The notes under the pieces: generated by a model | Told to the model about the DNA's origin: nothing | Seen by the model: the letters and a program-made list of their open reading frames with translations, nothing else | Databases searched by the model: none | Source: a virus | Lineage: Duplodnaviria > Caudoviricetes | Direction: 5' to 3' (one strand) | Length of the DNA stretch: 55,824 nucleotides | IMG/VR virus record: IMGVR_UViG_3300038429_000537 | Span: 1-55,824 of that record | Shown: positions 1 to 55,824 of the stretch, in pieces | Layout: every line of letters begins with the position of its first letter | How positions within the stretch are numbered: position 1 is the stretch's first letter | Made by a program: the position numbers and the translations under genes

Positions 1-485
1 TCGCCATCGGCACGAACCTGATGCTCTATTGGAACGGGTTCCTGCTTGATATAGTGAGCGACAGCGCTATCGCAAGCGGCGCGGCGGGTTGTTGTCTAGG
101 CCCAGTAGGCAATATTGCCAACGCCCAAATCAGCGCATGGTCTGGTGGTAACTTTCGGAATCCCCCAAACAACGGAATACAAGGCGCTCTTGGCGCAGGA
201 GGTTCAGGAGCTACGGTTGCGTGGACGGGAACCTCATCCGGTTCAGTGACTGCGGATGTCTCAGGCAACTACAACACGCTCGAAGTTCTCAATCCATTTG
301 ATGTTCTGAAACTCACGCCGTCTAAGACTGGCTACACCTTCTCCCCGACCAGCGCAAGCGAAACGGTCAACGGCGCGAACATCACGGGCGTTAGTTTCAC
401 GGCGACTCAGACGCCTACCGGTGGTGGTTCCGGTTCCTACATGCAAGCTTTTCGTGGCTTCGTAAACAAGCGAGGAGTAAATTGA
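1..485 (+). CDS. 3' end of a virion-associated protein with a C-terminal Ig/carboxypeptidase-regulatory-like beta domain (probably truncated by the window edge)
   Basis: Gly/Ser/Thr-rich ORF 21..485; the segment TPSKTGYTFSPTSASETVNGANITGVSFTAT is typical of small beta-sandwich surface domains. Confidence 0.5.
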   Translation, partial: AIGTNLMLYWNGFLLDIVSDSAIASGAAGCCLGPVGNIANAQISAWSGGNFRNPPNNGIQGALGAGGSGATVAWTGTSSGSVTADVSGNYNTLEVLNPFDVLKLTPSKTGYTFSPTSASETVNGANITGVSFTATQTPTGGGSGSYMQAFRGFVNKRGVN

Positions 486-688
486 TGCCGGTGAAAGAAG
501 TGGTTACTCTTCGTCAGGACTTCGTTCAGCGGGCTCTTGCGCTGAGCCACGTTTCGTTTCGGACGCCGTACGCCGCCCTTGATCGCGAGGACGCCATCCT
601 TGACCGGATGACGCAAAACTTAACCCCGGAGGAACGCGAAGCCTTTAAAATTCTTAGTCCAATTATTTACAACGGGTTTGGCCGATGA
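482..688 (+). CDS. hypothetical protein
   Basis: 68 aa ORF; GAGGAG RBS at ~472; overlaps both neighbours. Confidence 0.6.
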   Translation: MMPVKEVVTLRQDFVQRALALSHVSFRTPYAALDREDAILDRMTQNLTPEEREAFKILSPIIYNGFGR

Positions 689-1038
689 AAAATTTTTTAC
701 GCCAGCGCCGGTTGATGTGGTTTGCGGTTTTATTTAACGTCGTAGGTTATGTTTGTGACTTAACCTCGAGCTACGGCGCGCCGGCGTATCTCTTCGAATC
801 GAATCCGTACACACGCGACATCGTGTACCACTTTTCTTTATTGCACGGTATGATCTATGACTCGATTTGGCTCGGCATCTTCGCCCTGGTGGGATGCCTT
901 CTGTACTTCGGCACTAGGTGGTTTGACGAACTTATCGCGCAGCTAGCTTTTGCTGCCTTACCGTTGGTTGCCGGCATCGGTGGTTTTTCGGCCGCGGTTC
1001 ACAACGTGTGGTTGAGATTAGGATGGTACGTGCGATGA
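685..1038 (+). CDS. membrane protein (about 3 TM segments)
   Basis: Three hydrophobic stretches; ATGA coupling at both ends. Confidence 0.65.
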   Translation: MKNFLRQRRLMWFAVLFNVVGYVCDLTSSYGAPAYLFESNPYTRDIVYHFSLLHGMIYDSIWLGIFALVGCLLYFGTRWFDELIAQLAFAALPLVAGIGGFSAAVHNVWLRLGWYVR

Positions 1039-1874
1039 AACTCGATGACGTAATTTTCTTTTTCATGCGTCACGGCGAAACCGCCGGCAACAAGAAGAAC
1101 GTCTACCGTAGCTGGAGCAACGCTCCCGACGCGCAGCTCGATGCCGCCGGCCGCAAGTCGGCCGAGAAGGGCGGACAGTACCTCGCGACGATCGGCGCGC
1201 CGATCGAGTTGATCGTGGCGGATTCATTGGATCGCGTGCAGGAAACGGTTGAACTCGTTGCCCGAAGTTTTCCTGAGGCGCGACTCGAGTTCGTTCGTGC
1301 CCTCCACCCGTTAAACATGGGTGATTGGACGTTGCAGTCGAAGGACGAGCACCCCGTGCAGCCCTACCTCGACGAACCGAGCAAGCAGATACCCGGCGGT
1401 GAAAAGGTCGACGAGTTCAACGACCGCGAGGCGCAGATCTTTCAGACGATCTTTGCCCTGGCGAAGGATTTAAAAGGTGGTAAGATTTTGGTGGTAGGAC
1501 ACGGGTCGAACGTGGCTTACCTCCACAACCACGTGTTTAACCGAGGAAAGGCGCGAGTCGGCTATGAAGGACTCGTTGATCCGGGAGGCATCATTGCTTG
1601 TACACCCGGTGGGATGATTCCGCTGACCCTCTCGCGAGAAAAGTCAAGTAAGGGCGATGAGCATCTCACGCAACTCGGTCCGAACGTAACCTATCCACCG
1701 GATCACGAACCCGGACTGAAGGTCCCGAAGGGTGGCAGCATGTGCGCGAATTGCGAGTATCACAACCCGGATGGTAACACCTGTAAGAACGAGTACTTCA
1801 TTCGCTGGAACGGTTCGGACAAAATTCCCGCGCCGGCGGATCAGTACTGTTCTGATTGGTACGAACCTAAATAA
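1035..1874 (+). CDS. histidine phosphatase (phosphoglycerate mutase family) with a C-terminal four-Cys domain
   Basis: RHGET motif, PGGE, VGHG; C-terminal CANC...C...CSDWY; ATG 1035 overlaps the upstream TGA. Confidence 0.85.
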   Translation: MKLDDVIFFFMRHGETAGNKKNVYRSWSNAPDAQLDAAGRKSAEKGGQYLATIGAPIELIVADSLDRVQETVELVARSFPEARLEFVRALHPLNMGDWTLQSKDEHPVQPYLDEPSKQIPGGEKVDEFNDREAQIFQTIFALAKDLKGGKILVVGHGSNVAYLHNHVFNRGKARVGYEGLVDPGGIIACTPGGMIPLTLSREKSSKGDEHLTQLGPNVTYPPDHEPGLKVPKGGSMCANCEYHNPDGNTCKNEYFIRWNGSDKIPAPADQYCSDWYEPK

Positions 1875-1884
1875 GGAGATTAAG

Positions 1885-2109
1885 ATGGCTTTTCAGTTGC
1901 ACAAAGTCAACGCTTCGGCGTTTGCTAAGGACCCCACCCTGCGAGACGCCAAGTGTACCTCTTATGCGACTCTAGCACTAGCTTGCGATGCTAGAGAAGC
2001 ACTAAGCGGAAAGCTTGACTCGCTCAACGGAGATTATTGGAACGCGATAATCTTCGACACAGTGACCCCGGGCGCTCCCGTGGTTAATTTCGTCCAGAGC
2101 GTAGAGTAG
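1885..2109 (+). CDS. hypothetical protein
   Basis: TAAGGAG RBS before ATG 1885 (MAFQLHK...). Confidence 0.7.
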   Translation: MAFQLHKVNASAFAKDPTLRDAKCTSYATLALACDAREALSGKLDSLNGDYWNAIIFDTVTPGAPVVNFVQSVE

Positions 2110-2180
2110 AGGACTAAGTTTTTCAGCCGTCGGGCAACCGGGGCTGAGCAGTTAGACAGAAATAGATAGAGGAGAAAGAA

Positions 2181-2447
2181 ATGTCAACCAAGCGCGACAG
2201 TAAGGACCCCTTGCCCGAAGCGGCTAACACGCAGCGCCAGGGTGGTGGGAACGAGCCGTACCCAGCCGGTGCCGAGGATCACGGTCAGAAAAAGGCCGCG
2301 AAGATCCCGGAAGATAGTCGCTACACTCTGCGCACCGGTGGTGAATCACAGCCGACGCGGCAAAAGGGTGACGGCAACACCCCGGTCACGGGCGAGACGC
2401 ACGACTCGAAGAAGGCCGAGAAGGTCACTGAAGATCGTCGGTACTAA
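2181..2447 (+). CDS. small hydrophilic hypothetical protein
   Basis: GAGGAG RBS; charged low-complexity 88 aa. Confidence 0.7.
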   Translation: MSTKRDSKDPLPEAANTQRQGGGNEPYPAGAEDHGQKKAAKIPEDSRYTLRTGGESQPTRQKGDGNTPVTGETHDSKKAEKVTEDRRY

Positions 2448-2459
2448 GGAGCGAATCCG

Positions 2460-2750
2460 ATGCCCGATAAGAAGAAGGCACCACCTTCGCATCTTGACCT
2501 GCTCGGCGGCAAGAAGGAAGCCGAGAAGGGTAAGGACGTGAAGAGCAAGGCGCACGGCTTTCACGCCCGGAAGGTAAAGGGCGGCTGGCACGTGCAGCAC
2601 CACGATGAGACGAACGCACCGGTTCAGGGCGAAGAGCACGTGCTTCCCGACACCGACGCGCTGCACGATCACATCGAGGAACACTTCGGTGAACCGAACC
2701 AGGGTGAGGAAGCACCGGCAGCAGCCCCGGCTCCGGGAGTACCAGCATGA
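2460..2750 (+). CDS. small His/Glu/Lys-rich hypothetical protein
   Basis: TAAGGAG RBS; 96 aa. Confidence 0.7.
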   Translation: MPDKKKAPPSHLDLLGGKKEAEKGKDVKSKAHGFHARKVKGGWHVQHHDETNAPVQGEEHVLPDTDALHDHIEEHFGEPNQGEEAPAAAPAPGVPA

Positions 2751-2986
2751 TCGGCGCTCCCGTGAAACCCGGTGGGTTGACTAACCCGTTGCGACCACTA
2801 GGAGGCAAGCAGACGGTTGGCAGCATCCTGGGTAATATGCACCAGGGGGGTAAGGTCCCGGAGGACGGTGTTTATGAACTCAAGAAGGACGAAGAGGTCA
2901 CGCCGCCTTCGAAGAAAAAGAATCCGACCCCAGCCGGTCGTAACTCCAAGTACCGCAAGGTGTACCTCGATCGAAAGAAAAAGTAA
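2747..2986 (+). CDS. small basic hypothetical protein
   Basis: ATGA overlap upstream; TAATG overlap with the terminase. Confidence 0.65.
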   Translation: MIGAPVKPGGLTNPLRPLGGKQTVGSILGNMHQGGKVPEDGVYELKKDEEVTPPSKKKNPTPAGRNSKYRKVYLDRKKK

Positions 2987-4821
2987 TGGCCTTTCCTCCC
3001 GGCTTCAATCCACTGTGGGCCCAGCCGCTAGCTGATGGCACACCCGGTCCCGGTCCGAGTCTCGACGAGCTTAAGAGCTTTCGCTTAACCGAAAGTGACG
3101 CGCGAAAGCTCACGCCCGATGAGGCCGCCCTGGTTCGGTACCTTTGCCTAACGAGCTTACGGTTCTTGGTCAACAGCGTGCTGCGGCCGGCGTCGCAGAA
3201 GTTTTTGCCGTTCACCGAGAAGTGCCACGGCCGAATCTTCGACTCGTTTCTGCGACCGATTCCGGGGAAGACCTATGACCAGTGGAGTGACGTCAAGGAA
3301 CGAGCTACCCTGGCGTTTCGTGGCGCCACTAAGTCAACCATCGTGGGAGGCTTCTTAACCCAGGTTGTGTTGACCGACCGGGACATTCGGATCCTGATTC
3401 TATCGGGAAAGTTGCCGCACGCTAAGACCATCATGGCTCTGGCACGGCAGCCGTTCTTCACGAACGGGGTTGTTCGTTGTCTCTTTCCGGAGTGGGCGAT
3501 CGAGTTGGACCAGGTCTCGGGTGATTCGTTTACCTGTCCTTGTCGTACGGCTGAGTTGAACTTACGTGATCCCACGTTGGGCATCGCAACCTTTGACTCG
3601 GTGAAGGCCGGCGGGCACTACGAGCTCTTGGTGTTCGACGATTGTACGAACGAAATTAACTGTGCCACGCCCGAGTTGGTAGATAAAAATGAGCAGCACT
3701 ACGACGACACGGAAGGCTTGATCGAGCCCGGTGGTTATCGGCACTTCTTTGGAACCACCTGGGCACCGGTCGAGACGGACCTTCCGCAGATAATTCGTCA
3801 GCGTGGTGAGGCTTACGCGGCTGAACATAAGGGTGAGAGGAACACCGAGTATAGCGAGACCCCGGTCTGGACGCTTCGTACCGATGGAACACCTGAGGAG
3901 CAGGCCGACCGGTTGGAGCGTGACCGGAAGAACACGCTTCACCCCGAGGACGTCATCTTAACCTGGCCGGAAAAGTTGACGGTTAAGTTCCTTTGGCCCA
4001 AGTATCGGGCGAACCCGCAGAAGTTCAACGGTCAGTACCTGCTGCGTTGGCGGGGAATGTACCTCACCGAGTCGTTCACGATGGACCTATTGATGCGGAA
4101 CACTCGGCCCTTCGCTGAGGGCATGCCGCTGCCGCACGATCGCTTCATGGTGATCAACTGGGACATGGGTGGCATCTATACCGGTCGGCGGGCTAAGAAG
4201 GGCTTTGACTTTTCTTGCGGCATCGCGGGGATGTTTGAGTTGAGTACGCGTCGGTTGTTCTGCTACGATGCTTTTTTAGAGGTGTTTGTTTCTTCTACGG
4301 ACGCGGCGACGGCAATCGTTCAGTTTTACGAGCGGCAACTAAAGATTGGACCGGTAGGCATCTGTCGGATTGAGGATTCTTTCGGCGTTCGAATGTTGGA
4401 GGGTGAGCTTAACTCGGTCGCCAAAAAGTTGAAGGTACCACTGCAAATTGTTTGGGATCCACCGGAGAACACGGACAACTCAAAGAACATCGCGATTACG
4501 ATGGCTGCTGGAGCGATGAAGAAGGGTTTGATTCAATTTTCAAACTCGATGCCTTACCGTGACGAGATCTTTAAGATGTTCGTCAACTGGTCGCCCCAAC
4601 CGGGTTTGCGGCGCAAGGACGACGGACCGGACAACATCGCGCAAATTTGGAAGTGTTACAACGGACAGATCTTTCCGAACCAGGTGGGGATCATGCAAGC
4701 CAGCAGCAACGAATTTTCCTTCGCTCCAGAGATACCCGAAGAGGTCGACCCTCACGCGGATGAACGGCTTTACGCAGACTTCGGTCTGTTGCAGAGGATG
4801 ACGGTGGATCATGCTTCTTGA
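2986..4821 (+). CDS. terL: terminase large subunit
   Basis: Walker A-like FRGATKST, Walker B LLVFDD, coupling motif FGTTW, RNase H-like nuclease (INWDMG...DFS, KDDGPD); immediately upstream of the portal. Confidence 0.9.
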   Translation: MAFPPGFNPLWAQPLADGTPGPGPSLDELKSFRLTESDARKLTPDEAALVRYLCLTSLRFLVNSVLRPASQKFLPFTEKCHGRIFDSFLRPIPGKTYDQWSDVKERATLAFRGATKSTIVGGFLTQVVLTDRDIRILILSGKLPHAKTIMALARQPFFTNGVVRCLFPEWAIELDQVSGDSFTCPCRTAELNLRDPTLGIATFDSVKAGGHYELLVFDDCTNEINCATPELVDKNEQHYDDTEGLIEPGGYRHFFGTTWAPVETDLPQIIRQRGEAYAAEHKGERNTEYSETPVWTLRTDGTPEEQADRLERDRKNTLHPEDVILTWPEKLTVKFLWPKYRANPQKFNGQYLLRWRGMYLTESFTMDLLMRNTRPFAEGMPLPHDRFMVINWDMGGIYTGRRAKKGFDFSCGIAGMFELSTRRLFCYDAFLEVFVSSTDAATAIVQFYERQLKIGPVGICRIEDSFGVRMLEGELNSVAKKLKVPLQIVWDPPENTDNSKNIAITMAAGAMKKGLIQFSNSMPYRDEIFKMFVNWSPQPGLRRKDDGPDNIAQIWKCYNGQIFPNQVGIMQASSNEFSFAPEIPEEVDPHADERLYADFGLLQRMTVDHAS

Positions 4822-6925
4822 GCAACCTAACGATACACGGCAACCGCTTAACCAACTTCCGCAGGAGTTCGCGCTTCCTACCGAAGGTGCTAAGAAGGAA
4901 ATCGACAAGGATGATGTCGCGCTGTCCCTCGTAGTCCAGGATACCCAACGCGCCGAGAAGTTTGTGATGGCCCGCCTGTGGCTGACGGAGTGGCGCATCG
5001 CGAAGGCTCTTTACGAGGCGGCGGTCAAGCAGGAATACTGGCGCGATACCCTAGTCCCGAGGGCCAGTAATGCTTATCCGTTATCCTCGCAGCACGTTCG
5101 AGCGATTCTTGACCAGACGATGGAGGCTCTCTTTCCGGAGAACCCGCCTTTCGCCGTGAATCCCACCGAGGGCACGCCACGGCAAGTTGCCCGAGGCTGG
5201 GAGTCCATCATTAGTTACCAGCTGCTTCAAACGCGGTTTAAGCAGCAGCTGCGGTTGGTAGCCAAGGACGCGGAGATCTTTGGAACCGGTATCGCGAAGT
5301 GGGGCTGGGAGAAGTTTCCCGTCAAGCGCCGTTTTTACCGTCGTGCTGCCGCCGCTCCCACCGTTCCAGCCACAATTCCCGGAGCTGCTGACCAACAAAT
5401 TCCGACCACCGAGTCGGACGAGTTAGACGAAGTGGAGTTTGAAGAGATCGTCTCACGACCGTTCTTTACGCGCTGCGAGATCAACCACGTGTTGGTTAGC
5501 CCGGGTTTACGGCAGCCGGACATTCGCCGAGCGCAGTACGTGGTTTACCGTGATTATCTCACCATCCGTGACCTGAACAAGCTGCGGGATTTTGAGGGCT
5601 ATGAAATTCCGTCGGAAGAGGAGCTGAAGCAACTCGCCGTTCCACCGGCCGAGCAACCACCTAGCTCGGTGGTCGAGTCGGAGAGCACGGCCTTTCCGGC
5701 GCAGGGTCACCGGGCGTTGCCACGGTACCTTGACGAGTCGGAAGACCCGCTTGACCACAAGTTGGAGGTTCTCGAACGTTGGTCGAATGACACCGTCATC
5801 GTAGCGCTGCAGCGAAAGAAGGTAATTCGCAACGAGTCGAACGAACTGGGTGAGTTGCCGTTCTTGTCGGCCTTTTGGGACGACATTCCGGGTACGTTCT
5901 ACGCTTTCGGTATCCCGCGGCGAATCGGTAGCATCCAGACCCACGTGCAGGGACTGCGTAACTTGCGGCTGGACGACATCAACCTGAACCTGCAAAACGT
6001 TTACCTGGAGAAGCAAGGCACCAACCTGACGGGCCAACCGATGCGGATGTACCCCGGCGCTCGAATTAAGGTTACCGACCCGGAAGGTGTCAAACCACTA
6101 ATCAAGCAGCCGATTTTGGCAGAGGCTTACCGCGAAGAGGCGGTTTTGGCCGCTGACGCCGAGAAAACTACCGGGGCTAACGAGCAAACGGTCCAGGGCG
6201 CGATGCCCGAACGGGGCCGCTCGTCACTCGGTCGGACCGCTACCGGGGCCGGTATCCTAGGCGGAGCGTCGAGTAGCCGGATTCAGAGCTTTGTGAACGT
6301 GATCGTTGACCAGATCTTTCTACCGACGCTGTACGCGTTCCTCCACATGGACCGGCGGTTGCTAGAGCCGAAGTTGATGCGGCAAATTATCGGCAAGACG
6401 TTGTGGGAGTCGATGGAGGCTGATCACAACGGTGACCTGTTGGTTGACATGTGCAACTCGGTTGACATTCAATTCGTCATGCAAGCCGGCACGAGTCTCG
6501 CGGCCCGCCGGGCGATGGCTTCGGCGCTGCCCCTGGAGATGCAGATGTACATGGCTCCGGCCGTGCAAGGTGGCTTGGCCGACGCGGGCTTGAAGGTCAA
6601 CTGGCTGGAACTTTCGCGCCGGATGGAACAGGCCACGGGTTGGAAGTCACAGGATGACGTCCTCGTGCCCATGATGCCGGACGACGTGAAGCGCCGGATG
6701 ATGTCGAATCCTGAGGTGCTGAAGGCCCAAGCTACCCAAACGCGAATCGCGCAACTCCACCAGGGCAAGAAGGAGCTCTCGGCTCAAGAACACGAGCAGA
6801 AGCTAGCGGAGATCGACGCGAAGGGGTTGGCGGGAGCCGGATCAACGATCGTCACGAAGAGTTTGGAACGGGCAGCCGAGCGTGAAGAGATGCAGCAGAT
6901 CTCGGGCTCGTTAGCGGGAGTGTAA
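4811..6925 (+). CDS. portal protein (P22-like podovirus type)
   Basis: 704 aa after TerL; IFGTGIAKWGW, PFLSAFWDDIPGTFYAFGI, RTATG motifs; C-terminal coiled-coil barrel. Confidence 0.9.
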   Translation: MLLEQPNDTRQPLNQLPQEFALPTEGAKKEIDKDDVALSLVVQDTQRAEKFVMARLWLTEWRIAKALYEAAVKQEYWRDTLVPRASNAYPLSSQHVRAILDQTMEALFPENPPFAVNPTEGTPRQVARGWESIISYQLLQTRFKQQLRLVAKDAEIFGTGIAKWGWEKFPVKRRFYRRAAAAPTVPATIPGAADQQIPTTESDELDEVEFEEIVSRPFFTRCEINHVLVSPGLRQPDIRRAQYVVYRDYLTIRDLNKLRDFEGYEIPSEEELKQLAVPPAEQPPSSVVESESTAFPAQGHRALPRYLDESEDPLDHKLEVLERWSNDTVIVALQRKKVIRNESNELGELPFLSAFWDDIPGTFYAFGIPRRIGSIQTHVQGLRNLRLDDINLNLQNVYLEKQGTNLTGQPMRMYPGARIKVTDPEGVKPLIKQPILAEAYREEAVLAADAEKTTGANEQTVQGAMPERGRSSLGRTATGAGILGGASSSRIQSFVNVIVDQIFLPTLYAFLHMDRRLLEPKLMRQIIGKTLWESMEADHNGDLLVDMCNSVDIQFVMQAGTSLAARRAMASALPLEMQMYMAPAVQGGLADAGLKVNWLELSRRMEQATGWKSQDDVLVPMMPDDVKRRMMSNPEVLKAQATQTRIAQLHQGKKELSAQEHEQKLAEIDAKGLAGAGSTIVTKSLERAAEREEMQQISGSLAGV

Positions 6926-6928
6926 GAT

Positions 6929-7426
6929 ATGGCAGCAGCTGACAACTCGTGGTACACGGACGTTGTTAACGCTCAGGAGAAGTTTGACTTAAACGCACCA
7001 CTCACCGACGAAGAGTTGGTTGCTGCCGGTATGTTGGCGGTGCTGCCGTCCAAGCTCACCCAAGAGGCCAGCGGTCCGGTGCTGAAGGACCTCGACGACC
7101 TCGACGACGCTGTTCCTACCGACGCGGTCGCGGACTTTATCGACGGGGACAGCTACAACGGTCGGTACGCGCACTACCTAAAGTGTCAGGCATTGGCAGC
7201 ACTGGTAGCCTTCGACGAAGGTTGGAGTAGCTTTGAGGAGCTGATCCTTAAGCCCTACGTGCGAGAACGTAAACGGGAGAACGCGGAGTACCGTGGTGAG
7301 GATCCAAACAAGGCCTTCTCACTACGGCTGCGGCAGCAGGCGGCTGAAGACTTTGTACGATTCATTCGCTACATGATCAACGAAGCGGTGGCAACACCTA
7401 AACCAGCTTTAGAGGTAAAGAAGTAA
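6929..7426 (+). CDS. hypothetical head-module protein
   Basis: 165 aa between portal and scaffold. Confidence 0.7.
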   Translation: MAAADNSWYTDVVNAQEKFDLNAPLTDEELVAAGMLAVLPSKLTQEASGPVLKDLDDLDDAVPTDAVADFIDGDSYNGRYAHYLKCQALAALVAFDEGWSSFEELILKPYVRERKRENAEYRGEDPNKAFSLRLRQQAAEDFVRFIRYMINEAVATPKPALEVKK

Positions 7427-7467
7427 GTACCGCCCGTAGCCGGATTGCTGCGGAGAGAAGGTGTTAA

Positions 7468-8532
7468 ATGTCAAACGTTCGAGATGTTCTGAAGTTTAAA
7501 GACGGTGGTCTGTCGGTTGAGGAAGCTCGCCGGAAGATGTTGGAAGCTGGGGAGGCGCCGCGAGGGCTAAATCCTACCGGTATTCCGGCACTCGTCAAGG
7601 AAGAGGTAGCTCCTGTGGTGGTTCCGACCGCGGTAGCCGACGCTATCGAACCCGAGTTTGAGGAAGAGGTGCCCGTCGTGCCGGTCGTTCCGGTAGCGGT
7701 TGCTCCTATGGTCCCGACTCCACCGAAGGTTGAACGTGTCGAGACGGACCAGTTCGTCGGTGAGATCAAGCAAGAGGGTGGCAAGTGGGTAGCCGAACTG
7801 CGCTACAAGACCGGTGGCGGCACCGAGCGGTTCATTAAGAGCACCAAGAATGAGTTGATGCTTGCCCTCCTGGAGGGTAAGGGCCACGCCACGATGCGAG
7901 TACACAAGGCCGTGCGGCGTGAAAAGCTCGGTTGGTCAGAGCTCGATCGGCAGTATGCGCTTCCCGCGGGAGTGACCGCTGAAGATTTTGAAAAAATGCC
8001 CGATAAGCAGCAAGATGCGATGCTTTGGACGATCGCGTCGCAACAAACGCTTCTCTTCAACGAGGCACACCCTGAGTTTTACAAGACGCCTAACAACGCT
8101 AAGGCGATCGACAATTTTCTGACCGAGCACAAACTTCCGATCACGCTTCGCAACCTGGAATACGCCTTTGAAGACCTGACGGAAAGTGAGTTGCTTGAAG
8201 TAAGGCCTACGGAGCCTGCACGTGAGGCTCCGATAACGAGTTCTGCACCAGCAGCCGCACCGGTCCCGACGGATTCGGCACCGGCGTCCGCAACACCACC
8301 CGCCGCACCAGCGGCGGTATCGGGAGTTGTGACACCTGCGGTCACGGTGCGAAAGAGGGGAACTACTGGTTTGCAACCGGGACAGTCGAGCTCGCCAACT
8401 GAGCTAGGCGGTCCAGAGGACGGCGGCAAACCGAGAGAACTCTCAGAAGCGGAATTACGCAAACTTCCGATGTCCGAGTTGAAGAGGATTTCTGACCAGG
8501 ACAGACGGCAGCGAGCCGGAACCCAGCGATAA
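7468..8532 (+). CDS. capsid scaffolding protein (putative)
   Basis: Position before the capsid gene; Pro/Ala/Glu-rich flexible segments; C-terminal helix LSEAELRKLPMSELKR. Confidence 0.75.
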   Translation: MSNVRDVLKFKDGGLSVEEARRKMLEAGEAPRGLNPTGIPALVKEEVAPVVVPTAVADAIEPEFEEEVPVVPVVPVAVAPMVPTPPKVERVETDQFVGEIKQEGGKWVAELRYKTGGGTERFIKSTKNELMLALLEGKGHATMRVHKAVRREKLGWSELDRQYALPAGVTAEDFEKMPDKQQDAMLWTIASQQTLLFNEAHPEFYKTPNNAKAIDNFLTEHKLPITLRNLEYAFEDLTESELLEVRPTEPAREAPITSSAPAAAPVPTDSAPASATPPAAPAAVSGVVTPAVTVRKRGTTGLQPGQSSSPTELGGPEDGGKPRELSEAELRKLPMSELKRISDQDRRQRAGTQR

Positions 8533-8576
8533 AGCCAAGTTTGAAAAACTTGGTATTCTTTGTGTGAGGTGACAAA

Positions 8577-9632
8577 TTGTCTGTAAGTAACGCTCAGGCA
8601 TCATTTGTCATTGGCACTACCCTTCCATCTACCCAAGCGGTCTTTTACGATCGTTTGGCCGTAAGAGCGCTGTTTGCGCACCTGGGTTTCCAGGGCCTGA
8701 CGGCGGAACGGCAGATCCCAAAGAATGCTGGTCGTACGACACAGATTTACACCTATAATCTGTCGCCGTTTACGGCTAACGTCGTGGCTGCCGGTACCGA
8801 CCTCGGCGGCAGTATCCTTGATACTGCTCCGTCGACAGCGACCGAAGGCGCCGTGGGCACGCCGATCACACCGACCGAAGCAAGCATCCAGGCCACCCTG
8901 GGACAGTACGTTGACTACGTCAATGTGTCTGACTTTGCTCTCGCGGTGGATATCGGCAAGCCTCTCGAACAGCTCAGCGAAATGCTGGGTTATCGAGGCG
9001 CACTCGTAGTCGACACGTTGATTCAGCAAGGCTTTGACGCGGCTGTCTCAACTGACACGACTGCCAGTGTGACGGTAGCGGACGGATCTTACGTGACCCG
9101 TGCGGTTATCAATACCGCCGTGGCGACGATTCGCGGGAAGAACGGGCGGCCTTTTGCCGGCGGACGGCATCGTGGGATCATGCATCCCTATATTCTGTCT
9201 GACGTGGCGAACGACCTAACCCACAACGGTGTTCTTGACACCGAGAAGTTTACCCGTGAAGGGCAGAAGTGGATCGAAGCCGGCCTTGCCGAGGATAACG
9301 AGATCATTCCGATCGCAGGAGTGGACTTCGTGATGTCGACGAACGTTCCCCTGATTTCGAATATCCCGGCCTCTGGCAAGTCAGCCTACGCAACCTACAT
9401 CACGGCGGACGAGGTAATGTTCTCGATCGCTTTGGGCGGGTTCGAAGACGTACCGGATGAGTCCAACTTCAAGGCCAACATTTACCAATTCGCCCCGAAC
9501 TCGTTTGACCCAGGCGGCGAAATTGGTGGAGCGGTGAGTTACAACTTTAAGTTCGTTGTGACTCCGCGTCCGGCAGCCGGTGGGACCTACCTACCGTTCC
9601 GTCGGATTCTTAGCGAAACTGCTGTCGCGTAA
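8577..9632 (+). CDS. major capsid protein (N4-gp56-like, HK97 fold)
   Basis: FYDRLAVRAL...IPKNAGRTTQIY and TEG...QYVDYVNVSD motifs; TTG start with GAGGT RBS. Confidence 0.88.
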   Translation: MSVSNAQASFVIGTTLPSTQAVFYDRLAVRALFAHLGFQGLTAERQIPKNAGRTTQIYTYNLSPFTANVVAAGTDLGGSILDTAPSTATEGAVGTPITPTEASIQATLGQYVDYVNVSDFALAVDIGKPLEQLSEMLGYRGALVVDTLIQQGFDAAVSTDTTASVTVADGSYVTRAVINTAVATIRGKNGRPFAGGRHRGIMHPYILSDVANDLTHNGVLDTEKFTREGQKWIEAGLAEDNEIIPIAGVDFVMSTNVPLISNIPASGKSAYATYITADEVMFSIALGGFEDVPDESNFKANIYQFAPNSFDPGGEIGGAVSYNFKFVVTPRPAAGGTYLPFRRILSETAVA

Positions 9633-9721
9633 GGCGACGTCACGGCCAGGATGAATCCTGGTGGCTTGACCGGCCGTTAAGGTCTTTGAGAAGGGAGGGT
9701 GGGCTACCTCGCTCACCCTCC
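9624..9721 (+). promoter_or_regulatory. series of stem-loops after the capsid gene (possible attenuator or mRNA stabiliser)
   Basis: gtcgc/gcgac around the stop codon; ccaggat-ga-atcctgg 9646-9661; ggagggtgggc/gctcaccctcc 9694-9721; no U-tract. Confidence 0.4.
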
Positions 9722-9743
9722 AACTCTAATGAGGAATTGAAGC

Positions 9744-10472
9744 ATGGCACTTGCCGATAGTTACGTTAAATTCGAATTTGCTCCTGAGATGGATCTCGAA
9801 GAGCAACGCAAGGCTGCCCTCTTGGAAGAGATGGGCATCAACCAGAACGATACGGACAAACTTCGTAAGATGATGCTCAGTGCCGATGAAGCCGTTTGCG
9901 CTAGGCACGAAGAGCAAGTCAAGATTCGACAACACAAAGGCCGGAAGGACCAGTGGGAAGAGTTTATCGACGCGAAGCGTCGTATGGGGCGGGTGCTGCA
10001 TCACTCGGAAATTATCGAACGGTTGCGGCAGATCGTTCCCTCGTTGATCGTTGCCCCAGGCGCGCAGCAGAACCGAGTGGGTCTTTACGTGATACGTAAC
10101 ATGGCGGTGAGTGAAATACCCAACTACCCGCTAACCGCCAACGGGTTGGCCTACACGGACGTGCCGATTTACATCGGCTGGCTGGAACTTGGTGAGTCAC
10201 CGGAGTACGAAATCGATCTAGTGAATGACGTGGACGTGGCTATTGGGCAGCGTCGTGGTTGGCGAACTTTGCTGCTGCGCTTGATTGCCCGGCGCGCCGC
10301 TCACTGCAAGCAGTGTGAGCTCAACCCGAAGTTTCACTCAGGCCAGAAGGGCCGCTCAACGTCGTTGGTTAGCGAGCAGCAGGCCGAAAAAGTTTTTGGA
10401 TACCCGAGCAACGGACCGACGGCGAGCAACTATCGCCGGCAGCTTTGGGAGTTTCGCAACGGTATTCTTTAA
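9744..10472 (+). CDS. hypothetical protein
   Basis: 242 aa; GAGGA RBS. Confidence 0.75.
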   Translation: MALADSYVKFEFAPEMDLEEQRKAALLEEMGINQNDTDKLRKMMLSADEAVCARHEEQVKIRQHKGRKDQWEEFIDAKRRMGRVLHHSEIIERLRQIVPSLIVAPGAQQNRVGLYVIRNMAVSEIPNYPLTANGLAYTDVPIYIGWLELGESPEYEIDLVNDVDVAIGQRRGWRTLLLRLIARRAAHCKQCELNPKFHSGQKGRSTSLVSEQQAEKVFGYPSNGPTASNYRRQLWEFRNGIL

Positions 10473-10540
10473 AGACGGCGTCCGCGAATTACTAGCAGGC
10501 ACGATCAGCTAGAATCAACACGGCCCGTAGGAGAAACAAA

Positions 10541-11017
10541 GTGAAAGACCAAAATGAAGATGTAGTGTCCAAGGTTGACTTCCCGGTGACGTTGACCACA
10601 GATCAGGTGATGCGGATGCTCTTGCAGACGCAGGCCGACCTGGCAAAGTCGCAGCAGCAACTGGCGGATGCTATCCTGGAGTCGCGGAAGCCTTACGTTG
10701 ATCCAAAGGTACTTGCGCAAAAGCAAAAGCAACTCGAGGAGCGGCGCCAGCAAATCGCTCACGATCAAGCGGTAAAGATCGCGACGAAAAAGCAGTGCCC
10801 GCACACCCGTGAAAACGGCACCTCGAACATCAAGTGGATGGAGCACAGCAACGGGATCATCCTCGGTGTTTGCGGAACTTGCGCTTCACAGTTCTGCGCC
10901 AAAGGTCCGGACGCCACGGCCAGTGATCGTGATCTGCTACGGAAGGATCTCAAGTCGCTCAAGAACATGGGTCGCGCCGGCCAGCACGCTCAAGCCGGGG
11001 CAATAATTGAGGGATAA
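10541..11017 (+). CDS. hypothetical protein, coiled coil plus Cys motif
   Basis: AGGAG RBS with GTG start; CPH...CGTC. Confidence 0.7.
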   Translation: MKDQNEDVVSKVDFPVTLTTDQVMRMLLQTQADLAKSQQQLADAILESRKPYVDPKVLAQKQKQLEERRQQIAHDQAVKIATKKQCPHTRENGTSNIKWMEHSNGIILGVCGTCASQFCAKGPDATASDRDLLRKDLKSLKNMGRAGQHAQAGAIIEG

Positions 11018-11020
11018 GCG

Positions 11021-11224
11021 ATGAACGATCCTAACAACAAGTTCGTGGTGAACGACCAAAAGGTTTCGCACCTGCGGGTTCATACGTGCCCAATTTGCGG
11101 TAATCGTCACGAAGGACTCGTTCCTGACGTTGAGGTTACTTCTTCCACAGATGATGAGCATAAGAATCGTTTTGACCTGCATGATGCTCAAACTAAGGCG
11201 CGGCGCCGAGGCGAAGTCAGGTAG
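11021..11224 (+). CDS. small Zn-finger-like protein
   Basis: HTCPICGNRH; fills the gap between neighbours. Confidence 0.55.
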   Translation: MNDPNNKFVVNDQKVSHLRVHTCPICGNRHEGLVPDVEVTSSTDDEHKNRFDLHDAQTKARRRGEVR

Positions 11225-11226
11225 AG

Positions 11227-12177
11227 ATGGCGCGTAAAGACGTTAACATCGTCACTTCTCTCGTGGGAAAGGGCCTCGAACGTGAGGCCCTACTCCTGCG
11301 TGAGTTGCTCGCGACTCACGATGTCTATACTAACTTTTATCACTATTGTAATTATGCCGGTTCAAATTTTGTACGGGCAGATATTAATCTCTTCCTTGAA
11401 GTGATGATGCCCAACGTGCTCACGCTCTCGCGAGAAAACTGGCTTTTTCCGAACGACGAGTGGTGGAACAGTCTCAACGACCAATTTTTGCCACGCATCA
11501 CCAAAGTTTGCTGTAAGACGCAGGATTCTTTTCGCCACTGGTGTCAGAAGGTCGACCCAGCGAAGTGTGTGTACGTGGGCTTTGAAGCCCGTGACCTTTA
11601 CCACCCGGAAATACCGCGAGAGAACAAGTTCTTGCACCTGGCGGGTGGCTCGGAGTTTAAGAATACCGAGGCGGTCATCCAAGCGTGGAAAAACGGTAAC
11701 TGGGCCTACAAGCCGTTTCCGTTGACGGTGGTCACGCTGCAAAAGAAGTGGCAGGCGCTGTGTGAGGACGTCGATAATGTCACATGGATCCCGCGAGTGA
11801 ACGAGGATGAGTTGGTACAGTTGATGAACTCGCATCGCTTTCACTTGATGCCGAGTGCCTATGAGGGGTTTGGGCACGCGATTCACGAAGGGCTAGGCTG
11901 CGGTGCCCTAGTGTTGACAACCGACGCGCCGCCGATGAACGAGTTTGATGGGATCGTAACCGAGTGGAAGATACCGGTCGTGAGTCAGACGCCGCGGTCC
12001 TTAGCTCAACTTAATCAAGTAAGTCTAATAGGAGTGCAAGCGGCGGTGTGCAAAGCTATCGAAACAACGAGTCATCCTAACGAGTTGGAACGACGGTCGT
12101 GTGCAGCCCGTGAAGCTTTCTTAGTTGCGCGTCAGGACTTTCGGCAGAAGTTTTTGTCGCTGGTAGGAGTAGCGTGA
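11227..12177 (+). CDS. glycosyltransferase, GT-B fold (GT4-like)
   Basis: HLAG...KNT and the EGFGHAIHEG (EX7E) motif, TTDAPPMNE. Confidence 0.9.
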   Translation: MARKDVNIVTSLVGKGLEREALLLRELLATHDVYTNFYHYCNYAGSNFVRADINLFLEVMMPNVLTLSRENWLFPNDEWWNSLNDQFLPRITKVCCKTQDSFRHWCQKVDPAKCVYVGFEARDLYHPEIPRENKFLHLAGGSEFKNTEAVIQAWKNGNWAYKPFPLTVVTLQKKWQALCEDVDNVTWIPRVNEDELVQLMNSHRFHLMPSAYEGFGHAIHEGLGCGALVLTTDAPPMNEFDGIVTEWKIPVVSQTPRSLAQLNQVSLIGVQAAVCKAIETTSHPNELERRSCAAREAFLVARQDFRQKFLSLVGVA

Positions 12178-13637
12178 AGCTCTGCCTAATCGTTCCGCCC
12201 TCCGTGTTCCTGCTCGATGAGCGCGTGTTCATGACGCTGGGCATCCTTCGGGTGGCGGCGGTACTAGAAAACGCGGGGCACCAGGTTGAAGTCTTAGACC
12301 TTTCGGGCGTGGCTAATTACGGGGAAGCGGTTCGGGACTATGTTCTCAGTTCGGAGGTAGAACTTTTTGGGTTGACGGCCACGACCCCCCAGTTACCGGC
12401 AGCGATCGAGGTTGCCACCGTAATTCGGCTGAACAAACCCGGCGCTCGGCTGATTTTGGGTGGTCCGCACGTCACCCTAGTTAACGCGGCCCGGAAAAAG
12501 GGTATCAGTAGGGCCGAAAAAGCCTTTAGGCAGCTACAGGCCCACTTTAACCAGCTAGTGGCCGGGGACGGCGAAAAGGCCGTTTTTCAGGCCCTTTCGA
12601 ACCCGTCGACCACCCTGGTGGATGCCGACGACCTCCAATCGGACCTGTTTTTGATCAACCAGGTGCTCTCGGAGCTACCCTTTCCGGCTCGGCACCTAGT
12701 GGACGTGGGCAGTTACCACTACCAGATTGACGGAGCCCGGGCCACGAGCCTGATCGCGCAGCTGGGTTGTCCCTTCGGGTGTGGGTTTTGCGGCGGACGG
12801 AGTTCGCCAACGTTCCGCAAGATCCGAATGCGGTCAATTGAGAGTATCGTCGCTGAGCTAAGACACTTGTACGAGACCTACGGGTTCACCGGGTTCATGG
12901 TTTACGACGACGAGTTGAACGTGAACCCGCAGATGGTAAAGCTGATGGGCGCGATTGGGCAGCTCGCTCAAGAACTTAATGTCGAGTTCAAGCTGCGGGG
13001 TTTCGTGAAGGCCGAGTTGCTCACCGACGAGCAGGCAGCGGCGATGTACCGGGCCGGCTTCCGGTGGATTTTAGTAGGTTTTGAGTCGGGGTCACCGCGT
13101 ATCTTGAAGAATATCCAGAAGAAGGCCACGCGAGAGGATAACACGCGGGCGGTTGAGATCGCGCGACGTCACGGGCTGAAGGTCAAGGCGTTAATGTCGC
13201 TCGGCCATCCCGGTGAATCGGCTGCGACGGTCCTTGAAACCTACGACTGGTTGCTGAAGGTCCGTCCGGATGACTTCGACGCGACGATCATCACCCCGTA
13301 TCCCGGCACGCCTTATTATGACAACGCTTTCCTCGTGTCACAAGAGGAAGGAATCTGGAAGTACGTGATAAACGGTGACGCACTTTATAGCCTAGAAGTG
13401 GATTACACCAGAGTTGCAGATTACTACAAAGGCGATCCGAATGACGGGTACGTGTCCTACGTGTTTACGGACTTTTTAAGCTGCGTAAAGTTAGCTGAGT
13501 GGCGTGATTGGCTTGAGAAGAAAGTGCGTGAGACTTTGAACATTCCGTTTAACCCGTCGTTGCCGGCGCAGCGCTACGAGCATTCGATGGGGTGTTTGCC
13601 GCCGAGTATTTTAAGGGTACAGCATGTCGCCAATTAA
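12174..13637 (+). CDS. cobalamin-binding-domain radical SAM enzyme (class B methyltransferase-like)
   Basis: N-terminal B12-binding domain (LGILRVAAVL, LGGPHVT); CxxxCxxC = CPFGCGFC; YDDE, GFESG, PYPGT. Confidence 0.92.
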   Translation: MKLCLIVPPSVFLLDERVFMTLGILRVAAVLENAGHQVEVLDLSGVANYGEAVRDYVLSSEVELFGLTATTPQLPAAIEVATVIRLNKPGARLILGGPHVTLVNAARKKGISRAEKAFRQLQAHFNQLVAGDGEKAVFQALSNPSTTLVDADDLQSDLFLINQVLSELPFPARHLVDVGSYHYQIDGARATSLIAQLGCPFGCGFCGGRSSPTFRKIRMRSIESIVAELRHLYETYGFTGFMVYDDELNVNPQMVKLMGAIGQLAQELNVEFKLRGFVKAELLTDEQAAAMYRAGFRWILVGFESGSPRILKNIQKKATREDNTRAVEIARRHGLKVKALMSLGHPGESAATVLETYDWLLKVRPDDFDATIITPYPGTPYYDNAFLVSQEEGIWKYVINGDALYSLEVDYTRVADYYKGDPNDGYVSYVFTDFLSCVKLAEWRDWLEKKVRETLNIPFNPSLPAQRYEHSMGCLPPSILRVQHVAN

Positions 13638-14523
13638 CGTCGTCTGGAGTGAAGGAGTATTGGGGGGTGACGGGCGATCGCGCTACGCAACGAACACGCT
13701 GTTGAACACTGCCATCGATCGGGCGGAGGTGGGATTCGTCCATAGAAATGGATGGGCTGAGCTGCCGAGTGATGCCTCGGGTGCGGTGGTCGTTATCCAA
13801 GGCGAGCACCTGGCGGGTCAAGAAGCTGACCTGCTAAACCGGATGGCTTCTTTTTCTTGGGCGTTGACGGTCGTGATGGGCGACGAGTGCCGGAGGTTCA
13901 ACTCCCGTCCCTTTGTTGGTCCGAGGCGTAAGGTTTGGCGCCAGTATCCCATCCCTGGAAAGCACGACTATGAGGATCGTCGGCTAACGGCGGGCTATCC
14001 TCAAGACTGCCCCATGTACCTTGAGCATCTACAAGACGTGCTGGCGAACAAGACGCTCGACTTTTCTTACGCCGGGCAGGTGAACAGCGCCACTCGCCAA
14101 GCGTGCGTGTCCCAGTTAAGATCGTTGCCCAACGGCTACGTTTACCAGTCCTCGGGGTTCTGGCAAGGTCTGCCGCGGGACGAGTACTACCGCAAGGTGG
14201 CCGAGTCTAAGGTGATCGCCTGTCCGGGTGGGGCGGCTTTTCCCGAGAGCCTTCGCATGGGTGAGGCCCTCGAAGCCGGCTGTGTGCCGGTGGTAGAAGA
14301 TTGTTTCATCGTAGGTACGAGCTATTGGAAGTACGTGTTGGGTGAAGAACTGCCGTTTCCCACCCTGACGAACTGGCAGGATTTCCCGCGGTTGTTAGAG
14401 CAGGTCTTGAGGGAGTGGCCGGCAAACCGCAATAGGTTGCAAACCTGGTGGGCGGGTTACAAGGCGAGGATGCCGCGGTGGTTTGAAGAGGACCTACGAG
14501 CGGTGGGAGCCTTAGATGCTTGA
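13624..14523 (+). CDS. exostosin/GT47-like glycosyltransferase
   Basis: FSYAGQ, SKVIACPGG...ESLRMGEALEAGCVPVV. Confidence 0.8.
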   Translation: MSPINVVWSEGVLGGDGRSRYATNTLLNTAIDRAEVGFVHRNGWAELPSDASGAVVVIQGEHLAGQEADLLNRMASFSWALTVVMGDECRRFNSRPFVGPRRKVWRQYPIPGKHDYEDRRLTAGYPQDCPMYLEHLQDVLANKTLDFSYAGQVNSATRQACVSQLRSLPNGYVYQSSGFWQGLPRDEYYRKVAESKVIACPGGAAFPESLRMGEALEAGCVPVVEDCFIVGTSYWKYVLGEELPFPTLTNWQDFPRLLEQVLREWPANRNRLQTWWAGYKARMPRWFEEDLRAVGALDA

Positions 14524-15250
14524 TGACCAAGTCACCGCGCTCATTCCTACCAGCCCCATCCCGCGCCACCCGGATACGGGATTGATCGAGGAGTGCATCG
14601 GCGGTATTCGCTCTTATTTTCCCGAGGCACGGATCATCGTAATGGCCGACGGGATACGGCCTGCGGTGGAGCACCGCCGCGGCCAGTATGAGGAGTACAA
14701 AAAACGGTTGGCCGAGAAGATTGACTCACACCAGTTGGGTCGAACCGAGCTGATGCTTTTTGACGAGCCGTGGCAGCAAGCAGAAATGACGAAGAGAACC
14801 CTTGAGAAGGTTACCACCCCGTTGATTCTCTTCGTGGAACACGATGCGGTTTTTCAACCTGAAACCAAGGTCGTCTTTTCCGACATCTTCGACCTGCTGC
14901 TGAAAGGCGATGCCAACATTGTTCGGTTCTACAATTGGAAGGACATTTGGTGGGAGCATGCTTACCTGATGCGGGGTGAGTTTACCCACGGCAGTTCACG
15001 CTTTGTCAAAACGGTACAGTACTCACAATGGCCGCTAGTGTCGCGAACGGACTATCACCGAAAGATTTTGAGCGAATACTTTGCTCCCTTTGAGCGCAAG
15101 ATGATCGAGACGAAAATGTACGGACCGGTAGCTAGCTCACAGTGGGAAGAACACAAGATTGTGATTTACCTCAACGGCGAGCTTCCGTTTATGCATCACG
15201 ATGGACGCACAGACCGAGTCACCGGTCGACGCGACCCGGCGGAGTGGTAG
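14516..15250 (+). CDS. GT-A fold glycosyltransferase-like protein
   Basis: VTALIPTSPIPRHP, IIVMADG, LFVEHD (DxD-like). Confidence 0.7.
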   Translation: MLDDQVTALIPTSPIPRHPDTGLIEECIGGIRSYFPEARIIVMADGIRPAVEHRRGQYEEYKKRLAEKIDSHQLGRTELMLFDEPWQQAEMTKRTLEKVTTPLILFVEHDAVFQPETKVVFSDIFDLLLKGDANIVRFYNWKDIWWEHAYLMRGEFTHGSSRFVKTVQYSQWPLVSRTDYHRKILSEYFAPFERKMIETKMYGPVASSQWEEHKIVIYLNGELPFMHHDGRTDRVTGRRDPAEW

Positions 15251-15252
15251 CC

Positions 15253-15957
15253 GTGAGCATGGGCGACCTGAACACAAACATGCGGGAACGGTATGAGCCG
15301 AGTGTGTTTAACAGCGTACGTGGTCTCTTGAAACCAGGTGAGTTGGTGTTTGACGTGGGCGCGTATGATGGGATTACCTCGGACATTCTTGCTACGATCG
15401 TCGGCCCCGAGAACGTCGTGATCGTCGAGCCCGGAGAAATGGATTGGGGAACCATCCGGGCTTACTGGAACGCCCAGGGTCACGTGGCGCCTCGGGCAAC
15501 CTACGCGGGGTTTTTAAACGATACCGATCGGCCCGGCCTGGACCCTCGAAGTGTGGTGCACGTTGGGAAGTTTCCTCCGGAGGCGGAACAGTCAATCGTG
15601 GCTCAGGCGGAGGAAGGGTTAAATTTTCGCCTACTAAGTGATCGTGAGAAGTACCCCGAGGTGATGGCCCGACCCTGGCTCAGGCTTGACACGGTCGTTT
15701 CAATCACGGGCACTCCGGCCGGGATCGTGATGGACGTGGAGGGTGCCGAACTGTTAGTCCTTCGCGGGGCAGAAGAAACGCTTAAGAGCGGCCGGCCGTT
15801 AGTGTGGGTTGAGGTTCATTTGAAGCAAATGCCGGAATTTTTTGGGACGAGTGACGTGGAACTACACGCTTTTATGAAGGGGCTAGGTTACCGAGAGACC
15901 TTGCTCGATAACGCTATTCAAGAGCATTGGTTGTTCGAGCCAGAGGAACGTTCCTGA
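15253..15957 (+). CDS. FkbM family methyltransferase
   Basis: VFDVGAYDG, VEP, MDVEGAELLVLRGA, VEVH. Confidence 0.9.
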   Translation: MSMGDLNTNMRERYEPSVFNSVRGLLKPGELVFDVGAYDGITSDILATIVGPENVVIVEPGEMDWGTIRAYWNAQGHVAPRATYAGFLNDTDRPGLDPRSVVHVGKFPPEAEQSIVAQAEEGLNFRLLSDREKYPEVMARPWLRLDTVVSITGTPAGIVMDVEGAELLVLRGAEETLKSGRPLVWVEVHLKQMPEFFGTSDVELHAFMKGLGYRETLLDNAIQEHWLFEPEERS

Positions 15958-17069
15958 TGATCCTTCCACCCGTATCGCTAGTCATAATCTATAAGGATCG
16001 CGCGGCGCAGCTCGTGAAAAGCTTGGATTCGATTGCGCGCCAAAATTATCCTGCCCTTGAGGTTGTTATCGTCGAGGACGGGGATGATGGTGGGGTGGTT
16101 GCCGAGATCGCCCAACGTTACGGTGCGCGGCACCTGAGTGTTCCGGCACGGCCCGCGCCGATTGAGTCAGGCCGCGATCATTACTGGACGGCGAATCAGC
16201 CGTTCGGCAACCTGTCGGTGCTGCACAACCGGGCTATCGCGGCGGCGTCAAATGAGGTTGTCCTTTTCCAAGATGCTGAGTTTAGGCACGATACTCCTCG
16301 AGTCATTGAGGAGTTAGTTGCGCAGGTCGTGGATAACCCGCGGGTGCTCATGACTTGCTCGACGGGGTACGAGACTGACGCGACAGGAAAAGTTAGGGTT
16401 AGCTGCGGGCTGCCCTATTCTAGCTTTGGCTGTATGCAAAAGTCGACGCTGTTGGCGGTGGGCGGTTTTGAGGAGGCGATGGAGGGCTACAGCTACGACG
16501 ACAACTACTTCGCGTTCCTGTTAGGAAAAAACAAGATTGAGGTGCGGACTCTAGTACCCGTTGTCGTTACGCATCAGTGGCATCGGTCCATCGGGGGATA
16601 CAATTATCCGACGGGGCGGGCAGGTCGGGCGTTGTGCACGCGTTTGATGCACGAGATAAACAAGGGGTTAAGACCGCCGATTGCCAACTATCGGGTGCGT
16701 GAGGTTTTAGACGCCGCTGATTTTTCAACGGTCGGGCGCAAGGACGTTGAGACCTTGGTCAGGAAAGGAATTGATGCTTTTCGCACGGCTCCCCCAATAA
16801 ATAGTTATGATAGATGGAACGCCTGGGCTACAGAATGGCTTGCCGGGAAGTATGATGAGCACGGCGACATCGCACAAGGGGTGATTGAGCGAACGCCGGC
16901 ACCGACCCGGGAGGATGCGACGATGATCTCGGTCGTTGAGACGGCCTGGGCTTTGCGATGTTGGGAGAACGTGGTGCAGGCGGGAGCGACGACGCCCGCC
17001 GAGCACCTCATGGACTGGGCGCGGACCGCGGCGACGTGCGCCCAACGTGGCGAGGCACCCAATCGATGA
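15957..17069 (+). CDS. GT2 glycosyltransferase with an extra C-terminal helical region
   Basis: VSLVII...VVIVEDG, FQDAE, VGGFEE..GY..DD, HQWH. Confidence 0.85.
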   Translation: MILPPVSLVIIYKDRAAQLVKSLDSIARQNYPALEVVIVEDGDDGGVVAEIAQRYGARHLSVPARPAPIESGRDHYWTANQPFGNLSVLHNRAIAAASNEVVLFQDAEFRHDTPRVIEELVAQVVDNPRVLMTCSTGYETDATGKVRVSCGLPYSSFGCMQKSTLLAVGGFEEAMEGYSYDDNYFAFLLGKNKIEVRTLVPVVVTHQWHRSIGGYNYPTGRAGRALCTRLMHEINKGLRPPIANYRVREVLDAADFSTVGRKDVETLVRKGIDAFRTAPPINSYDRWNAWATEWLAGKYDEHGDIAQGVIERTPAPTREDATMISVVETAWALRCWENVVQAGATTPAEHLMDWARTAATCAQRGEAPNR

Positions 17070-17890
17070 TACGAACTGACGACGACGCACGTTTCGCCGT
17101 ACCGTTGCCGCTCGACGTAAAGGCCGTCATGCGGCAGGGGGCGCGGCCGTTTACCCCAGCCGATGAGTTCGTACAGGTTAACCTAACGACCGTGATTTTT
17201 ACTTCGCCGGTGCCGTCGCACCCAAGTACCTGGCTGCTGGAAAACGTTTATGACTCGATCCGCTATCACCTACCCAACATGAGGATCGTGGTATTAGCGG
17301 ATGGGACGGATGGGGATGAGCCTGGGAGCTATGTTGAGTTTAAGAACCAAGCGCGACGAAAAGGTTGGGAGCTACTAGCATTCAAGGGGCGGCACCTCCA
17401 GTCCCTGATGCTACGTGAGGCACTTTTGAACGTGGTAAAGACACCACTAGTCATGGTTGCGGAAGGCGATTGGGGGCTTCGAAAATTGTATGTCGATTGG
17501 TGCGGGATCGCTGAGGTGTTGCTGGACCCAACGTGTCGTTACAAACTAGTTCAGTTACGGCAGGATCGCTTAGGGGACTGGGAACTAACCAGCCGGGATC
17601 ATAGTTTTGGCGCCCTGGAATGCTACCACGGGGTCAACCTGTTGCCGACGACGTGGTTCCAGTGCCCGACACACGTTGCGAACAGCGACTGGTACCGCCG
17701 GCTGGTTCCGTTCATGCTCACGCCACAGTTTCTTGAACGTGACGAGTTGACCGAGGGAATGAGGTTCATCGGGGCCCTTGATGAGATGGCTTGCTATATA
17801 CCGCCTGGACCGATGATGGGGCGGTGCTACCATCTTGACGGGCGAAACGTAGTGAATATCCGTCAAGCGGACGGCCTAGACTATGCCTAA
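17066..17890 (+). CDS. GT-A fold glycosyltransferase-like protein (paralog of 14516..15250)
   Basis: TSPVPSHPST, IVVLADG, VKTPLVMVAEGD, YHLDGR. Confidence 0.7.
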   Translation: MIRTDDDARFAVPLPLDVKAVMRQGARPFTPADEFVQVNLTTVIFTSPVPSHPSTWLLENVYDSIRYHLPNMRIVVLADGTDGDEPGSYVEFKNQARRKGWELLAFKGRHLQSLMLREALLNVVKTPLVMVAEGDWGLRKLYVDWCGIAEVLLDPTCRYKLVQLRQDRLGDWELTSRDHSFGALECYHGVNLLPTTWFQCPTHVANSDWYRRLVPFMLTPQFLERDELTEGMRFIGALDEMACYIPPGPMMGRCYHLDGRNVVNIRQADGLDYA

Positions 17891-18794
17891 ACTCTTACTT
17901 ACGGGCGCGACTAGCTTTATCGGCAGAAGATTTCTCGAGGACGTTCTCGAGGGTACCGATTGGGAGGTCTATTCAATCGAACGGCAATACCAACCTGACC
18001 TGCCCCGGGTGCTTCGCTTCTACCACGATCTGCGAGCTGAGGTACCAACACAGCTCGTCGAACGAGTTAAGGATGCCGATTACCTAGTTCACCTAGCGGC
18101 GGACGTGTCCGGCATCAAGTCCCTAGCAGACCCGGTGTTGACGGTTACCACAAATGTGGTAGGGACCTACCACACCCTGGAATTGGCCCGAAAGTTAGAG
18201 CTGAAAAAGTTTGTCTACGTGTCAAGCGGGGAGGCAGTGGGGGCGGCTCCTTTTCCGACGTGTCTGGTTGAAGATGCCTCGTTGCGGCCGTCAAATCCCT
18301 ACGCAGCTAGCAAGGCGGCTGCCGAAGCCCTAGTGAACAGCTACCGAGTTTCATTTGGATTGCCGGCCGTCACCGTGCGAATGATGAACATCTTTGGGCC
18401 GGGGCAGCAGTTAACACGCTTCGTGCCGATGGCAGTTAAGAACTTGCTTGAGAAGCAGATAATTAAGTGCCACGTTGGCCCAGACGGGCGGTGTGGTTCA
18501 CGAAACTGGCTGCACGTTGGTCACTTCTCACAAGCATTATTGAACCTAGTTGGTGTTAAGCCTGGAATCTATCACGTGATCGGACCGGAACGTAGCAATC
18601 TAGACATCATCTTAGGGTTGGCTAAAGCTTTGGATGTGTCGTTTTGCGTCAAGAACGTGGTTCCTGGCCCGTCACATGACCTGCGGTACGCTTTAAAGGA
18701 TACGAAGTTGGGCTTAGACTTTAGCGCTGATTTTGACGAGACTCTAGCGGCTACCGCGCAGTGGTACGACGTCCACCGGGAGGCGCTCGTATGA
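17883..18794 (+). CDS. NAD-dependent epimerase/dehydratase
   Basis: TGATSFIG, HLAA, YAASK, NIFGP. Confidence 0.92.
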   Translation: MPKLLLTGATSFIGRRFLEDVLEGTDWEVYSIERQYQPDLPRVLRFYHDLRAEVPTQLVERVKDADYLVHLAADVSGIKSLADPVLTVTTNVVGTYHTLELARKLELKKFVYVSSGEAVGAAPFPTCLVEDASLRPSNPYAASKAAAEALVNSYRVSFGLPAVTVRMMNIFGPGQQLTRFVPMAVKNLLEKQIIKCHVGPDGRCGSRNWLHVGHFSQALLNLVGVKPGIYHVIGPERSNLDIILGLAKALDVSFCVKNVVPGPSHDLRYALKDTKLGLDFSADFDETLAATAQWYDVHREALV

Positions 18795-19720
18795 GCCGCT
18801 TTCTGGTTACCGGCGCCGCGGGTTTTGCCGGGTCGCACATCGTAGAAGAATTACTGCGTCAGGATCACGAGGTCCTAGGTTTGGACTGTCTAACTTATGC
18901 CGGCCCGTTAGTGAACTTAGCCAATCTAACGGGGTTGCGGTTCAAGTTTGTCTACCATGATTTTACGCAATCGTTGCCCGACCTTGGCCCGGTAGACTAC
19001 GTGATCCACAACGGGGCAGCGAGTCACGTGCTGCGGTCGCTACAGGATCCGGAGACGTTCGTGCGATCGAACGTGTTGGGCACTTTGAACGTATTGGAGT
19101 GGGCCCGAAAATATCCGGTTAAAAAGTTTGTCTACGTGTCGACGGACGAGGTTTTTGGGCCGGCGGGCAACGAGCCGTACCACGAGGGTGATCGGCTGCG
19201 GCCGACGAACCCTTACTCAGCCAGCAAGGCCGGCGGAGAGTTTTTAGTTCGTAGTTACTTTCGGTCCTTTGGCATACCGGCGCTGATTACCCGGACGATA
19301 AATATGTACGGCGAGCGTCAACATCTTGAGAAGTTTGTGCCTTTAGTCGTCGGTCGATTACTACGGGGTGAGACGGTCGACATCCACGCGGAAAGCGGCA
19401 AGGTAGGTTCGCGTAACTGGGCTTACGTGGGTGAACAGGCTCGGGCGTTGATTTACCTCGCCGAAGAGGGCGAACCGGGCAAAGCCTACCACGTGGCTGA
19501 GGGCGTCAGGAAAAACAACCTAGAGATGGCGCAACTAGTGGCTGGCATTTTGGGTGTTGAACTTAAATACCGGCTGATCGAGTACGCTTGGCCAGGACAC
19601 GATTTTAGCTACAGCTTGAGCGTGAAAGGTACGCCACAGCACGTTCATTGGAAGATGTCGGAGAGTTTTGAAGAGTTGCTTCGCAAGACGGTGTGGTGGT
19701 ACCGGGAGCAGTTGTCATGA
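18791..19720 (+). CDS. NDP-glucose 4,6-dehydratase-like (RmlB-like)
   Basis: TGAAGFAG, DCLTYAG, STDEV, PYSASK, EKFVP. Confidence 0.9.
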   Translation: MSRFLVTGAAGFAGSHIVEELLRQDHEVLGLDCLTYAGPLVNLANLTGLRFKFVYHDFTQSLPDLGPVDYVIHNGAASHVLRSLQDPETFVRSNVLGTLNVLEWARKYPVKKFVYVSTDEVFGPAGNEPYHEGDRLRPTNPYSASKAGGEFLVRSYFRSFGIPALITRTINMYGERQHLEKFVPLVVGRLLRGETVDIHAESGKVGSRNWAYVGEQARALIYLAEEGEPGKAYHVAEGVRKNNLEMAQLVAGILGVELKYRLIEYAWPGHDFSYSLSVKGTPQHVHWKMSESFEELLRKTVWWYREQLS

Positions 19721-20631
19721 AGATCGTTTTTCTGGGCAACTTTTCGGTTCCTTTTTCCACGGAGTCACACCACCGTTGTACCTGGGAGAAATTAGGGCAC
19801 CAGGTGGTGGCACTGCAGGAGAACCGGGCGACTACGGATGAGGTAGTTAACGCGTGCCACGGTGCTCAGCTTTGCCAGCTAACCCACACCCACGGGTGGT
19901 CAACCCCGGGATCGTTCTCCTGTGAAGAGATGATGCGCCGGATTAAGGACCTGGGCGTCCCCACGATGTCCTACCACTTGGACTACTACCACGGGCTGAG
20001 CACCTGGGACAAGCGAGCGGACCGGGTAGGACAGGCCTGGGACTGGAAGACGGACTACTGGTTCTCGACGGACGGGGCTCACGACGATTGGTTCAAGGAC
20101 CGTGGTGTTAACCATCATTGGCTACCGCCCGGGGTGGTTGAGTATGGTTGTTATGAGGGAAACCGGCAACCGGGCTTGGCGGTCGACGTTGGTTTTGCGG
20201 GAAGCGCGAACTACCATCCGGAATATCCGTTTCGTGGTATAATGGTTGCAGCACTTCAGCGGCACTACGGACCTCGGTTTCGAGTCTTTCAGGGTTACCG
20301 CGAGCAGAACCTCAACAATTTGTACGCGTCGGTAAAGGTGATGGTGGGCGACCACTGTTTCGCCGGGCAACCCAAGTACTGGAGTGATCGTTTACCTGAG
20401 ACCTGTGGGCGGGGCGGATTCATCCTCTATCCGCGAACCGAGGGAATGGCCATTCCCACGGCCACGTACGAGCCGCAAAACGTGGCTGACCTGATTGCGA
20501 AGATTGATTACTACCTAGCCCACGAGACCGAGCGTGAAGAGATTCGGAAGCGCTGCTTTGAGTACGTTAAGGCCCACGATACCTATACTCATCGGTTGCA
20601 AGAGGTTCTTCAGGTGATGGAACTTGCATGA
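19717..20631 (+). CDS. GT-B glycosyltransferase (CgeB/Glyco_trans_1_2-like)
   Basis: DVGFAGS, YWSDRLPETCGRGGF, HDTYTHRL. Confidence 0.85.
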   Translation: MKIVFLGNFSVPFSTESHHRCTWEKLGHQVVALQENRATTDEVVNACHGAQLCQLTHTHGWSTPGSFSCEEMMRRIKDLGVPTMSYHLDYYHGLSTWDKRADRVGQAWDWKTDYWFSTDGAHDDWFKDRGVNHHWLPPGVVEYGCYEGNRQPGLAVDVGFAGSANYHPEYPFRGIMVAALQRHYGPRFRVFQGYREQNLNNLYASVKVMVGDHCFAGQPKYWSDRLPETCGRGGFILYPRTEGMAIPTATYEPQNVADLIAKIDYYLAHETEREEIRKRCFEYVKAHDTYTHRLQEVLQVMELA

Positions 20632-21398
20632 AAATTTCGATTTGTATACCGGTGATGGGGATTTCCAGTGCTAAGGTGCTGTGTAGTGCACTGCACTCGA
20701 TCCTCTTGCAAGAATACAATGACGTGGAGCTCATACTGCAGGACGGTGATCCGGAACGCTCGATCGTAAGTGACTCACACGTTGACCTGCTTCTTAGCTT
20801 GTTTGACTTTAAGTACGCGGTGGGTCGTGACGGAGGCATTTTTGACGCAGTTAATAAATGCCTTCAACAATCGACCGGCAACATTCTGTACTTCATGTGC
20901 TCCGATGATCTCTTGTGCCCAGGGGCTTTAACGGCAGTGAATGCGGCTTTTGAGGCAGAGCGCTTCGGTGGTCCTTATTGGTTATATGGCCAGACGGTTT
21001 CGGCCGACGTTACCGGTAAGACGTTGGGAATTGACGGCGCGCCGACGACCTACGAGCAGCTTCTAGAGCGTAATTGCATCGGAGAGCCCGCGGTGTTCTG
21101 GAACCGGCAGCTGATGGAGCTAGCGGGAAAGTTTGACCTGCGGTACCGTCACGCGGCTGACTACGAGTTGTGGTTGCGATTTTGGGAACGGCGCGAACCG
21201 CTGTTCTTGGAGCAAACGTTGGGAATATTTCGGCACCACGCGGATCAGCATTCTAAAGTGAACGCTGCCGCGCTCGAAGTTGAAGCTAAGAAGATCTCAA
21301 CGCGGCACCAAAATTTTAGCGGTTTGATTGCCCGGGCGCACAACGTTCTCGCGCTACGACGATCTTATCCTGACGGAATTCCGGAGAGTGGGAACTAA
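20628..21398 (+). CDS. GT2 glycosyltransferase
   Basis: KISICIP, QDG, DGGIFDAVN, CSDD, AADYELWLR. Confidence 0.9.
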   Translation: MKISICIPVMGISSAKVLCSALHSILLQEYNDVELILQDGDPERSIVSDSHVDLLLSLFDFKYAVGRDGGIFDAVNKCLQQSTGNILYFMCSDDLLCPGALTAVNAAFEAERFGGPYWLYGQTVSADVTGKTLGIDGAPTTYEQLLERNCIGEPAVFWNRQLMELAGKFDLRYRHAADYELWLRFWERREPLFLEQTLGIFRHHADQHSKVNAAALEVEAKKISTRHQNFSGLIARAHNVLALRRSYPDGIPESGN

Positions 21399-21401
21399 AC
21401 T

Positions 21402-22124
21402 ATGTCGAACACAACCATCAAGATTCAGGACACGCTCAACTGGGTTGCGGCCTTCGTTCAGCAGCGGCCGACGACCGGGGTGGCTGGCATCCCAAACGAA
21501 CCGGGCCTGACCGCGGCCAACAAGGTGATGCAGTCGATCCTCGCGCCGCCGTTCAAGTGGAGCTGGAATCGCAAGGAAGATTCGACCCTCACCTGCACGG
21601 CGGGAACTACCGACTACGCCGTATCTTTAAGCGATTGGGGATTTCTGGAAAAAGCTTACGGAACCTTAGCTTCTAACGACCCGCCGGTGTTCGAGATTGA
21701 AGTAGCCCAAGTACTGTCAAAGGAGTCGAAGGAGAACCGGCCGCAAAAGATCGCACCGATCACCGACGACAACAACGGTACGATCACCTTTCGATTGCTG
21801 CCGGCACCGGATAAGGCCTATGTGATCACCCTGGAGTACCAGAAGGCTGCCATCCTAGCTAGTTCGGTGGGCGCCACTTGGGCACCAATTCCCGACCGGT
21901 ACGCTTTTCTCTACGAGGCGGGACTGCTAGCCTACATGCAAGGAATTTATTCAGCCCAGCTCTACATGGCCAACATGCAGATCTTTTTCCGCCAGTTGGT
22001 AGGAGCGGCCGAAGGATTGACTGCCACGGAGAAGGCTATCTTCCTGGAGGATCAGCTCCGGATCCTTCGGACCCAGTCGAACTCGGCGATGGACGCCGCC
22101 CAAGGGAAGCAGGTGAGGTTATAA
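21402..22124 (+). CDS. head-tail adaptor/neck protein (putative)
   Basis: FKWSWNRK, AGTTDY, RLLPAPDKAY.ITLEYQK pattern typical of podovirus adaptors. Confidence 0.7.
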   Translation: MSNTTIKIQDTLNWVAAFVQQRPTTGVAGIPNEPGLTAANKVMQSILAPPFKWSWNRKEDSTLTCTAGTTDYAVSLSDWGFLEKAYGTLASNDPPVFEIEVAQVLSKESKENRPQKIAPITDDNNGTITFRLLPAPDKAYVITLEYQKAAILASSVGATWAPIPDRYAFLYEAGLLAYMQGIYSAQLYMANMQIFFRQLVGAAEGLTATEKAIFLEDQLRILRTQSNSAMDAAQGKQVRL

Positions 22125-22125
22125 C

Positions 22126-23142
22126 ATGCCTAGTACAACAGGATCTACGCTTACAGCACAAAAGTTGGTTGACTACGCTCGAACGTTCCCGTGGACCACG
22201 CCGGTGGTCGGACTCGCCGGTTACGCGGATCAGCCGGCCGTGTCCTTTCTCGACGAGGTGGTGAAGAAGATCCTCGCTAAGACTAACCCCTGGAAATTTA
22301 ACGCGGCGAAGTTCCCGGTCATTGAAACTTCTCCCTACCAGCAAGATTACCCAACATCGATCAGCCAGAATAACTTAGGCTGGTTGCAGGCAGCAATAAT
22401 CGCGGACATCAACAACACAGCTGTCCCGACGCCAATCCTGCCGATCAACACAGTGAACAGCTTGCTGCCGACGATGATTCCCGGCCGGCCACAGAAGGTC
22501 TCGTGGATTCCCAACGCTATTGCACAGACGGGAGTTTGGGGCCGCGGCCAACCGGCCGATCCCGGGCCGACTACAGCTTACACCAACCCGCTTGTCCTCC
22601 AGGGTGGCGGACCGACACTCAACAAACTGACGGCTATCACGGATCCGAACGGTAACATCCTCGTTGTGACGACTTACGGGATCACGGGTGCTACGGCGCC
22701 CACTTGGCCGGCGGCGAATGCTGCCGCTGGTACGACGGTGCTCGACGGTACGGTCACCTGGACGGTGGTGGACCCGAACGGGGTCGCACTGCGCGTGGAT
22801 TTCTTGGCTACCTACCAGTCGGTGGTGTGGGAGCTGCGGGTACTTTATCAACAGAAGCCACCGAACATCACTACGTTGACCCAGACGATCACGCCGATCC
22901 CGGATGACCTCAACTACTTGGTGAAGCAGGGCTTCTTGGCCTACTGTACCAAGCAAACTGACCGGGCTAAGTTTCCAGCAGAGTTTGCCCAGTGGATGGA
23001 AGACATTCAGATGGCGATGGGCGCGTCCGACCGTGAGTACCAAGAGTTCGGTTTCTACCCGTCGGCGCCGATCACCGGTGGTTCGGGTGAGGGTGGTGGA
23101 GTTGGAACTTGGGGGTACCCAGGGTGGCCGTCGTGGCAATAA
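22126..23142 (+). CDS. second adaptor-like protein with an inserted beta module
   Basis: PWKFN, YQQDY, GRP, YQQKPP, PIPDD pattern parallels 21402..22124; insert ITDPNGN...PTW...DGTVTW. Confidence 0.65.
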   Translation: MPSTTGSTLTAQKLVDYARTFPWTTPVVGLAGYADQPAVSFLDEVVKKILAKTNPWKFNAAKFPVIETSPYQQDYPTSISQNNLGWLQAAIIADINNTAVPTPILPINTVNSLLPTMIPGRPQKVSWIPNAIAQTGVWGRGQPADPGPTTAYTNPLVLQGGGPTLNKLTAITDPNGNILVVTTYGITGATAPTWPAANAAAGTTVLDGTVTWTVVDPNGVALRVDFLATYQSVVWELRVLYQQKPPNITTLTQTITPIPDDLNYLVKQGFLAYCTKQTDRAKFPAEFAQWMEDIQMAMGASDREYQEFGFYPSAPITGGSGEGGGVGTWGYPGWPSWQ

Positions 23143-23867
23143 AAATTACCTGTATTTATTGCCTCTATGATCCGCGTGATCCTCAACAAATTCCTATGTA
23201 TGTAGGAAAGGGCTTGGCTAATCGGGCCCAGTCGCATTGGAAGTATTTCTTGCATACCGGAAAAACTGTAAATCCGCTTCTTTATACCTGGTTTGAGCAA
23301 CTTAAGTTAGAGGGTGTTGAACCTCATTGGAAATTTCTTGAAAAAGAAGTACTAATGAATAGATGGCAAGAAGCTGAAAAACTTTGGATTGGTTTATCTC
23401 GTGTGGTTAATCCTAAGTTATGTAATGTATCTTCTGGTGGAAATGCTTTTCATATTTCACATATTAGAGCCGTTGAACTGGGAAAAAAGTATGGAATGCT
23501 GGGCGGATGTCGTACTCATGAGCATGCGGTAAAAATGGGACAAATAGGTGGTAATCGTTCGAAAGAGTTATACCCTGAAATGGCGCGTCAATGTGGACTT
23601 AATCTAAATTCTCTCGCAGCGTTGGCAAAATCTCGCACACCTGAGCATCAAAAAGAAGCTAGCGACAAAGGTGGATGGGCACTTATGCATAAAAATAATC
23701 CGGGAAAAGCACGTGAGTTAGGACTTAAATATGGTCATCTTAGCCAAGAGTCAGGAAGACATACTCGTTGGCACGTTGCCCGTCATCAATTCAATCCCGA
23801 CTGTTCTCTGTGCCAGGCTAAGTTAAATCTTAAGCTAGATTTTTTCAGCGCCGAGGAGCAGCAGTAA
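23133..23867 (+). CDS. GIY-YIG-like free-standing endonuclease
   Basis: CIYCLYDP...YVGKG..NR...H, conserved E and N; AT-rich DNA; C-terminal HTRWH...NPDCSLC. Confidence 0.75.
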   Translation: MAIKITCIYCLYDPRDPQQIPMYVGKGLANRAQSHWKYFLHTGKTVNPLLYTWFEQLKLEGVEPHWKFLEKEVLMNRWQEAEKLWIGLSRVVNPKLCNVSSGGNAFHISHIRAVELGKKYGMLGGCRTHEHAVKMGQIGGNRSKELYPEMARQCGLNLNSLAALAKSRTPEHQKEASDKGGWALMHKNNPGKARELGLKYGHLSQESGRHTRWHVARHQFNPDCSLCQAKLNLKLDFFSAEEQQ

Positions 23868-24691
23868 TGCTCTCTGTCGTAATTACAAGTTGCCACGACG
23901 ACAAAGCTTGCTACTTAACGGCCTTCGCCGTCGCCTGCCAGCTCGAACAACTAGCGGCGCCGCACGAGATCATCATCGTAGCCGACGGCGGGACGGAAGT
24001 TAAGTGGGAAAATCAAGGCTTTCGCTGCCTCCGCGGTAACTTCGGCTCACCGCAGGCTTCACGCGACGCGGGCATTCGGGTAGCGCGCTACGCTGACGTT
24101 CTCGTCCTGGAGTCGCACGTGGTGGTTGACGACGTACCGAAACTTTTATTGGAGCACCAGTACCTACGCGCAGCCCTAACCTTCTGTTCACGTCGGGCCG
24201 AAGGCCCGGAGATGTTCGACGTCTACGGAGCGACCACGGACTGGGATGGAAGTCTCTGGTACAAGCGGCTGCTGTATGAACCTTGTAGCGATAAGCCGTA
24301 CCGGGTGAGCCAGTTCGGCAACTCGTGTTTCATCGTGAACCGGGAGTGGTACCTGAGTTCGGGCGGGTATACCAACCTGATGACCGGTTGGGGTGGTGAA
24401 GAACCGTTCTTGTGTCTGAAAGCTTGGATGACGGGCCGTGAGTGTTGGCTGGTGCCAACCGTCGCGCACTACCACTACCTCTCACCTGGGGCGCACGGTG
24501 GCGAGATCTTAGGCCAGAGTGAGAGTTACAAGCGAAACTTTCAGATTCTTGGTTACGTTATGGACGGTCGACCGATGCCGAACGTGACGCCGGAAATTAA
24601 AGCCGAGCGGCAAAAAATGTTGGATGGACGTTTTGCCGGAAGCACTGAGCGGTTACGGGCGTACTTTCAACGAGAGGGAGTGGTGAGCTAA
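23867..24691 (+). CDS. GT2-like glycosyltransferase
   Basis: LSVVITS, IVADG, LESH (DxH-like), GGY...GWGGEE, VAHYH. Confidence 0.8.
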   Translation: MLSVVITSCHDDKACYLTAFAVACQLEQLAAPHEIIIVADGGTEVKWENQGFRCLRGNFGSPQASRDAGIRVARYADVLVLESHVVVDDVPKLLLEHQYLRAALTFCSRRAEGPEMFDVYGATTDWDGSLWYKRLLYEPCSDKPYRVSQFGNSCFIVNREWYLSSGGYTNLMTGWGGEEPFLCLKAWMTGRECWLVPTVAHYHYLSPGAHGGEILGQSESYKRNFQILGYVMDGRPMPNVTPEIKAERQKMLDGRFAGSTERLRAYFQREGVVS

Positions 24692-24692
24692 C

Positions 24693-26699
24693 ATGGCGCT
24701 GATAACGATCTCGGGGTACCTGAAGGACAACCAAGGTAACCCGCTAGCTTCGACTGACGTGACGTTTGACCTAGTGAACTACGCCCCGAACCTGCCAACT
24801 GTGTCGGGCACCAACGTCCTCGTGCCGATTTCCACTACTTTGACTACTGACGCTACCGGTTTGTTCAGTGGGTCGATTCAGGGCAACGACACGATCTCAC
24901 CCGCCTCGACGCTGTACCAGGTTTCGTTTGGTTCCAAAGCGATGGCTATCTACAGTTTGATCGGAGCGGGGCCGATCGACCTTGACAGTTATCCGCCGGT
25001 CTCGGTGATCCCGGTTCCCGCCGGTCCGGTTCCGACAAGCATCCTCACGGGCAACAACATCTTCAGTGGGACGAATGCGTTTACTAATAACGATAGTCAT
25101 AGTGGAACAGAGACCTTTACCGGAAACGTAGTTAAGTCTTCTTCCGGGTTGTTTACTCCAGGGTCTATGCACCTTTACTTGGAATCGTTAATAAATAGTG
25201 CCGATCCTTTGACGGAATATCAGTTCTATTCAGGCGCGGCTTGGCAAACTGAAGCTATCACCGGGGCAATTATCGTTCCAAACGGCGCGAGTACGTTTAT
25301 CCAAGGGGTGGGAGTGCAAGGTTACGCGAACAATTTATCTTCTACTGCTCCGGCAATCGGCGTGCAAGGAATGGCACGTTCTGCTGTGAATGGCGCGTCG
25401 GTTCACGGAGGAATTTTTATTGGTTCTGACGGGGGCGCGGGCTTTCCGAATAATAACTATTTTGGCGCTGAAACTTACGTCTTAGCTACTAACACTACCT
25501 CAGCTCCAGTAGCACACATAGTTGGCGGTGCTTTTACCGCTCAACCGACGACGGCTATCGGCATTTACATTTCTCAACCAGCTGCTAATTCTGGTGGCCC
25601 CTATCATTGGACAAAAGGACTTCGTTTTGATGTTGGCGCCACGTTAGCTCCCACGATTGCTAATTTTTCAGCCGGTAAAGCTGGAATAGAGTTTAATCCT
25701 ATTGCTTCTGGGCCAAGTCAACCGTCCCAGGGGATTTGTTTTCTTTCTAACTTTTCTGACAGTACTGGAAATTTAGCGTGTATTGGAGAGTTAGCAACCG
25801 GAAACGTAGACATTTCGACAAGCAGAGCGAATACGGGACTTTCAATCAACGGGGGAACGGGTTTAGTAACTTCAAATCAAACAGGTACGGGCGACATTGT
25901 TCTAGCATATAATCCTACTCTTACCATTCCTGTTTTGGGCGTAGCAACCGGAACGTCATTGAATATTGTTGAAGGTTCTTCTGCAGAGGTTCCTTCTGTT
26001 GTTGCCCCTAATTTTACAATTATTGGTAGTAATGACGGGATGGGCGGAAGCGGCACGGCTAAAATTTATGCTGTTATCGGAGCAACTCACATCGGTTCAG
26101 ACACCGAGGGTGATAAGGCTTACGCTGGATGGTTCAAGGCTGCTGCTTCAAATACTACTAGTGCTGAAATTGCTATCCACGCAGAAACGGCTGACGCAGC
26201 GGGAGTAGCAGGAGAGTTCACCAAAGGTGGAGTAGTTGTCGGTGCTCCATCGAGTGGGAGTAAAGGTACCGGTACGCTTAACGTTCAGACCGCTTACTAT
26301 GCTAACGGAACGATAGGTGTTACTCAAACAGTCGGTACGCCGGCAACCCTAGCGACGATTGGGGGCATCGTTACAACCTTTACTATTACTTCGGATGAAC
26401 GATTGAAAGACCATACATCCTATGAGGGCGGTTTATCCGAGATACTCGCTCTTCATCCTATTCGCTACAAGTGGAATGAACGCGGACAGGAAGTCACCGG
26501 TGATGCTAGTGGCACTGAATATGTGGGCTTTGGGGCACAAGACGCTCAAAAAGCGATACCTGAATCGCAAGTAGGTAAACAAGTGGCAAAAGATGGAACG
26601 GAGTATTTGGGCTTTGACGATAGGCCTATTATTGCAGCGCTAGTCAATGCTGTGAAAGAGCTTAAAGCTGAAATTGAAGAACTCAAAAGGAATAAGTAA
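24693..26699 (+). CDS. tail fibre/spike with a C-terminal intramolecular chaperone (peptidase S74)
   Basis: Gly/Ser/Thr beta-rich body; TSDERLK...PIRYKW...GFGAQD...LVNAVKELKAEIEEL. Confidence 0.88.
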   Translation: MALITISGYLKDNQGNPLASTDVTFDLVNYAPNLPTVSGTNVLVPISTTLTTDATGLFSGSIQGNDTISPASTLYQVSFGSKAMAIYSLIGAGPIDLDSYPPVSVIPVPAGPVPTSILTGNNIFSGTNAFTNNDSHSGTETFTGNVVKSSSGLFTPGSMHLYLESLINSADPLTEYQFYSGAAWQTEAITGAIIVPNGASTFIQGVGVQGYANNLSSTAPAIGVQGMARSAVNGASVHGGIFIGSDGGAGFPNNNYFGAETYVLATNTTSAPVAHIVGGAFTAQPTTAIGIYISQPAANSGGPYHWTKGLRFDVGATLAPTIANFSAGKAGIEFNPIASGPSQPSQGICFLSNFSDSTGNLACIGELATGNVDISTSRANTGLSINGGTGLVTSNQTGTGDIVLAYNPTLTIPVLGVATGTSLNIVEGSSAEVPSVVAPNFTIIGSNDGMGGSGTAKIYAVIGATHIGSDTEGDKAYAGWFKAAASNTTSAEIAIHAETADAAGVAGEFTKGGVVVGAPSSGSKGTGTLNVQTAYYANGTIGVTQTVGTPATLATIGGIVTTFTITSDERLKDHTSYEGGLSEILALHPIRYKWNERGQEVTGDASGTEYVGFGAQDAQKAIPESQVGKQVAKDGTEYLGFDDRPIIAALVNAVKELKAEIEELKRNK

Positions 26700-29284
26700 T
26701 GCTTGATCCGGGTCTTTTAGAGCTCAAAGGTGCACGAGTAGAAACGAAGTACACTACCCTTGCGACCATCAAGTTCCTTAGCGGATTGATGACGCAGCGC
26801 TCACCGTTTGCGGGCATCGACACCCGCTACGGCACTCGGTTTATGGGTGGCCGGCCCGATGCGCTGTTGGCTGGTAGTAACTGTGAGATCTCGAACAAGT
26901 TGACCTTGCAGCGTCGTCCGGGCTTAGTGGCCTACGGTACTTCTTCTATTCCGGCGCCGTTGACCTTTTACGAGTGGCAGTCCGTCAAGCCCTTCGGTTT
27001 GGTGTTGATGGTGGACACGGCCTCGGCGGTTTACAATTACAGTACCACCCATGCTGGCATCTATCTTGACAAGGCCACTTCAGCCGAGCAGACCAACTTC
27101 CTGGACCTAGTGGACACGCTTTACATGTACGATGGGGTCGAGGCGTATAAGATCGTCGGCCCGAACCTGCTGACTTACTCAAATACTTTCACCAACGCCG
27201 CTTGGGCGAAAGCCAACGCGCCGTTGACGGCGGGACAGACTGACCCGCTAGGTGGCACGGCTGCGACCAAGATTTCTTGGGTCTTTGCCAGCAGTCTGTC
27301 AAACGTTCAGCAGGTGGTGACGCCGAACTACACACCGGTGCCGAGCAACACCTTTACGTTCTCCGTCTGGCTGAAGGTAGCTAGCGGGGCGGAGTCGGTA
27401 ACCCTGGAGATCATTGACCAGGTTAACTTCGTTGCGGTTAGTAGCGTAAAGGCACTCACTACCTCCTGGGTTAAGTACCAGGTCACGGGTACGATGAGCT
27501 CCGGTTTGTCAACCTCGGGGCAGCAAAGTTTGACGGTTGTGATTACTACTCCGACGGCAACCACCCCGGTTTACGTGTACGGGGCACAGCTCGAGGTGGG
27601 AGGCCCGGCAACCCCGACCCAGCTCACCACGACCAAGCCGCAGGGCGTTTACCTCACCGGCATCTTGGCCCCGGTTACGGCGCCGACGCTTTCCTTCTCG
27701 TCCGTAGGTAGCGCTTGGGTTCACTCACACGCCTACAGCCTGGGCAATCAAATTATCGACTCGAACGGGAACCTCCAGCAGGTTACTACGCCCGGCACCA
27801 GTGGCGGAACGGCTCCCGTGTGGGCTACGTCGCAAGGATCGACCACAGCCGATGGCGCTACCCTAGTGTGGACGATGCAGGCTCCGAGTGGGTTTCTTAG
27901 TCCGAAGACCGGGTATCAATACTACTACGCGTTTTTGAACAGCGCTACCGGTCAACCGTCGAACGTGTCACCGGTCAGTGCCGCCACTGGACCGTTGCTG
28001 GGACAGAGCATCACGGTGGACGGTGACGGTTCGACCGATCCGCAGGTTGACGAGGTCGCCATTTATCGCAACGTTGACGGGGGCGCGTTCTTCTACCAGT
28101 TAGCTACGGTTACTAACCCGGGCGCCGGCACCTGGACCTACGTTGACACCGTGCAAGACTCGGGGCTGAACACTTCGATCTACGCGCCCGTTGGTTTGTT
28201 GAACACCCCGCCGCCTACCGGGGCGCTTGACCCGGTGTTTCACTCCGGCCGGGTTTGGGTGCACTCAGGTAACAACGTGTACTACTCGGCGGGACCGGAC
28301 AACGCCGTTTCGTTGAACGTCATTCTCAACGCCGTTTCGGCCGAGTCTTGGCCCGCGCTAAACCTCGTGCCGTTCGACGCCCCGGTGGTTCGGAAGCTGT
28401 CGACCGCGGCGGGATTGTTGGTTTGGACGACCTCGGACATTTGGATCGTAACCGGTAGTGACCTGTCGTCTTACAGCCCGACTAAGATTTTCAGCGGCCA
28501 CGGGTTGCGCTCTTGGAACGCGTTGGACGTAGAGGGCAGCAACCTTTACATGTATCTGGCGGACCGTCAATTCTTGATGATCAACCTCAGCACCGGTTCC
28601 CTGGAGATGGGCTTTCCGGTAGGCGACGTCCTCGAGACGACCTTTGACCCCACGGAGGTGTACGTGGCGCGACACATCGCCGGGTCGCAGGACAACGCGA
28701 TCTATTTTGCCGATGGCAGTACGGGGTGGTACCGGGTCAACCCGAACCAGGTAGGCGCGAGCATGTCGGGTGAGCAGACGCCGCTCTGGTCGCCAAAGGC
28801 GACGGTGGCCAACGGTGTTGGCGCGATAGCTTCGGTTGAGACCACTCCCGGGGTGTTTCAACTCCTAGTGGGACAGACGAGTACCGGTGTGGTACTTGTT
28901 CGAGATATCACGGTGTTTGAGGATAATGGGGCGTCCTACACCTGGGATGGCACCATCGGTTGCGTTGTTCTAGCAACGGCGGGCACGCTAGCCGAGACGG
29001 AATCGATCACTACGGAGATGGTGGCCGTCGGTACGACGGCTAAAGTTGAAGTGTTGCTTGACGAGATCAGCGGTACGTTCGAAGAGTTGAAGCAGAAGGT
29101 CAATGACCCACCGCAACTCGTGCCGAGCACTTCGGTTTACTCGAACCGGTTTTATCTCTCGCAGGGGCCGGTGCCACCACTGTGTCGGTACTTGCAAATT
29201 AAACTTAGCGGCGCGGCTAACGACACGAAGGATGAACTGCTAGCCCTTTCGATTCGAGGAGTGCTAGTTCCTGAGCAGGTTTAA
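26699..29284 (+). CDS. tail nozzle/tail tubular protein B-like, with inserted carbohydrate-binding-like domains
   Basis: 861 aa; LQRRPG N-terminal motif, beta-propeller-like repeats, RYLQIKL C-terminus; insert NLLTYSNTF...FSVWLK...YGAQLEVG. Confidence 0.7.
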   Translation: MLDPGLLELKGARVETKYTTLATIKFLSGLMTQRSPFAGIDTRYGTRFMGGRPDALLAGSNCEISNKLTLQRRPGLVAYGTSSIPAPLTFYEWQSVKPFGLVLMVDTASAVYNYSTTHAGIYLDKATSAEQTNFLDLVDTLYMYDGVEAYKIVGPNLLTYSNTFTNAAWAKANAPLTAGQTDPLGGTAATKISWVFASSLSNVQQVVTPNYTPVPSNTFTFSVWLKVASGAESVTLEIIDQVNFVAVSSVKALTTSWVKYQVTGTMSSGLSTSGQQSLTVVITTPTATTPVYVYGAQLEVGGPATPTQLTTTKPQGVYLTGILAPVTAPTLSFSSVGSAWVHSHAYSLGNQIIDSNGNLQQVTTPGTSGGTAPVWATSQGSTTADGATLVWTMQAPSGFLSPKTGYQYYYAFLNSATGQPSNVSPVSAATGPLLGQSITVDGDGSTDPQVDEVAIYRNVDGGAFFYQLATVTNPGAGTWTYVDTVQDSGLNTSIYAPVGLLNTPPPTGALDPVFHSGRVWVHSGNNVYYSAGPDNAVSLNVILNAVSAESWPALNLVPFDAPVVRKLSTAAGLLVWTTSDIWIVTGSDLSSYSPTKIFSGHGLRSWNALDVEGSNLYMYLADRQFLMINLSTGSLEMGFPVGDVLETTFDPTEVYVARHIAGSQDNAIYFADGSTGWYRVNPNQVGASMSGEQTPLWSPKATVANGVGAIASVETTPGVFQLLVGQTSTGVVLVRDITVFEDNGASYTWDGTIGCVVLATAGTLAETESITTEMVAVGTTAKVEVLLDEISGTFEELKQKVNDPPQLVPSTSVYSNRFYLSQGPVPPLCRYLQIKLSGAANDTKDELLALSIRGVLVPEQV

Positions 29285-31102
29285 ATGCCGACGATTGACG
29301 AAGCGGTAAACGCTAACAAAATTTATCAGGCTAACCTCGCGGCGCGACCTGCGCAGGCGGAGGCTGCTGCTCCCGTGTCACAAGTGGCGCCGATGCCGCC
29401 CGTCTCAACTAAAGTTTCGCTCCTTCCCTCGCGCGGAGTCTTTCCACCGGGGATTGCCAACAACAGCGCTGATTCGGACCTCAACCCGCCGAGCAGCATT
29501 CAGTCGAGCGTTCCGAAGATTCCTTCTAACCTCGGAACCCTCGTCATCGCCACCGGTACTTCACCGGCTACGCAGCAAGCTTCAGCTGGGACAACCGTAG
29601 CTCCAACTGCTGCGGCCGGCACGCCTAAGCAAGTGACTAATCTAGTGGTTACCGAAGTGCCGACCAAGTTGAACGGCCAGATGGTGGCGGTGGTTACCGC
29701 TACGTGGCTGCCAGCCTCGGGAGATTCCCTTTACAGCTTTGCCCAAATTTGGGTAACCGGCTACCACTCGGTCACCGGGGCACAACTAGTGGCGAGTGGT
29801 TCTTCTCCTTTGACCTTCAGCATGGATGCCACGGACGAAACGGTTACGTTTTACGCGGTGGCCTGTTCAGCCTCCGGTTTGAAGACTTCAACCTCCGGGG
29901 CGCCCACCGCATCCTGTGTTTTGTCGCCTACGACGGGCACGCCACCGGCCCCTACCGTCACAGTGCCCCTGGCGGCGGTGCCGACCGGTTACCAGTTTAC
30001 GTTTGCGTTCGACACGGGCATTCTGGGCAACATCATTCAGTGCTACAACGTCTACCGTAATACGTCAAACACGGTGGTGGGAGCCACGTTGATTCGCACG
30101 GTGCCGCAGCCGCAAACCAACACGGGTAGCTACGTGTTCCAGGACAACGTGGGGGTGCTGACGGCACAAACCTATTATTACTTCGTTTCTTGTGTGGATG
30201 TCAACGGTGCGGAGTCGGCCGCGACGGCAGCGCAGTCTGGCGCAGTGTCGACCGCTACGACGATCAATAACGTGCCGGATGGAACGACGAAGTTCGGTGA
30301 GACGGCGGGCAGCATCACCTACCGCCCCTTGACGAACATGTTGACGGCGACGGACGCCGGATCAAGCGCCACGATCAACGTTACTTCCTTTACGATGCGG
30401 ACGGTTGAGAAGGGTGACGTCGTCGTCAACACCGGCAGTATAACGGCTCTATCCTACGCTACGCTTTACTACGTTTATTATGACGATCCAACCGTAGCGG
30501 GTGGAGCGGTAGCCTACGCGGCGACGACGGTCAAGGCCACGGCGATCAACGGCACCGGCCGATTTTACGTAGGTAGCATCGTTACCCCGCCCGCAACGGG
30601 ACCGAACACGGTGGGCAACAACGACGGTGGCGCGGGGGTTCAGGTTGGTTCAACTCAAATTTTTCTCTTTGGTGCGACGGCAAATAATTCTGTAGCCGGT
30701 GCTACGACCAACAACCCGGATTATGCGATTGACGGCAACCTGGCCGATTACGCCGAGGTAATTGGCTCGACGAGCTCAACGGGTAACTACACCTTTACTC
30801 TGTCAGCGCCGAGTCCAACCTCAGCACCCTGGTCTTCACTGGTATTGAACATTCGGTCGGCGGTTACCGCTAATGATTCAGACACCGTAATTAAATTAGC
30901 TTATGGGACGGAGGGTGGTGCCGCGACCAACACGGTTTATTCTCTTACCGGCACCACTCGGGCCTTGACTACCGACTCATTTACCCTGTCCAACAGTCAA
31001 AATCTAGCTTTAATCACCGTGGTACTTTCAATCAAACGAACCTCGTCGTCAAATGCGGGCCACGCGTTGTTATACGAAGCGTGGATCGTAGGGCTACAGT
31101 AA
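29285..31102 (+). CDS. tail-associated protein with fibronectin-III-like domains
   Basis: YNVYR...YYYFVSCVDVNGAES Fn3 pattern; Thr/Ser/Ala-rich. Confidence 0.7.
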   Translation: MPTIDEAVNANKIYQANLAARPAQAEAAAPVSQVAPMPPVSTKVSLLPSRGVFPPGIANNSADSDLNPPSSIQSSVPKIPSNLGTLVIATGTSPATQQASAGTTVAPTAAAGTPKQVTNLVVTEVPTKLNGQMVAVVTATWLPASGDSLYSFAQIWVTGYHSVTGAQLVASGSSPLTFSMDATDETVTFYAVACSASGLKTSTSGAPTASCVLSPTTGTPPAPTVTVPLAAVPTGYQFTFAFDTGILGNIIQCYNVYRNTSNTVVGATLIRTVPQPQTNTGSYVFQDNVGVLTAQTYYYFVSCVDVNGAESAATAAQSGAVSTATTINNVPDGTTKFGETAGSITYRPLTNMLTATDAGSSATINVTSFTMRTVEKGDVVVNTGSITALSYATLYYVYYDDPTVAGGAVAYAATTVKATAINGTGRFYVGSIVTPPATGPNTVGNNDGGAGVQVGSTQIFLFGATANNSVAGATTNNPDYAIDGNLADYAEVIGSTSSTGNYTFTLSAPSPTSAPWSSLVLNIRSAVTANDSDTVIKLAYGTEGGAATNTVYSLTGTTRALTTDSFTLSNSQNLALITVVLSIKRTSSSNAGHALLYEAWIVGLQ

Positions 31103-31113
31103 GGAAGGGCAAG

Positions 31114-31398
31114 ATGAAAACACTTAAGATCAACGAGACTGAAGTTGCTTGCACCCACGAGGTGAAGGTTGATGAAAAGACCCATCACACTTCAATCTGT
31201 GTAACAGTTAAGGCCGGTGACGGGCCTGACACGGTGGAGCTAACACAGGTAATGACCATCGGCAGTGAAGATGAGCCTCTTCCCGCAAACTATGATACTG
31301 TGGCAGCGCAAAAAGATCTTGACGTTTTTCGCCTTAAGCATGCCACTTTGGCTGAGTCTAGGTTGCGCGCCAAGAAACTGGCCCAGACCCTGGAGTAA
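31114..31398 (+). CDS. hypothetical protein
   Basis: AAGGAAGG RBS; ATG 31114. Confidence 0.7.
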   Translation: MKTLKINETEVACTHEVKVDEKTHHTSICVTVKAGDGPDTVELTQVMTIGSEDEPLPANYDTVAAQKDLDVFRLKHATLAESRLRAKKLAQTLE

Positions 31399-31402
31399 TT
31401 TT

Positions 31403-32266
31403 ATGCCTGGTGAAAAGACTTTCGACAGTGGCCACGTCATCGTTCCGGTTCGCCACCCGGACACCGGTGAGATGCACCACATCGCGGTGCCACCGGACAC
31501 GGACATGGGTGACTTTCACAGTGCGCTGATGGACGCAGGCTACGCTAAGGCGGCCACCTGGGCCGGGGACGCGCCGGGTCTCGTTACTCCTGGAAACCTC
31601 CATCTCTACAACCGTCCTGCCCCCGCGGTTACGAGTTTTGACGACAACGGAAAAACAGTCCTAGTTCCCAAAACGATCGATGGTGAAACGCTGTCCGACC
31701 AAAGTGCCATGTATCGATACTACCGCACCGGGGAACACCTCGGCGTCTTCGAGTCTCCTGAGCACGCCGCTGCTTACGCGCAGCAGTTACACGAAGATTA
31801 CGCTGCCGGCAAGTACAACCGGCCGACGGCCGAGGGTTCCCAGGAACACACTAAAGAGTTCAAGGACAACGCTCGGCGCTTGTGGGCCCTAGCGGGTGGT
31901 CCCAACTCTCGCGCCGAGGCGGGAAACTTCTTGGACTGGAACGCCAAGTTTTCCGAACCGGTAGTGTCAAAGAATCTCGAAAGTGGTCAGGGGCAGATTA
32001 GCTTCGGTCCGCGACCTCCGGGTGCCGAGTCGGTGATTCACACTCACCCGCGAACGGGTGGTCCTTCGGAGCAAGATAAGGCCACCGCTAAAGAGAATCG
32101 GATCAACGTTTACGTCGTCGACGCTGACGGACTGCACCTAGTCGAACCCGACGGGAAGATCACGAAAGTTTACGACGCCGTGGGCGGGGCAACGGCCGAG
32201 ACGCCGAAGCCCAAACCAAAGTGGGTCCCCAAGTACGATCCTAAGACCGGTCACCGGCTTAATTAA
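31403..32266 (+). CDS. multidomain protein with a C-terminal JAB/MPN-like metalloprotease motif
   Basis: E...IHTHP....SEQD...YVV; GGAG RBS before ATG 31403. Confidence 0.7.
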   Translation: MPGEKTFDSGHVIVPVRHPDTGEMHHIAVPPDTDMGDFHSALMDAGYAKAATWAGDAPGLVTPGNLHLYNRPAPAVTSFDDNGKTVLVPKTIDGETLSDQSAMYRYYRTGEHLGVFESPEHAAAYAQQLHEDYAAGKYNRPTAEGSQEHTKEFKDNARRLWALAGGPNSRAEAGNFLDWNAKFSEPVVSKNLESGQGQISFGPRPPGAESVIHTHPRTGGPSEQDKATAKENRINVYVVDADGLHLVEPDGKITKVYDAVGGATAETPKPKPKWVPKYDPKTGHRLN

Positions 32267-32284
32267 AAGGAAAGAGGAAACTTT

Positions 32285-32725
32285 GTGATTGATCAGCCCA
32301 CGTTTTGGCAATTAGTTGAGTCGCACGTCCCAACGGTCGGCTGGTCGCTCGTCGGTGCCTGTGCCGTTTTTTGTCTTCGCCTCGCTTGGCGCGCCCGAGG
32401 ACACCTTGATCACTACGTAACTCAACAGCAAGTAGCCCACGACTTAGCCACCAAAACCTTAGCCGAGGTTGAAGCGGCAAAGCAAACAGCTTTGACAACC
32501 GTGGCCGAAGCCCAAGCTCACGGCGCCGCTAAGGCCAACGAGATCCTCCAGCAGGTGGGTGAACTCAACAACAATCACTTAGGACACATCGAGACCGGTA
32601 TTCAAACGTTAAACGATACCCAAGAGCGGTTGATCGACATGCAAAAACGGCACCTCGAGGTTGCTAGTGACATGAAAGAATCGTTGGCGATCCTACGGGA
32701 TCGTAGCAGCAGAGGAAGGAAGTAA
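32285..32725 (+). CDS. single-TM coiled-coil protein (holin/haemolysin-like, putative)
   Basis: N-terminal TM segment, coiled coil, NNHLGHIE. Confidence 0.55.
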   Translation: MIDQPTFWQLVESHVPTVGWSLVGACAVFCLRLAWRARGHLDHYVTQQQVAHDLATKTLAEVEAAKQTALTTVAEAQAHGAAKANEILQQVGELNNNHLGHIETGIQTLNDTQERLIDMQKRHLEVASDMKESLAILRDRSSRGRK

Positions 32726-32726
32726 G

Positions 32727-33170
32727 ATGGCACACCAAGTGTGGATTCGTCCGTTTAACAAGGACACTGACGCGCGGTTGCTGGTCGAGTGGCTCTTTGC
32801 CGGCCGCGAGCAGAACCGCTTCGACCCCGAGCAGTTCAAGAAGGGCCAGGTGCGGGTGTTTACCGCGTTCGACGAAAGTGGTATAATTGGTTTCATTCCC
32901 GTTGCCCGTTGCTACCTCGTCGAGTCGCTAGCTTTCAAGCCCGGCCTGTCGCCCGTTACCGAGGCGCAGGCGCTGCAAGCGTGGCAGCGGGTGTTCGTTA
33001 ATGAGGCCTTCGAGACGAACACGAGCGACGCGTTCTTCGTCACTTACGATGAAACGGTTTTGGAGTTTGCCAGGCGCTACGGTTGGCGAGACGTGACGGT
33101 GCCGATGGTGAACTTACGCTTCGCGGAGCTGGAAGGAAAGCCGGAGGAGCAGCATGAAGATCACGATTAA
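32727..33170 (+). CDS. GNAT-like protein preceding the ejection proteins (putative)
   Basis: VFTAFDESGIIGFI...FARRYGW; position equivalent to T7 gp13/P22 gp14. Confidence 0.5.
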   Translation: MAHQVWIRPFNKDTDARLLVEWLFAGREQNRFDPEQFKKGQVRVFTAFDESGIIGFIPVARCYLVESLAFKPGLSPVTEAQALQAWQRVFVNEAFETNTSDAFFVTYDETVLEFARRYGWRDVTVPMVNLRFAELEGKPEEQHEDHD

Positions 33171-33864
33171 TCCCGTCCTCGACCTAGAAACGATGCGCTG
33201 GGTCTCGAACGACGGCACTTATGAATACGACGGTCCCGTCCTGCTCTTCGGCGGTCCGTCAGCTGAAAGTAAAGCTAACGAAGCAGCTCAAACTGCTTTT
33301 TACCAGCAAACAACCCAACAGCAACAGCAGATTTATGGGGAACAGCAACAGCTCTACAACACCGTCATCGGTGCCACGGCTCCGATCATCGCTAAGGGCC
33401 CCCAACAGTATGGGTACACACCCGAGGTCGACGCGTTGCTGCGCAGCACCATCACCGACACGGCCAACCAAGCCACGGCTAACGCAATTACCGGCACCCA
33501 ACTGCGTGAGCAGCAAAAGACGGGCGGCACGGACGTCCTGGGCACCGGCGGACAAGCACAGTTAGAAGCCCAAGCTAACGTCCTCGGTGAGCAGAGCAAG
33601 GCCAAGCAACTCTCGGCCGAAAAACTTTCGGGCTACCAAGCCGGCCAGCAGCTTTACTCCGAGGCCCTAGGCGCGCTCTCCGGCGTTACTGGCAACCCGA
33701 CGGCGTACACCTCGGCTGCTACTGGTGCCGGTCAAGGCGCGACGAGCGCGATCAACCTAGCCGACAGCGAGCGGTCGACGCTGCTGACCAGCCTGCTGGG
33801 TGGGGCGATCCAAGGTGGGTTGACGTTAGCGACGGGCGCTGCTAGTAAGGCGTTGGGAATTTAA
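33154..33864 (+). CDS. small internal virion/ejection protein (P22 gp7-like position)
   Basis: Gln/Ala/Gly-rich helical; leader ending YEYDGPVLLFGG; hydrophobic Gly-rich C-terminus. Confidence 0.65.
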   Translation: MKITINPVLDLETMRWVSNDGTYEYDGPVLLFGGPSAESKANEAAQTAFYQQTTQQQQQIYGEQQQLYNTVIGATAPIIAKGPQQYGYTPEVDALLRSTITDTANQATANAITGTQLREQQKTGGTDVLGTGGQAQLEAQANVLGEQSKAKQLSAEKLSGYQAGQQLYSEALGALSGVTGNPTAYTSAATGAGQGATSAINLADSERSTLLTSLLGGAIQGGLTLATGAASKALGI

Positions 33865-33865
33865 A

Positions 33866-34291
33866 ATGAAACGACTTGAAGCTTTAGCCGACGCTCTCGC
33901 GAAGATGAACGGGGCCCTCGACCCGCAGTTCGACGCCTACCAGCTCCGCAACCCGGGACTGTTGCGGGCGTTCTCACCCAAACACGCGCGTGACGAGAAG
34001 GGAAGAAGAATCTTTTCTTCACTGGTGGCGGGCTACGAGAACCTACTGCTTGACCTGCGGATCAAGTGCAGCGGGCAGAGTCGGGCGAAGTTGACCCCGG
34101 AGAGTCCGTTGGTCGATCTCATCACCACCTACGGCAACCCGGTGGCCGCGACCCGCTACGTCGTTAACTTCTTGCGCCACGCGTTGAAAGATGCTACGCT
34201 TCGTGAAGATGTGAAGCTTGGTTGGTTCTTAGAAGAAGAGGAGAAATCTCATGCCGGACCCGATTGTGCAACCGAACAACCCGCAGCCTAA
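33866..34291 (+). CDS. lysozyme-fold-like virion protein (putative cell-wall hydrolase)
   Basis: RNPGLLR...IFSSLVAGYENL...LVDLITTYG resembles NNPGN-type phage muramidase-like proteins. Confidence 0.45.
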   Translation: MKRLEALADALAKMNGALDPQFDAYQLRNPGLLRAFSPKHARDEKGRRIFSSLVAGYENLLLDLRIKCSGQSRAKLTPESPLVDLITTYGNPVAATRYVVNFLRHALKDATLREDVKLGWFLEEEEKSHAGPDCATEQPAA

Positions 34292-36248
34292 CGCTCCAAT
34301 TCCAACCGACGTGGCCCCGGGCGCTGCCCCCGACCTCGGTGGTGGTACGCCCGCTCAACCCACACCCGTCTCGGGCGGCGCGCCTGCGGGTCCGACCCAG
34401 CCTCCTCGGGAGACCTTCACCCAAGGTCTCGCTCGCGGTGGTGCGGGTGAGCGTTATGTTGTCGACGCTCAAGGCAACGTAACCAATGCCCGTACCACGA
34501 TGCCCTCCGGCAAGGGCATGTTCGGCAGCATTCTAGGCGGCGTGGTGATGGGTGCGCTAGCCGGCGCGCACGCCGCGCGGCCCGGTGGCATTCCGTCGCA
34601 CGAGTTGGGTGGTGGCGCAGGGCAGGGCGCCGAGGCTGCGGCGGAGATGCTGAAGCAGCGCGACGAGCGGGCTCGTGGTCAAGCGCAGCAGAACTTCCAG
34701 AACCAACAGGTGGCCAAGAAGCAGCAGAACGAGGACCTGATGTACCAGGCTGACCTGCACATCAAGGACCTCAACCAAATCAAGTTGGCCCACGAGATCG
34801 CCGAAGCGCAACGCAACGAGCCCTTCACGCACGCCCAGTTGGTCAACTCGGCCACGGCGGCGAGCCTTCAGTTGGAGAACGAGGCTAAGAACCTCGGGCT
34901 GATCAACCCGCGGGAGTACGCTGACTACTCGGAGATTCCCAAGGCGGACCAGGATAAGTTCGTCCGGGGCCAGGTTAAGCTCGTCACCCTGCCCGACGGT
35001 AAGGTTCGGGTTTACGACCGCACCTTCGACGCGCGGACCACGCCGAACTCGGCCGACTTCGAGGTGAAGGACCTCGTCGGGCTCGACCCGAAGACCGGTA
35101 AGCCCGAGTGGAAGACCGTGGGTCACGTCAAGGCGGGTGCCGGTACGGCCGCGCAGCAGGAAGCTGAGCTCGACAAGGAGCGGACGCAGCTGCAAGCGTC
35201 GGCTACGAGCAACGCGACCATCGAGAAGGAAAAGGCCCAGGCTGAGCAGGCCGGCGCTGCTGCCGAGCTAAGTCGCTCGCAGGCTAAGTTGATGAAAACG
35301 ATGGGCGTGGACGTACCGCCGGGCTATCGGCCACCGGCCGACGCCTTTAAGATGGACGCTACGACGCTACAGAGTGAGATTACCAAGTCGGGTGTGACTG
35401 CTCCGCCTGACTTCCAGACGCTCTACGCGATCGGGCACTACGACGCTGACCTCAAGACGCTGACCACCAACCCACGGAAGGGCATGCCGGTCCGTGACCA
35501 GAATTCGGCGTTAAGTTACATTCGGACGTTCGTCAACCCGAACTACGACGCGAAGAACTACGACGCGGTGAAGAACATGGAGAAGGAGTTCGCCTCCACT
35601 CGGCAGGGCACGGCGGGCGGCAACCTACTCAGTTTCAACGCGGCCATCGGCCACCTCGGACAGTTGTACAAGGCCTCACAGGCGTTGCAGAACCAAAACC
35701 TGACCTACCTGAACACTCTAGCTAACCAGGTGGGTGCTAAGACCGGTAAGGACCCGCTGCCCGTTTACAACGCGGTTCGTAGTGTGTTGGTTGGTGAAGC
35801 CGCGCGGTTGTTCAAGCAAGCCGCACCGGACATCCAAGAGATGAAGGAGATCAGCACCGCGCTCGACAGCTCAAATAGCCCTGACCAGTTTAAGGGCGTG
35901 GCCGGCATGTTCGCCCACACCTTCTTGACGAAGGGTGAGCAACAAATCTGGCAGTACTACAACTACACGGGTAAGCTACCACCGTCAACCTTCAACCCCA
36001 ACACGGTTAAGACGCTGCAGGACCTGGGTATCGACGTGTCGAAGTCGTTTCCCGAGGGCGCGCAGGTCGCGGTCGGCGGGACAGCTAACCAAGCGGTACG
36101 ACAGCTCGGTGCCTCGGCTGCCGGCGGCGGACAGTTGAAGAACTTACACACCAACGGTACGGTCACCATCGGGCAGAACGACGCCGGGCAGTGGATCGAC
36201 CAAGCTACGGGCCAGCCTTACGTAGCACCTACCGGAGGGAGAAAGTAA
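34251..36248 (+). CDS. internal virion/ejection protein
   Basis: 665 aa; Pro-rich N-terminus, Gly-rich hydrophobic segment, Gln-rich coiled coils; GAGGAG RBS. Confidence 0.7.
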   Translation: MPDPIVQPNNPQPNAPIPTDVAPGAAPDLGGGTPAQPTPVSGGAPAGPTQPPRETFTQGLARGGAGERYVVDAQGNVTNARTTMPSGKGMFGSILGGVVMGALAGAHAARPGGIPSHELGGGAGQGAEAAAEMLKQRDERARGQAQQNFQNQQVAKKQQNEDLMYQADLHIKDLNQIKLAHEIAEAQRNEPFTHAQLVNSATAASLQLENEAKNLGLINPREYADYSEIPKADQDKFVRGQVKLVTLPDGKVRVYDRTFDARTTPNSADFEVKDLVGLDPKTGKPEWKTVGHVKAGAGTAAQQEAELDKERTQLQASATSNATIEKEKAQAEQAGAAAELSRSQAKLMKTMGVDVPPGYRPPADAFKMDATTLQSEITKSGVTAPPDFQTLYAIGHYDADLKTLTTNPRKGMPVRDQNSALSYIRTFVNPNYDAKNYDAVKNMEKEFASTRQGTAGGNLLSFNAAIGHLGQLYKASQALQNQNLTYLNTLANQVGAKTGKDPLPVYNAVRSVLVGEAARLFKQAAPDIQEMKEISTALDSSNSPDQFKGVAGMFAHTFLTKGEQQIWQYYNYTGKLPPSTFNPNTVKTLQDLGIDVSKSFPEGAQVAVGGTANQAVRQLGASAAGGGQLKNLHTNGTVTIGQNDAGQWIDQATGQPYVAPTGGRK

Positions 36249-37826
36249 ATGCCGAACGACACGCTGACCGCGCCTCCGCCGGGCTTCACGCCCGTCGCAA
36301 CTAACGCCGCACCCCCGCCGGGTTTTTCGCCGGTGGAGGACAAGGGTGATTTAACCGACCCGAACAACCCGAACAACCCGAACTTCGTCCCGCCCCCGGC
36401 GCGATTAGGTGTGGGCATCGTCAAGGAGGCCGGGAAGACCCTCGGTGGCGCCACCAGTTTAATCGGTGAAGCGTTGAATAAAATTCCCTACGTCGGTGAG
36501 ACCTTAGCGCCGAGCGCCGGGCTCGAGGCCGAGAAGAAGTGGCTGGCCGAAAAAACCCAACTCGCTACCCCTGGTGAGAAGGTTGGCGCTGTAATCGAGC
36601 AAGGCGCCGAGTGGATGGGCGGTGACGCGGCCCTCAAGGCGTTGGGTAAGCTCGGCGCGGTAGCTAAGAACGCACCGGAACTGTTGGAGATCGCCGAGAA
36701 GTATCCCGTGTTGACGAAACTCTTCCTCGGTGGTGGCAAGGGCGCCGTGATCGGCGGCACTCAAGCCGGGGTGAAAGCTGAAGCTGAGGGTAAGGACGTC
36801 GGTAAAGCAGTAGCGGGCGGTGCTGCCGGCGGGGCCGCGGGCGGCGTCATCGGTGAGGCTGTTCCCCTGGCTGTCGAGTCAAAGATGGCCCGCAGTTGGA
36901 TCAACCGCAGCGTAGGCGCCGCGGCTCGTGACGTAACCTACGGCAATCCCGCTAAGGGAATACTGGACGAGGACATCAAGGCCATTACCACCGGTGACAT
37001 CGAGCAGTACAAGACAGCCTTACGCTCGGGTAAAAGCATGGAAGAAGCAGCCCAAGTTGCCGGCGGGCGCATCGCGGCCGTCAACGGGCGCATCAACGAG
37101 CTAAAGCCGCAACTCGACGACCTACTAGAAAAGTCGACCGCTAAGATCTCGTTTAAGGACGTGGTGGACCAAACCATCTACGACGCTCGTAAAGACGTTC
37201 TCAACAACCCGGCGATGACCCAGGTCGAGAAGGACACAGCCGACAAGCAGCTCCAGGGTCTCTACGACGCCATTCGCGAGCAGTACTCGAAGACCAACCT
37301 CACGCCCGAGCAGGCCAACAGTTTGGCCAACGCCATCGGTGACCGCGTTTCTTGGGGTGGCACGGCTGCCGTGGGTGACGAGGTCAAGCCGCTCTATCGA
37401 AAGCTCTACGGCACGATCAAGCAAGCCGTACACGAGGCTGTGCCCGAGGCCGGACCGCTCGACGTGCGCATGACGAACCTGATGGCAGCGTGGAAGGACG
37501 TCATGCCGCTAGCGCGCAAGGAGGAGGTCGGCGCTGGAACGGGTGTTACGGCGGGCTTCGTGTGGGACGTGCTCCGTCGGTTCGAAGCTGAGGTGGGCCG
37601 GGTAATTCCTGCCGTGCGGGCCGCTGCGCGACCGGCAGCCGTGAAAGCCGCCGTCGGACTGGCGGGCGAGAAGGCTGGAACATCTCTATCAGAGGGTGGA
37701 GGATTACCTCCACTCTCTGATGGCTTTGTCCGCTTCCGCAGTTCGGTGGGTGGTATCCACGACGTGCCCCAGGAGAGTTTGGACCAGGCGAAAGGGATCG
37801 ATCCGGGACTGCAAGTGATTCAATGA
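36249..37826 (+). CDS. internal virion/ejection protein
   Basis: N-terminal PPPGF repeats; GxxxG-rich membrane-like helices. Confidence 0.7.
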   Translation: MPNDTLTAPPPGFTPVATNAAPPPGFSPVEDKGDLTDPNNPNNPNFVPPPARLGVGIVKEAGKTLGGATSLIGEALNKIPYVGETLAPSAGLEAEKKWLAEKTQLATPGEKVGAVIEQGAEWMGGDAALKALGKLGAVAKNAPELLEIAEKYPVLTKLFLGGGKGAVIGGTQAGVKAEAEGKDVGKAVAGGAAGGAAGGVIGEAVPLAVESKMARSWINRSVGAAARDVTYGNPAKGILDEDIKAITTGDIEQYKTALRSGKSMEEAAQVAGGRIAAVNGRINELKPQLDDLLEKSTAKISFKDVVDQTIYDARKDVLNNPAMTQVEKDTADKQLQGLYDAIREQYSKTNLTPEQANSLANAIGDRVSWGGTAAVGDEVKPLYRKLYGTIKQAVHEAVPEAGPLDVRMTNLMAAWKDVMPLARKEEVGAGTGVTAGFVWDVLRRFEAEVGRVIPAVRAAARPAAVKAAVGLAGEKAGTSLSEGGGLPPLSDGFVRFRSSVGGIHDVPQESLDQAKGIDPGLQVIQ

Positions 37827-39706
37827 GCACCACACCCGCACCAGTTACGACACAGACTCCACCGACTGGATTTGCGCCTTTGAAGTCGGATGAACCCAGT
37901 TCATTCGACTTTAGTGGCATATCCGGTCACCAAGCGCACGGGCCCGACCCGTCCGTCTGGCAGAAGGCTTCGACCTGGTTGCACGACTGGTACAGCATGC
38001 CCAGCGACCAGTTCGCGGCGAAGTACCCCGACCAGGGAGACAAGATCAGTGACTTCGTCACCCGCTTGATTCCCTTCGGCCACGAGGCTCACCAGCTCGA
38101 TCAGCAACTCAAGCAAAATCCTAAGTACAAGGAAGTAGCCGGTAAGGCTGCCGCACAGGTCGACCCCTTCATCGCGGGCATGGCCCAACCGGGTGAACTC
38201 GGTGGTCCGGGTGGTAACCTCGCCCGGGGTGTCATCGAGAAGGCGGGGCTGGTCTATAAGGGTGAGTTGACGAAGGGCAGTGGGGTGCACATGTTCGAGC
38301 ACCCCAACCACCCCGGCGTCACCGCTGCGATGAACGCCGAGGAGATCAACCCAGCTAGCGTGCGCGAGCACATGGATGTTAAGCTAAAAGATTCTAACCT
38401 TGGTAAAATCGAAGGTAGCATTAACCACGGGCAACCAACCGGTAAACCAGAGTTGGATCAAGCTATCCGCGCAGGTGGTGGCTTGCCGGGTGGGGTGCAG
38501 CGAGGCCTGCCTGATAAGGGTATCAGCGACCTCGTCATGTTCCACGACCCGCAAACCGGTACCACCCTCGCCCTACCAGCCGAACAAATAACGGCAGAGA
38601 ACGTAACGAAACGGCTAACGGAAAGTCGAGCGGAGTTCGCGGCGAAGGCTAAGCCTGAAGCAACTCACGTTTATAACCCCGCCACGAAGAAGATTGAACC
38701 GATGGCTGCTAAGCAGCCGCCTATCAAGTCCATCGGACAGTTCGAGCCCGGTGACATGGGCTACATGCGCCCGGACGGGACACACGTAGCGCAACTTAAA
38801 GGAGAAAAATCACAGCTGACCCATGAGGAACTAGCGGGTCAAAATAAAGAAGACCTAAACAAGATCCTGGACGAGGGTGGGGTCCGTTATCGAATTGATA
38901 GTCACGCGGTAAAAACTAGATTGACTCCCGAAGAAAGGGCCCAAGGTGCACGACCCGCGGTAGGAATTGTGCAGATTGTCGGGCTTTCGGATAAAGCGAT
39001 AACAAATGCCAAGAATGTCATCGGTAAAATGCCCACCGACGACATCATCTTCGAATCGTATCCCGAAAAAGGCGGCCAACCCGTCTCCTTCAGCGGCACG
39101 CCCAAGGAAGTCGAGGCTCAAATCAACCGCCACGTGCGCGCGAACCGCGGGGAGCGGTATGAACTGGGAGAGGTTGAACCTGAGATTGGCAAGTCTCAGG
39201 CCGAAGTCTCGGTGAAACAGGCTACCCCGGTGAAAGAAAAAGATATTCTTGGAGAAGGAAACGCTAAGATCATCTATCCGGATGGAAAAATTGAATCAGG
39301 TAATACTCATGGAGAACTTTTAGGTTTAAGTGAAGAAGAGGTTCTTGACCTTGACCCAGATTCAACTAGCTATAATGATGAAATTGACAAAATGCTAAAA
39401 AAGTCCAAAGGTATTAGTGTTAGGGCAGGACCAGATGACACGGACATCTACGTCCGAGTTCCAAGAAAGCTGACCTCTGAACAAATGCAAGGAATAGCAC
39501 AAATTTACAAAGAGGCTAAAGAAAACTATAGCGGACCTTATCAAATAGTAGCTGATTTTCCAAAGACAAAAACTAATGCTTTTAAGTCCTTTGGAGATTT
39601 TCAGCGAAAACATGACGAGGTATTTAGTGCTACCCCTCCAGCTCGTAGACCGTCGGCTGCTGCCGAAAAGTTGAGTGGGAAGCGACGCGTGCCGAAGCCT
39701 GAGTGA
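37823..39706 (+). CDS. internal virion protein, polyvalent-like with duplicated domains
   Basis: 627 aa; two pairs of internally repeated segments; AT-rich 3' part. Confidence 0.65.
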   Translation: MSTTPAPVTTQTPPTGFAPLKSDEPSSFDFSGISGHQAHGPDPSVWQKASTWLHDWYSMPSDQFAAKYPDQGDKISDFVTRLIPFGHEAHQLDQQLKQNPKYKEVAGKAAAQVDPFIAGMAQPGELGGPGGNLARGVIEKAGLVYKGELTKGSGVHMFEHPNHPGVTAAMNAEEINPASVREHMDVKLKDSNLGKIEGSINHGQPTGKPELDQAIRAGGGLPGGVQRGLPDKGISDLVMFHDPQTGTTLALPAEQITAENVTKRLTESRAEFAAKAKPEATHVYNPATKKIEPMAAKQPPIKSIGQFEPGDMGYMRPDGTHVAQLKGEKSQLTHEELAGQNKEDLNKILDEGGVRYRIDSHAVKTRLTPEERAQGARPAVGIVQIVGLSDKAITNAKNVIGKMPTDDIIFESYPEKGGQPVSFSGTPKEVEAQINRHVRANRGERYELGEVEPEIGKSQAEVSVKQATPVKEKDILGEGNAKIIYPDGKIESGNTHGELLGLSEEEVLDLDPDSTSYNDEIDKMLKKSKGISVRAGPDDTDIYVRVPRKLTSEQMQGIAQIYKEAKENYSGPYQIVADFPKTKTNAFKSFGDFQRKHDEVFSATPPARRPSAAAEKLSGKRRVPKPE

Positions 39707-39833
39707 CCGAGCCCACCAGGGCAGCCGTTTGGCGGATGTTACCCTCGGAGACTACCACGACCTCAATGTCTTCGTACTTCACCCCGGTCTCGGGGTCAAC
39801 GAAATCAGGAACCTTCATGACGACGGCGCTCAT
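39630..39833 (-). CDS. small antisense-oriented protein with its own promoter
   Basis: GAGG RBS about 10 nt upstream of ATG 39833; sigma70-like promoter at 39855-39883. Confidence 0.55.
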   Translation of the reverse strand: MSAVVMKVPDFVDPETGVKYEDIEVVVVSEGNIRQTAALVGSVTQASARVASHSTFRQQPTVYELEG

Positions 39834-39854
39834 CGGTTTTCAACCTCTGACGTT

Positions 39855-39898
39855 ATTCTAGCCTACGGCTAGGCTGGTGTAAATGGTACTCGAGTTCC
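39855..39898 (-). promoter_or_regulatory. sigma70-type promoter TTTACA-N17-TAGAAT with an adjacent GGTAC-TCGA-GTTCC box
   Basis: -35 at 39878-39883, -10 at 39855-39860, exact 17 nt spacer; box at 39885-39898. Confidence 0.7.
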
Positions 39899-39906
39899 AA
39901 TCGTAG

Positions 39907-39926
39907 GTACTAGACAGGTCTAGTAC
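39907..39926. repeat. inverted repeat gtactagac-ag-gtctagtac
   Basis: Perfect 9 bp arms, 2 nt spacer, directly before the AGGAG RBS of 39939. Confidence 0.8.
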
Positions 39927-39938
39927 TAGGAGCGCATT

Positions 39939-40634
39939 ATGCCGTTTTCTAAAGAGTGGACGTGGCTCAAGGCTCACGAGCGGTTTCTCATGTTCCTCGT
40001 GACGATTGCCTTTCTCGTCCTAACCGTCCGGTGGGGCCTCAACGCGTGGAACGCCCACGACCAAAAGGTGTACGACGCCTCGCACGCCGCGGCCGTCGCT
40101 GCCAACCAGCAAAACGCGGTCGTACAGGCCCAAACCCAGCAGCAGGTCGCGGCCCTAGCCGCTGAAAATCTGCAGCTTAAAGCGATGATCACCCAGCTCA
40201 CCCTGGCGCTGACCGCCCGTCAGAAGGTCGAGCAAAAAATACCGCAGGTAGTTCAGGCGTTGCCTATTTCTGAGGTAGCCCGGCAACTGGGTGGAACGAC
40301 CGACGCGCTCAACAACGTGGTGCTGCCGCTGCCGGCCGCGCAGCACGTGCTGGAGATGGTCCAACTGGTGCCGCTACTGCAGCAGGATAAGGCTGACCTG
40401 GTTCGAATCAATCAGAATCTGAGTGATGAGAACACTAATCTGGTCACCGCTAACGGCGCGCTCACCACGGCGCTAACCAGTGAGAAGGACGCTCACGCGA
40501 AGGACAACAAAGTCAACACGGACCAGGTCAACCTGCTGAAGGCTAAGAACTGGAAGAGTAAGTTCAAGTGGTTCGGCATCGGGTTCGTCACCGGCTACGT
40601 GACGGCGACGGCGCAACGATTGGCGGGGTTCTAA
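39939..40634 (+). CDS. spanin-like membrane-anchored coiled-coil protein (putative)
   Basis: N-terminal TM, long coiled coil, second hydrophobic segment at the C-terminus; end of the late operon. Confidence 0.55.
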   Translation: MPFSKEWTWLKAHERFLMFLVTIAFLVLTVRWGLNAWNAHDQKVYDASHAAAVAANQQNAVVQAQTQQQVAALAAENLQLKAMITQLTLALTARQKVEQKIPQVVQALPISEVARQLGGTTDALNNVVLPLPAAQHVLEMVQLVPLLQQDKADLVRINQNLSDENTNLVTANGALTTALTSEKDAHAKDNKVNTDQVNLLKAKNWKSKFKWFGIGFVTGYVTATAQRLAGF

Positions 40635-40876
40635 TGCCTGATACTAAGTTCAGTTTTGACAAGATCCTGACCAACTTCAACGACTATCACATTCCTTGTG
40701 CTGGGTTCATCTTCACCGTGGGTTCAGTCCTTCAGTGGTTTCACCACTTGGATCCGACCTACGTGGCCTTTACCTCTACCGTGTTGGGCTTCCTCGGTGG
40801 CCACGCTTACCTCAAGTCTCGGAACGGGGTGGACGACAGTCGAACCGACGGTCAACCGACTAACCCTAGTGCCTAA
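40634..40876 (+). CDS. holin-like small membrane protein
   Basis: TAATG coupling at 40632-40636; two TM segments, charged C-terminus. Confidence 0.55.
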   Translation: MPDTKFSFDKILTNFNDYHIPCAGFIFTVGSVLQWFHHLDPTYVAFTSTVLGFLGGHAYLKSRNGVDDSRTDGQPTNPSA

Positions 40877-40899
40877 CCTGTTTGTTTCAAACAGGTTAG
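40873..40899. repeat. inverted repeat ctaacctgtttg-ttt-caaacaggttag
   Basis: Perfect 12 bp arms. Confidence 0.85.
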
Positions 40900-40906
40900 A
40901 CTAAAA

Positions 40907-40932
40907 TCACTGCCTGACGTGTCAGGCAGTGA
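40907..40932. repeat. 26 bp palindrome tcactgcctgac-gt-gtcaggcagtga (candidate recombination site)
   Basis: Perfect 12 bp arms around a 2 bp core. Confidence 0.85.
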
Positions 40933-40956
40933 AATAAGTCCTTTGTTTTCAACAAC

Positions 40957-40994
40957 AATGGCCCGGTGGCTGGAACCGCTGCCGGGCCATTTTT
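40957..40994 (+). terminator. rho-independent terminator between the convergent arms (possibly bidirectional)
   Basis: aatggcccggtggc...gctgccgggccatt followed by a T-run. Confidence 0.75.
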
Positions 40995-41045
40995 GATCCT
41001 CTGGATGGGTTAGAAACCGCGGTTGGCAGCGGCTACAGCAACCCT

Positions 41046-41339
41046 TTAAGGTTGATGTGGGACGGGTGGTTTTCCCAGCAGAGCGGATAGTTTGAGCGAT
41101 CGTTCATCGACCCGTTTGCCGATGAAATTTGCATAAAGAATAGCGGGCTCATCTGATGGATGTTGAAACAACTCCATGATGCCCGTGGAAATCCGTTCCT
41201 TTCGAAATTTTTTCCACCGCTCTAGTCCATACTTTTCAACGAACACTTCACGCGCAAGTCTTTGATCTCGGGCCGTGGCATTAAAGAGTAGCCAGAAAAG
41301 ATCAGGCATGTTTTTACTTTTAGGCTCGTAAGCTTTCAT
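41046..41339 (-). CDS. hypothetical protein
   Basis: GGAGG RBS before ATG 41339. Confidence 0.65.
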   Translation of the reverse strand: MKAYEPKSKNMPDLFWLLFNATARDQRLAREVFVEKYGLERWKKFRKERISTGIMELFQHPSDEPAILYANFIGKRVDERSLKLSALLGKPPVPHQP

Positions 41340-41340
41340 T

Positions 41341-41589
41341 TTATTCCTCCAACCAGTCAAGTACCAACCTCTTCAGGTTCCGCCACGCCTGCTGCCGGCC
41401 GGGGTAGGTCAACACGGCGTTCTCGTACCGCAGCTCGGCTAGCTCGTTCTCAATTTTTTTCTTCACGCTCAGGACGTTCTCGAGCTGTTGCCGCAGTCCC
41501 ATTTCAATGACGTGTGCCGTAGCCAACGCTCGGTTGCGGCAGTCGAGCTCGTCCTGGAGCCACGCGATCTTGTCGCGCTTCAACCGCAT
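41341..41589 (-). CDS. small coiled-coil protein
   Basis: AGGAG RBS; 82 aa. Confidence 0.65.
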   Translation of the reverse strand: MRLKRDKIAWLQDELDCRNRALATAHVIEMGLRQQLENVLSVKKKIENELAELRYENAVLTYPGRQQAWRNLKRLVLDWLEE

Positions 41590-41674
41590 ACTATCTCCTA
41601 GGGTGGCGTGGCGGTCGGAACAAAACCAACCACGCCAGAATGGTCGTCACGAAGATCGCAGCGACCGTGGGCAC

Positions 41675-42346
41675 TTACTTGACCTCACAGGCCTGAGCTG
41701 CTTTCGCCTCCTTGGTCGAACAGAGCAGCTTGTGCGCTGCCGCCATGTCGCCGATACTGGCGAAGCTACGAGCTAGTTCGCGGAGCGTGCAACCCTTGTC
41801 CTCACGGGATTGTGAGAGGCTGAAGGAGAAAAAGCCACTTGACCCACCCTGAGCGTTCGCTACCCGGCACGGGGCCGTAGGAACGGCAAAGGCGTAGGCT
41901 GACGGAGTTTCTCGCGGTGTCGATTCAGTTACGGTTGTGGTGTTACCCGAACCACTGCTAGAACTTCCTGAAACGGACTGAGAAGTGCTACTGGAGTTTC
42001 CGGAGTTCTTAATTGTGCTGTTACCGGAGTCCTTTACCGTAGCGGTTGAGGAAGAGTTGCCCGAGTCCTTCACCGATCCACCGGTGCCGCCTAGGGCTGT
42101 GTTAGTGTTGGTCGTTTTAGAGTTGTCCGTCACGCTACCGCCGTTCGCTACCGGTGCGTTGACGTTCGTGTTGGTGCTTCGGTTGGTGTTCAAGTTTTGG
42201 TTGAGGTTGTCGTTCGTAATCACCACGTGGTTGGTTAACGAAGTAGTGACCGGAGGGACTGTCTTGTCCGGGCAATCCTTGTCGGCGTAAGCTGCTACGC
42301 CTCCGAGGGTGAGTGCTAGGATGGTGAAAATTGCAAACTTACGCAT
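41675..42346 (-). CDS. secreted Ser/Thr/Asn-rich protein with a Cys-containing C-terminal domain
   Basis: Signal peptide MRKFAIFTILALTLGGVAAYA; GAGGA RBS; repeated VKDSGNS. Confidence 0.75.
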   Translation of the reverse strand: MRKFAIFTILALTLGGVAAYADKDCPDKTVPPVTTSLTNHVVITNDNLNQNLNTNRSTNTNVNAPVANGGSVTDNSKTTNTNTALGGTGGSVKDSGNSSSTATVKDSGNSTIKNSGNSSSTSQSVSGSSSSGSGNTTTVTESTPRETPSAYAFAVPTAPCRVANAQGGSSGFFSFSLSQSREDKGCTLRELARSFASIGDMAAAHKLLCSTKEAKAAQACEVK

Positions 42347-42365
42347 TGACTTCTTATCCTCTCTG

Positions 42366-42557
42366 CTACTTTGCCACACGATGAGGCTGCGTGGTCAAAC
42401 TTTTTCGTTCACGGCGCAGGATCTTGTAGGCCGTCGGCCGGCTGCAACCCCTCTCCCGGATGATCTCGTGGAGTCGGAGATTCGTAATGGGTCGGCCCCG
42501 TTTCATCGGACCGCGATTGTGAACACAATTGCGGTTCGCTGTCACAGGCTCCTCCAC
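42366..42557 (-). CDS. small HTH-like DNA-binding protein
   Basis: KRGRP...GCSRPTAYKILRR. Confidence 0.5.
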   Translation of the reverse strand: MEEPVTANRNCVHNRGPMKRGRPITNLRLHEIIRERGCSRPTAYKILRRERKSLTTQPHRVAK

Positions 42558-42748
42558 TCCGTCGGGCCGTCACCCACGCCTCGGACGCACTCTACGAGGT
42601 GCAGTTTCTCGAGGTCCTCGAGTCGGGCGGTGATGACCACCCGCAACACCTCGGGAAATCGCTCTAGGAGTTGACCCTGGATTTGACCGGGGGTTAGCGC
42701 ATTAGGCTCGGCCGCGCGAAGCACGTCGAGGATGTCAAGGTAGTTCAT
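42542..42748 (-). CDS. small winged-helix-like protein
   Basis: ILDVLR...LTPGQI...LEDLEKLHLVE pattern; ATGA overlap. Confidence 0.55.
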   Translation of the reverse strand: MNYLDILDVLRAAEPNALTPGQIQGQLLERFPEVLRVVITARLEDLEKLHLVECVRGVGDGPTEWRSL

Positions 42749-43362
42749 TTCTGTCCTCTCTCCGTTCGGATAGCCCTCACCCGGTGGTTCAACTCGTAAG
42801 CCTTGCCGTAACTAATCCCCAGTGCCTTAGCAGCCTTGGCGACCGAGCCGTCGTGTGCGTCGACCGCTTGTCGGACCGTCTCAGCCATCACTTGGCAGGC
42901 GGGTCGGCCTAGCTTTTTGCCCTTCGCCACAGCGTTCCGCAGCCCGGCGCGGACGCGCTCAACGATGATCTCCCGCTCCATTTCGGCGCAGGCACCCAGG
43001 ATGGTAAAGACCAGCTTGCCGGCTGGGGTGGAGGTGTCGACCTGCTCGGTCATCGAAACGAAGGCGATGCCCAGGCCCTTAAAGAACTCCAACGCCTGTG
43101 CCAGGTGAATCGTCGACCGGGCGAAACGGTCAAAGCGCCAAACCATCACGACGTCGAACCGGTGAGCCGCGGCGTCGGCCATCAGCCGGTCGAGCTCGGG
43201 GCGGTGCGACTTAGTGCCGGAGATCCCAGTGTCAACGTAAGTGTCAACGATTCGCCACTCGCGTTGCTGACAGTCTCGTCGCATGTCTCGGAGTTGTACC
43301 TCCGGGTCCTGTCCGTGGTTTTGGGTTGATACCCTGGCGTAAAGTGCGACGCGTTTCAGCAT
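42745..43362 (-). CDS. small serine recombinase (resolvase/invertase family)
   Basis: YARVST, D.GISG...RPEL, RFDRFARS, DTSTPAGK, AEMERE.I.ER..AG, GRP, C-terminal HTH. Confidence 0.95.
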   Translation of the reverse strand: MLKRVALYARVSTQNHGQDPEVQLRDMRRDCQQREWRIVDTYVDTGISGTKSHRPELDRLMADAAAHRFDVVMVWRFDRFARSTIHLAQALEFFKGLGIAFVSMTEQVDTSTPAGKLVFTILGACAEMEREIIVERVRAGLRNAVAKGKKLGRPACQVMAETVRQAVDAHDGSVAKAAKALGISYGKAYELNHRVRAIRTERGQK

Positions 43363-43368
43363 GGTCAA

Positions 43369-43451
43369 ATTCTACACCGGTTCACTCTTTATGTAAATAG
43401 TACTTTAGTACTGGATTTGAAGACAGCAATTCGGTACCAAGGTACTGGTAC
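43369..43451 (-). promoter_or_regulatory. sigma70-type promoter TTTACA-N17-TAGAAT (leaderless, recombinase) with GTAC-N4-GTAC boxes
   Basis: -35 at 43392-43397, -10 at 43369-43374, ATG 7 nt downstream; boxes at 43399-43412 and 43433-43446. Confidence 0.75.
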
Positions 43452-43460
43452 CGGACGGTC

Positions 43461-43664
43461 TTACTTCGTCGTTAAGTGCCAGTCGTTCGCGGTGAAGATC
43501 ACCTTCCTGTCGGCTTGCAGTTCATTTAGCAATCGCACGGCCTGCTCCACCCCGATGCCGGGGTAGCGGTGGAGGATCGCGTCGATGGTACTGCCGACTC
43601 CGAGGTCAGCTTCGCGCTCGGCCATCATCTTCAAGATGTCTTCGTGTTGCGTCGGCCACATCAC
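43461..43664 (-). CDS. small hypothetical protein (wHTH-like)
   Basis: 67 aa; GGAGGGAG RBS. Confidence 0.55.
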   Translation of the reverse strand: MMWPTQHEDILKMMAEREADLGVGSTIDAILHRYPGIGVEQAVRLLNELQADRKVIFTANDWHLTTK

Positions 43665-44005
43665 TCCCTCCCGTGGGCCAAACCGAGGCCCTGTAAAACG
43701 TAGGTGTCGTCACCACAGCGAAACGCCACTTGAAAGACTCGTCCCGTTCGTAGGTTGAACTGCCGGCAGAGCATGTAGTCACCGGGGGCTAACGGTGCTT
43801 GGGACGTCGGTCCTTCCAGTGGCTTGAGGCTGAAGAAAACCGTGGCCTTCGGCTCGACCACCTTCTGCCCGTTCTCCAGTCGCTGCACCTGCATCACGAC
43901 CTGCGGGCCGTATTCGGTTTGCTCCTGGCTGAGGGCGGCACCGACGAGGATGAGACCCAGTTCGACCGCGATGAACAACAACCCGAGTAAGATTTTACGC
44001 TTCAA
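43661..44005 (-). CDS. membrane-anchored/secreted hypothetical protein
   Basis: TTG start with AAGGAGG RBS; N-terminal hydrophobic segment. Confidence 0.6.
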   Translation of the reverse strand: MKRKILLGLLFIAVELGLILVGAALSQEQTEYGPQVVMQVQRLENGQKVVEPKATVFFSLKPLEGPTSQAPLAPGDYMLCRQFNLRTGRVFQVAFRCGDDTYVLQGLGLAHGRE

Positions 44006-44438
44006 AGTATTCCTCCTTACGTTCGACCAACTCAACGAGACGTTTAATTACCGGGTCAAAATAATCCAGGTAAGAGGCTGAATTGAAGAAGATGTTGAGG
44101 TTGAGGTCCTTTCGTCTTAGGCAGTTACTTATAACTTGCGGACTGTAAACTCCTAACTCCGATGAATCTTCATCAACCACGACATAAATACAGTGAACTT
44201 GTCGCTCCAACAACTGGCAAGTAGCGAGTTGTACCTTGTCAAAGTGCTTCCGCAGAGAGGACGGAGTCTCGTGAGCCTTTAACAGCTTAACCTCAACCCA
44301 AATGGTCTTGCGGTTATGGTTGACCACCAGGTCGGGAATGCCAGTGGTCATGTAATCCTGCAGCTTGAAAATCACAGCTGTCGGTAGCTGCTTTTGCAAC
44401 TCGGTCTTAATCTTCGTGACGGCGTCAGCTTCTCTCAC
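43995..44438 (-). CDS. VRR-NUC-like PD-(D/E)xK nuclease
   Basis: GIPDLVV...WVEVK...Q. Confidence 0.8.
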   Translation of the reverse strand: MREADAVTKIKTELQKQLPTAVIFKLQDYMTTGIPDLVVNHNRKTIWVEVKLLKAHETPSSLRKHFDKVQLATCQLLERQVHCIYVVVDEDSSELGVYSPQVISNCLRRKDLNLNIFFNSASYLDYFDPVIKRLVELVERKEEYFEA

Positions 44439-45319
44439 TTCTCCTCCAGTCCCGACGGGCCGATGTAGATGCGCGGGCTGCCGAAGTCTTGTTTGTCGGT
44501 CCAGTCCTTCGTGCCGGCCTTCTCGATCAGCGCGGTGATCTTGCCGATGGCCGCGTCGACCCCGTCGAGGTTGCTAAACACCTGAGCCTCGAGGATCGCC
44601 GGTTGCTTGATTGCGCCGAAGTTCAGGTTGCCGTGGTGAGAACCGATGATGTGGAGGACGGTTAACTTGAGTTCAGGGCTAAACTCAAGTTCATCCATCC
44701 ACTTCGCCACGCGCAACATGCCGATCGCGATGTGCCCGAGCAACTCTCCCGGGGTGGTGTATTCGATCGTAGTCCCGCAGCTCATCTCGTCCTGCTTGCC
44801 GATGTCATGCAGCACGGCACCCGTGATCAGCAGGTCGCGCCGCAGGATGGGGTATAGCTTCGCGACGGCATCAGCCAGCCGGCACAGGTTGACGGTGTGC
44901 TCCAACAGTCCGCCGAGGTAAGCGTGGTGCATCTGTTTAGCAGCCGGGGCACGCTTCCAGCGCTGATCGTCAATGGCCACCTCAAGAAGTTTCTTGAGGT
45001 GATCATTGGTAACGGAGGTCACAAACACTTTTAGCTCGTCATACAGCCCGTCTACGCTTTGTGTCGTCCGTGGCAGGAAGAGCTCGCCCGGGTCGTCCTT
45101 CGTTACCCGCGCGGCCTTGATCGTCAGCTGCGCCTCGCCACCGAACTCCGACTCCTCGGTCAGCGCGTCGATCACCTGGCCCGACTGGTACTCCGTCGTA
45201 CCCGGATCCCAGAAGACGGCTTTCCAGCTCTTCCCCCCGGGCTCGTACAACTGCATCCGTAGGTAGGCCTTACCTCGCCCGGTGGTTGCTTTCGTCACGC
45301 TGTTGATCAGGTATTTCAT
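44435..45319 (-). CDS. OB-fold plus HD-domain protein (YhaM/Cbf1-like 3'-5' exonuclease)
   Basis: GKAYL OB fold; PAAKQMHHAYLGGLLEHT, LHDIGK, LLGHI, SHHG. Confidence 0.9.
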   Translation of the reverse strand: MKYLINSVTKATTGRGKAYLRMQLYEPGGKSWKAVFWDPGTTEYQSGQVIDALTEESEFGGEAQLTIKAARVTKDDPGELFLPRTTQSVDGLYDELKVFVTSVTNDHLKKLLEVAIDDQRWKRAPAAKQMHHAYLGGLLEHTVNLCRLADAVAKLYPILRRDLLITGAVLHDIGKQDEMSCGTTIEYTTPGELLGHIAIGMLRVAKWMDELEFSPELKLTVLHIIGSHHGNLNFGAIKQPAILEAQVFSNLDGVDAAIGKITALIEKAGTKDWTDKQDFGSPRIYIGPSGLEEK

Positions 45320-45329
45320 TCGTCTCTCC

Positions 45330-47195
45330 TTAGTGCGCCTCGCTCCAATTTTTTCCCACGCCCGTCTTCCACATGATCGGTGCCAGTAGTTCGATCGTCT
45401 GCTCGTTCAGCAGTTGGTCCCAAGCCTTCAGCGCTTCAGCATCCGGCAAGCAGCCGTTAAACTCGTCGTGAATGGTGTTGCGGATGATCAACCCCAACCG
45501 CTTTCGCGCGCGGTAGGTCTCCAACAGCTTGATCTTCATCGCGTCGGCCGCGCCACCCTGGAGCACGGCGTTCAAGGCTGAATAGTGCCGAGTATCCTCG
45601 GCCGTGTAGCGTCGCCGCCGACCCATAAAGGTCCGCACGTAACCGATTCGTAGCGCCTGGTCCTCGGCTAGCTTTAACAGTCGCTTAGCCTCGGGAAACT
45701 CGCGATCGTACTGGTCGTTGATGCGCTTGCCTTCCGCTTCGGCTACCTTGCACATCCACGCAACCTTCTTATACCCACCGCCGTATGTTTTACAGAACGT
45801 CACGTTCTTCGCGAAATCGCGGATCAGGCCTGTCCACTCGACCATCAACCGGTGAAAGTCTACCCAAGGATCAGCCGCGTAAGCCTTCGCCAGCCGCGTC
45901 ATGCCCAACATCGCGGCGTGATGGGCCAAAAACCGCAGTTCGATCTGTGAGGCGTCGGCGCTGGCCCACACCCGGCCCGGTGGGGGAATGAAGAGTTCCC
46001 GCACGTCCCACCGCTGCAGTAAGAGAGGCTGCTTCTCTCGCTTACTGACCTGTTGAATGTTGATGCCGATGCCGTTCTTATCCTTGCTGGAGCTGTACCG
46101 CCCGGTGATCGTACCGTACTCGTCACCTCGGAGCTGGTGGAGCTGGTAGGTGATCTTGCCGTCGGGCGCGACCTTCTCCAGGTACGGATCGAGGTACTTC
46201 GCCTTCAACGATGCGAGTTGCCGACCCTCTAGAGCTAGCTGAACTGCTGGATTGTCGACAATCCAGCAGTTACCAGAATCCTGTCGTACCCAGTGTCCGG
46301 CGATCGGCTCCAGGGCCTCCTCGGCGAAGGATTCGTTGCCCGACTCGGTCGTGAAGCCCGTGTGTTGCAGCCCGAGGTGGCGGAACAGCTTCGCCATGTC
46401 GTTTGCCGAGGTGGGCTTTATTCGCAACCCGGTTAGTTCGTACAGCCGCATGACCCGTTGGTTGTACTCCTCGGTGACCTCAGCCCGCCACTTAATCAGT
46501 TTCGGTACGTCGAGGTAGGCACCGGAGCGCTGCATCGCTGCGGTGCAGTACACGAGGTTGTCCTCGAGGTCCTGAACGTCTCCGAGATCCTCGGCCGTGA
46601 TTTTGGGGGTGTACGACTCGTTGATCAACCACGTCAGCTCGGCGTCTTCGATGGCGACCGGCGCGGCTTGCGCTGCCGTCATCTGGTGAATCGTCGCGTG
46701 GTCCACGTCCTGCATCTCGTAGTTGAGTTCTTCCTGGGCCAAGAGACGCAGGTTGAGACGATAACGATGATCGTTGAGCAGCGCTGCCGCGTGGAAAACG
46801 TCGCGGAAGCTACAGTCCTGCTCCTCGAGGTCAACGCCAAATTTGAGAGCCGTGTCAATTTCGAATTTGGCGTTGGCCACGATGAGTTGCTTGCTTCGTA
46901 GTTCGCAGCGTAGCCACTCGCGTACGTTTGCTTCCGGGTAATTGCCCCCACCCGGGTGGCGGATCGGCACGTACTGCTTTCGGCCCGACGGCAACCGGAA
47001 GGACAGACCGACGAGGCTACGCTCTTCCATCCGCTTTTCAACTGTGGTCTCAGTGTCGAAGGCCAAACTTTCGACGTTGCCCAGCTCGGGCAATGCCGAA
47101 AGAGAGTTGCCTATTGCCGGCGCGACGACCGGGTTCACGTTGAATTGTAAATTTAGGGAATTACATACTTCGCAATTGAAAGATTTTTCAAACAT
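45330..47195 (-). CDS. polA: DNA polymerase, family A, with 3'-5' exonuclease
   Basis: Exo FDTET, NAKFE; TITGRYSS, motif A DASQIELR, motif B KNVTFCKTYG (Phe at the 762-equivalent), motif C IHDE. Confidence 0.95.
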   Translation of the reverse strand: MFEKSFNCEVCNSLNLQFNVNPVVAPAIGNSLSALPELGNVESLAFDTETTVEKRMEERSLVGLSFRLPSGRKQYVPIRHPGGGNYPEANVREWLRCELRSKQLIVANAKFEIDTALKFGVDLEEQDCSFRDVFHAAALLNDHRYRLNLRLLAQEELNYEMQDVDHATIHQMTAAQAAPVAIEDAELTWLINESYTPKITAEDLGDVQDLEDNLVYCTAAMQRSGAYLDVPKLIKWRAEVTEEYNQRVMRLYELTGLRIKPTSANDMAKLFRHLGLQHTGFTTESGNESFAEEALEPIAGHWVRQDSGNCWIVDNPAVQLALEGRQLASLKAKYLDPYLEKVAPDGKITYQLHQLRGDEYGTITGRYSSSKDKNGIGINIQQVSKREKQPLLLQRWDVRELFIPPPGRVWASADASQIELRFLAHHAAMLGMTRLAKAYAADPWVDFHRLMVEWTGLIRDFAKNVTFCKTYGGGYKKVAWMCKVAEAEGKRINDQYDREFPEAKRLLKLAEDQALRIGYVRTFMGRRRRYTAEDTRHYSALNAVLQGGAADAMKIKLLETYRARKRLGLIIRNTIHDEFNGCLPDAEALKAWDQLLNEQTIELLAPIMWKTGVGKNWSEAH

Positions 47196-47237
47196 TTATC
47201 TCCTTTGTTTTCAATGTTCCTTGTGAGGTTCGTGCGC

Positions 47238-47441
47238 TCAGTTTCTCGCAATTTTTATAGAATTTTTACGCCGTCGTGCGGCGGTTAATCGAACTTTTCT
47301 AAAAGCCCGAAATTGAATTTTATCTTTGACTATTCTAAAATCAACGATGTGAGTAAGTAAGCAATCGCAGCAACCCAGCACAAAACCTTTATTATTTTTC
47401 GGTTGAAGCCACTCACCATCTTTGGCTTTATAGATTCTCAT
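47238..47441 (-). CDS. small hypothetical protein (CCDC motif)
   Basis: GEWLQP...GCCDCLLTH; lies in AT-rich DNA. Confidence 0.65.
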   Translation of the reverse strand: MRIYKAKDGEWLQPKNNKGFVLGCCDCLLTHIVDFRIVKDKIQFRAFRKVRLTAARRRKNSIKIARN

Positions 47442-47611
47442 AAATCCATTTTTCTTCTTTCATGTCATCCTCATCTGGTTCTTTTGAAGTTAAGAAATTT
47501 TCAACATTAGCTAAATGAGAATCGATACTAATTGGTCCGGGAGCACAGAGTTTAATAAGAAACGGGCAAAACCACTTTGAATAATTGTAGTGTCACGCCA
47601 AAATCGAGTCT

Positions 47612-48487
47612 TCATAGCGTAGCTCCGATCAACAAGCGTCGAGCCTCGGACCAAGTCTTCGCGCCTAACACCGCGGCGTACACGCTCCAGGGATGGCGTA
47701 AGTATTCAGGTGGATACTTACCCGGGTTCTCGAGGTAGTCGGTCAAGCAGTACGGATTTTCGATTGACAGGTTCGGGTTCGGCATGTAGGGCAGCGACGG
47801 ACTCGTGATCCCAGGATAGTGTTGCGGGTCAGCCAACACGTTGTGTGCTTTTTCGAAGTCCGTCGCGTAGAGATGGCTGCTACCCAGGTTGAATTGAAGG
47901 TAACCCGGTGTCAGACCGAGCACGCCGGTTAGCCCATTTGCCAGTTGTGCGAAGGTGAAGCAGTCGTACGGCAGGCCCAGCCACACGTCCGATGACCTCA
48001 TCGTCACGATACAATGAAGCTGCATATCCCTACAAATAAATTGTAGGGATATGGTGCAGGGAATGTCCTTCGACGGCGCCGGACACGGCGTCCAGATCGT
48101 TGCTACCCCCTGGCGGGTAAATTCATCCTTCGCAATCGAGTCAACCACGTACTGCCACTGCTTGCTCAACCGCGGCCCGTAGGCGCCGGCTAACGTCTTC
48201 CCGTCGTCGGAGAACCGACCCATCTGCCCGTTGTACGGTGTCAGCGTGGCGAGGTCCTCGCGACCTAGGGCTATCCAGAGCCACTCGGCAACTAAAAATC
48301 TGTAGTTCAGATTCCTAAGGGGGTGGTAGAGGATGTTGTTTCTCAGATCCTGAACGCGCAGCGTGACCCCGGTGATCTCGTGGGTCAACAACCCCCGCGG
48401 CTGGGGCTTGAACTCGGGTTCGTTCAAGAGTTGCTCCAGAAGTTTCAACCACACCTCGTTGATCGACCGTCCTTCGATGGTCAGCAT
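47612..48487 (-). CDS. thymidylate synthase-family enzyme, probable dCMP hydroxymethylase/C5-modifier
   Basis: GAYGPR, KDIPCT, MRSSDVWLGLPYD (Asp at the Asn177-equivalent position), SSHLY. Confidence 0.85.
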   Translation of the reverse strand: MLTIEGRSINEVWLKLLEQLLNEPEFKPQPRGLLTHEITGVTLRVQDLRNNILYHPLRNLNYRFLVAEWLWIALGREDLATLTPYNGQMGRFSDDGKTLAGAYGPRLSKQWQYVVDSIAKDEFTRQGVATIWTPCPAPSKDIPCTISLQFICRDMQLHCIVTMRSSDVWLGLPYDCFTFAQLANGLTGVLGLTPGYLQFNLGSSHLYATDFEKAHNVLADPQHYPGITSPSLPYMPNPNLSIENPYCLTDYLENPGKYPPEYLRHPWSVYAAVLGAKTWSEARRLLIGATL

Positions 48488-49407
48488 CAGTTCGCACCTC
48501 TGAACCGCTGCAACAGTTCCACGTACTTGTCACGACTCTTGGACTTAAAGCGCTTAAAAAAAGCAGGATGTGGGATTTCTAACCGAGGTACTCCTAGATT
48601 GTGGCAACGATTGGAGGCTACCTTGCCTAGAGCGATAATAGTCTGTGCTGGGTTATTTCGGTAAATAGCTCGAATGTCGTTGTAAGTAGCATCCATCGTC
48701 ATGATGTTGGCAAAGGCCAGTTCCTCTTCCTGGTAGCCGGCCTCCCAGAGACACTCGTTTAAGAAGTGACTAGATTTCTGGTCGGAGTAAAACGCTAGGT
48801 CCGCACCGCAACTGTCCTTTCCGTCGGCGCGCTCACCGACGAGGAGGAACCTTGCACGGGGACTGCCGATCACGCCGGGCCAGCACTTTCGGCTGCACAA
48901 CACCTCAGGAAAAGGATGCTTTTCCTCGAGGTGCTGTGGTAACAGGCTGGTCCGGTAGTCGAAGTAGACAACGTCGCGCAGGGTGAAGAACTCGGCAAAA
49001 AGAGTACGAAAGTTGCTAGCAACCTTTCGTAATCTTTCCGTGTTGTCAACGTACTCCCGCGCTTGTCGCTTCTTCCAGTTCTCTTCGATGGCCGCGTCGT
49101 CCGTGTCACAGAACACGAACTTCGTACCAAGCGAAAACAGCAGGCGGTTCAGCAGTTTCATCTGCTCGACGGAAATCTTCGAGCCCGTTCGCATCACCGG
49201 CCCGTAGGCCATCTCACCGAGGTGCAGGCGATCGAACACGACATTCGCGCCTCGGGCGTTCAGAACACACTGGGTGTAGTACTCAAATATGTTGACACCC
49301 TCGGCCGGCACACCTTCGTGGCGGTACTCGAACCCGCGCTTCTCGAGGGCGCGCGCTAGCGTAGTTTTGCCCGTCCCGTCGGGACCTTCAACGACTATGC
49401 AGCTCAT
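48487..49407 (-). CDS. dNMP kinase fused to a uracil-DNA-glycosylase-like domain
   Basis: EGPDGTGKTT P-loop, FDRLHLGEMAYG; C-terminal LLVGE, AN, IIALGKVA, IPHPAF. Confidence 0.8.
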   Translation of the reverse strand: MSCIVVEGPDGTGKTTLARALEKRGFEYRHEGVPAEGVNIFEYYTQCVLNARGANVVFDRLHLGEMAYGPVMRTGSKISVEQMKLLNRLLFSLGTKFVFCDTDDAAIEENWKKRQAREYVDNTERLRKVASNFRTLFAEFFTLRDVVYFDYRTSLLPQHLEEKHPFPEVLCSRKCWPGVIGSPRARFLLVGERADGKDSCGADLAFYSDQKSSHFLNECLWEAGYQEEELAFANIMTMDATYNDIRAIYRNNPAQTIIALGKVASNRCHNLGVPRLEIPHPAFFKRFKSKSRDKYVELLQRFRGAN

Positions 49408-50582
49408 GACTTGGGCCTTTCTCGCCACTTTTCAGGCGTCCGTAGGTCAGCTGTTTCATTGGGTTGAATCGTGATGGTTTGTAATCGTCCTGACGTTACG
49501 TCATTCACGACGTCAACATCACAAGACTGGGGTCTTGCGATGCCAAAGACATTTGCCGAGATCTCCCGCAGTATCCACCGTGCCACCGGCGGACAGACAC
49601 CCTTCGAGAGCAATACAAAGGTCAGCCGCGGCTTGTGGTACCGGTAATCCGCCGGAAACCCCATGATTCGTTTGTAGTCCGCGTAGCCTAGCTGCCGCTT
49701 GCCTAACCACCACCAGCAGGGGCCTAGAAGGACTGGTGCCAGTCCGTTCGGGTTCAGCACGTGCAGCGCGCCGGAGAGGAAGTTGCCACCCACGATGTAA
49801 TCGTGCAGCTTGCCGAACGGCGGCCAACCCTTCGTATGCTCGTACCCGTGAGCCTCGGCTAAGATGTGGATTATGTTTCCGTAGGTAGTAGTGCCACTGA
49901 GAAGTTCCCGTAGGGACTTCTCTGTGTAACCCAATTCCTTAAGCAAATCTAATTGCTTCCCCCACCGCGTCGTGTGAGTGATGTCCAGCTCACCCTCCGC
50001 CGCGTCCACGCCTAACACGTCATTCAAGTACCTAACGTTGTGGTTTAGGACGAAGGTAAACTCTCGCTTTCGCCCCGGCTGCTGCTTCACGAAGATCGCC
50101 CAGAACCGCCGCCGCCACTGGGGCACGCCGAAACTGGCCGCGTTCTGGAGAACGCGGTACAAGTCGTAGCCGTGGGCGGCGGCGTAGAAGTCGTGCACGT
50201 GCCGGGCACCCTCCAGCGCGCCCGGGACGGACTCGATGGCTACGGCCTCGGGCCGGCGGGGCATCACGTGTTCCAGCAGCCGGGTGGTACAGGCGAAGGC
50301 CTCGGCTCCCGGGCCGCGTTTGCTGGCACTGCCTCGATTCTGGGAAGAGAAGGCCGCACAGGGCGGGTGCGCTATTACGATCGCGCCCTTCAAGTCCATG
50401 TCCAAATCCCAGTCCGCCAGTTCGGACCGATAGTTGAGGTGCGGGAAGTTCAAGCGTTGTGAATCCAGGCCAAAGTTGTGGTCCTCGCAACTCGCTAGGA
50501 TAGGGTGCTCCTCCTGCGTAGCAGCTAAGGTGATGCTGCCACCGTATGAATTGATGATCAATACAGGTGGCTTAGTTACCAT
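49404..50582 (-). CDS. atypical DNA cytosine-C5 methyltransferase-like enzyme
   Basis: Motif IV HPPCAAFS, VI IESV, VIII FGVPQWRRRFW, IX RIMGFP, X SKGVCPPVA; motif I degenerate (INSYGGS). Confidence 0.85.
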   Translation of the reverse strand: MVTKPPVLIINSYGGSITLAATQEEHPILASCEDHNFGLDSQRLNFPHLNYRSELADWDLDMDLKGAIVIAHPPCAAFSSQNRGSASKRGPGAEAFACTTRLLEHVMPRRPEAVAIESVPGALEGARHVHDFYAAAHGYDLYRVLQNAASFGVPQWRRRFWAIFVKQQPGRKREFTFVLNHNVRYLNDVLGVDAAEGELDITHTTRWGKQLDLLKELGYTEKSLRELLSGTTTYGNIIHILAEAHGYEHTKGWPPFGKLHDYIVGGNFLSGALHVLNPNGLAPVLLGPCWWWLGKRQLGYADYKRIMGFPADYRYHKPRLTFVLLSKGVCPPVARWILREISANVFGIARPQSCDVDVVNDVTSGRLQTITIQPNETADLRTPEKWRERPKS

Positions 50583-50986
50583 AGGCTGTTGAACGCCCCC
50601 TGGTTGGCTAGCCGTAGCATGCAAGCCTGGAACTTCGGACCGTGGTCGTCAAACTCCTGGCCCCACGTGGCGATGTGACACTGCTCGTGCAGCATGTTCA
50701 TCTTCAGGTGAGTGTCGGCTTGGTTGTACTTCGGGTTGAACTCAGTGATAAACCGTCCGTCGTGCATTCGTGTGATTGCCATGTTTGAACGACCTTGCAC
50801 GTCAACGGCTGGTCCGTAGCGCAAAATGACGTCCTTCGGTAACTCGTCGCCGAACCACCACCCGTTGTATTGGTCGTAGATGGTCTGAAGGTAATCATCC
50901 CGGTCCTTCGGTAGCAACCGCTCAACGAGGGCAGAATAAACCGCGGCCAATAAAATTATGAGTACGATCTTCTGCCAGGTCTTCAT
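50576..50986 (-). CDS. SprT-like zinc metalloprotease with an N-terminal TM anchor
   Basis: LHEQCH, HGPKFQ; hydrophobic N-terminus. Confidence 0.8.
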   Translation of the reverse strand: MKTWQKIVLIILLAAVYSALVERLLPKDRDDYLQTIYDQYNGWWFGDELPKDVILRYGPAVDVQGRSNMAITRMHDGRFITEFNPKYNQADTHLKMNMLHEQCHIATWGQEFDDHGPKFQACMLRLANQGAFNSLW

Positions 50987-51354
50987 GTCTTGGTGAACCT
51001 CGCGCGGACGGCGGCCTTCTGCTCGGGCGTGAGCTGCCGCTTGGTTCGGATTTTAGCCAAACGGAGAATTAGTTTCACTAATTCTGCGTTTTCCGGGTCA
51101 AAGCTGAGATAGCCATCTACCTCGCAGGTGATGTAGGGCTTCGCGCCCTTCTCAATTAACTTTTTCCGCACGTTGTTCCACTTGCCCACGGTGAGGAAGT
51201 TGAAGTAAACGTAAAATTCTCCGTCCGCCTCGAAGACGTTGTGGTTGTCCTCGAGGTGCTTGGCCCACTTCACTCGCCCGGCGACGATGGGATCGTCACA
51301 ACTATCTTTCCGAATCTTAACCTTATACCGTTCGGCAAACTCTGTTAAAGTCAT
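50983..51354 (-). CDS. hypothetical protein
   Basis: ATG 51354 overlapping the upstream TGA; GGAG RBS. Confidence 0.7.
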   Translation of the reverse strand: MTLTEFAERYKVKIRKDSCDDPIVAGRVKWAKHLEDNHNVFEADGEFYVYFNFLTVGKWNNVRKKLIEKGAKPYITCEVDGYLSFDPENAELVKLILRLAKIRTKRQLTPEQKAAVRARFTKT

Positions 51355-51602
51355 TGGATCTCCGTGACCGGGATGTGGACGATCGCGCCGGCAGCAACGG
51401 ACTTCTCGTGCATCTCGCACAACAGTTGAAACAACCGGGCATCTCCGGCGTCGACGCAGTTGCCGAAGTTGACGACGAAGGACGGAACGGCGGCGAACAT
51501 GTAGCCCGCCACGATCACCTTGTGACGGTTCGCCACCCGCAGCAGCATCTCGGCGGCTGACTGAACCTCAAGCGGAATGCCGTGATTTTCTAGAACGTCC
51601 AC
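51351..51602 (-). CDS. hypothetical protein
   Basis: GTG start with GGAGG RBS. Confidence 0.6.
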   Translation of the reverse strand: MDVLENHGIPLEVQSAAEMLLRVANRHKVIVAGYMFAAVPSFVVNFGNCVDAGDARLFQLLCEMHEKSVAAGAIVHIPVTEIQ

Positions 51603-52834
51603 TGATAACCTCCCCACTCACCCTTACCCGCTAGGGCTTGCTCCAACGGATCGAAGTTCGGCGTGCTCTTCTCGCGCAGCTCCTCGACGTAGCCCTTGGC
51701 TTCCGACCACGGAATTTCACCCCAGTCTTCGAACTGGCTGATGCGAGCGGGGTGATTATGACAGAGATATCTATTATCTCTGTCATAGTGAAACCTCCCG
51801 AATGAAACGGGCCGTGGTAGCGCACCCGCCACGACGTACTCCCGCAACTTGCCGGTGGCGAAGCCCGCCTCCAGAGCGATCATGGGCCCCTGCGAAGCCC
51901 GTTGTAAGATGCCTTGGACCTCATCGTGTTTCACGCAGCCCTTCCAGTGGGGGTTGTTACGGACCACCACGTGGCCCGTAGCCACCTGGTGTTGGTCAGC
52001 CTCAACCGGCGACGCAAAGTTTTTCGTCGGTTGGCACGTCGCGCAGTAGCACCACCCGTGGCCGTAAACCTCGTAGGCCGATCTACATCGGCCTAAAACC
52101 GCGTCCCACGTCTTGGCTCGCTCCGGCCCGTATACCCGCAGGTCGTGAAAGTGGCCGTGGGCGATCACCACCACTCCCTGCCGAGGTTCGTCAAGCGGTG
52201 CTAGGGGCATCCCGAAAGTCCACCAATTCTCGCAGGCGGCGTAGACCTCTTCGCGCCGCATCTTCCGCTCGCGGGTCTCCCAGTAATTCACTCTGCTACG
52301 TTGCGAGAGGACCGCCGCTGGCAGCGTGTACGGCCAGTAGTGGTTCTCGTGTTCCCGGGGCAGGTTGCGCGGGTCGTTGATGATTACTACCCTGCGAAGA
52401 TGTAAATCTTCGCATGCTTTAAGACAGGGTAGGTTGGTCGTGATCGCCGTCCGTAACGGACTCGTGCCCCAGGGATTGCACGGGTTCGAGTGCGAGGGCT
52501 GCTGGCCCGCGACGTTGACGACTACGTCGGGGCACCATTGCTTTAACTCCGTTAAAGCAATGTTGATCCTGAAGACGTACTCCTCAGCCTCGGTCGTCTC
52601 GTACGGCGTGCCGGCGAAATCAACGCCAAAGCTGGGTATGCCCGAGAAAGTTCCGGCACCACAGAGAGTTTTTCCATTCAATCCGTAGGGCGCGGGGCCG
52701 AAGAGACACACGTCGTGCCCCGACTGTTTTAGGTAGCGCAGCACGCCTAGAGCGTCTTGATTTCCGGCAGTTGGAGACGCACCGTGATTATCTTCATAAA
52801 GTACTGTGCCCGTTCTACACAGCGCAATTCTCAT
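51590..52834 (-). CDS. GT-B fold glycosyltransferase, putative DNA base glycosyltransferase
   Basis: MRIAL...GHDVCLFG, PDVVVN, NDPR, EVYGHGW, ATGKLREYV resemble phage beta-glucosyltransferase-type enzymes; located in the DNA-modification cluster. Confidence 0.6.
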   Translation of the reverse strand: MRIALCRTGTVLYEDNHGASPTAGNQDALGVLRYLKQSGHDVCLFGPAPYGLNGKTLCGAGTFSGIPSFGVDFAGTPYETTEAEEYVFRINIALTELKQWCPDVVVNVAGQQPSHSNPCNPWGTSPLRTAITTNLPCLKACEDLHLRRVVIINDPRNLPREHENHYWPYTLPAAVLSQRSRVNYWETRERKMRREEVYAACENWWTFGMPLAPLDEPRQGVVVIAHGHFHDLRVYGPERAKTWDAVLGRCRSAYEVYGHGWCYCATCQPTKNFASPVEADQHQVATGHVVVRNNPHWKGCVKHDEVQGILQRASQGPMIALEAGFATGKLREYVVAGALPRPVSFGRFHYDRDNRYLCHNHPARISQFEDWGEIPWSEAKGYVEELREKSTPNFDPLEQALAGKGEWGGYQWTF

Positions 52835-53406
52835 GAAATCTCCTGGCAAAGCTTACAGTTAGGATTCTTAATTCCTTTGTTAAGATGAAATCGTTTGTGA
52901 TTTCCCGCTAAGGAAGCTTTTCTTTGATGCTCTTTATCTTGGTGAGCTTTGATTAAAACTTTTCTACGCGCCTCGTCAAATGATTTTGAAGTAGTGGCTG
53001 TTATATGCCCACCTTTTGCCCTAGTTTCATAAGTTGTAAACGGGATGCTAGCCTTTCCAGATCGTACCTTATCCTCATGCGAAGCATTCTTCCCGCCGAT
53101 TCGTCCTGCGGCAGCACGATCACATCCACCTGCTGGGTCGCGGTTTAAACCTCCTAGCTTAACTCGAGTGCATAAAAAGTCAATGAAAAAATTTTCACGC
53201 TCATACAGTTCTTGGACATCCTCATAGAAAAAATTTTCTATCTCTCGTGGAAAAGGAGGGTTTTCGAATGAGCGTAGCCACTTAGCAATTCTTGTTTTTG
53301 CTTTTAAGTGGCAATGATGCCTGCGTACTAAGTTATTTGTGGACCCGACATACACCGGACGGCCGCTATTCGGATCGACATACGCATATATTGTTCCTAG
53401 AAGCAC
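52831..53406 (-). CDS. GIY-YIG free-standing endonuclease
   Basis: TIYAYVDP...YVGSTNNLVRR..H, RE, LN; AT-rich; C-terminal HKRFH...NPNCKLC. Confidence 0.8.
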   Translation of the reverse strand: MLLGTIYAYVDPNSGRPVYVGSTNNLVRRHHCHLKAKTRIAKWLRSFENPPFPREIENFFYEDVQELYERENFFIDFLCTRVKLGGLNRDPAGGCDRAAAGRIGGKNASHEDKVRSGKASIPFTTYETRAKGGHITATTSKSFDEARRKVLIKAHQDKEHQRKASLAGNHKRFHLNKGIKNPNCKLCQEIS

Positions 53407-53771
53407 TAGACGATCCCTTCAGTGTTCTCAAAACCTTTGTCCCGCTGCACGTTGAAAGAAAGGGCCATCGGCGTGTTCGGGTCGTAAGGCTTCGTGTCAT
53501 TAATCAAGTAACGTCGCCCACTAGTGAGCCCCATGACGAGTTGGTGGTAGTACAAGCCTGCAGCCTCGAGCTGCGCCACGACCTTCGCGCGGATGCACTC
53601 GGGCCGGCCGGTGGTGATGATGATCAGCGCGCCGGAGTTCCACCACCGAACCATTTTCTCTGGCACACCGGGTAGTACGTGCATCGGGTCATCCCACGGT
53701 GGAGCCTGGTGTTTGATCAACGTTCCATCTAAGTCGACGAAGATCGTCGCGTGGTGGTGACTCTGCATCAT
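53406..53771 (-). CDS. HAD-superfamily phosphatase (capless)
   Basis: FVDLDGTL, TTGR, YLIND. Confidence 0.88.
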   Translation of the reverse strand: MMQSHHHATIFVDLDGTLIKHQAPPWDDPMHVLPGVPEKMVRWWNSGALIIITTGRPECIRAKVVAQLEAAGLYYHQLVMGLTSGRRYLINDTKPYDPNTPMALSFNVQRDKGFENTEGIV

Positions 53772-54460
53772 GGTTTCAGTTCCTCGAGAACGACGAACCC
53801 CGACGCGATGTCCAACTGCGGCCAGTGAGGCAAGAGACGTACCCAGTGAGTCACGAGGAAAGCCCAATCCGTCGCGTCGGCCCAGTCGGGCCACGTATTG
53901 GGACGCTCCCATGGATAAGGCACTTTGATACTTAAAAATTCAACTTGCGGACCCCAACGTTCCTCCCACCGCATGACCACACTTTGGAGCAACTTCCCTC
54001 GGTCCAGGGCCGGGGTGACCATTTCCCGAGGATAGCCTGGGTCGATCAACACCACGTTACCGGTCGGCTCGATGACGACGTTCTCCAGGGTCAGGTCAGC
54101 GTGCACCAACCGCGCCCGTGGCAGCTCGACCGCTTGGATGACGTTCAACGCGTCGCGCACAACCTCCACAGCCTCAGGTTTCAACCCCGCTGTTCTCTCG
54201 GCCACATACTCGCAGTAACGGAGCTTTTCGGCCATCGTCAGCCGACCGTGTTGGTACACGTCCCACACCAACTCCATCGTCCGCAAGATCTCTGGCACGT
54301 CCGCCACTGTGGCTTGCCGGCCCGTCACGTAGCGATAAAGGTAGTGCTCACCGTACTGGCGCACGAACCGAGGAATGTATTGCCACGGAGCGTGAATGTA
54401 GAAGTCCGGTATCCGACCCGGCTTGATTACCACGTCAGTATCGATTATCTGTCCTTGCAC
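53768..54460 (-). CDS. APH/choline-kinase-like phosphotransferase
   Basis: VVIK, HADLTLENV, LIDP; GTG start with GGAGG RBS. Confidence 0.8.
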   Translation of the reverse strand: MQGQIIDTDVVIKPGRIPDFYIHAPWQYIPRFVRQYGEHYLYRYVTGRQATVADVPEILRTMELVWDVYQHGRLTMAEKLRYCEYVAERTAGLKPEAVEVVRDALNVIQAVELPRARLVHADLTLENVVIEPTGNVVLIDPGYPREMVTPALDRGKLLQSVVMRWEERWGPQVEFLSIKVPYPWERPNTWPDWADATDWAFLVTHWVRLLPHWPQLDIASGFVVLEELKP

Positions 54461-55059
54461 CCGTTCCTCCAGTAGGCGGCGTAGGTCTCCGGCACGCCGA
54501 CGTCCCACCACCCGTCACCGGGTCGGATCACTGGGGTCAGTCCCGAGAAGTGATCCCAACCCTCACTCGAAATCGGTTCGTTGCAATCCTCGGTCAGAAA
54601 CCACGGTGTCGACAGCGCGTGCGTACCCGGTCCGGTGCGCGTTAGGTGGTTGTGCTTGCCCAACCGCACGAGGTGCGGCATCCGCCACGCCGGTACTTGC
54701 CGAACCACGGCCCAACAGTAACTCGAGTCAGTAGGTAGGAGCTCGCCTTGCGGGTAGACGTTGTCGGCCATCACAATCAAGGATGATTGGCCATCGCGAT
54801 TGACTAAATTCAACGCGTCGCCTACTCCGGTCGGCTCGGGTTGGTAAATAAAATCGAGGTCAATTTTGTCCCCGTAGACCTTGTCAATCACGTCCACGAT
54901 CACTGAGCTTGGTGGGGTGACCACCGCGACGTGGTCGACTTCGTGCCGGAGCAGGTAGTCCATCCCGGAGAAGCAGACGGGCCGCAAGTCGCGCATCGGC
55001 AGCAGCGGCTTGTTGGGCAACCGCGTGGCGGCGCCCCCAGCGAGTAAGATGCCGATCAT
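54445..55059 (-). CDS. sugar-phosphate nucleotidyltransferase
   Basis: GILLAGGAATRLPNKPLL, QPEPTGVGDAL, ADN, WWDVG. Confidence 0.9.
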   Translation of the reverse strand: MIGILLAGGAATRLPNKPLLPMRDLRPVCFSGMDYLLRHEVDHVAVVTPPSSVIVDVIDKVYGDKIDLDFIYQPEPTGVGDALNLVNRDGQSSLIVMADNVYPQGELLPTDSSYCWAVVRQVPAWRMPHLVRLGKHNHLTRTGPGTHALSTPWFLTEDCNEPISSEGWDHFSGLTPVIRPGDGWWDVGVPETYAAYWRNGCKDR

Positions 55060-55068
55060 TAGGTCTCC

Positions 55069-55167
55069 TTAGCAATTCAGATTTGGTGGACCATCGGTCC
55101 GGCAAATAGAAAAATAACCGATGGCAGCAAAGGCTAGAAGCAGTAAACCAGGTAACAAGTTGATCAT
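55069..55167 (-). CDS. 32 aa hydrophobic peptide
   Basis: MINLLPGLLLLAFAAIGYFSIC..., read by hand; fills the gap between two genes. Confidence 0.4.
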   Translation of the reverse strand: MINLLPGLLLLAFAAIGYFSICRTDGPPNLNC

Positions 55168-55168
55168 G

Positions 55169-55824
55169 TTAATATCTTTCCGCTTCTATGCGGGTAAGGA
55201 AAAAATGAATACCGCCCCCGCATTCCTGCCAGCGGTCTTCATTCCATTTGTCACATTTCACCGTTTCGCCCTTGCGGTACTTCGTGTTTCGGTCGTATCG
55301 CGAAATGCCTTCTTCCGCACCGATTACTTGGAGCACCAATGCTTCACTGGCGCGGCACTTGCGACCAGAAGCATTAGAGCGCTGTGCCTTGGCAGGAATT
55401 CGGAGACGGACTATTACGCCGTTCAAACACTTCTTCCAACCTTGAAAGCCTCCAGTTTCGGGCACGATGGTGGTTTGCGCAAGAGAGTATTCGGCTTCCT
55501 TGGCATCTTTGAGGTTCGCCCCGCTGAGGTTCGCCCCGCTGAGGTACGCCCCGCTGAGGTTCGCCCCGCCGAGGTTCGTCCCGCCGAGGTTCGCCCCGCC
55601 GAGGTTCGCCCTGCTGAGGTTCGCCCCGCCGAGGTCCGCCCCGCTGAGGTTCGCCCCGCTGAGGTACGCCCCGTCGAGGTACGCCTCGCTGAGGTTCGCC
55701 TCGCTGAGGTTCGTCCCGCTGAGGTACGCCCCGCTGAGGTTCGCCCCGCCGAGGTTCGCCCAGCTGAGGTACGCCCCGCTGAGGTCCGCCCCGCTGAGGT
55801 TACCCACGATCAGGATCGCCCAGT
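55169..55824 (-). CDS. pentapeptide-repeat protein with a C-terminal phage domain (5' end probably outside the window)
   Basis: About 20 xLxGA-type repeats; C-terminal GWKK...KCRAS...CGGGIHFF. Confidence 0.9.
55502..55801. repeat. 15 bp tandem repeat (about 20 units, consensus gaggttcgccccgct) encoding the pentapeptide repeats
   Basis: Visible directly in the DNA. Confidence 0.95.

What the first reader, a model, noticed from the sequence alone, without database searches (positions are those of the whole stretch)
47612..55059. Candidate cytosine hypermodification pathway with its own activated-donor synthesis
Seen on one strand next to polA: nucleotidyltransferase, APH-like kinase, HAD phosphatase, (endonuclease), GT-B, atypical C5-MTase, dNMP kinase-UDG fusion and TS homolog. 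Known: T-even phages make 5hm-dCMP with a TS-family enzyme, phosphorylate it with a phage kinase and glycosylate the DNA with GT-B enzymes; some carry extra genes for non-glucose donors. Inference: the kinase, nucleotidyltransferase and phosphatase make an unusual NDP-sugar or NDP-polyol that the GT transfers to modified C. Having this with a family A polymerase, a podovirus-type virion and an MTase-fold enzyme is a combination I do not recognise.
Basis: partly seen in the sequence, partly recalled or inferred. Interest (0 to 1): 0.87.

Follow-up and report, generated by a model that had tools for sequence, protein, structure and literature searches.

The report
Phage operon for sugar-decorated hydroxymethylcytosine DNA
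An uncultured phage carries one operon that most likely makes 5-hydroxymethylcytosine DNA and decorates it with a sugar whose activated donor the phage builds itself, a new variant of a strategy already shown in other phages.

Summary
Window 47612-55059, minus strand, is a tightly packed gene row. It encodes a nucleotidyltransferase, an APH-like kinase, a small HAD phosphatase, a GIY-YIG endonuclease, a GT-B glycosyltransferase (seen by fold only), three small ORFs, a C5-methyltransferase-fold enzyme, a kinase fused to a family-4 UDG-like domain, and a thymidylate-synthase homolog. DNA polymerase A lies downstream.

The synthase homolog has Asp at E. coli ThyA positions 143, 169 and 177. This is the published signature of 5hm-dCMP synthases, not of 5-hydroxy-dCMP synthases (D169N) or true thymidylate synthases.

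APH, HAD and GT lie next to one another in 4 of 5 lineages that carry this GT. A synthase homolog is held for 4 of the 5; the fifth is known only from 2.5-6 kb contigs. Flanking genes are otherwise unrelated.

Close precedents exist: RB69/DLP3 arabinosyl-5-hydroxycytosine (AfhE/AfhF-type donor route) and a reconstituted HAD-APH + cytidylyltransferase + GT-B cluster that gives heptosyl-5hmC.

Unexplained extras:
- a large family of atypical C5-MTase-like enzymes (HPPC, ESV, Lys/Arg probably at HhaI N304) linked to these synthase modules;
- the kinase-UDG fusion;
- no dCTPase found in the sequence held.

The sugar is unknown. Nothing here is experimental.

The parts
54445..55059 (-). Sugar-1-phosphate nucleotidyltransferase (204 aa), first gene of the donor module
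   Evidence: PF00483 1.8e-4, 21.6 bits against cut-off 21.2. RmlA/AglF-type NCBIfam hits 5e-4 to 2e-3. Homologs lie in the same gene run as APH, HAD and GT in G001 (48% id) and G002 (31% id), and about 0.8 kb upstream of APH in L051. No detectable similarity to RB69 gp53.
53768..54511 (-). APH/RIO-fold small-molecule kinase; the predicted anomeric sugar kinase. Start probably near 54460.
   Evidence: APH PF01636 2.5e-3, below cut-off. Atlas neighbours are viral APH clusters, score 0.98. BLASTP to the RB69 gp52 kinase part gives 4e-4 over the catalytic loop. Conserved next to HAD in G001, G002 and L049-L051.
53406..53771 (-). Small HAD phosphatase, about 121 aa, with a DLDGT motif. The ORF is open up to 53912.
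   Evidence: phrog_1238 at 7e-7, the family that holds RB69 gp51 (1.9e-42). Sub-threshold HAD Pfam and NCBIfam hits. 35-40% identical homologs sit immediately upstream of the GT in G001 and L048-L051, and one gene (NT) away in G002.
52831..53406 (-). GIY-YIG homing-type endonuclease, inserted between HAD and GT; not part of the pathway
   Evidence: GIY-YIG 3e-4; group I intron endonuclease 6.4e-5. No match to it at E <= 1e-2 or 1e-4 in G001, G002 or L048-L051, where the GT directly follows HAD (G001, L048-L051) or NT (G002).
51590..52834 (-). GT-B glycosyltransferase of an unnamed family; the predicted DNA 5hmC glycosyltransferase. The ORF is open up to 52849.
   Evidence: No family hit. AF2 pLDDT 89.5. 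Foldseek PDB: OtsA, MurG, BshA, WaaG; T4 beta-GT at rank 26. BFVD top hit 'DNA beta-glucosyltransferase' 3.4e-16, TMq 0.62. Family size: 16 proteins by word search, 186 representatives by full HMM search.
51351..51617 (-). 88-aa ORF, unknown
   Evidence: No family hit. No homolog in G001 or G002.
50983..51420 (-). 145-aa ORF, unknown
   Evidence: No family hit. No homolog in G001 or G002.
50576..50986 (-). SprT-like zinc metalloprotease-fold protein (136 aa)
   Evidence: PF10263 1.2e-5, 25.5 bits against cut-off 25.6. A SprT-like ORF also lies upstream of the donor genes in G002.
49404..50582 (-). Atypical C5-cytosine methyltransferase-fold enzyme. The ORF is open up to 50624.
   Evidence: PF00145 2.3e-11. 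AF2 pLDDT 91.3; HhaI, HaeIII and CmoX folds. Family motifs: INSY(A/G)GS, ED, NFP, HPPC, ESV, QWRxR, GFPxDY, S(R/K)GVCPP. Homologs lie directly upstream of the TS homolog in G001 and G002.
48487..49428 (-). YorR/Tmk-like nucleotide kinase (about aa 1-170) fused to a family-4 UDG-like domain (about aa 185-305)
   Evidence: phrog_761 9e-15, the family of RB69 gp45. Profile hits: YorR 2.4e-12 and T. thermophilus UDG 1ui0 4.2e-5. The same fusion is in phage AXL3 gp29 and PW916 and in 7 IMG/VR loci.
47612..48487 (-). Thymidylate-synthase-family enzyme; predicted 5-hydroxymethyl-dCMP synthase
   Evidence: PF00303 6.1e-22. Best solved relative is MilA CMP 5-hydroxymethylase, 2.3e-26. Catalytic Cys in KDIPC; Asp at ThyA positions 143, 169 and 177.
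45330..47195 (-). Family A DNA polymerase, downstream on the same strand (context)
   Evidence: phrog_17 3.7e-78. polA also lies beside the TS/kinase genes in G001, G002 and G003.

Best explanation
This is a phage operon for glycosylated 5-hydroxymethylcytosine DNA that makes its own sugar donor.

Step 1 (inferred from signature residues): the TS-family enzyme converts dCMP to 5-hydroxymethyl-dCMP.

Step 2 (inferred): the YorR/Tmk-like kinase domain phosphorylates it on the way to 5hm-dCTP. The neighbouring family A polymerase then incorporates it. The fused family-4 UDG-like domain probably removes uracil-type bases that arise from the disturbed pyrimidine pool or from deamination.

Step 3 (inferred by analogy with the AfhE/AfhF route and the heptose route): the APH-like kinase phosphorylates C1 of a host sugar phosphate. 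The small HAD phosphatase removes the distal phosphate. The nucleotidyltransferase turns the sugar-1-phosphate into an NDP-sugar. No phage isomerase was found, so the starting sugar phosphate must come from the host. A pentose, hexose or heptose all remain possible.

Step 4 (inferred): the GT-B enzyme transfers the sugar to the hydroxymethyl group of 5hmC in DNA after replication. This shields the DNA from host nucleases.

The C5-MTase-fold enzyme is a conserved companion of the TS/kinase module. It most likely puts a second C5 group (methyl or carboxymethyl) on cytosines that escaped replacement. The GIY-YIG gene is a selfish insertion.
For: Shown by sequence:
- TS fold, with MilA CMP hydroxymethylase as the best solved relative.
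- Asp at ThyA 143, 169 and 177 in the window and in G001, G002 and G003. RB69 gp48 has E143, N169 and D177.
- The published rules are N177D = dCMP, L143D/E = hydroxymethyl, D169N = 5-hydroxy (PMC13326640, sections 24 and 28).

Module conservation:
- APH, HAD and GT are adjacent in the window, G001, G002 and the L048-L051 lineage, that is 4 of 5 lineages with this GT; NT lies in the same run or nearby wherever the contig reaches that far. The G003 fragment is the exception.
- A TS homolog is present in 3 of 3 related viral records searched.
- G001 and G002, both complete, add a MazG/PRA-PH NTPase and a dCMP deaminase. G001 also has ThyX, so its TS homolog is not needed for dTMP.

Homology links to a proven system: HAD in phrog_1238 (= RB69 gp51) and the kinase in phrog_761 (= RB69 gp45).

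GT: GT-B fold; nearest viral models include a protein labelled DNA beta-glucosyltransferase.

Precedents:
- The UDP-arabinose route of RB69/DLP3/HY126 (PMC13326640, section 27).
- HAD-APH + cytidylyltransferase + GT-B gives heptosyl-5hmC (10.1101/2023.12.21.572611, section 7).

A cultured relative: phage AXL3 carries the closest cultured TS homolog and the kinase-UDG fusion. Its DNA is cut by only 2 of 37 restriction enzymes, both with A/T-only sites (PMC7504290 passages).
Against: - No dCTPase/MazG and no dCMP deaminase in the window, nor in the 7 kb beyond its right end in a 97%-identical contig. Full replacement of C is therefore unproven here. About 5 kb of the genome may still be unseen (CheckV 82%).
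- The APH, HAD, UDG, Tmk and GIY-YIG hits are below Pfam cut-offs.
- NT and HAD show no pairwise similarity to RB69 gp53 and gp51. The kinase shows only 4e-4.
- No fused NT-kinase or HAD-kinase relative was found among longer proteins (weak evidence).
- The GT's acceptor cannot be read from its fold. T4 beta-GT is only rank 26 in PDB.
- In G001 the GT module lies about 13.6 kb from the TS module.
- A C5-methyltransferase has no substrate if every C is already 5-substituted.
- The L143 rule is a correlation taken from one paper.
- No experimental data exist for this phage.
Confidence: 0.62

Rival explanations
1. RB69/DLP3-type system: the TS homolog is a flavin-dependent 5-hydroxy-dCMP synthase, and the sugar (arabinose) is attached directly to 5-hydroxycytosine.
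For: The gene set is of the same kind (TS homolog, Tmk-like kinase, NT, APH kinase, HAD, GT-B). HAD and kinase share PHROG families with RB69 gp51 and gp45. The best fold and sequence relative, MilA, is the same as for RB69 gp48 and DLP3 gp80 (PMC13326640, Table 1).
Against: The diagnostic D169N is absent. The window and all relatives keep Asp169, whereas RB69 has Asn. No arabinose-5-phosphate isomerase (SIS) in 0 of 4 records. Identity to RB69 gp48 is only 20%.
Confidence: 0.07
2. The NT-APH-HAD-GT module glycosylates something other than DNA (virion proteins, host envelope glycans or a small molecule). The TS/kinase/MTase genes are a separate nucleotide module that merely lies nearby.
For: GT-B folds are generic. 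The best PDB hits are OtsA, MurG, BshA and WaaG. In G001 the two modules are about 13.6 kb apart. 0 of 26 loci with the MTase/TS module carry this GT, so the modules can exist apart. About 65% of phage GT contigs have no base-modification neighbour (10.1101/2023.12.21.572611, section 9).
Against: A D177-type TS homolog is held for 4 of 5 GT lineages: the window/L047, G001, G002 and G003/L052. None is held for L048-L051, which are only 2.5-6 kb contigs. Here the module sits inside the early DNA-metabolism operon with overlapping genes. The top viral fold neighbours include an annotated DNA beta-glucosyltransferase. There is a direct experimental precedent for this gene set acting on 5hmC.
Confidence: 0.13
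3. XP12-like or ordinary pyrimidine metabolism: the TS homolog makes 5-methyl-dCMP (or dTMP). The DNA carries 5mC, reinforced by the C5-methyltransferase, and is not glycosylated at cytosine.
For: A C5-MTase is a conserved neighbour of the TS homolog: 16 of 26 loci. The N177D change alone turns a TS into a dCMP methylase (Liu & Santi 1992, seen only as a reference in PMC8670742). The XP12 precedent is recalled.
Against: Asp at position 143, where methyl-forming enzymes have a bulky hydrophobic residue (PMC13326640, section 24), in all 22 D177 homologs inspected. MilA, a hydroxymethylase, is the best solved relative. A conserved GT plus donor module would have no acceptor.
Confidence: 0.08
4. 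Post-replicative route: the C5-MTase-fold enzyme installs the primary handle on DNA (5mC or 5-carboxymethyl-C) and later enzymes elaborate that handle. The TS homolog serves only nucleotide supply.
For: C5-MTase fold with all catalytic motifs. Lys/Arg aligns with HhaI N304 and CmoX R350 in 2 of 3 alignments. MT-dependent 5hmC glycosylation clusters exist (Pyle preprint abstract).
Against: No TET/JBP oxidase in 0 of 4 records. No CmoA in 0 of 4 records, with the S-B43 control positive. No amide ligase was noticed. A glycosyltransferase needs a hydroxyl, which 5mC and 5cxmC lack.
Confidence: 0.05

Closest known systems
T-even phage pathway (T4 gp42 dCMP hydroxymethylase, dNMP kinase, alpha/beta-glucosyltransferases); recalled, and as summarised in PMC13326640 section 24
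   Same: Pre-replicative synthesis of 5hm-dCMP by a TS-family enzyme with Asp at positions 177 and 143, a phage kinase, and post-replicative transfer of sugar to 5hmC by a GT-B enzyme.
   Different: T4 uses host UDP-glucose and makes no donor of its own. It has a B-family polymerase, a gp1-type dNMP kinase and a dCTPase. It has no C5-MTase and no UDG fusion. The window's GT belongs to a different, unnamed sequence family, and no dCTPase was found.
Arabinosyl-5-hydroxycytosine clusters of RB69, DLP3 and HY126 (AfhE/AfhF route; PMC13326640)
   Same: TS homolog nearest to MilA; Tmk/YorR-like kinase (phrog_761); small HAD phosphatase (phrog_1238); MurU/RmlA-type nucleotidyltransferase plus APH-like kinase; GT-B transferases; position next to the DNA polymerase; same gene order NT, kinase, HAD.
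   Different: Asp169 is retained, so hydroxymethyl and not hydroxyl is predicted. No arabinose-5-P isomerase. NT and kinase are separate genes, and the NT is not detectably similar in sequence. One GT instead of two or three. Extra C5-MTase-like enzyme and UDG fusion.
Contig-53 cluster of Pyle et al. (bioRxiv 10.1101/2023.12.21.572611, section 7): HAD-APH bifunctional enzyme + cytidylyltransferase + T4-betaGT-like GT-B, giving mono- and di-heptosyl-5hmC
   Same: The same four activities (HAD, APH kinase, nucleotidyltransferase, GT-B) coupled to 5hmC in phage DNA. A cytosine MTase is present in the cluster.
   Different: There the 5hmC is made after replication by MT plus a 5mYOX/TET enzyme, and HAD-APH are fused. 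Here there is no TET, 5hmC is predicted to come from the TS route, and all genes are separate. Sequence relatedness could not be tested because the contig sequences are in supplements I could not see.
CmoX, DNA cytosine C5-carboxymethyltransferase of Synechococcus phage S-B43 (PMC12783734; PDB 8YF3)
   Same: C5-MTase fold (Foldseek 7.1e-15; hhalign probability 97.5%). A basic residue aligns with CmoX R350 / HhaI N304 in 2 of 3 alignments.
   Different: HPPC instead of the SPPC motif used to define CmoX. Lys, not Arg, in the window's copy. No phage CmoA and no amide ligase. It travels with a TS homolog instead.
Nucleotide module of Stenotrophomonas phage AXL3 and Pseudoxanthomonas phage PW916 (PMC7504290)
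   Same: TS homolog (38% id, D143/D169/D177) adjacent to a kinase-UDG fusion (25% id over 91%). AXL3 DNA resists enzymes with G/C in their sites.
   Different: These phages have MazG, dCMP deaminase and an annotated methyltransferase whose class I did not check. Within the 10-15 kb of each that I fetched, the window's GT, NT, APH and HAD found no match.

Membership tests
[quoted passage not shown] | TS fold with a catalytic Cys equivalent to ThyA C146 | tested here: met
   PF00303 78.5 bits. The Cys in KDIPC aligns with the PC(H/T) Cys of TS and MilA.
[quoted passage not shown] | Asp at ThyA N177 (cytosine rather than uracil substrate) | tested here: met
   PYD aligned to PFN of three TS structures, and to Asp of MilA and RB69 gp48.
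[quoted passage not shown] | Acidic residue at ThyA L143 (water access, so hydroxymethyl and not methyl) | tested here: met
   Asp three residues before the Cys, as in MilA and in all 22 D177 homologs inspected. HMMER alignments to true TS place a one-residue gap here, so the equivalence rests on the MilA and RB69 alignments.
[quoted passage not shown] | Product is 5hm-dCMP | not testable with these tools
   Needs an enzyme assay or LC-MS.
5-hydroxy-dCMP synthase (RB69 gp48 type) | Asn at ThyA D169 (D169N) | tested here: not met
   MRSSD in the window against MRSQN in RB69 gp48.
AfhE/AfhF-type NDP-sugar route (RB69/DLP3/HY126) | Small HAD phosphatase of the gp51/AfhF family | tested here: met
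   phrog_1238 at 7e-7 (window) and 1.3e-7 (G001); RB69 gp51 scores 1.9e-42 in the same family. Pairwise BLASTP finds nothing. The match is weak.
AfhE/AfhF-type NDP-sugar route (RB69/DLP3/HY126) | Bifunctional nucleotidyltransferase + APH-like kinase (phrog_4098) | tested here: not met
   Both activities are present, but as two genes. Neither hits phrog_4098. Kinase 4e-4, NT no similarity. No longer fused relative was found.
AfhE/AfhF-type NDP-sugar route (RB69/DLP3/HY126) | Phage arabinose-5-phosphate isomerase (SIS domain) | tested here: not met
   PF01380 in 0 of 4 records, controls 14 of 14. None in the 7-kb extension.
DNA 5hmC glycosyltransferase (GT-B) | GT-B two-Rossmann fold | tested here: met
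   AF2 pLDDT 89.5. 461 PDB matches at E <= 0.001; every listed hit is a GT-B enzyme.
DNA 5hmC glycosylransferase (GT-B) | Transfers sugar to 5hmC in DNA | not testable with these tools
   Only context and an automatically named viral fold neighbour.
T4-type complete replacement of dC | Phage dCTPase (gp56/MazG type) that removes dCTP | tested here: not met
   PF01503 in 0 matches in the window, but present in G001 and G002. None in the L047 extension. The record is 82% complete.
DNA C5-cytosine methyltransferase (PF00145) | Motif IV Pro-Cys, motif VI Glu, motif VIII RxR, C5-MTase fold | tested here: met
   HPPC, ESV and QWRRR are conserved in 25 aligned members. Pfam 44.1 bits. HhaI fold 2.7e-15. 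Motif VI is ESV, not ENV, and motif I is SY(A/G)GS, not FxGxG.
CmoX-type carboxymethyltransferase | SPPC motif plus Arg at HhaI N304 (CmoX R350), as used in PMC12783734 section 13 | tested here: inconclusive
   The motif is HPPC, not SPPC. Lys (window) or Arg (most members) aligns with N304/R350 by HMMER and hhalign, but one residue off by MAFFT.
CmoX-type carboxymethyltransferase | Cx-SAM synthase CmoA encoded alongside (4257 CmoA among 5615 CmoX contigs in the paper) | tested here: not met
   TIGR00740 in 0 of 4 records; the S-B43 control scores 2.5e-34.
MT/5mYOX-dependent 5hmC glycosylation clusters | TET/JBP-type dioxygenase | tested here: not met
   PF12851 in 0 of 4 records.
Family-4 uracil-DNA glycosylase superfamily | GE-x-x-G motif A, Phe and Asn of the base pocket, HP motif B | tested here: met
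   VGERADG, LAF, NI and PHPAFF in the window. Across 9 fusion proteins G198, F213, N241, H287 and P288 are invariant, and the motif-A Glu is present in 8 of 9. Profile hits 1ui0 at 4.2e-5 and many type-4 UDGs at about 0.02. Activity and substrate are untested.

The most novel reading that the evidence does not exclude
The C5-methyltransferase-fold enzyme belongs to a large, undescribed family. Its motifs are HPPC, ESV, and Lys/Arg probably at the HhaI-N304 / CmoX-R350 position. The family travels with 5hm-dCMP-synthase + kinase(-UDG) + MazG + polA modules: a synthase homolog is present in 16 of 26 viral loci. On this reading it is not an ordinary methylase. It either installs carboxymethyl groups using host Cx-SAM, or it acts on 5-substituted cytosine through covalent C6 catalysis. 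These phages would then carry two chemically different C5-cytosine modifications in one genome, glycosyl-5hmC plus a second mark. The kinase-UDG fusion would police the resulting pool and deamination errors.
Probability: 0.2. Interest if true: 0.75.

Novelty: new variant of a known kind. Interest (0 to 1): 0.45.

Why it matters
Hypermodified phage DNA resists restriction enzymes and CRISPR nucleases, and each new sugar-base chemistry has given tools for epigenomics. This operon joins the pre-replicative TS route to 5hmC with a self-contained NDP-sugar module. That module was previously shown only with 5-hydroxycytosine (arabinose) or with TET-made 5hmC (heptose). The operon also uses a glycosyltransferase family that has no Pfam, PHROG or NCBIfam model.

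If confirmed, it would:
- add a donor/acceptor combination to the catalogue;
- give a compact gene set to reconstitute (four donor and transfer genes plus the synthase and kinase);
- point to a widespread, uncharacterised C5-MTase-like family and a kinase-UDG fusion tied to cytosine-replacing phages.

It does not open a new category of biology.

Tried and rejected
- Thymidine hypermodification (5-HMUDK kinase + aGPT-pyrophosphorylase). This was my first guess for the kinase-UDG fusion, from recall. I dropped it because the TS homolog has Asp177, no aGPT-Pplase Pfam family was hit, and the C-domain matches family-4 UDGs.
- Megablast of the 9.7-kb region against phage records: no match.
- GT protein against cultured phages: no match. 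Single-sequence scan of IMG/VR: nothing. Only the alignment-based scan worked.
- phmmer of the MTase against PDB: 0 hits. The profile search was needed.
- Pairwise BLASTP of NT and HAD against RB69 gp53 and gp51: no meaningful alignment.
- Search for longer, fused relatives of the APH kinase: none (weak evidence, as the tool itself says).
- Promoter and terminator scan of 44000-55824: 5 promoter-like sites against 4.1 expected, and 3 terminator-like sites against 12 expected. It says nothing about operon limits.
- Searches for SIS isomerase, CmoA and TET in the window and three relatives: all negative.
- The identity of the sugar could not be narrowed. The NT resembles RmlA-type enzymes only over its first 100 residues.
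- Literature searches for a description of the MTase-TS association found none. That is two searches of open-access text only. The supplementary tables of Pyle et al. and Lee et al., which list contigs and tested IMG/VR enzymes, were not seen and may hold this contig or its relatives.
- Complex prediction, the look-up of sequencing runs and read laying were not used. No binding claim is made, and reads cannot show base chemistry here.

Full report
**What the window is.** The window is a whole IMG/VR virus record of 55,824 bp. It is linear, and CheckV rates it 82% complete. The plus strand carries the genes for the large terminase, portal, major head protein and tail fibres. The minus strand from about 55.8 kb down to about 41.7 kb carries DNA-metabolism genes. 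I did not test the virion type systematically.

**Checking the observation.** Between 55059 and 47612 the minus strand holds eleven ORFs with overlapping or abutting ends. In order of transcription they are as follows.
- Nucleotidyltransferase: PF00483, 21.6 bits, just over the cut-off.
- APH/RIO-like kinase: below cut-off. Its Atlas neighbours are viral APH clusters, score 0.98.
- A small HAD protein with a DLDGT motif: sub-threshold in Pfam, phrog_1238 at 5e-7.
- GIY-YIG endonuclease.
- A 414-419 aa protein with no Pfam, PHROG or NCBIfam hit.
- ORFs of 88 and 145 aa.
- A SprT-like protein.
- A C5-MTase: PF00145, 44 bits.
- A P-loop kinase fused to a UDG-like domain.
- A thymidylate synthase homolog: PF00303, 78.5 bits.
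- After a 67-aa ORF, polA.

I built an alignment of the 16 database relatives of the unassigned protein and folded it. The model has pLDDT 89.5 and is a GT-B glycosyltransferase: OtsA, MurG, BshA and WaaG are the top matches, and T4 beta-glucosyltransferase is rank 26.

**Which base.** The best solved relative of the TS homolog is MilA, a CMP 5-hydroxymethylase (2.3e-26). True thymidylate synthases score 1e-11 to 6e-15. Lee et al. (PMC13326640; I read sections 24, 25, 27, 28 and 29) give three diagnostic positions in E. coli ThyA numbering:
- N177D selects dCMP;
- L143D/E goes with hydroxymethyl rather than methyl products;
- D169N marks the flavin-dependent 5-hydroxy-dCMP synthases of RB69, DLP3 and others.

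The window's protein reads KDIPC ... MRSSD ... PYD, that is D143, D169 and D177. RB69 gp48, fetched for comparison, reads E143, N169 and D177. The predicted product is therefore 5-hydroxymethyl-dCMP, not 5-hydroxy-dCMP, 5-methyl-dCMP or dTMP. The assignment of position 143 rests on the ungapped MilA and RB69 alignments. HMMER alignments to true TS place a one-residue gap there.

**Relatives.** An alignment-based scan of IMG/VR found three contigs with the GT:
- G001: 61.5 kb, terminal repeats, complete;
- G002: 48.3 kb, terminal repeats, complete;
- G003: an 18-kb fragment.

A metagenome scan added a 97.3%-identical variant of the window (L047), four short contigs of another lineage (L048-L051), and a duplicate of G003.

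APH, HAD and GT lie side by side in the window, G001, G002 and L048-L051, with NT in the same run or nearby (seen in L051 only among L048-L051). The order differs in G002: APH, HAD, NT, GT. No match to the GIY-YIG gene was found in G001, G002 or L048-L051, so here it is an insertion.

All three viral relatives carry a TS homolog over the Pfam cut-off (3 of 3) with D143/D169/D177. In G001 and G002 it is flanked by a C5-MTase-like gene upstream and a Tmk-like kinase and polA downstream. G001 and G002 also encode a MazG/PRA-PH pyrophosphatase and a dCMP deaminase, and G001 encodes ThyX. This is the pool-remodelling set that MetaGPA found on cytosine-modified contigs (PMC8670742, passages only).

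Apart from these genes and polA, nothing in the 20-kb pieces of G001 and G002 matches any window ORF. The module is therefore conserved across otherwise unrelated genomes.

**The donor route.** RB69, DLP3 and HY126 make UDP-arabinose in four steps: an arabinose-5-P isomerase, a bifunctional nucleotidyltransferase/APH-like kinase (AfhE) that first phosphorylates C1, a small HAD phosphatase (AfhF) that removes the 5-phosphate, and the nucleotidyltransferase domain (PMC13326640, section 27).

The window has the same three activities in the same order (NT, kinase, HAD), but as separate genes.
- The HAD falls in phrog_1238, where RB69 gp51 scores 1.9e-42 (window 7e-7, G001 1.3e-7).
- The kinase domain of the fusion protein falls in phrog_761 with RB69 gp45. 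Its profile hits YorR at 2.4e-12, the same PDB neighbour reported for DLP3 gp78 (Table 1 of the paper).
- The APH kinase matches RB69 gp52 only around the catalytic loop (4e-4).
- The NT does not match gp53 at all.

A second precedent is closer in logic. Pyle et al. (bioRxiv 10.1101/2023.12.21.572611; sections 7 and 9 read) reconstituted a phage cluster with a HAD-APH bifunctional enzyme, a cytidylyltransferase and a T4-betaGT-like GT-B. All three were needed to put one or two heptoses on 5hmC.

No SIS-type isomerase is present in the window, G001, G002 or G003 (0 of 4), nor in the 7 kb upstream in L047. The sugar phosphate must therefore come from the host, and I cannot say which sugar it is.

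**The glycosyltransferase.** Its family is small:
- 16 proteins by the word-indexed search;
- 186 representatives at E <= 0.001 and 127 at E <= 1e-30 among 1.84 billion by full HMM search.

In the viral structure library the two best matches (3.4e-16 and 4.8e-16, TMq about 0.6) stand eight orders of magnitude ahead of the rest. One of them bears the automatic name DNA beta-glucosyltransferase. That is a lead, not proof of the acceptor.

**The C5-MTase-fold enzyme.** It has at least 259 relatives, nearly all annotated PF00145, but no close relative in cultured phages: 16 distant records, none covering 80% of the query. The AF2 model (pLDDT 91.3) is a C5-MTase. HhaI, HaeIII and the carboxymethyltransferase CmoX 8YF3 all score near 1e-15.

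The family keeps the catalytic Pro-Cys, Glu and RxR, but with unusual motifs: SY(A/G)GS, HPPC, ESV and S(R/K)GVCPP.

Of 26 IMG/VR loci carrying this family:
- 16 have a TS homolog;
- 17 have the Tmk-like kinase;
- 13 have MazG;
- 17 have polA;
- 0 have the GT, APH or HAD within the held flanks.

The 14 TS homologs that my motif pattern caught are all D143/D169/D177. The MTase therefore belongs to the nucleotide-replacement module rather than to the sugar module.

In CmoX an Arg replaces HhaI Asn304 and binds the carboxymethyl group of Cx-SAM, and the engineered M.MpeI N374K does the same (PMC12783734, sections 10 and 14). A profile-to-HhaI alignment and an hhalign comparison with CmoX (probability 97.5%) both put the family's conserved Lys/Arg at that position. 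A MAFFT alignment puts it one residue off.

There is no CmoA in any of the four records, while the S-B43 control is positive. The motif is also HPPC rather than the SPPC used to define CmoX. I therefore leave the transferred group open: methyl or carboxymethyl on residual unmodified C is the plain reading. Why a C5 transferase accompanies a pathway that already occupies C5 is unexplained.

**The kinase-UDG fusion.** The same architecture occurs in phages AXL3 and PW916, next to their D177-type TS homologs, and in seven of the MTase-linked loci. Across the nine aligned fusion proteins, the motif-A Gly and the pocket Phe and Asn are invariant, as are the His-Pro of motif B. The motif-A Glu is present in 8 of the 9. 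The profile hits the Thermus family-4 UDG 1ui0 at 4.2e-5.

AXL3 DNA was cut by only 2 of 37 restriction enzymes, both with A/T-only sites (PMC7504290, passages). That fits a cytosine-replacing role for this TS/kinase module in a cultured phage.

**Weak points.**
- The window, and the extra 7 kb seen in L047, have no MazG-type dCTPase and no dCMP deaminase. Full replacement of C is not assured here.
- Several family assignments are below curated cut-offs.
- Acceptor, donor and products are all inferred.

**Verdict.** It is a new variant of a known kind, not a new kind of system.

Supplementary files were not seen.

Noticed in passing
L047:1-7073 (beyond the window's right end; L047 7074-15127 = window 55800-47723 at 97.3% identity): A metagenome contig of a close variant extends the genome by about 7 kb. 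It encodes a helicase C-terminal piece, Pam3 gp33-like and gp34-like proteins, a 757-aa DUF5906 primase/helicase-type protein, a GntR-like protein, a 221-aa unknown and the pentapeptide/DUF5758 protein. The Pam3-type families and the pentapeptide repeats hint at a cyanobacterial host (the host link is recalled, not tested).
   Followed up: partly
L019-L044 (26 IMG/VR loci): A large family of atypical C5-MTase-like enzymes (HPPC, ESV, S(R/K)GVCPP) sits with a D143/D169/D177 TS homolog, a Tmk(-UDG) kinase, MazG and polA. A TS homolog is present in 16 of 26 loci. Two literature searches found no description of this association.
   Followed up: partly
L006 (phage AXL3) and L007 (phage PW916): These cultured Xanthomonadaceae phages annotate the D177-type TS homolog as thymidylate synthase or dUMP hydroxymethylase, and the kinase-UDG fusion as thymidylate kinase or as nothing. 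The signature residues, and AXL3's resistance to enzymes with G/C sites, suggest a modified cytosine instead.
   Followed up: partly
window 55169-55822 (-): Pentapeptide-repeat protein with a DUF5758 C-terminal domain (7.5e-35 and 5.6e-28), immediately upstream of the operon. The repeat also gives long open frames on the opposite strand.
   Followed up: partly
window 1008-1874 (+): Histidine phosphatase superfamily branch 1 protein (PF00300, 4.9e-20) at the far end of the record. Its substrate is unknown, and a link to sugar or nucleotide metabolism was not examined.
   Followed up: no
window 42745-43368 (-): Serine recombinase / DNA invertase (phrog_95 4.6e-54, phrog_125 8.9e-51) inside the early region.
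   Followed up: no
window 44435-45319 (-): A 294-aa protein with an HD phosphohydrolase domain (PF01966, 1.8e-9), just downstream of polA. Whether it could hydrolyse dCTP in place of the missing MazG was not tested.
   Followed up: no
L015:12440-13420 (G001) and L048-L050: ThyX homologs sit beside the modification genes. In L048-L050 the ThyX match begins about 170-380 bp after the GT match ends. This fits phages that need a separate route to dTMP.
   Followed up: no
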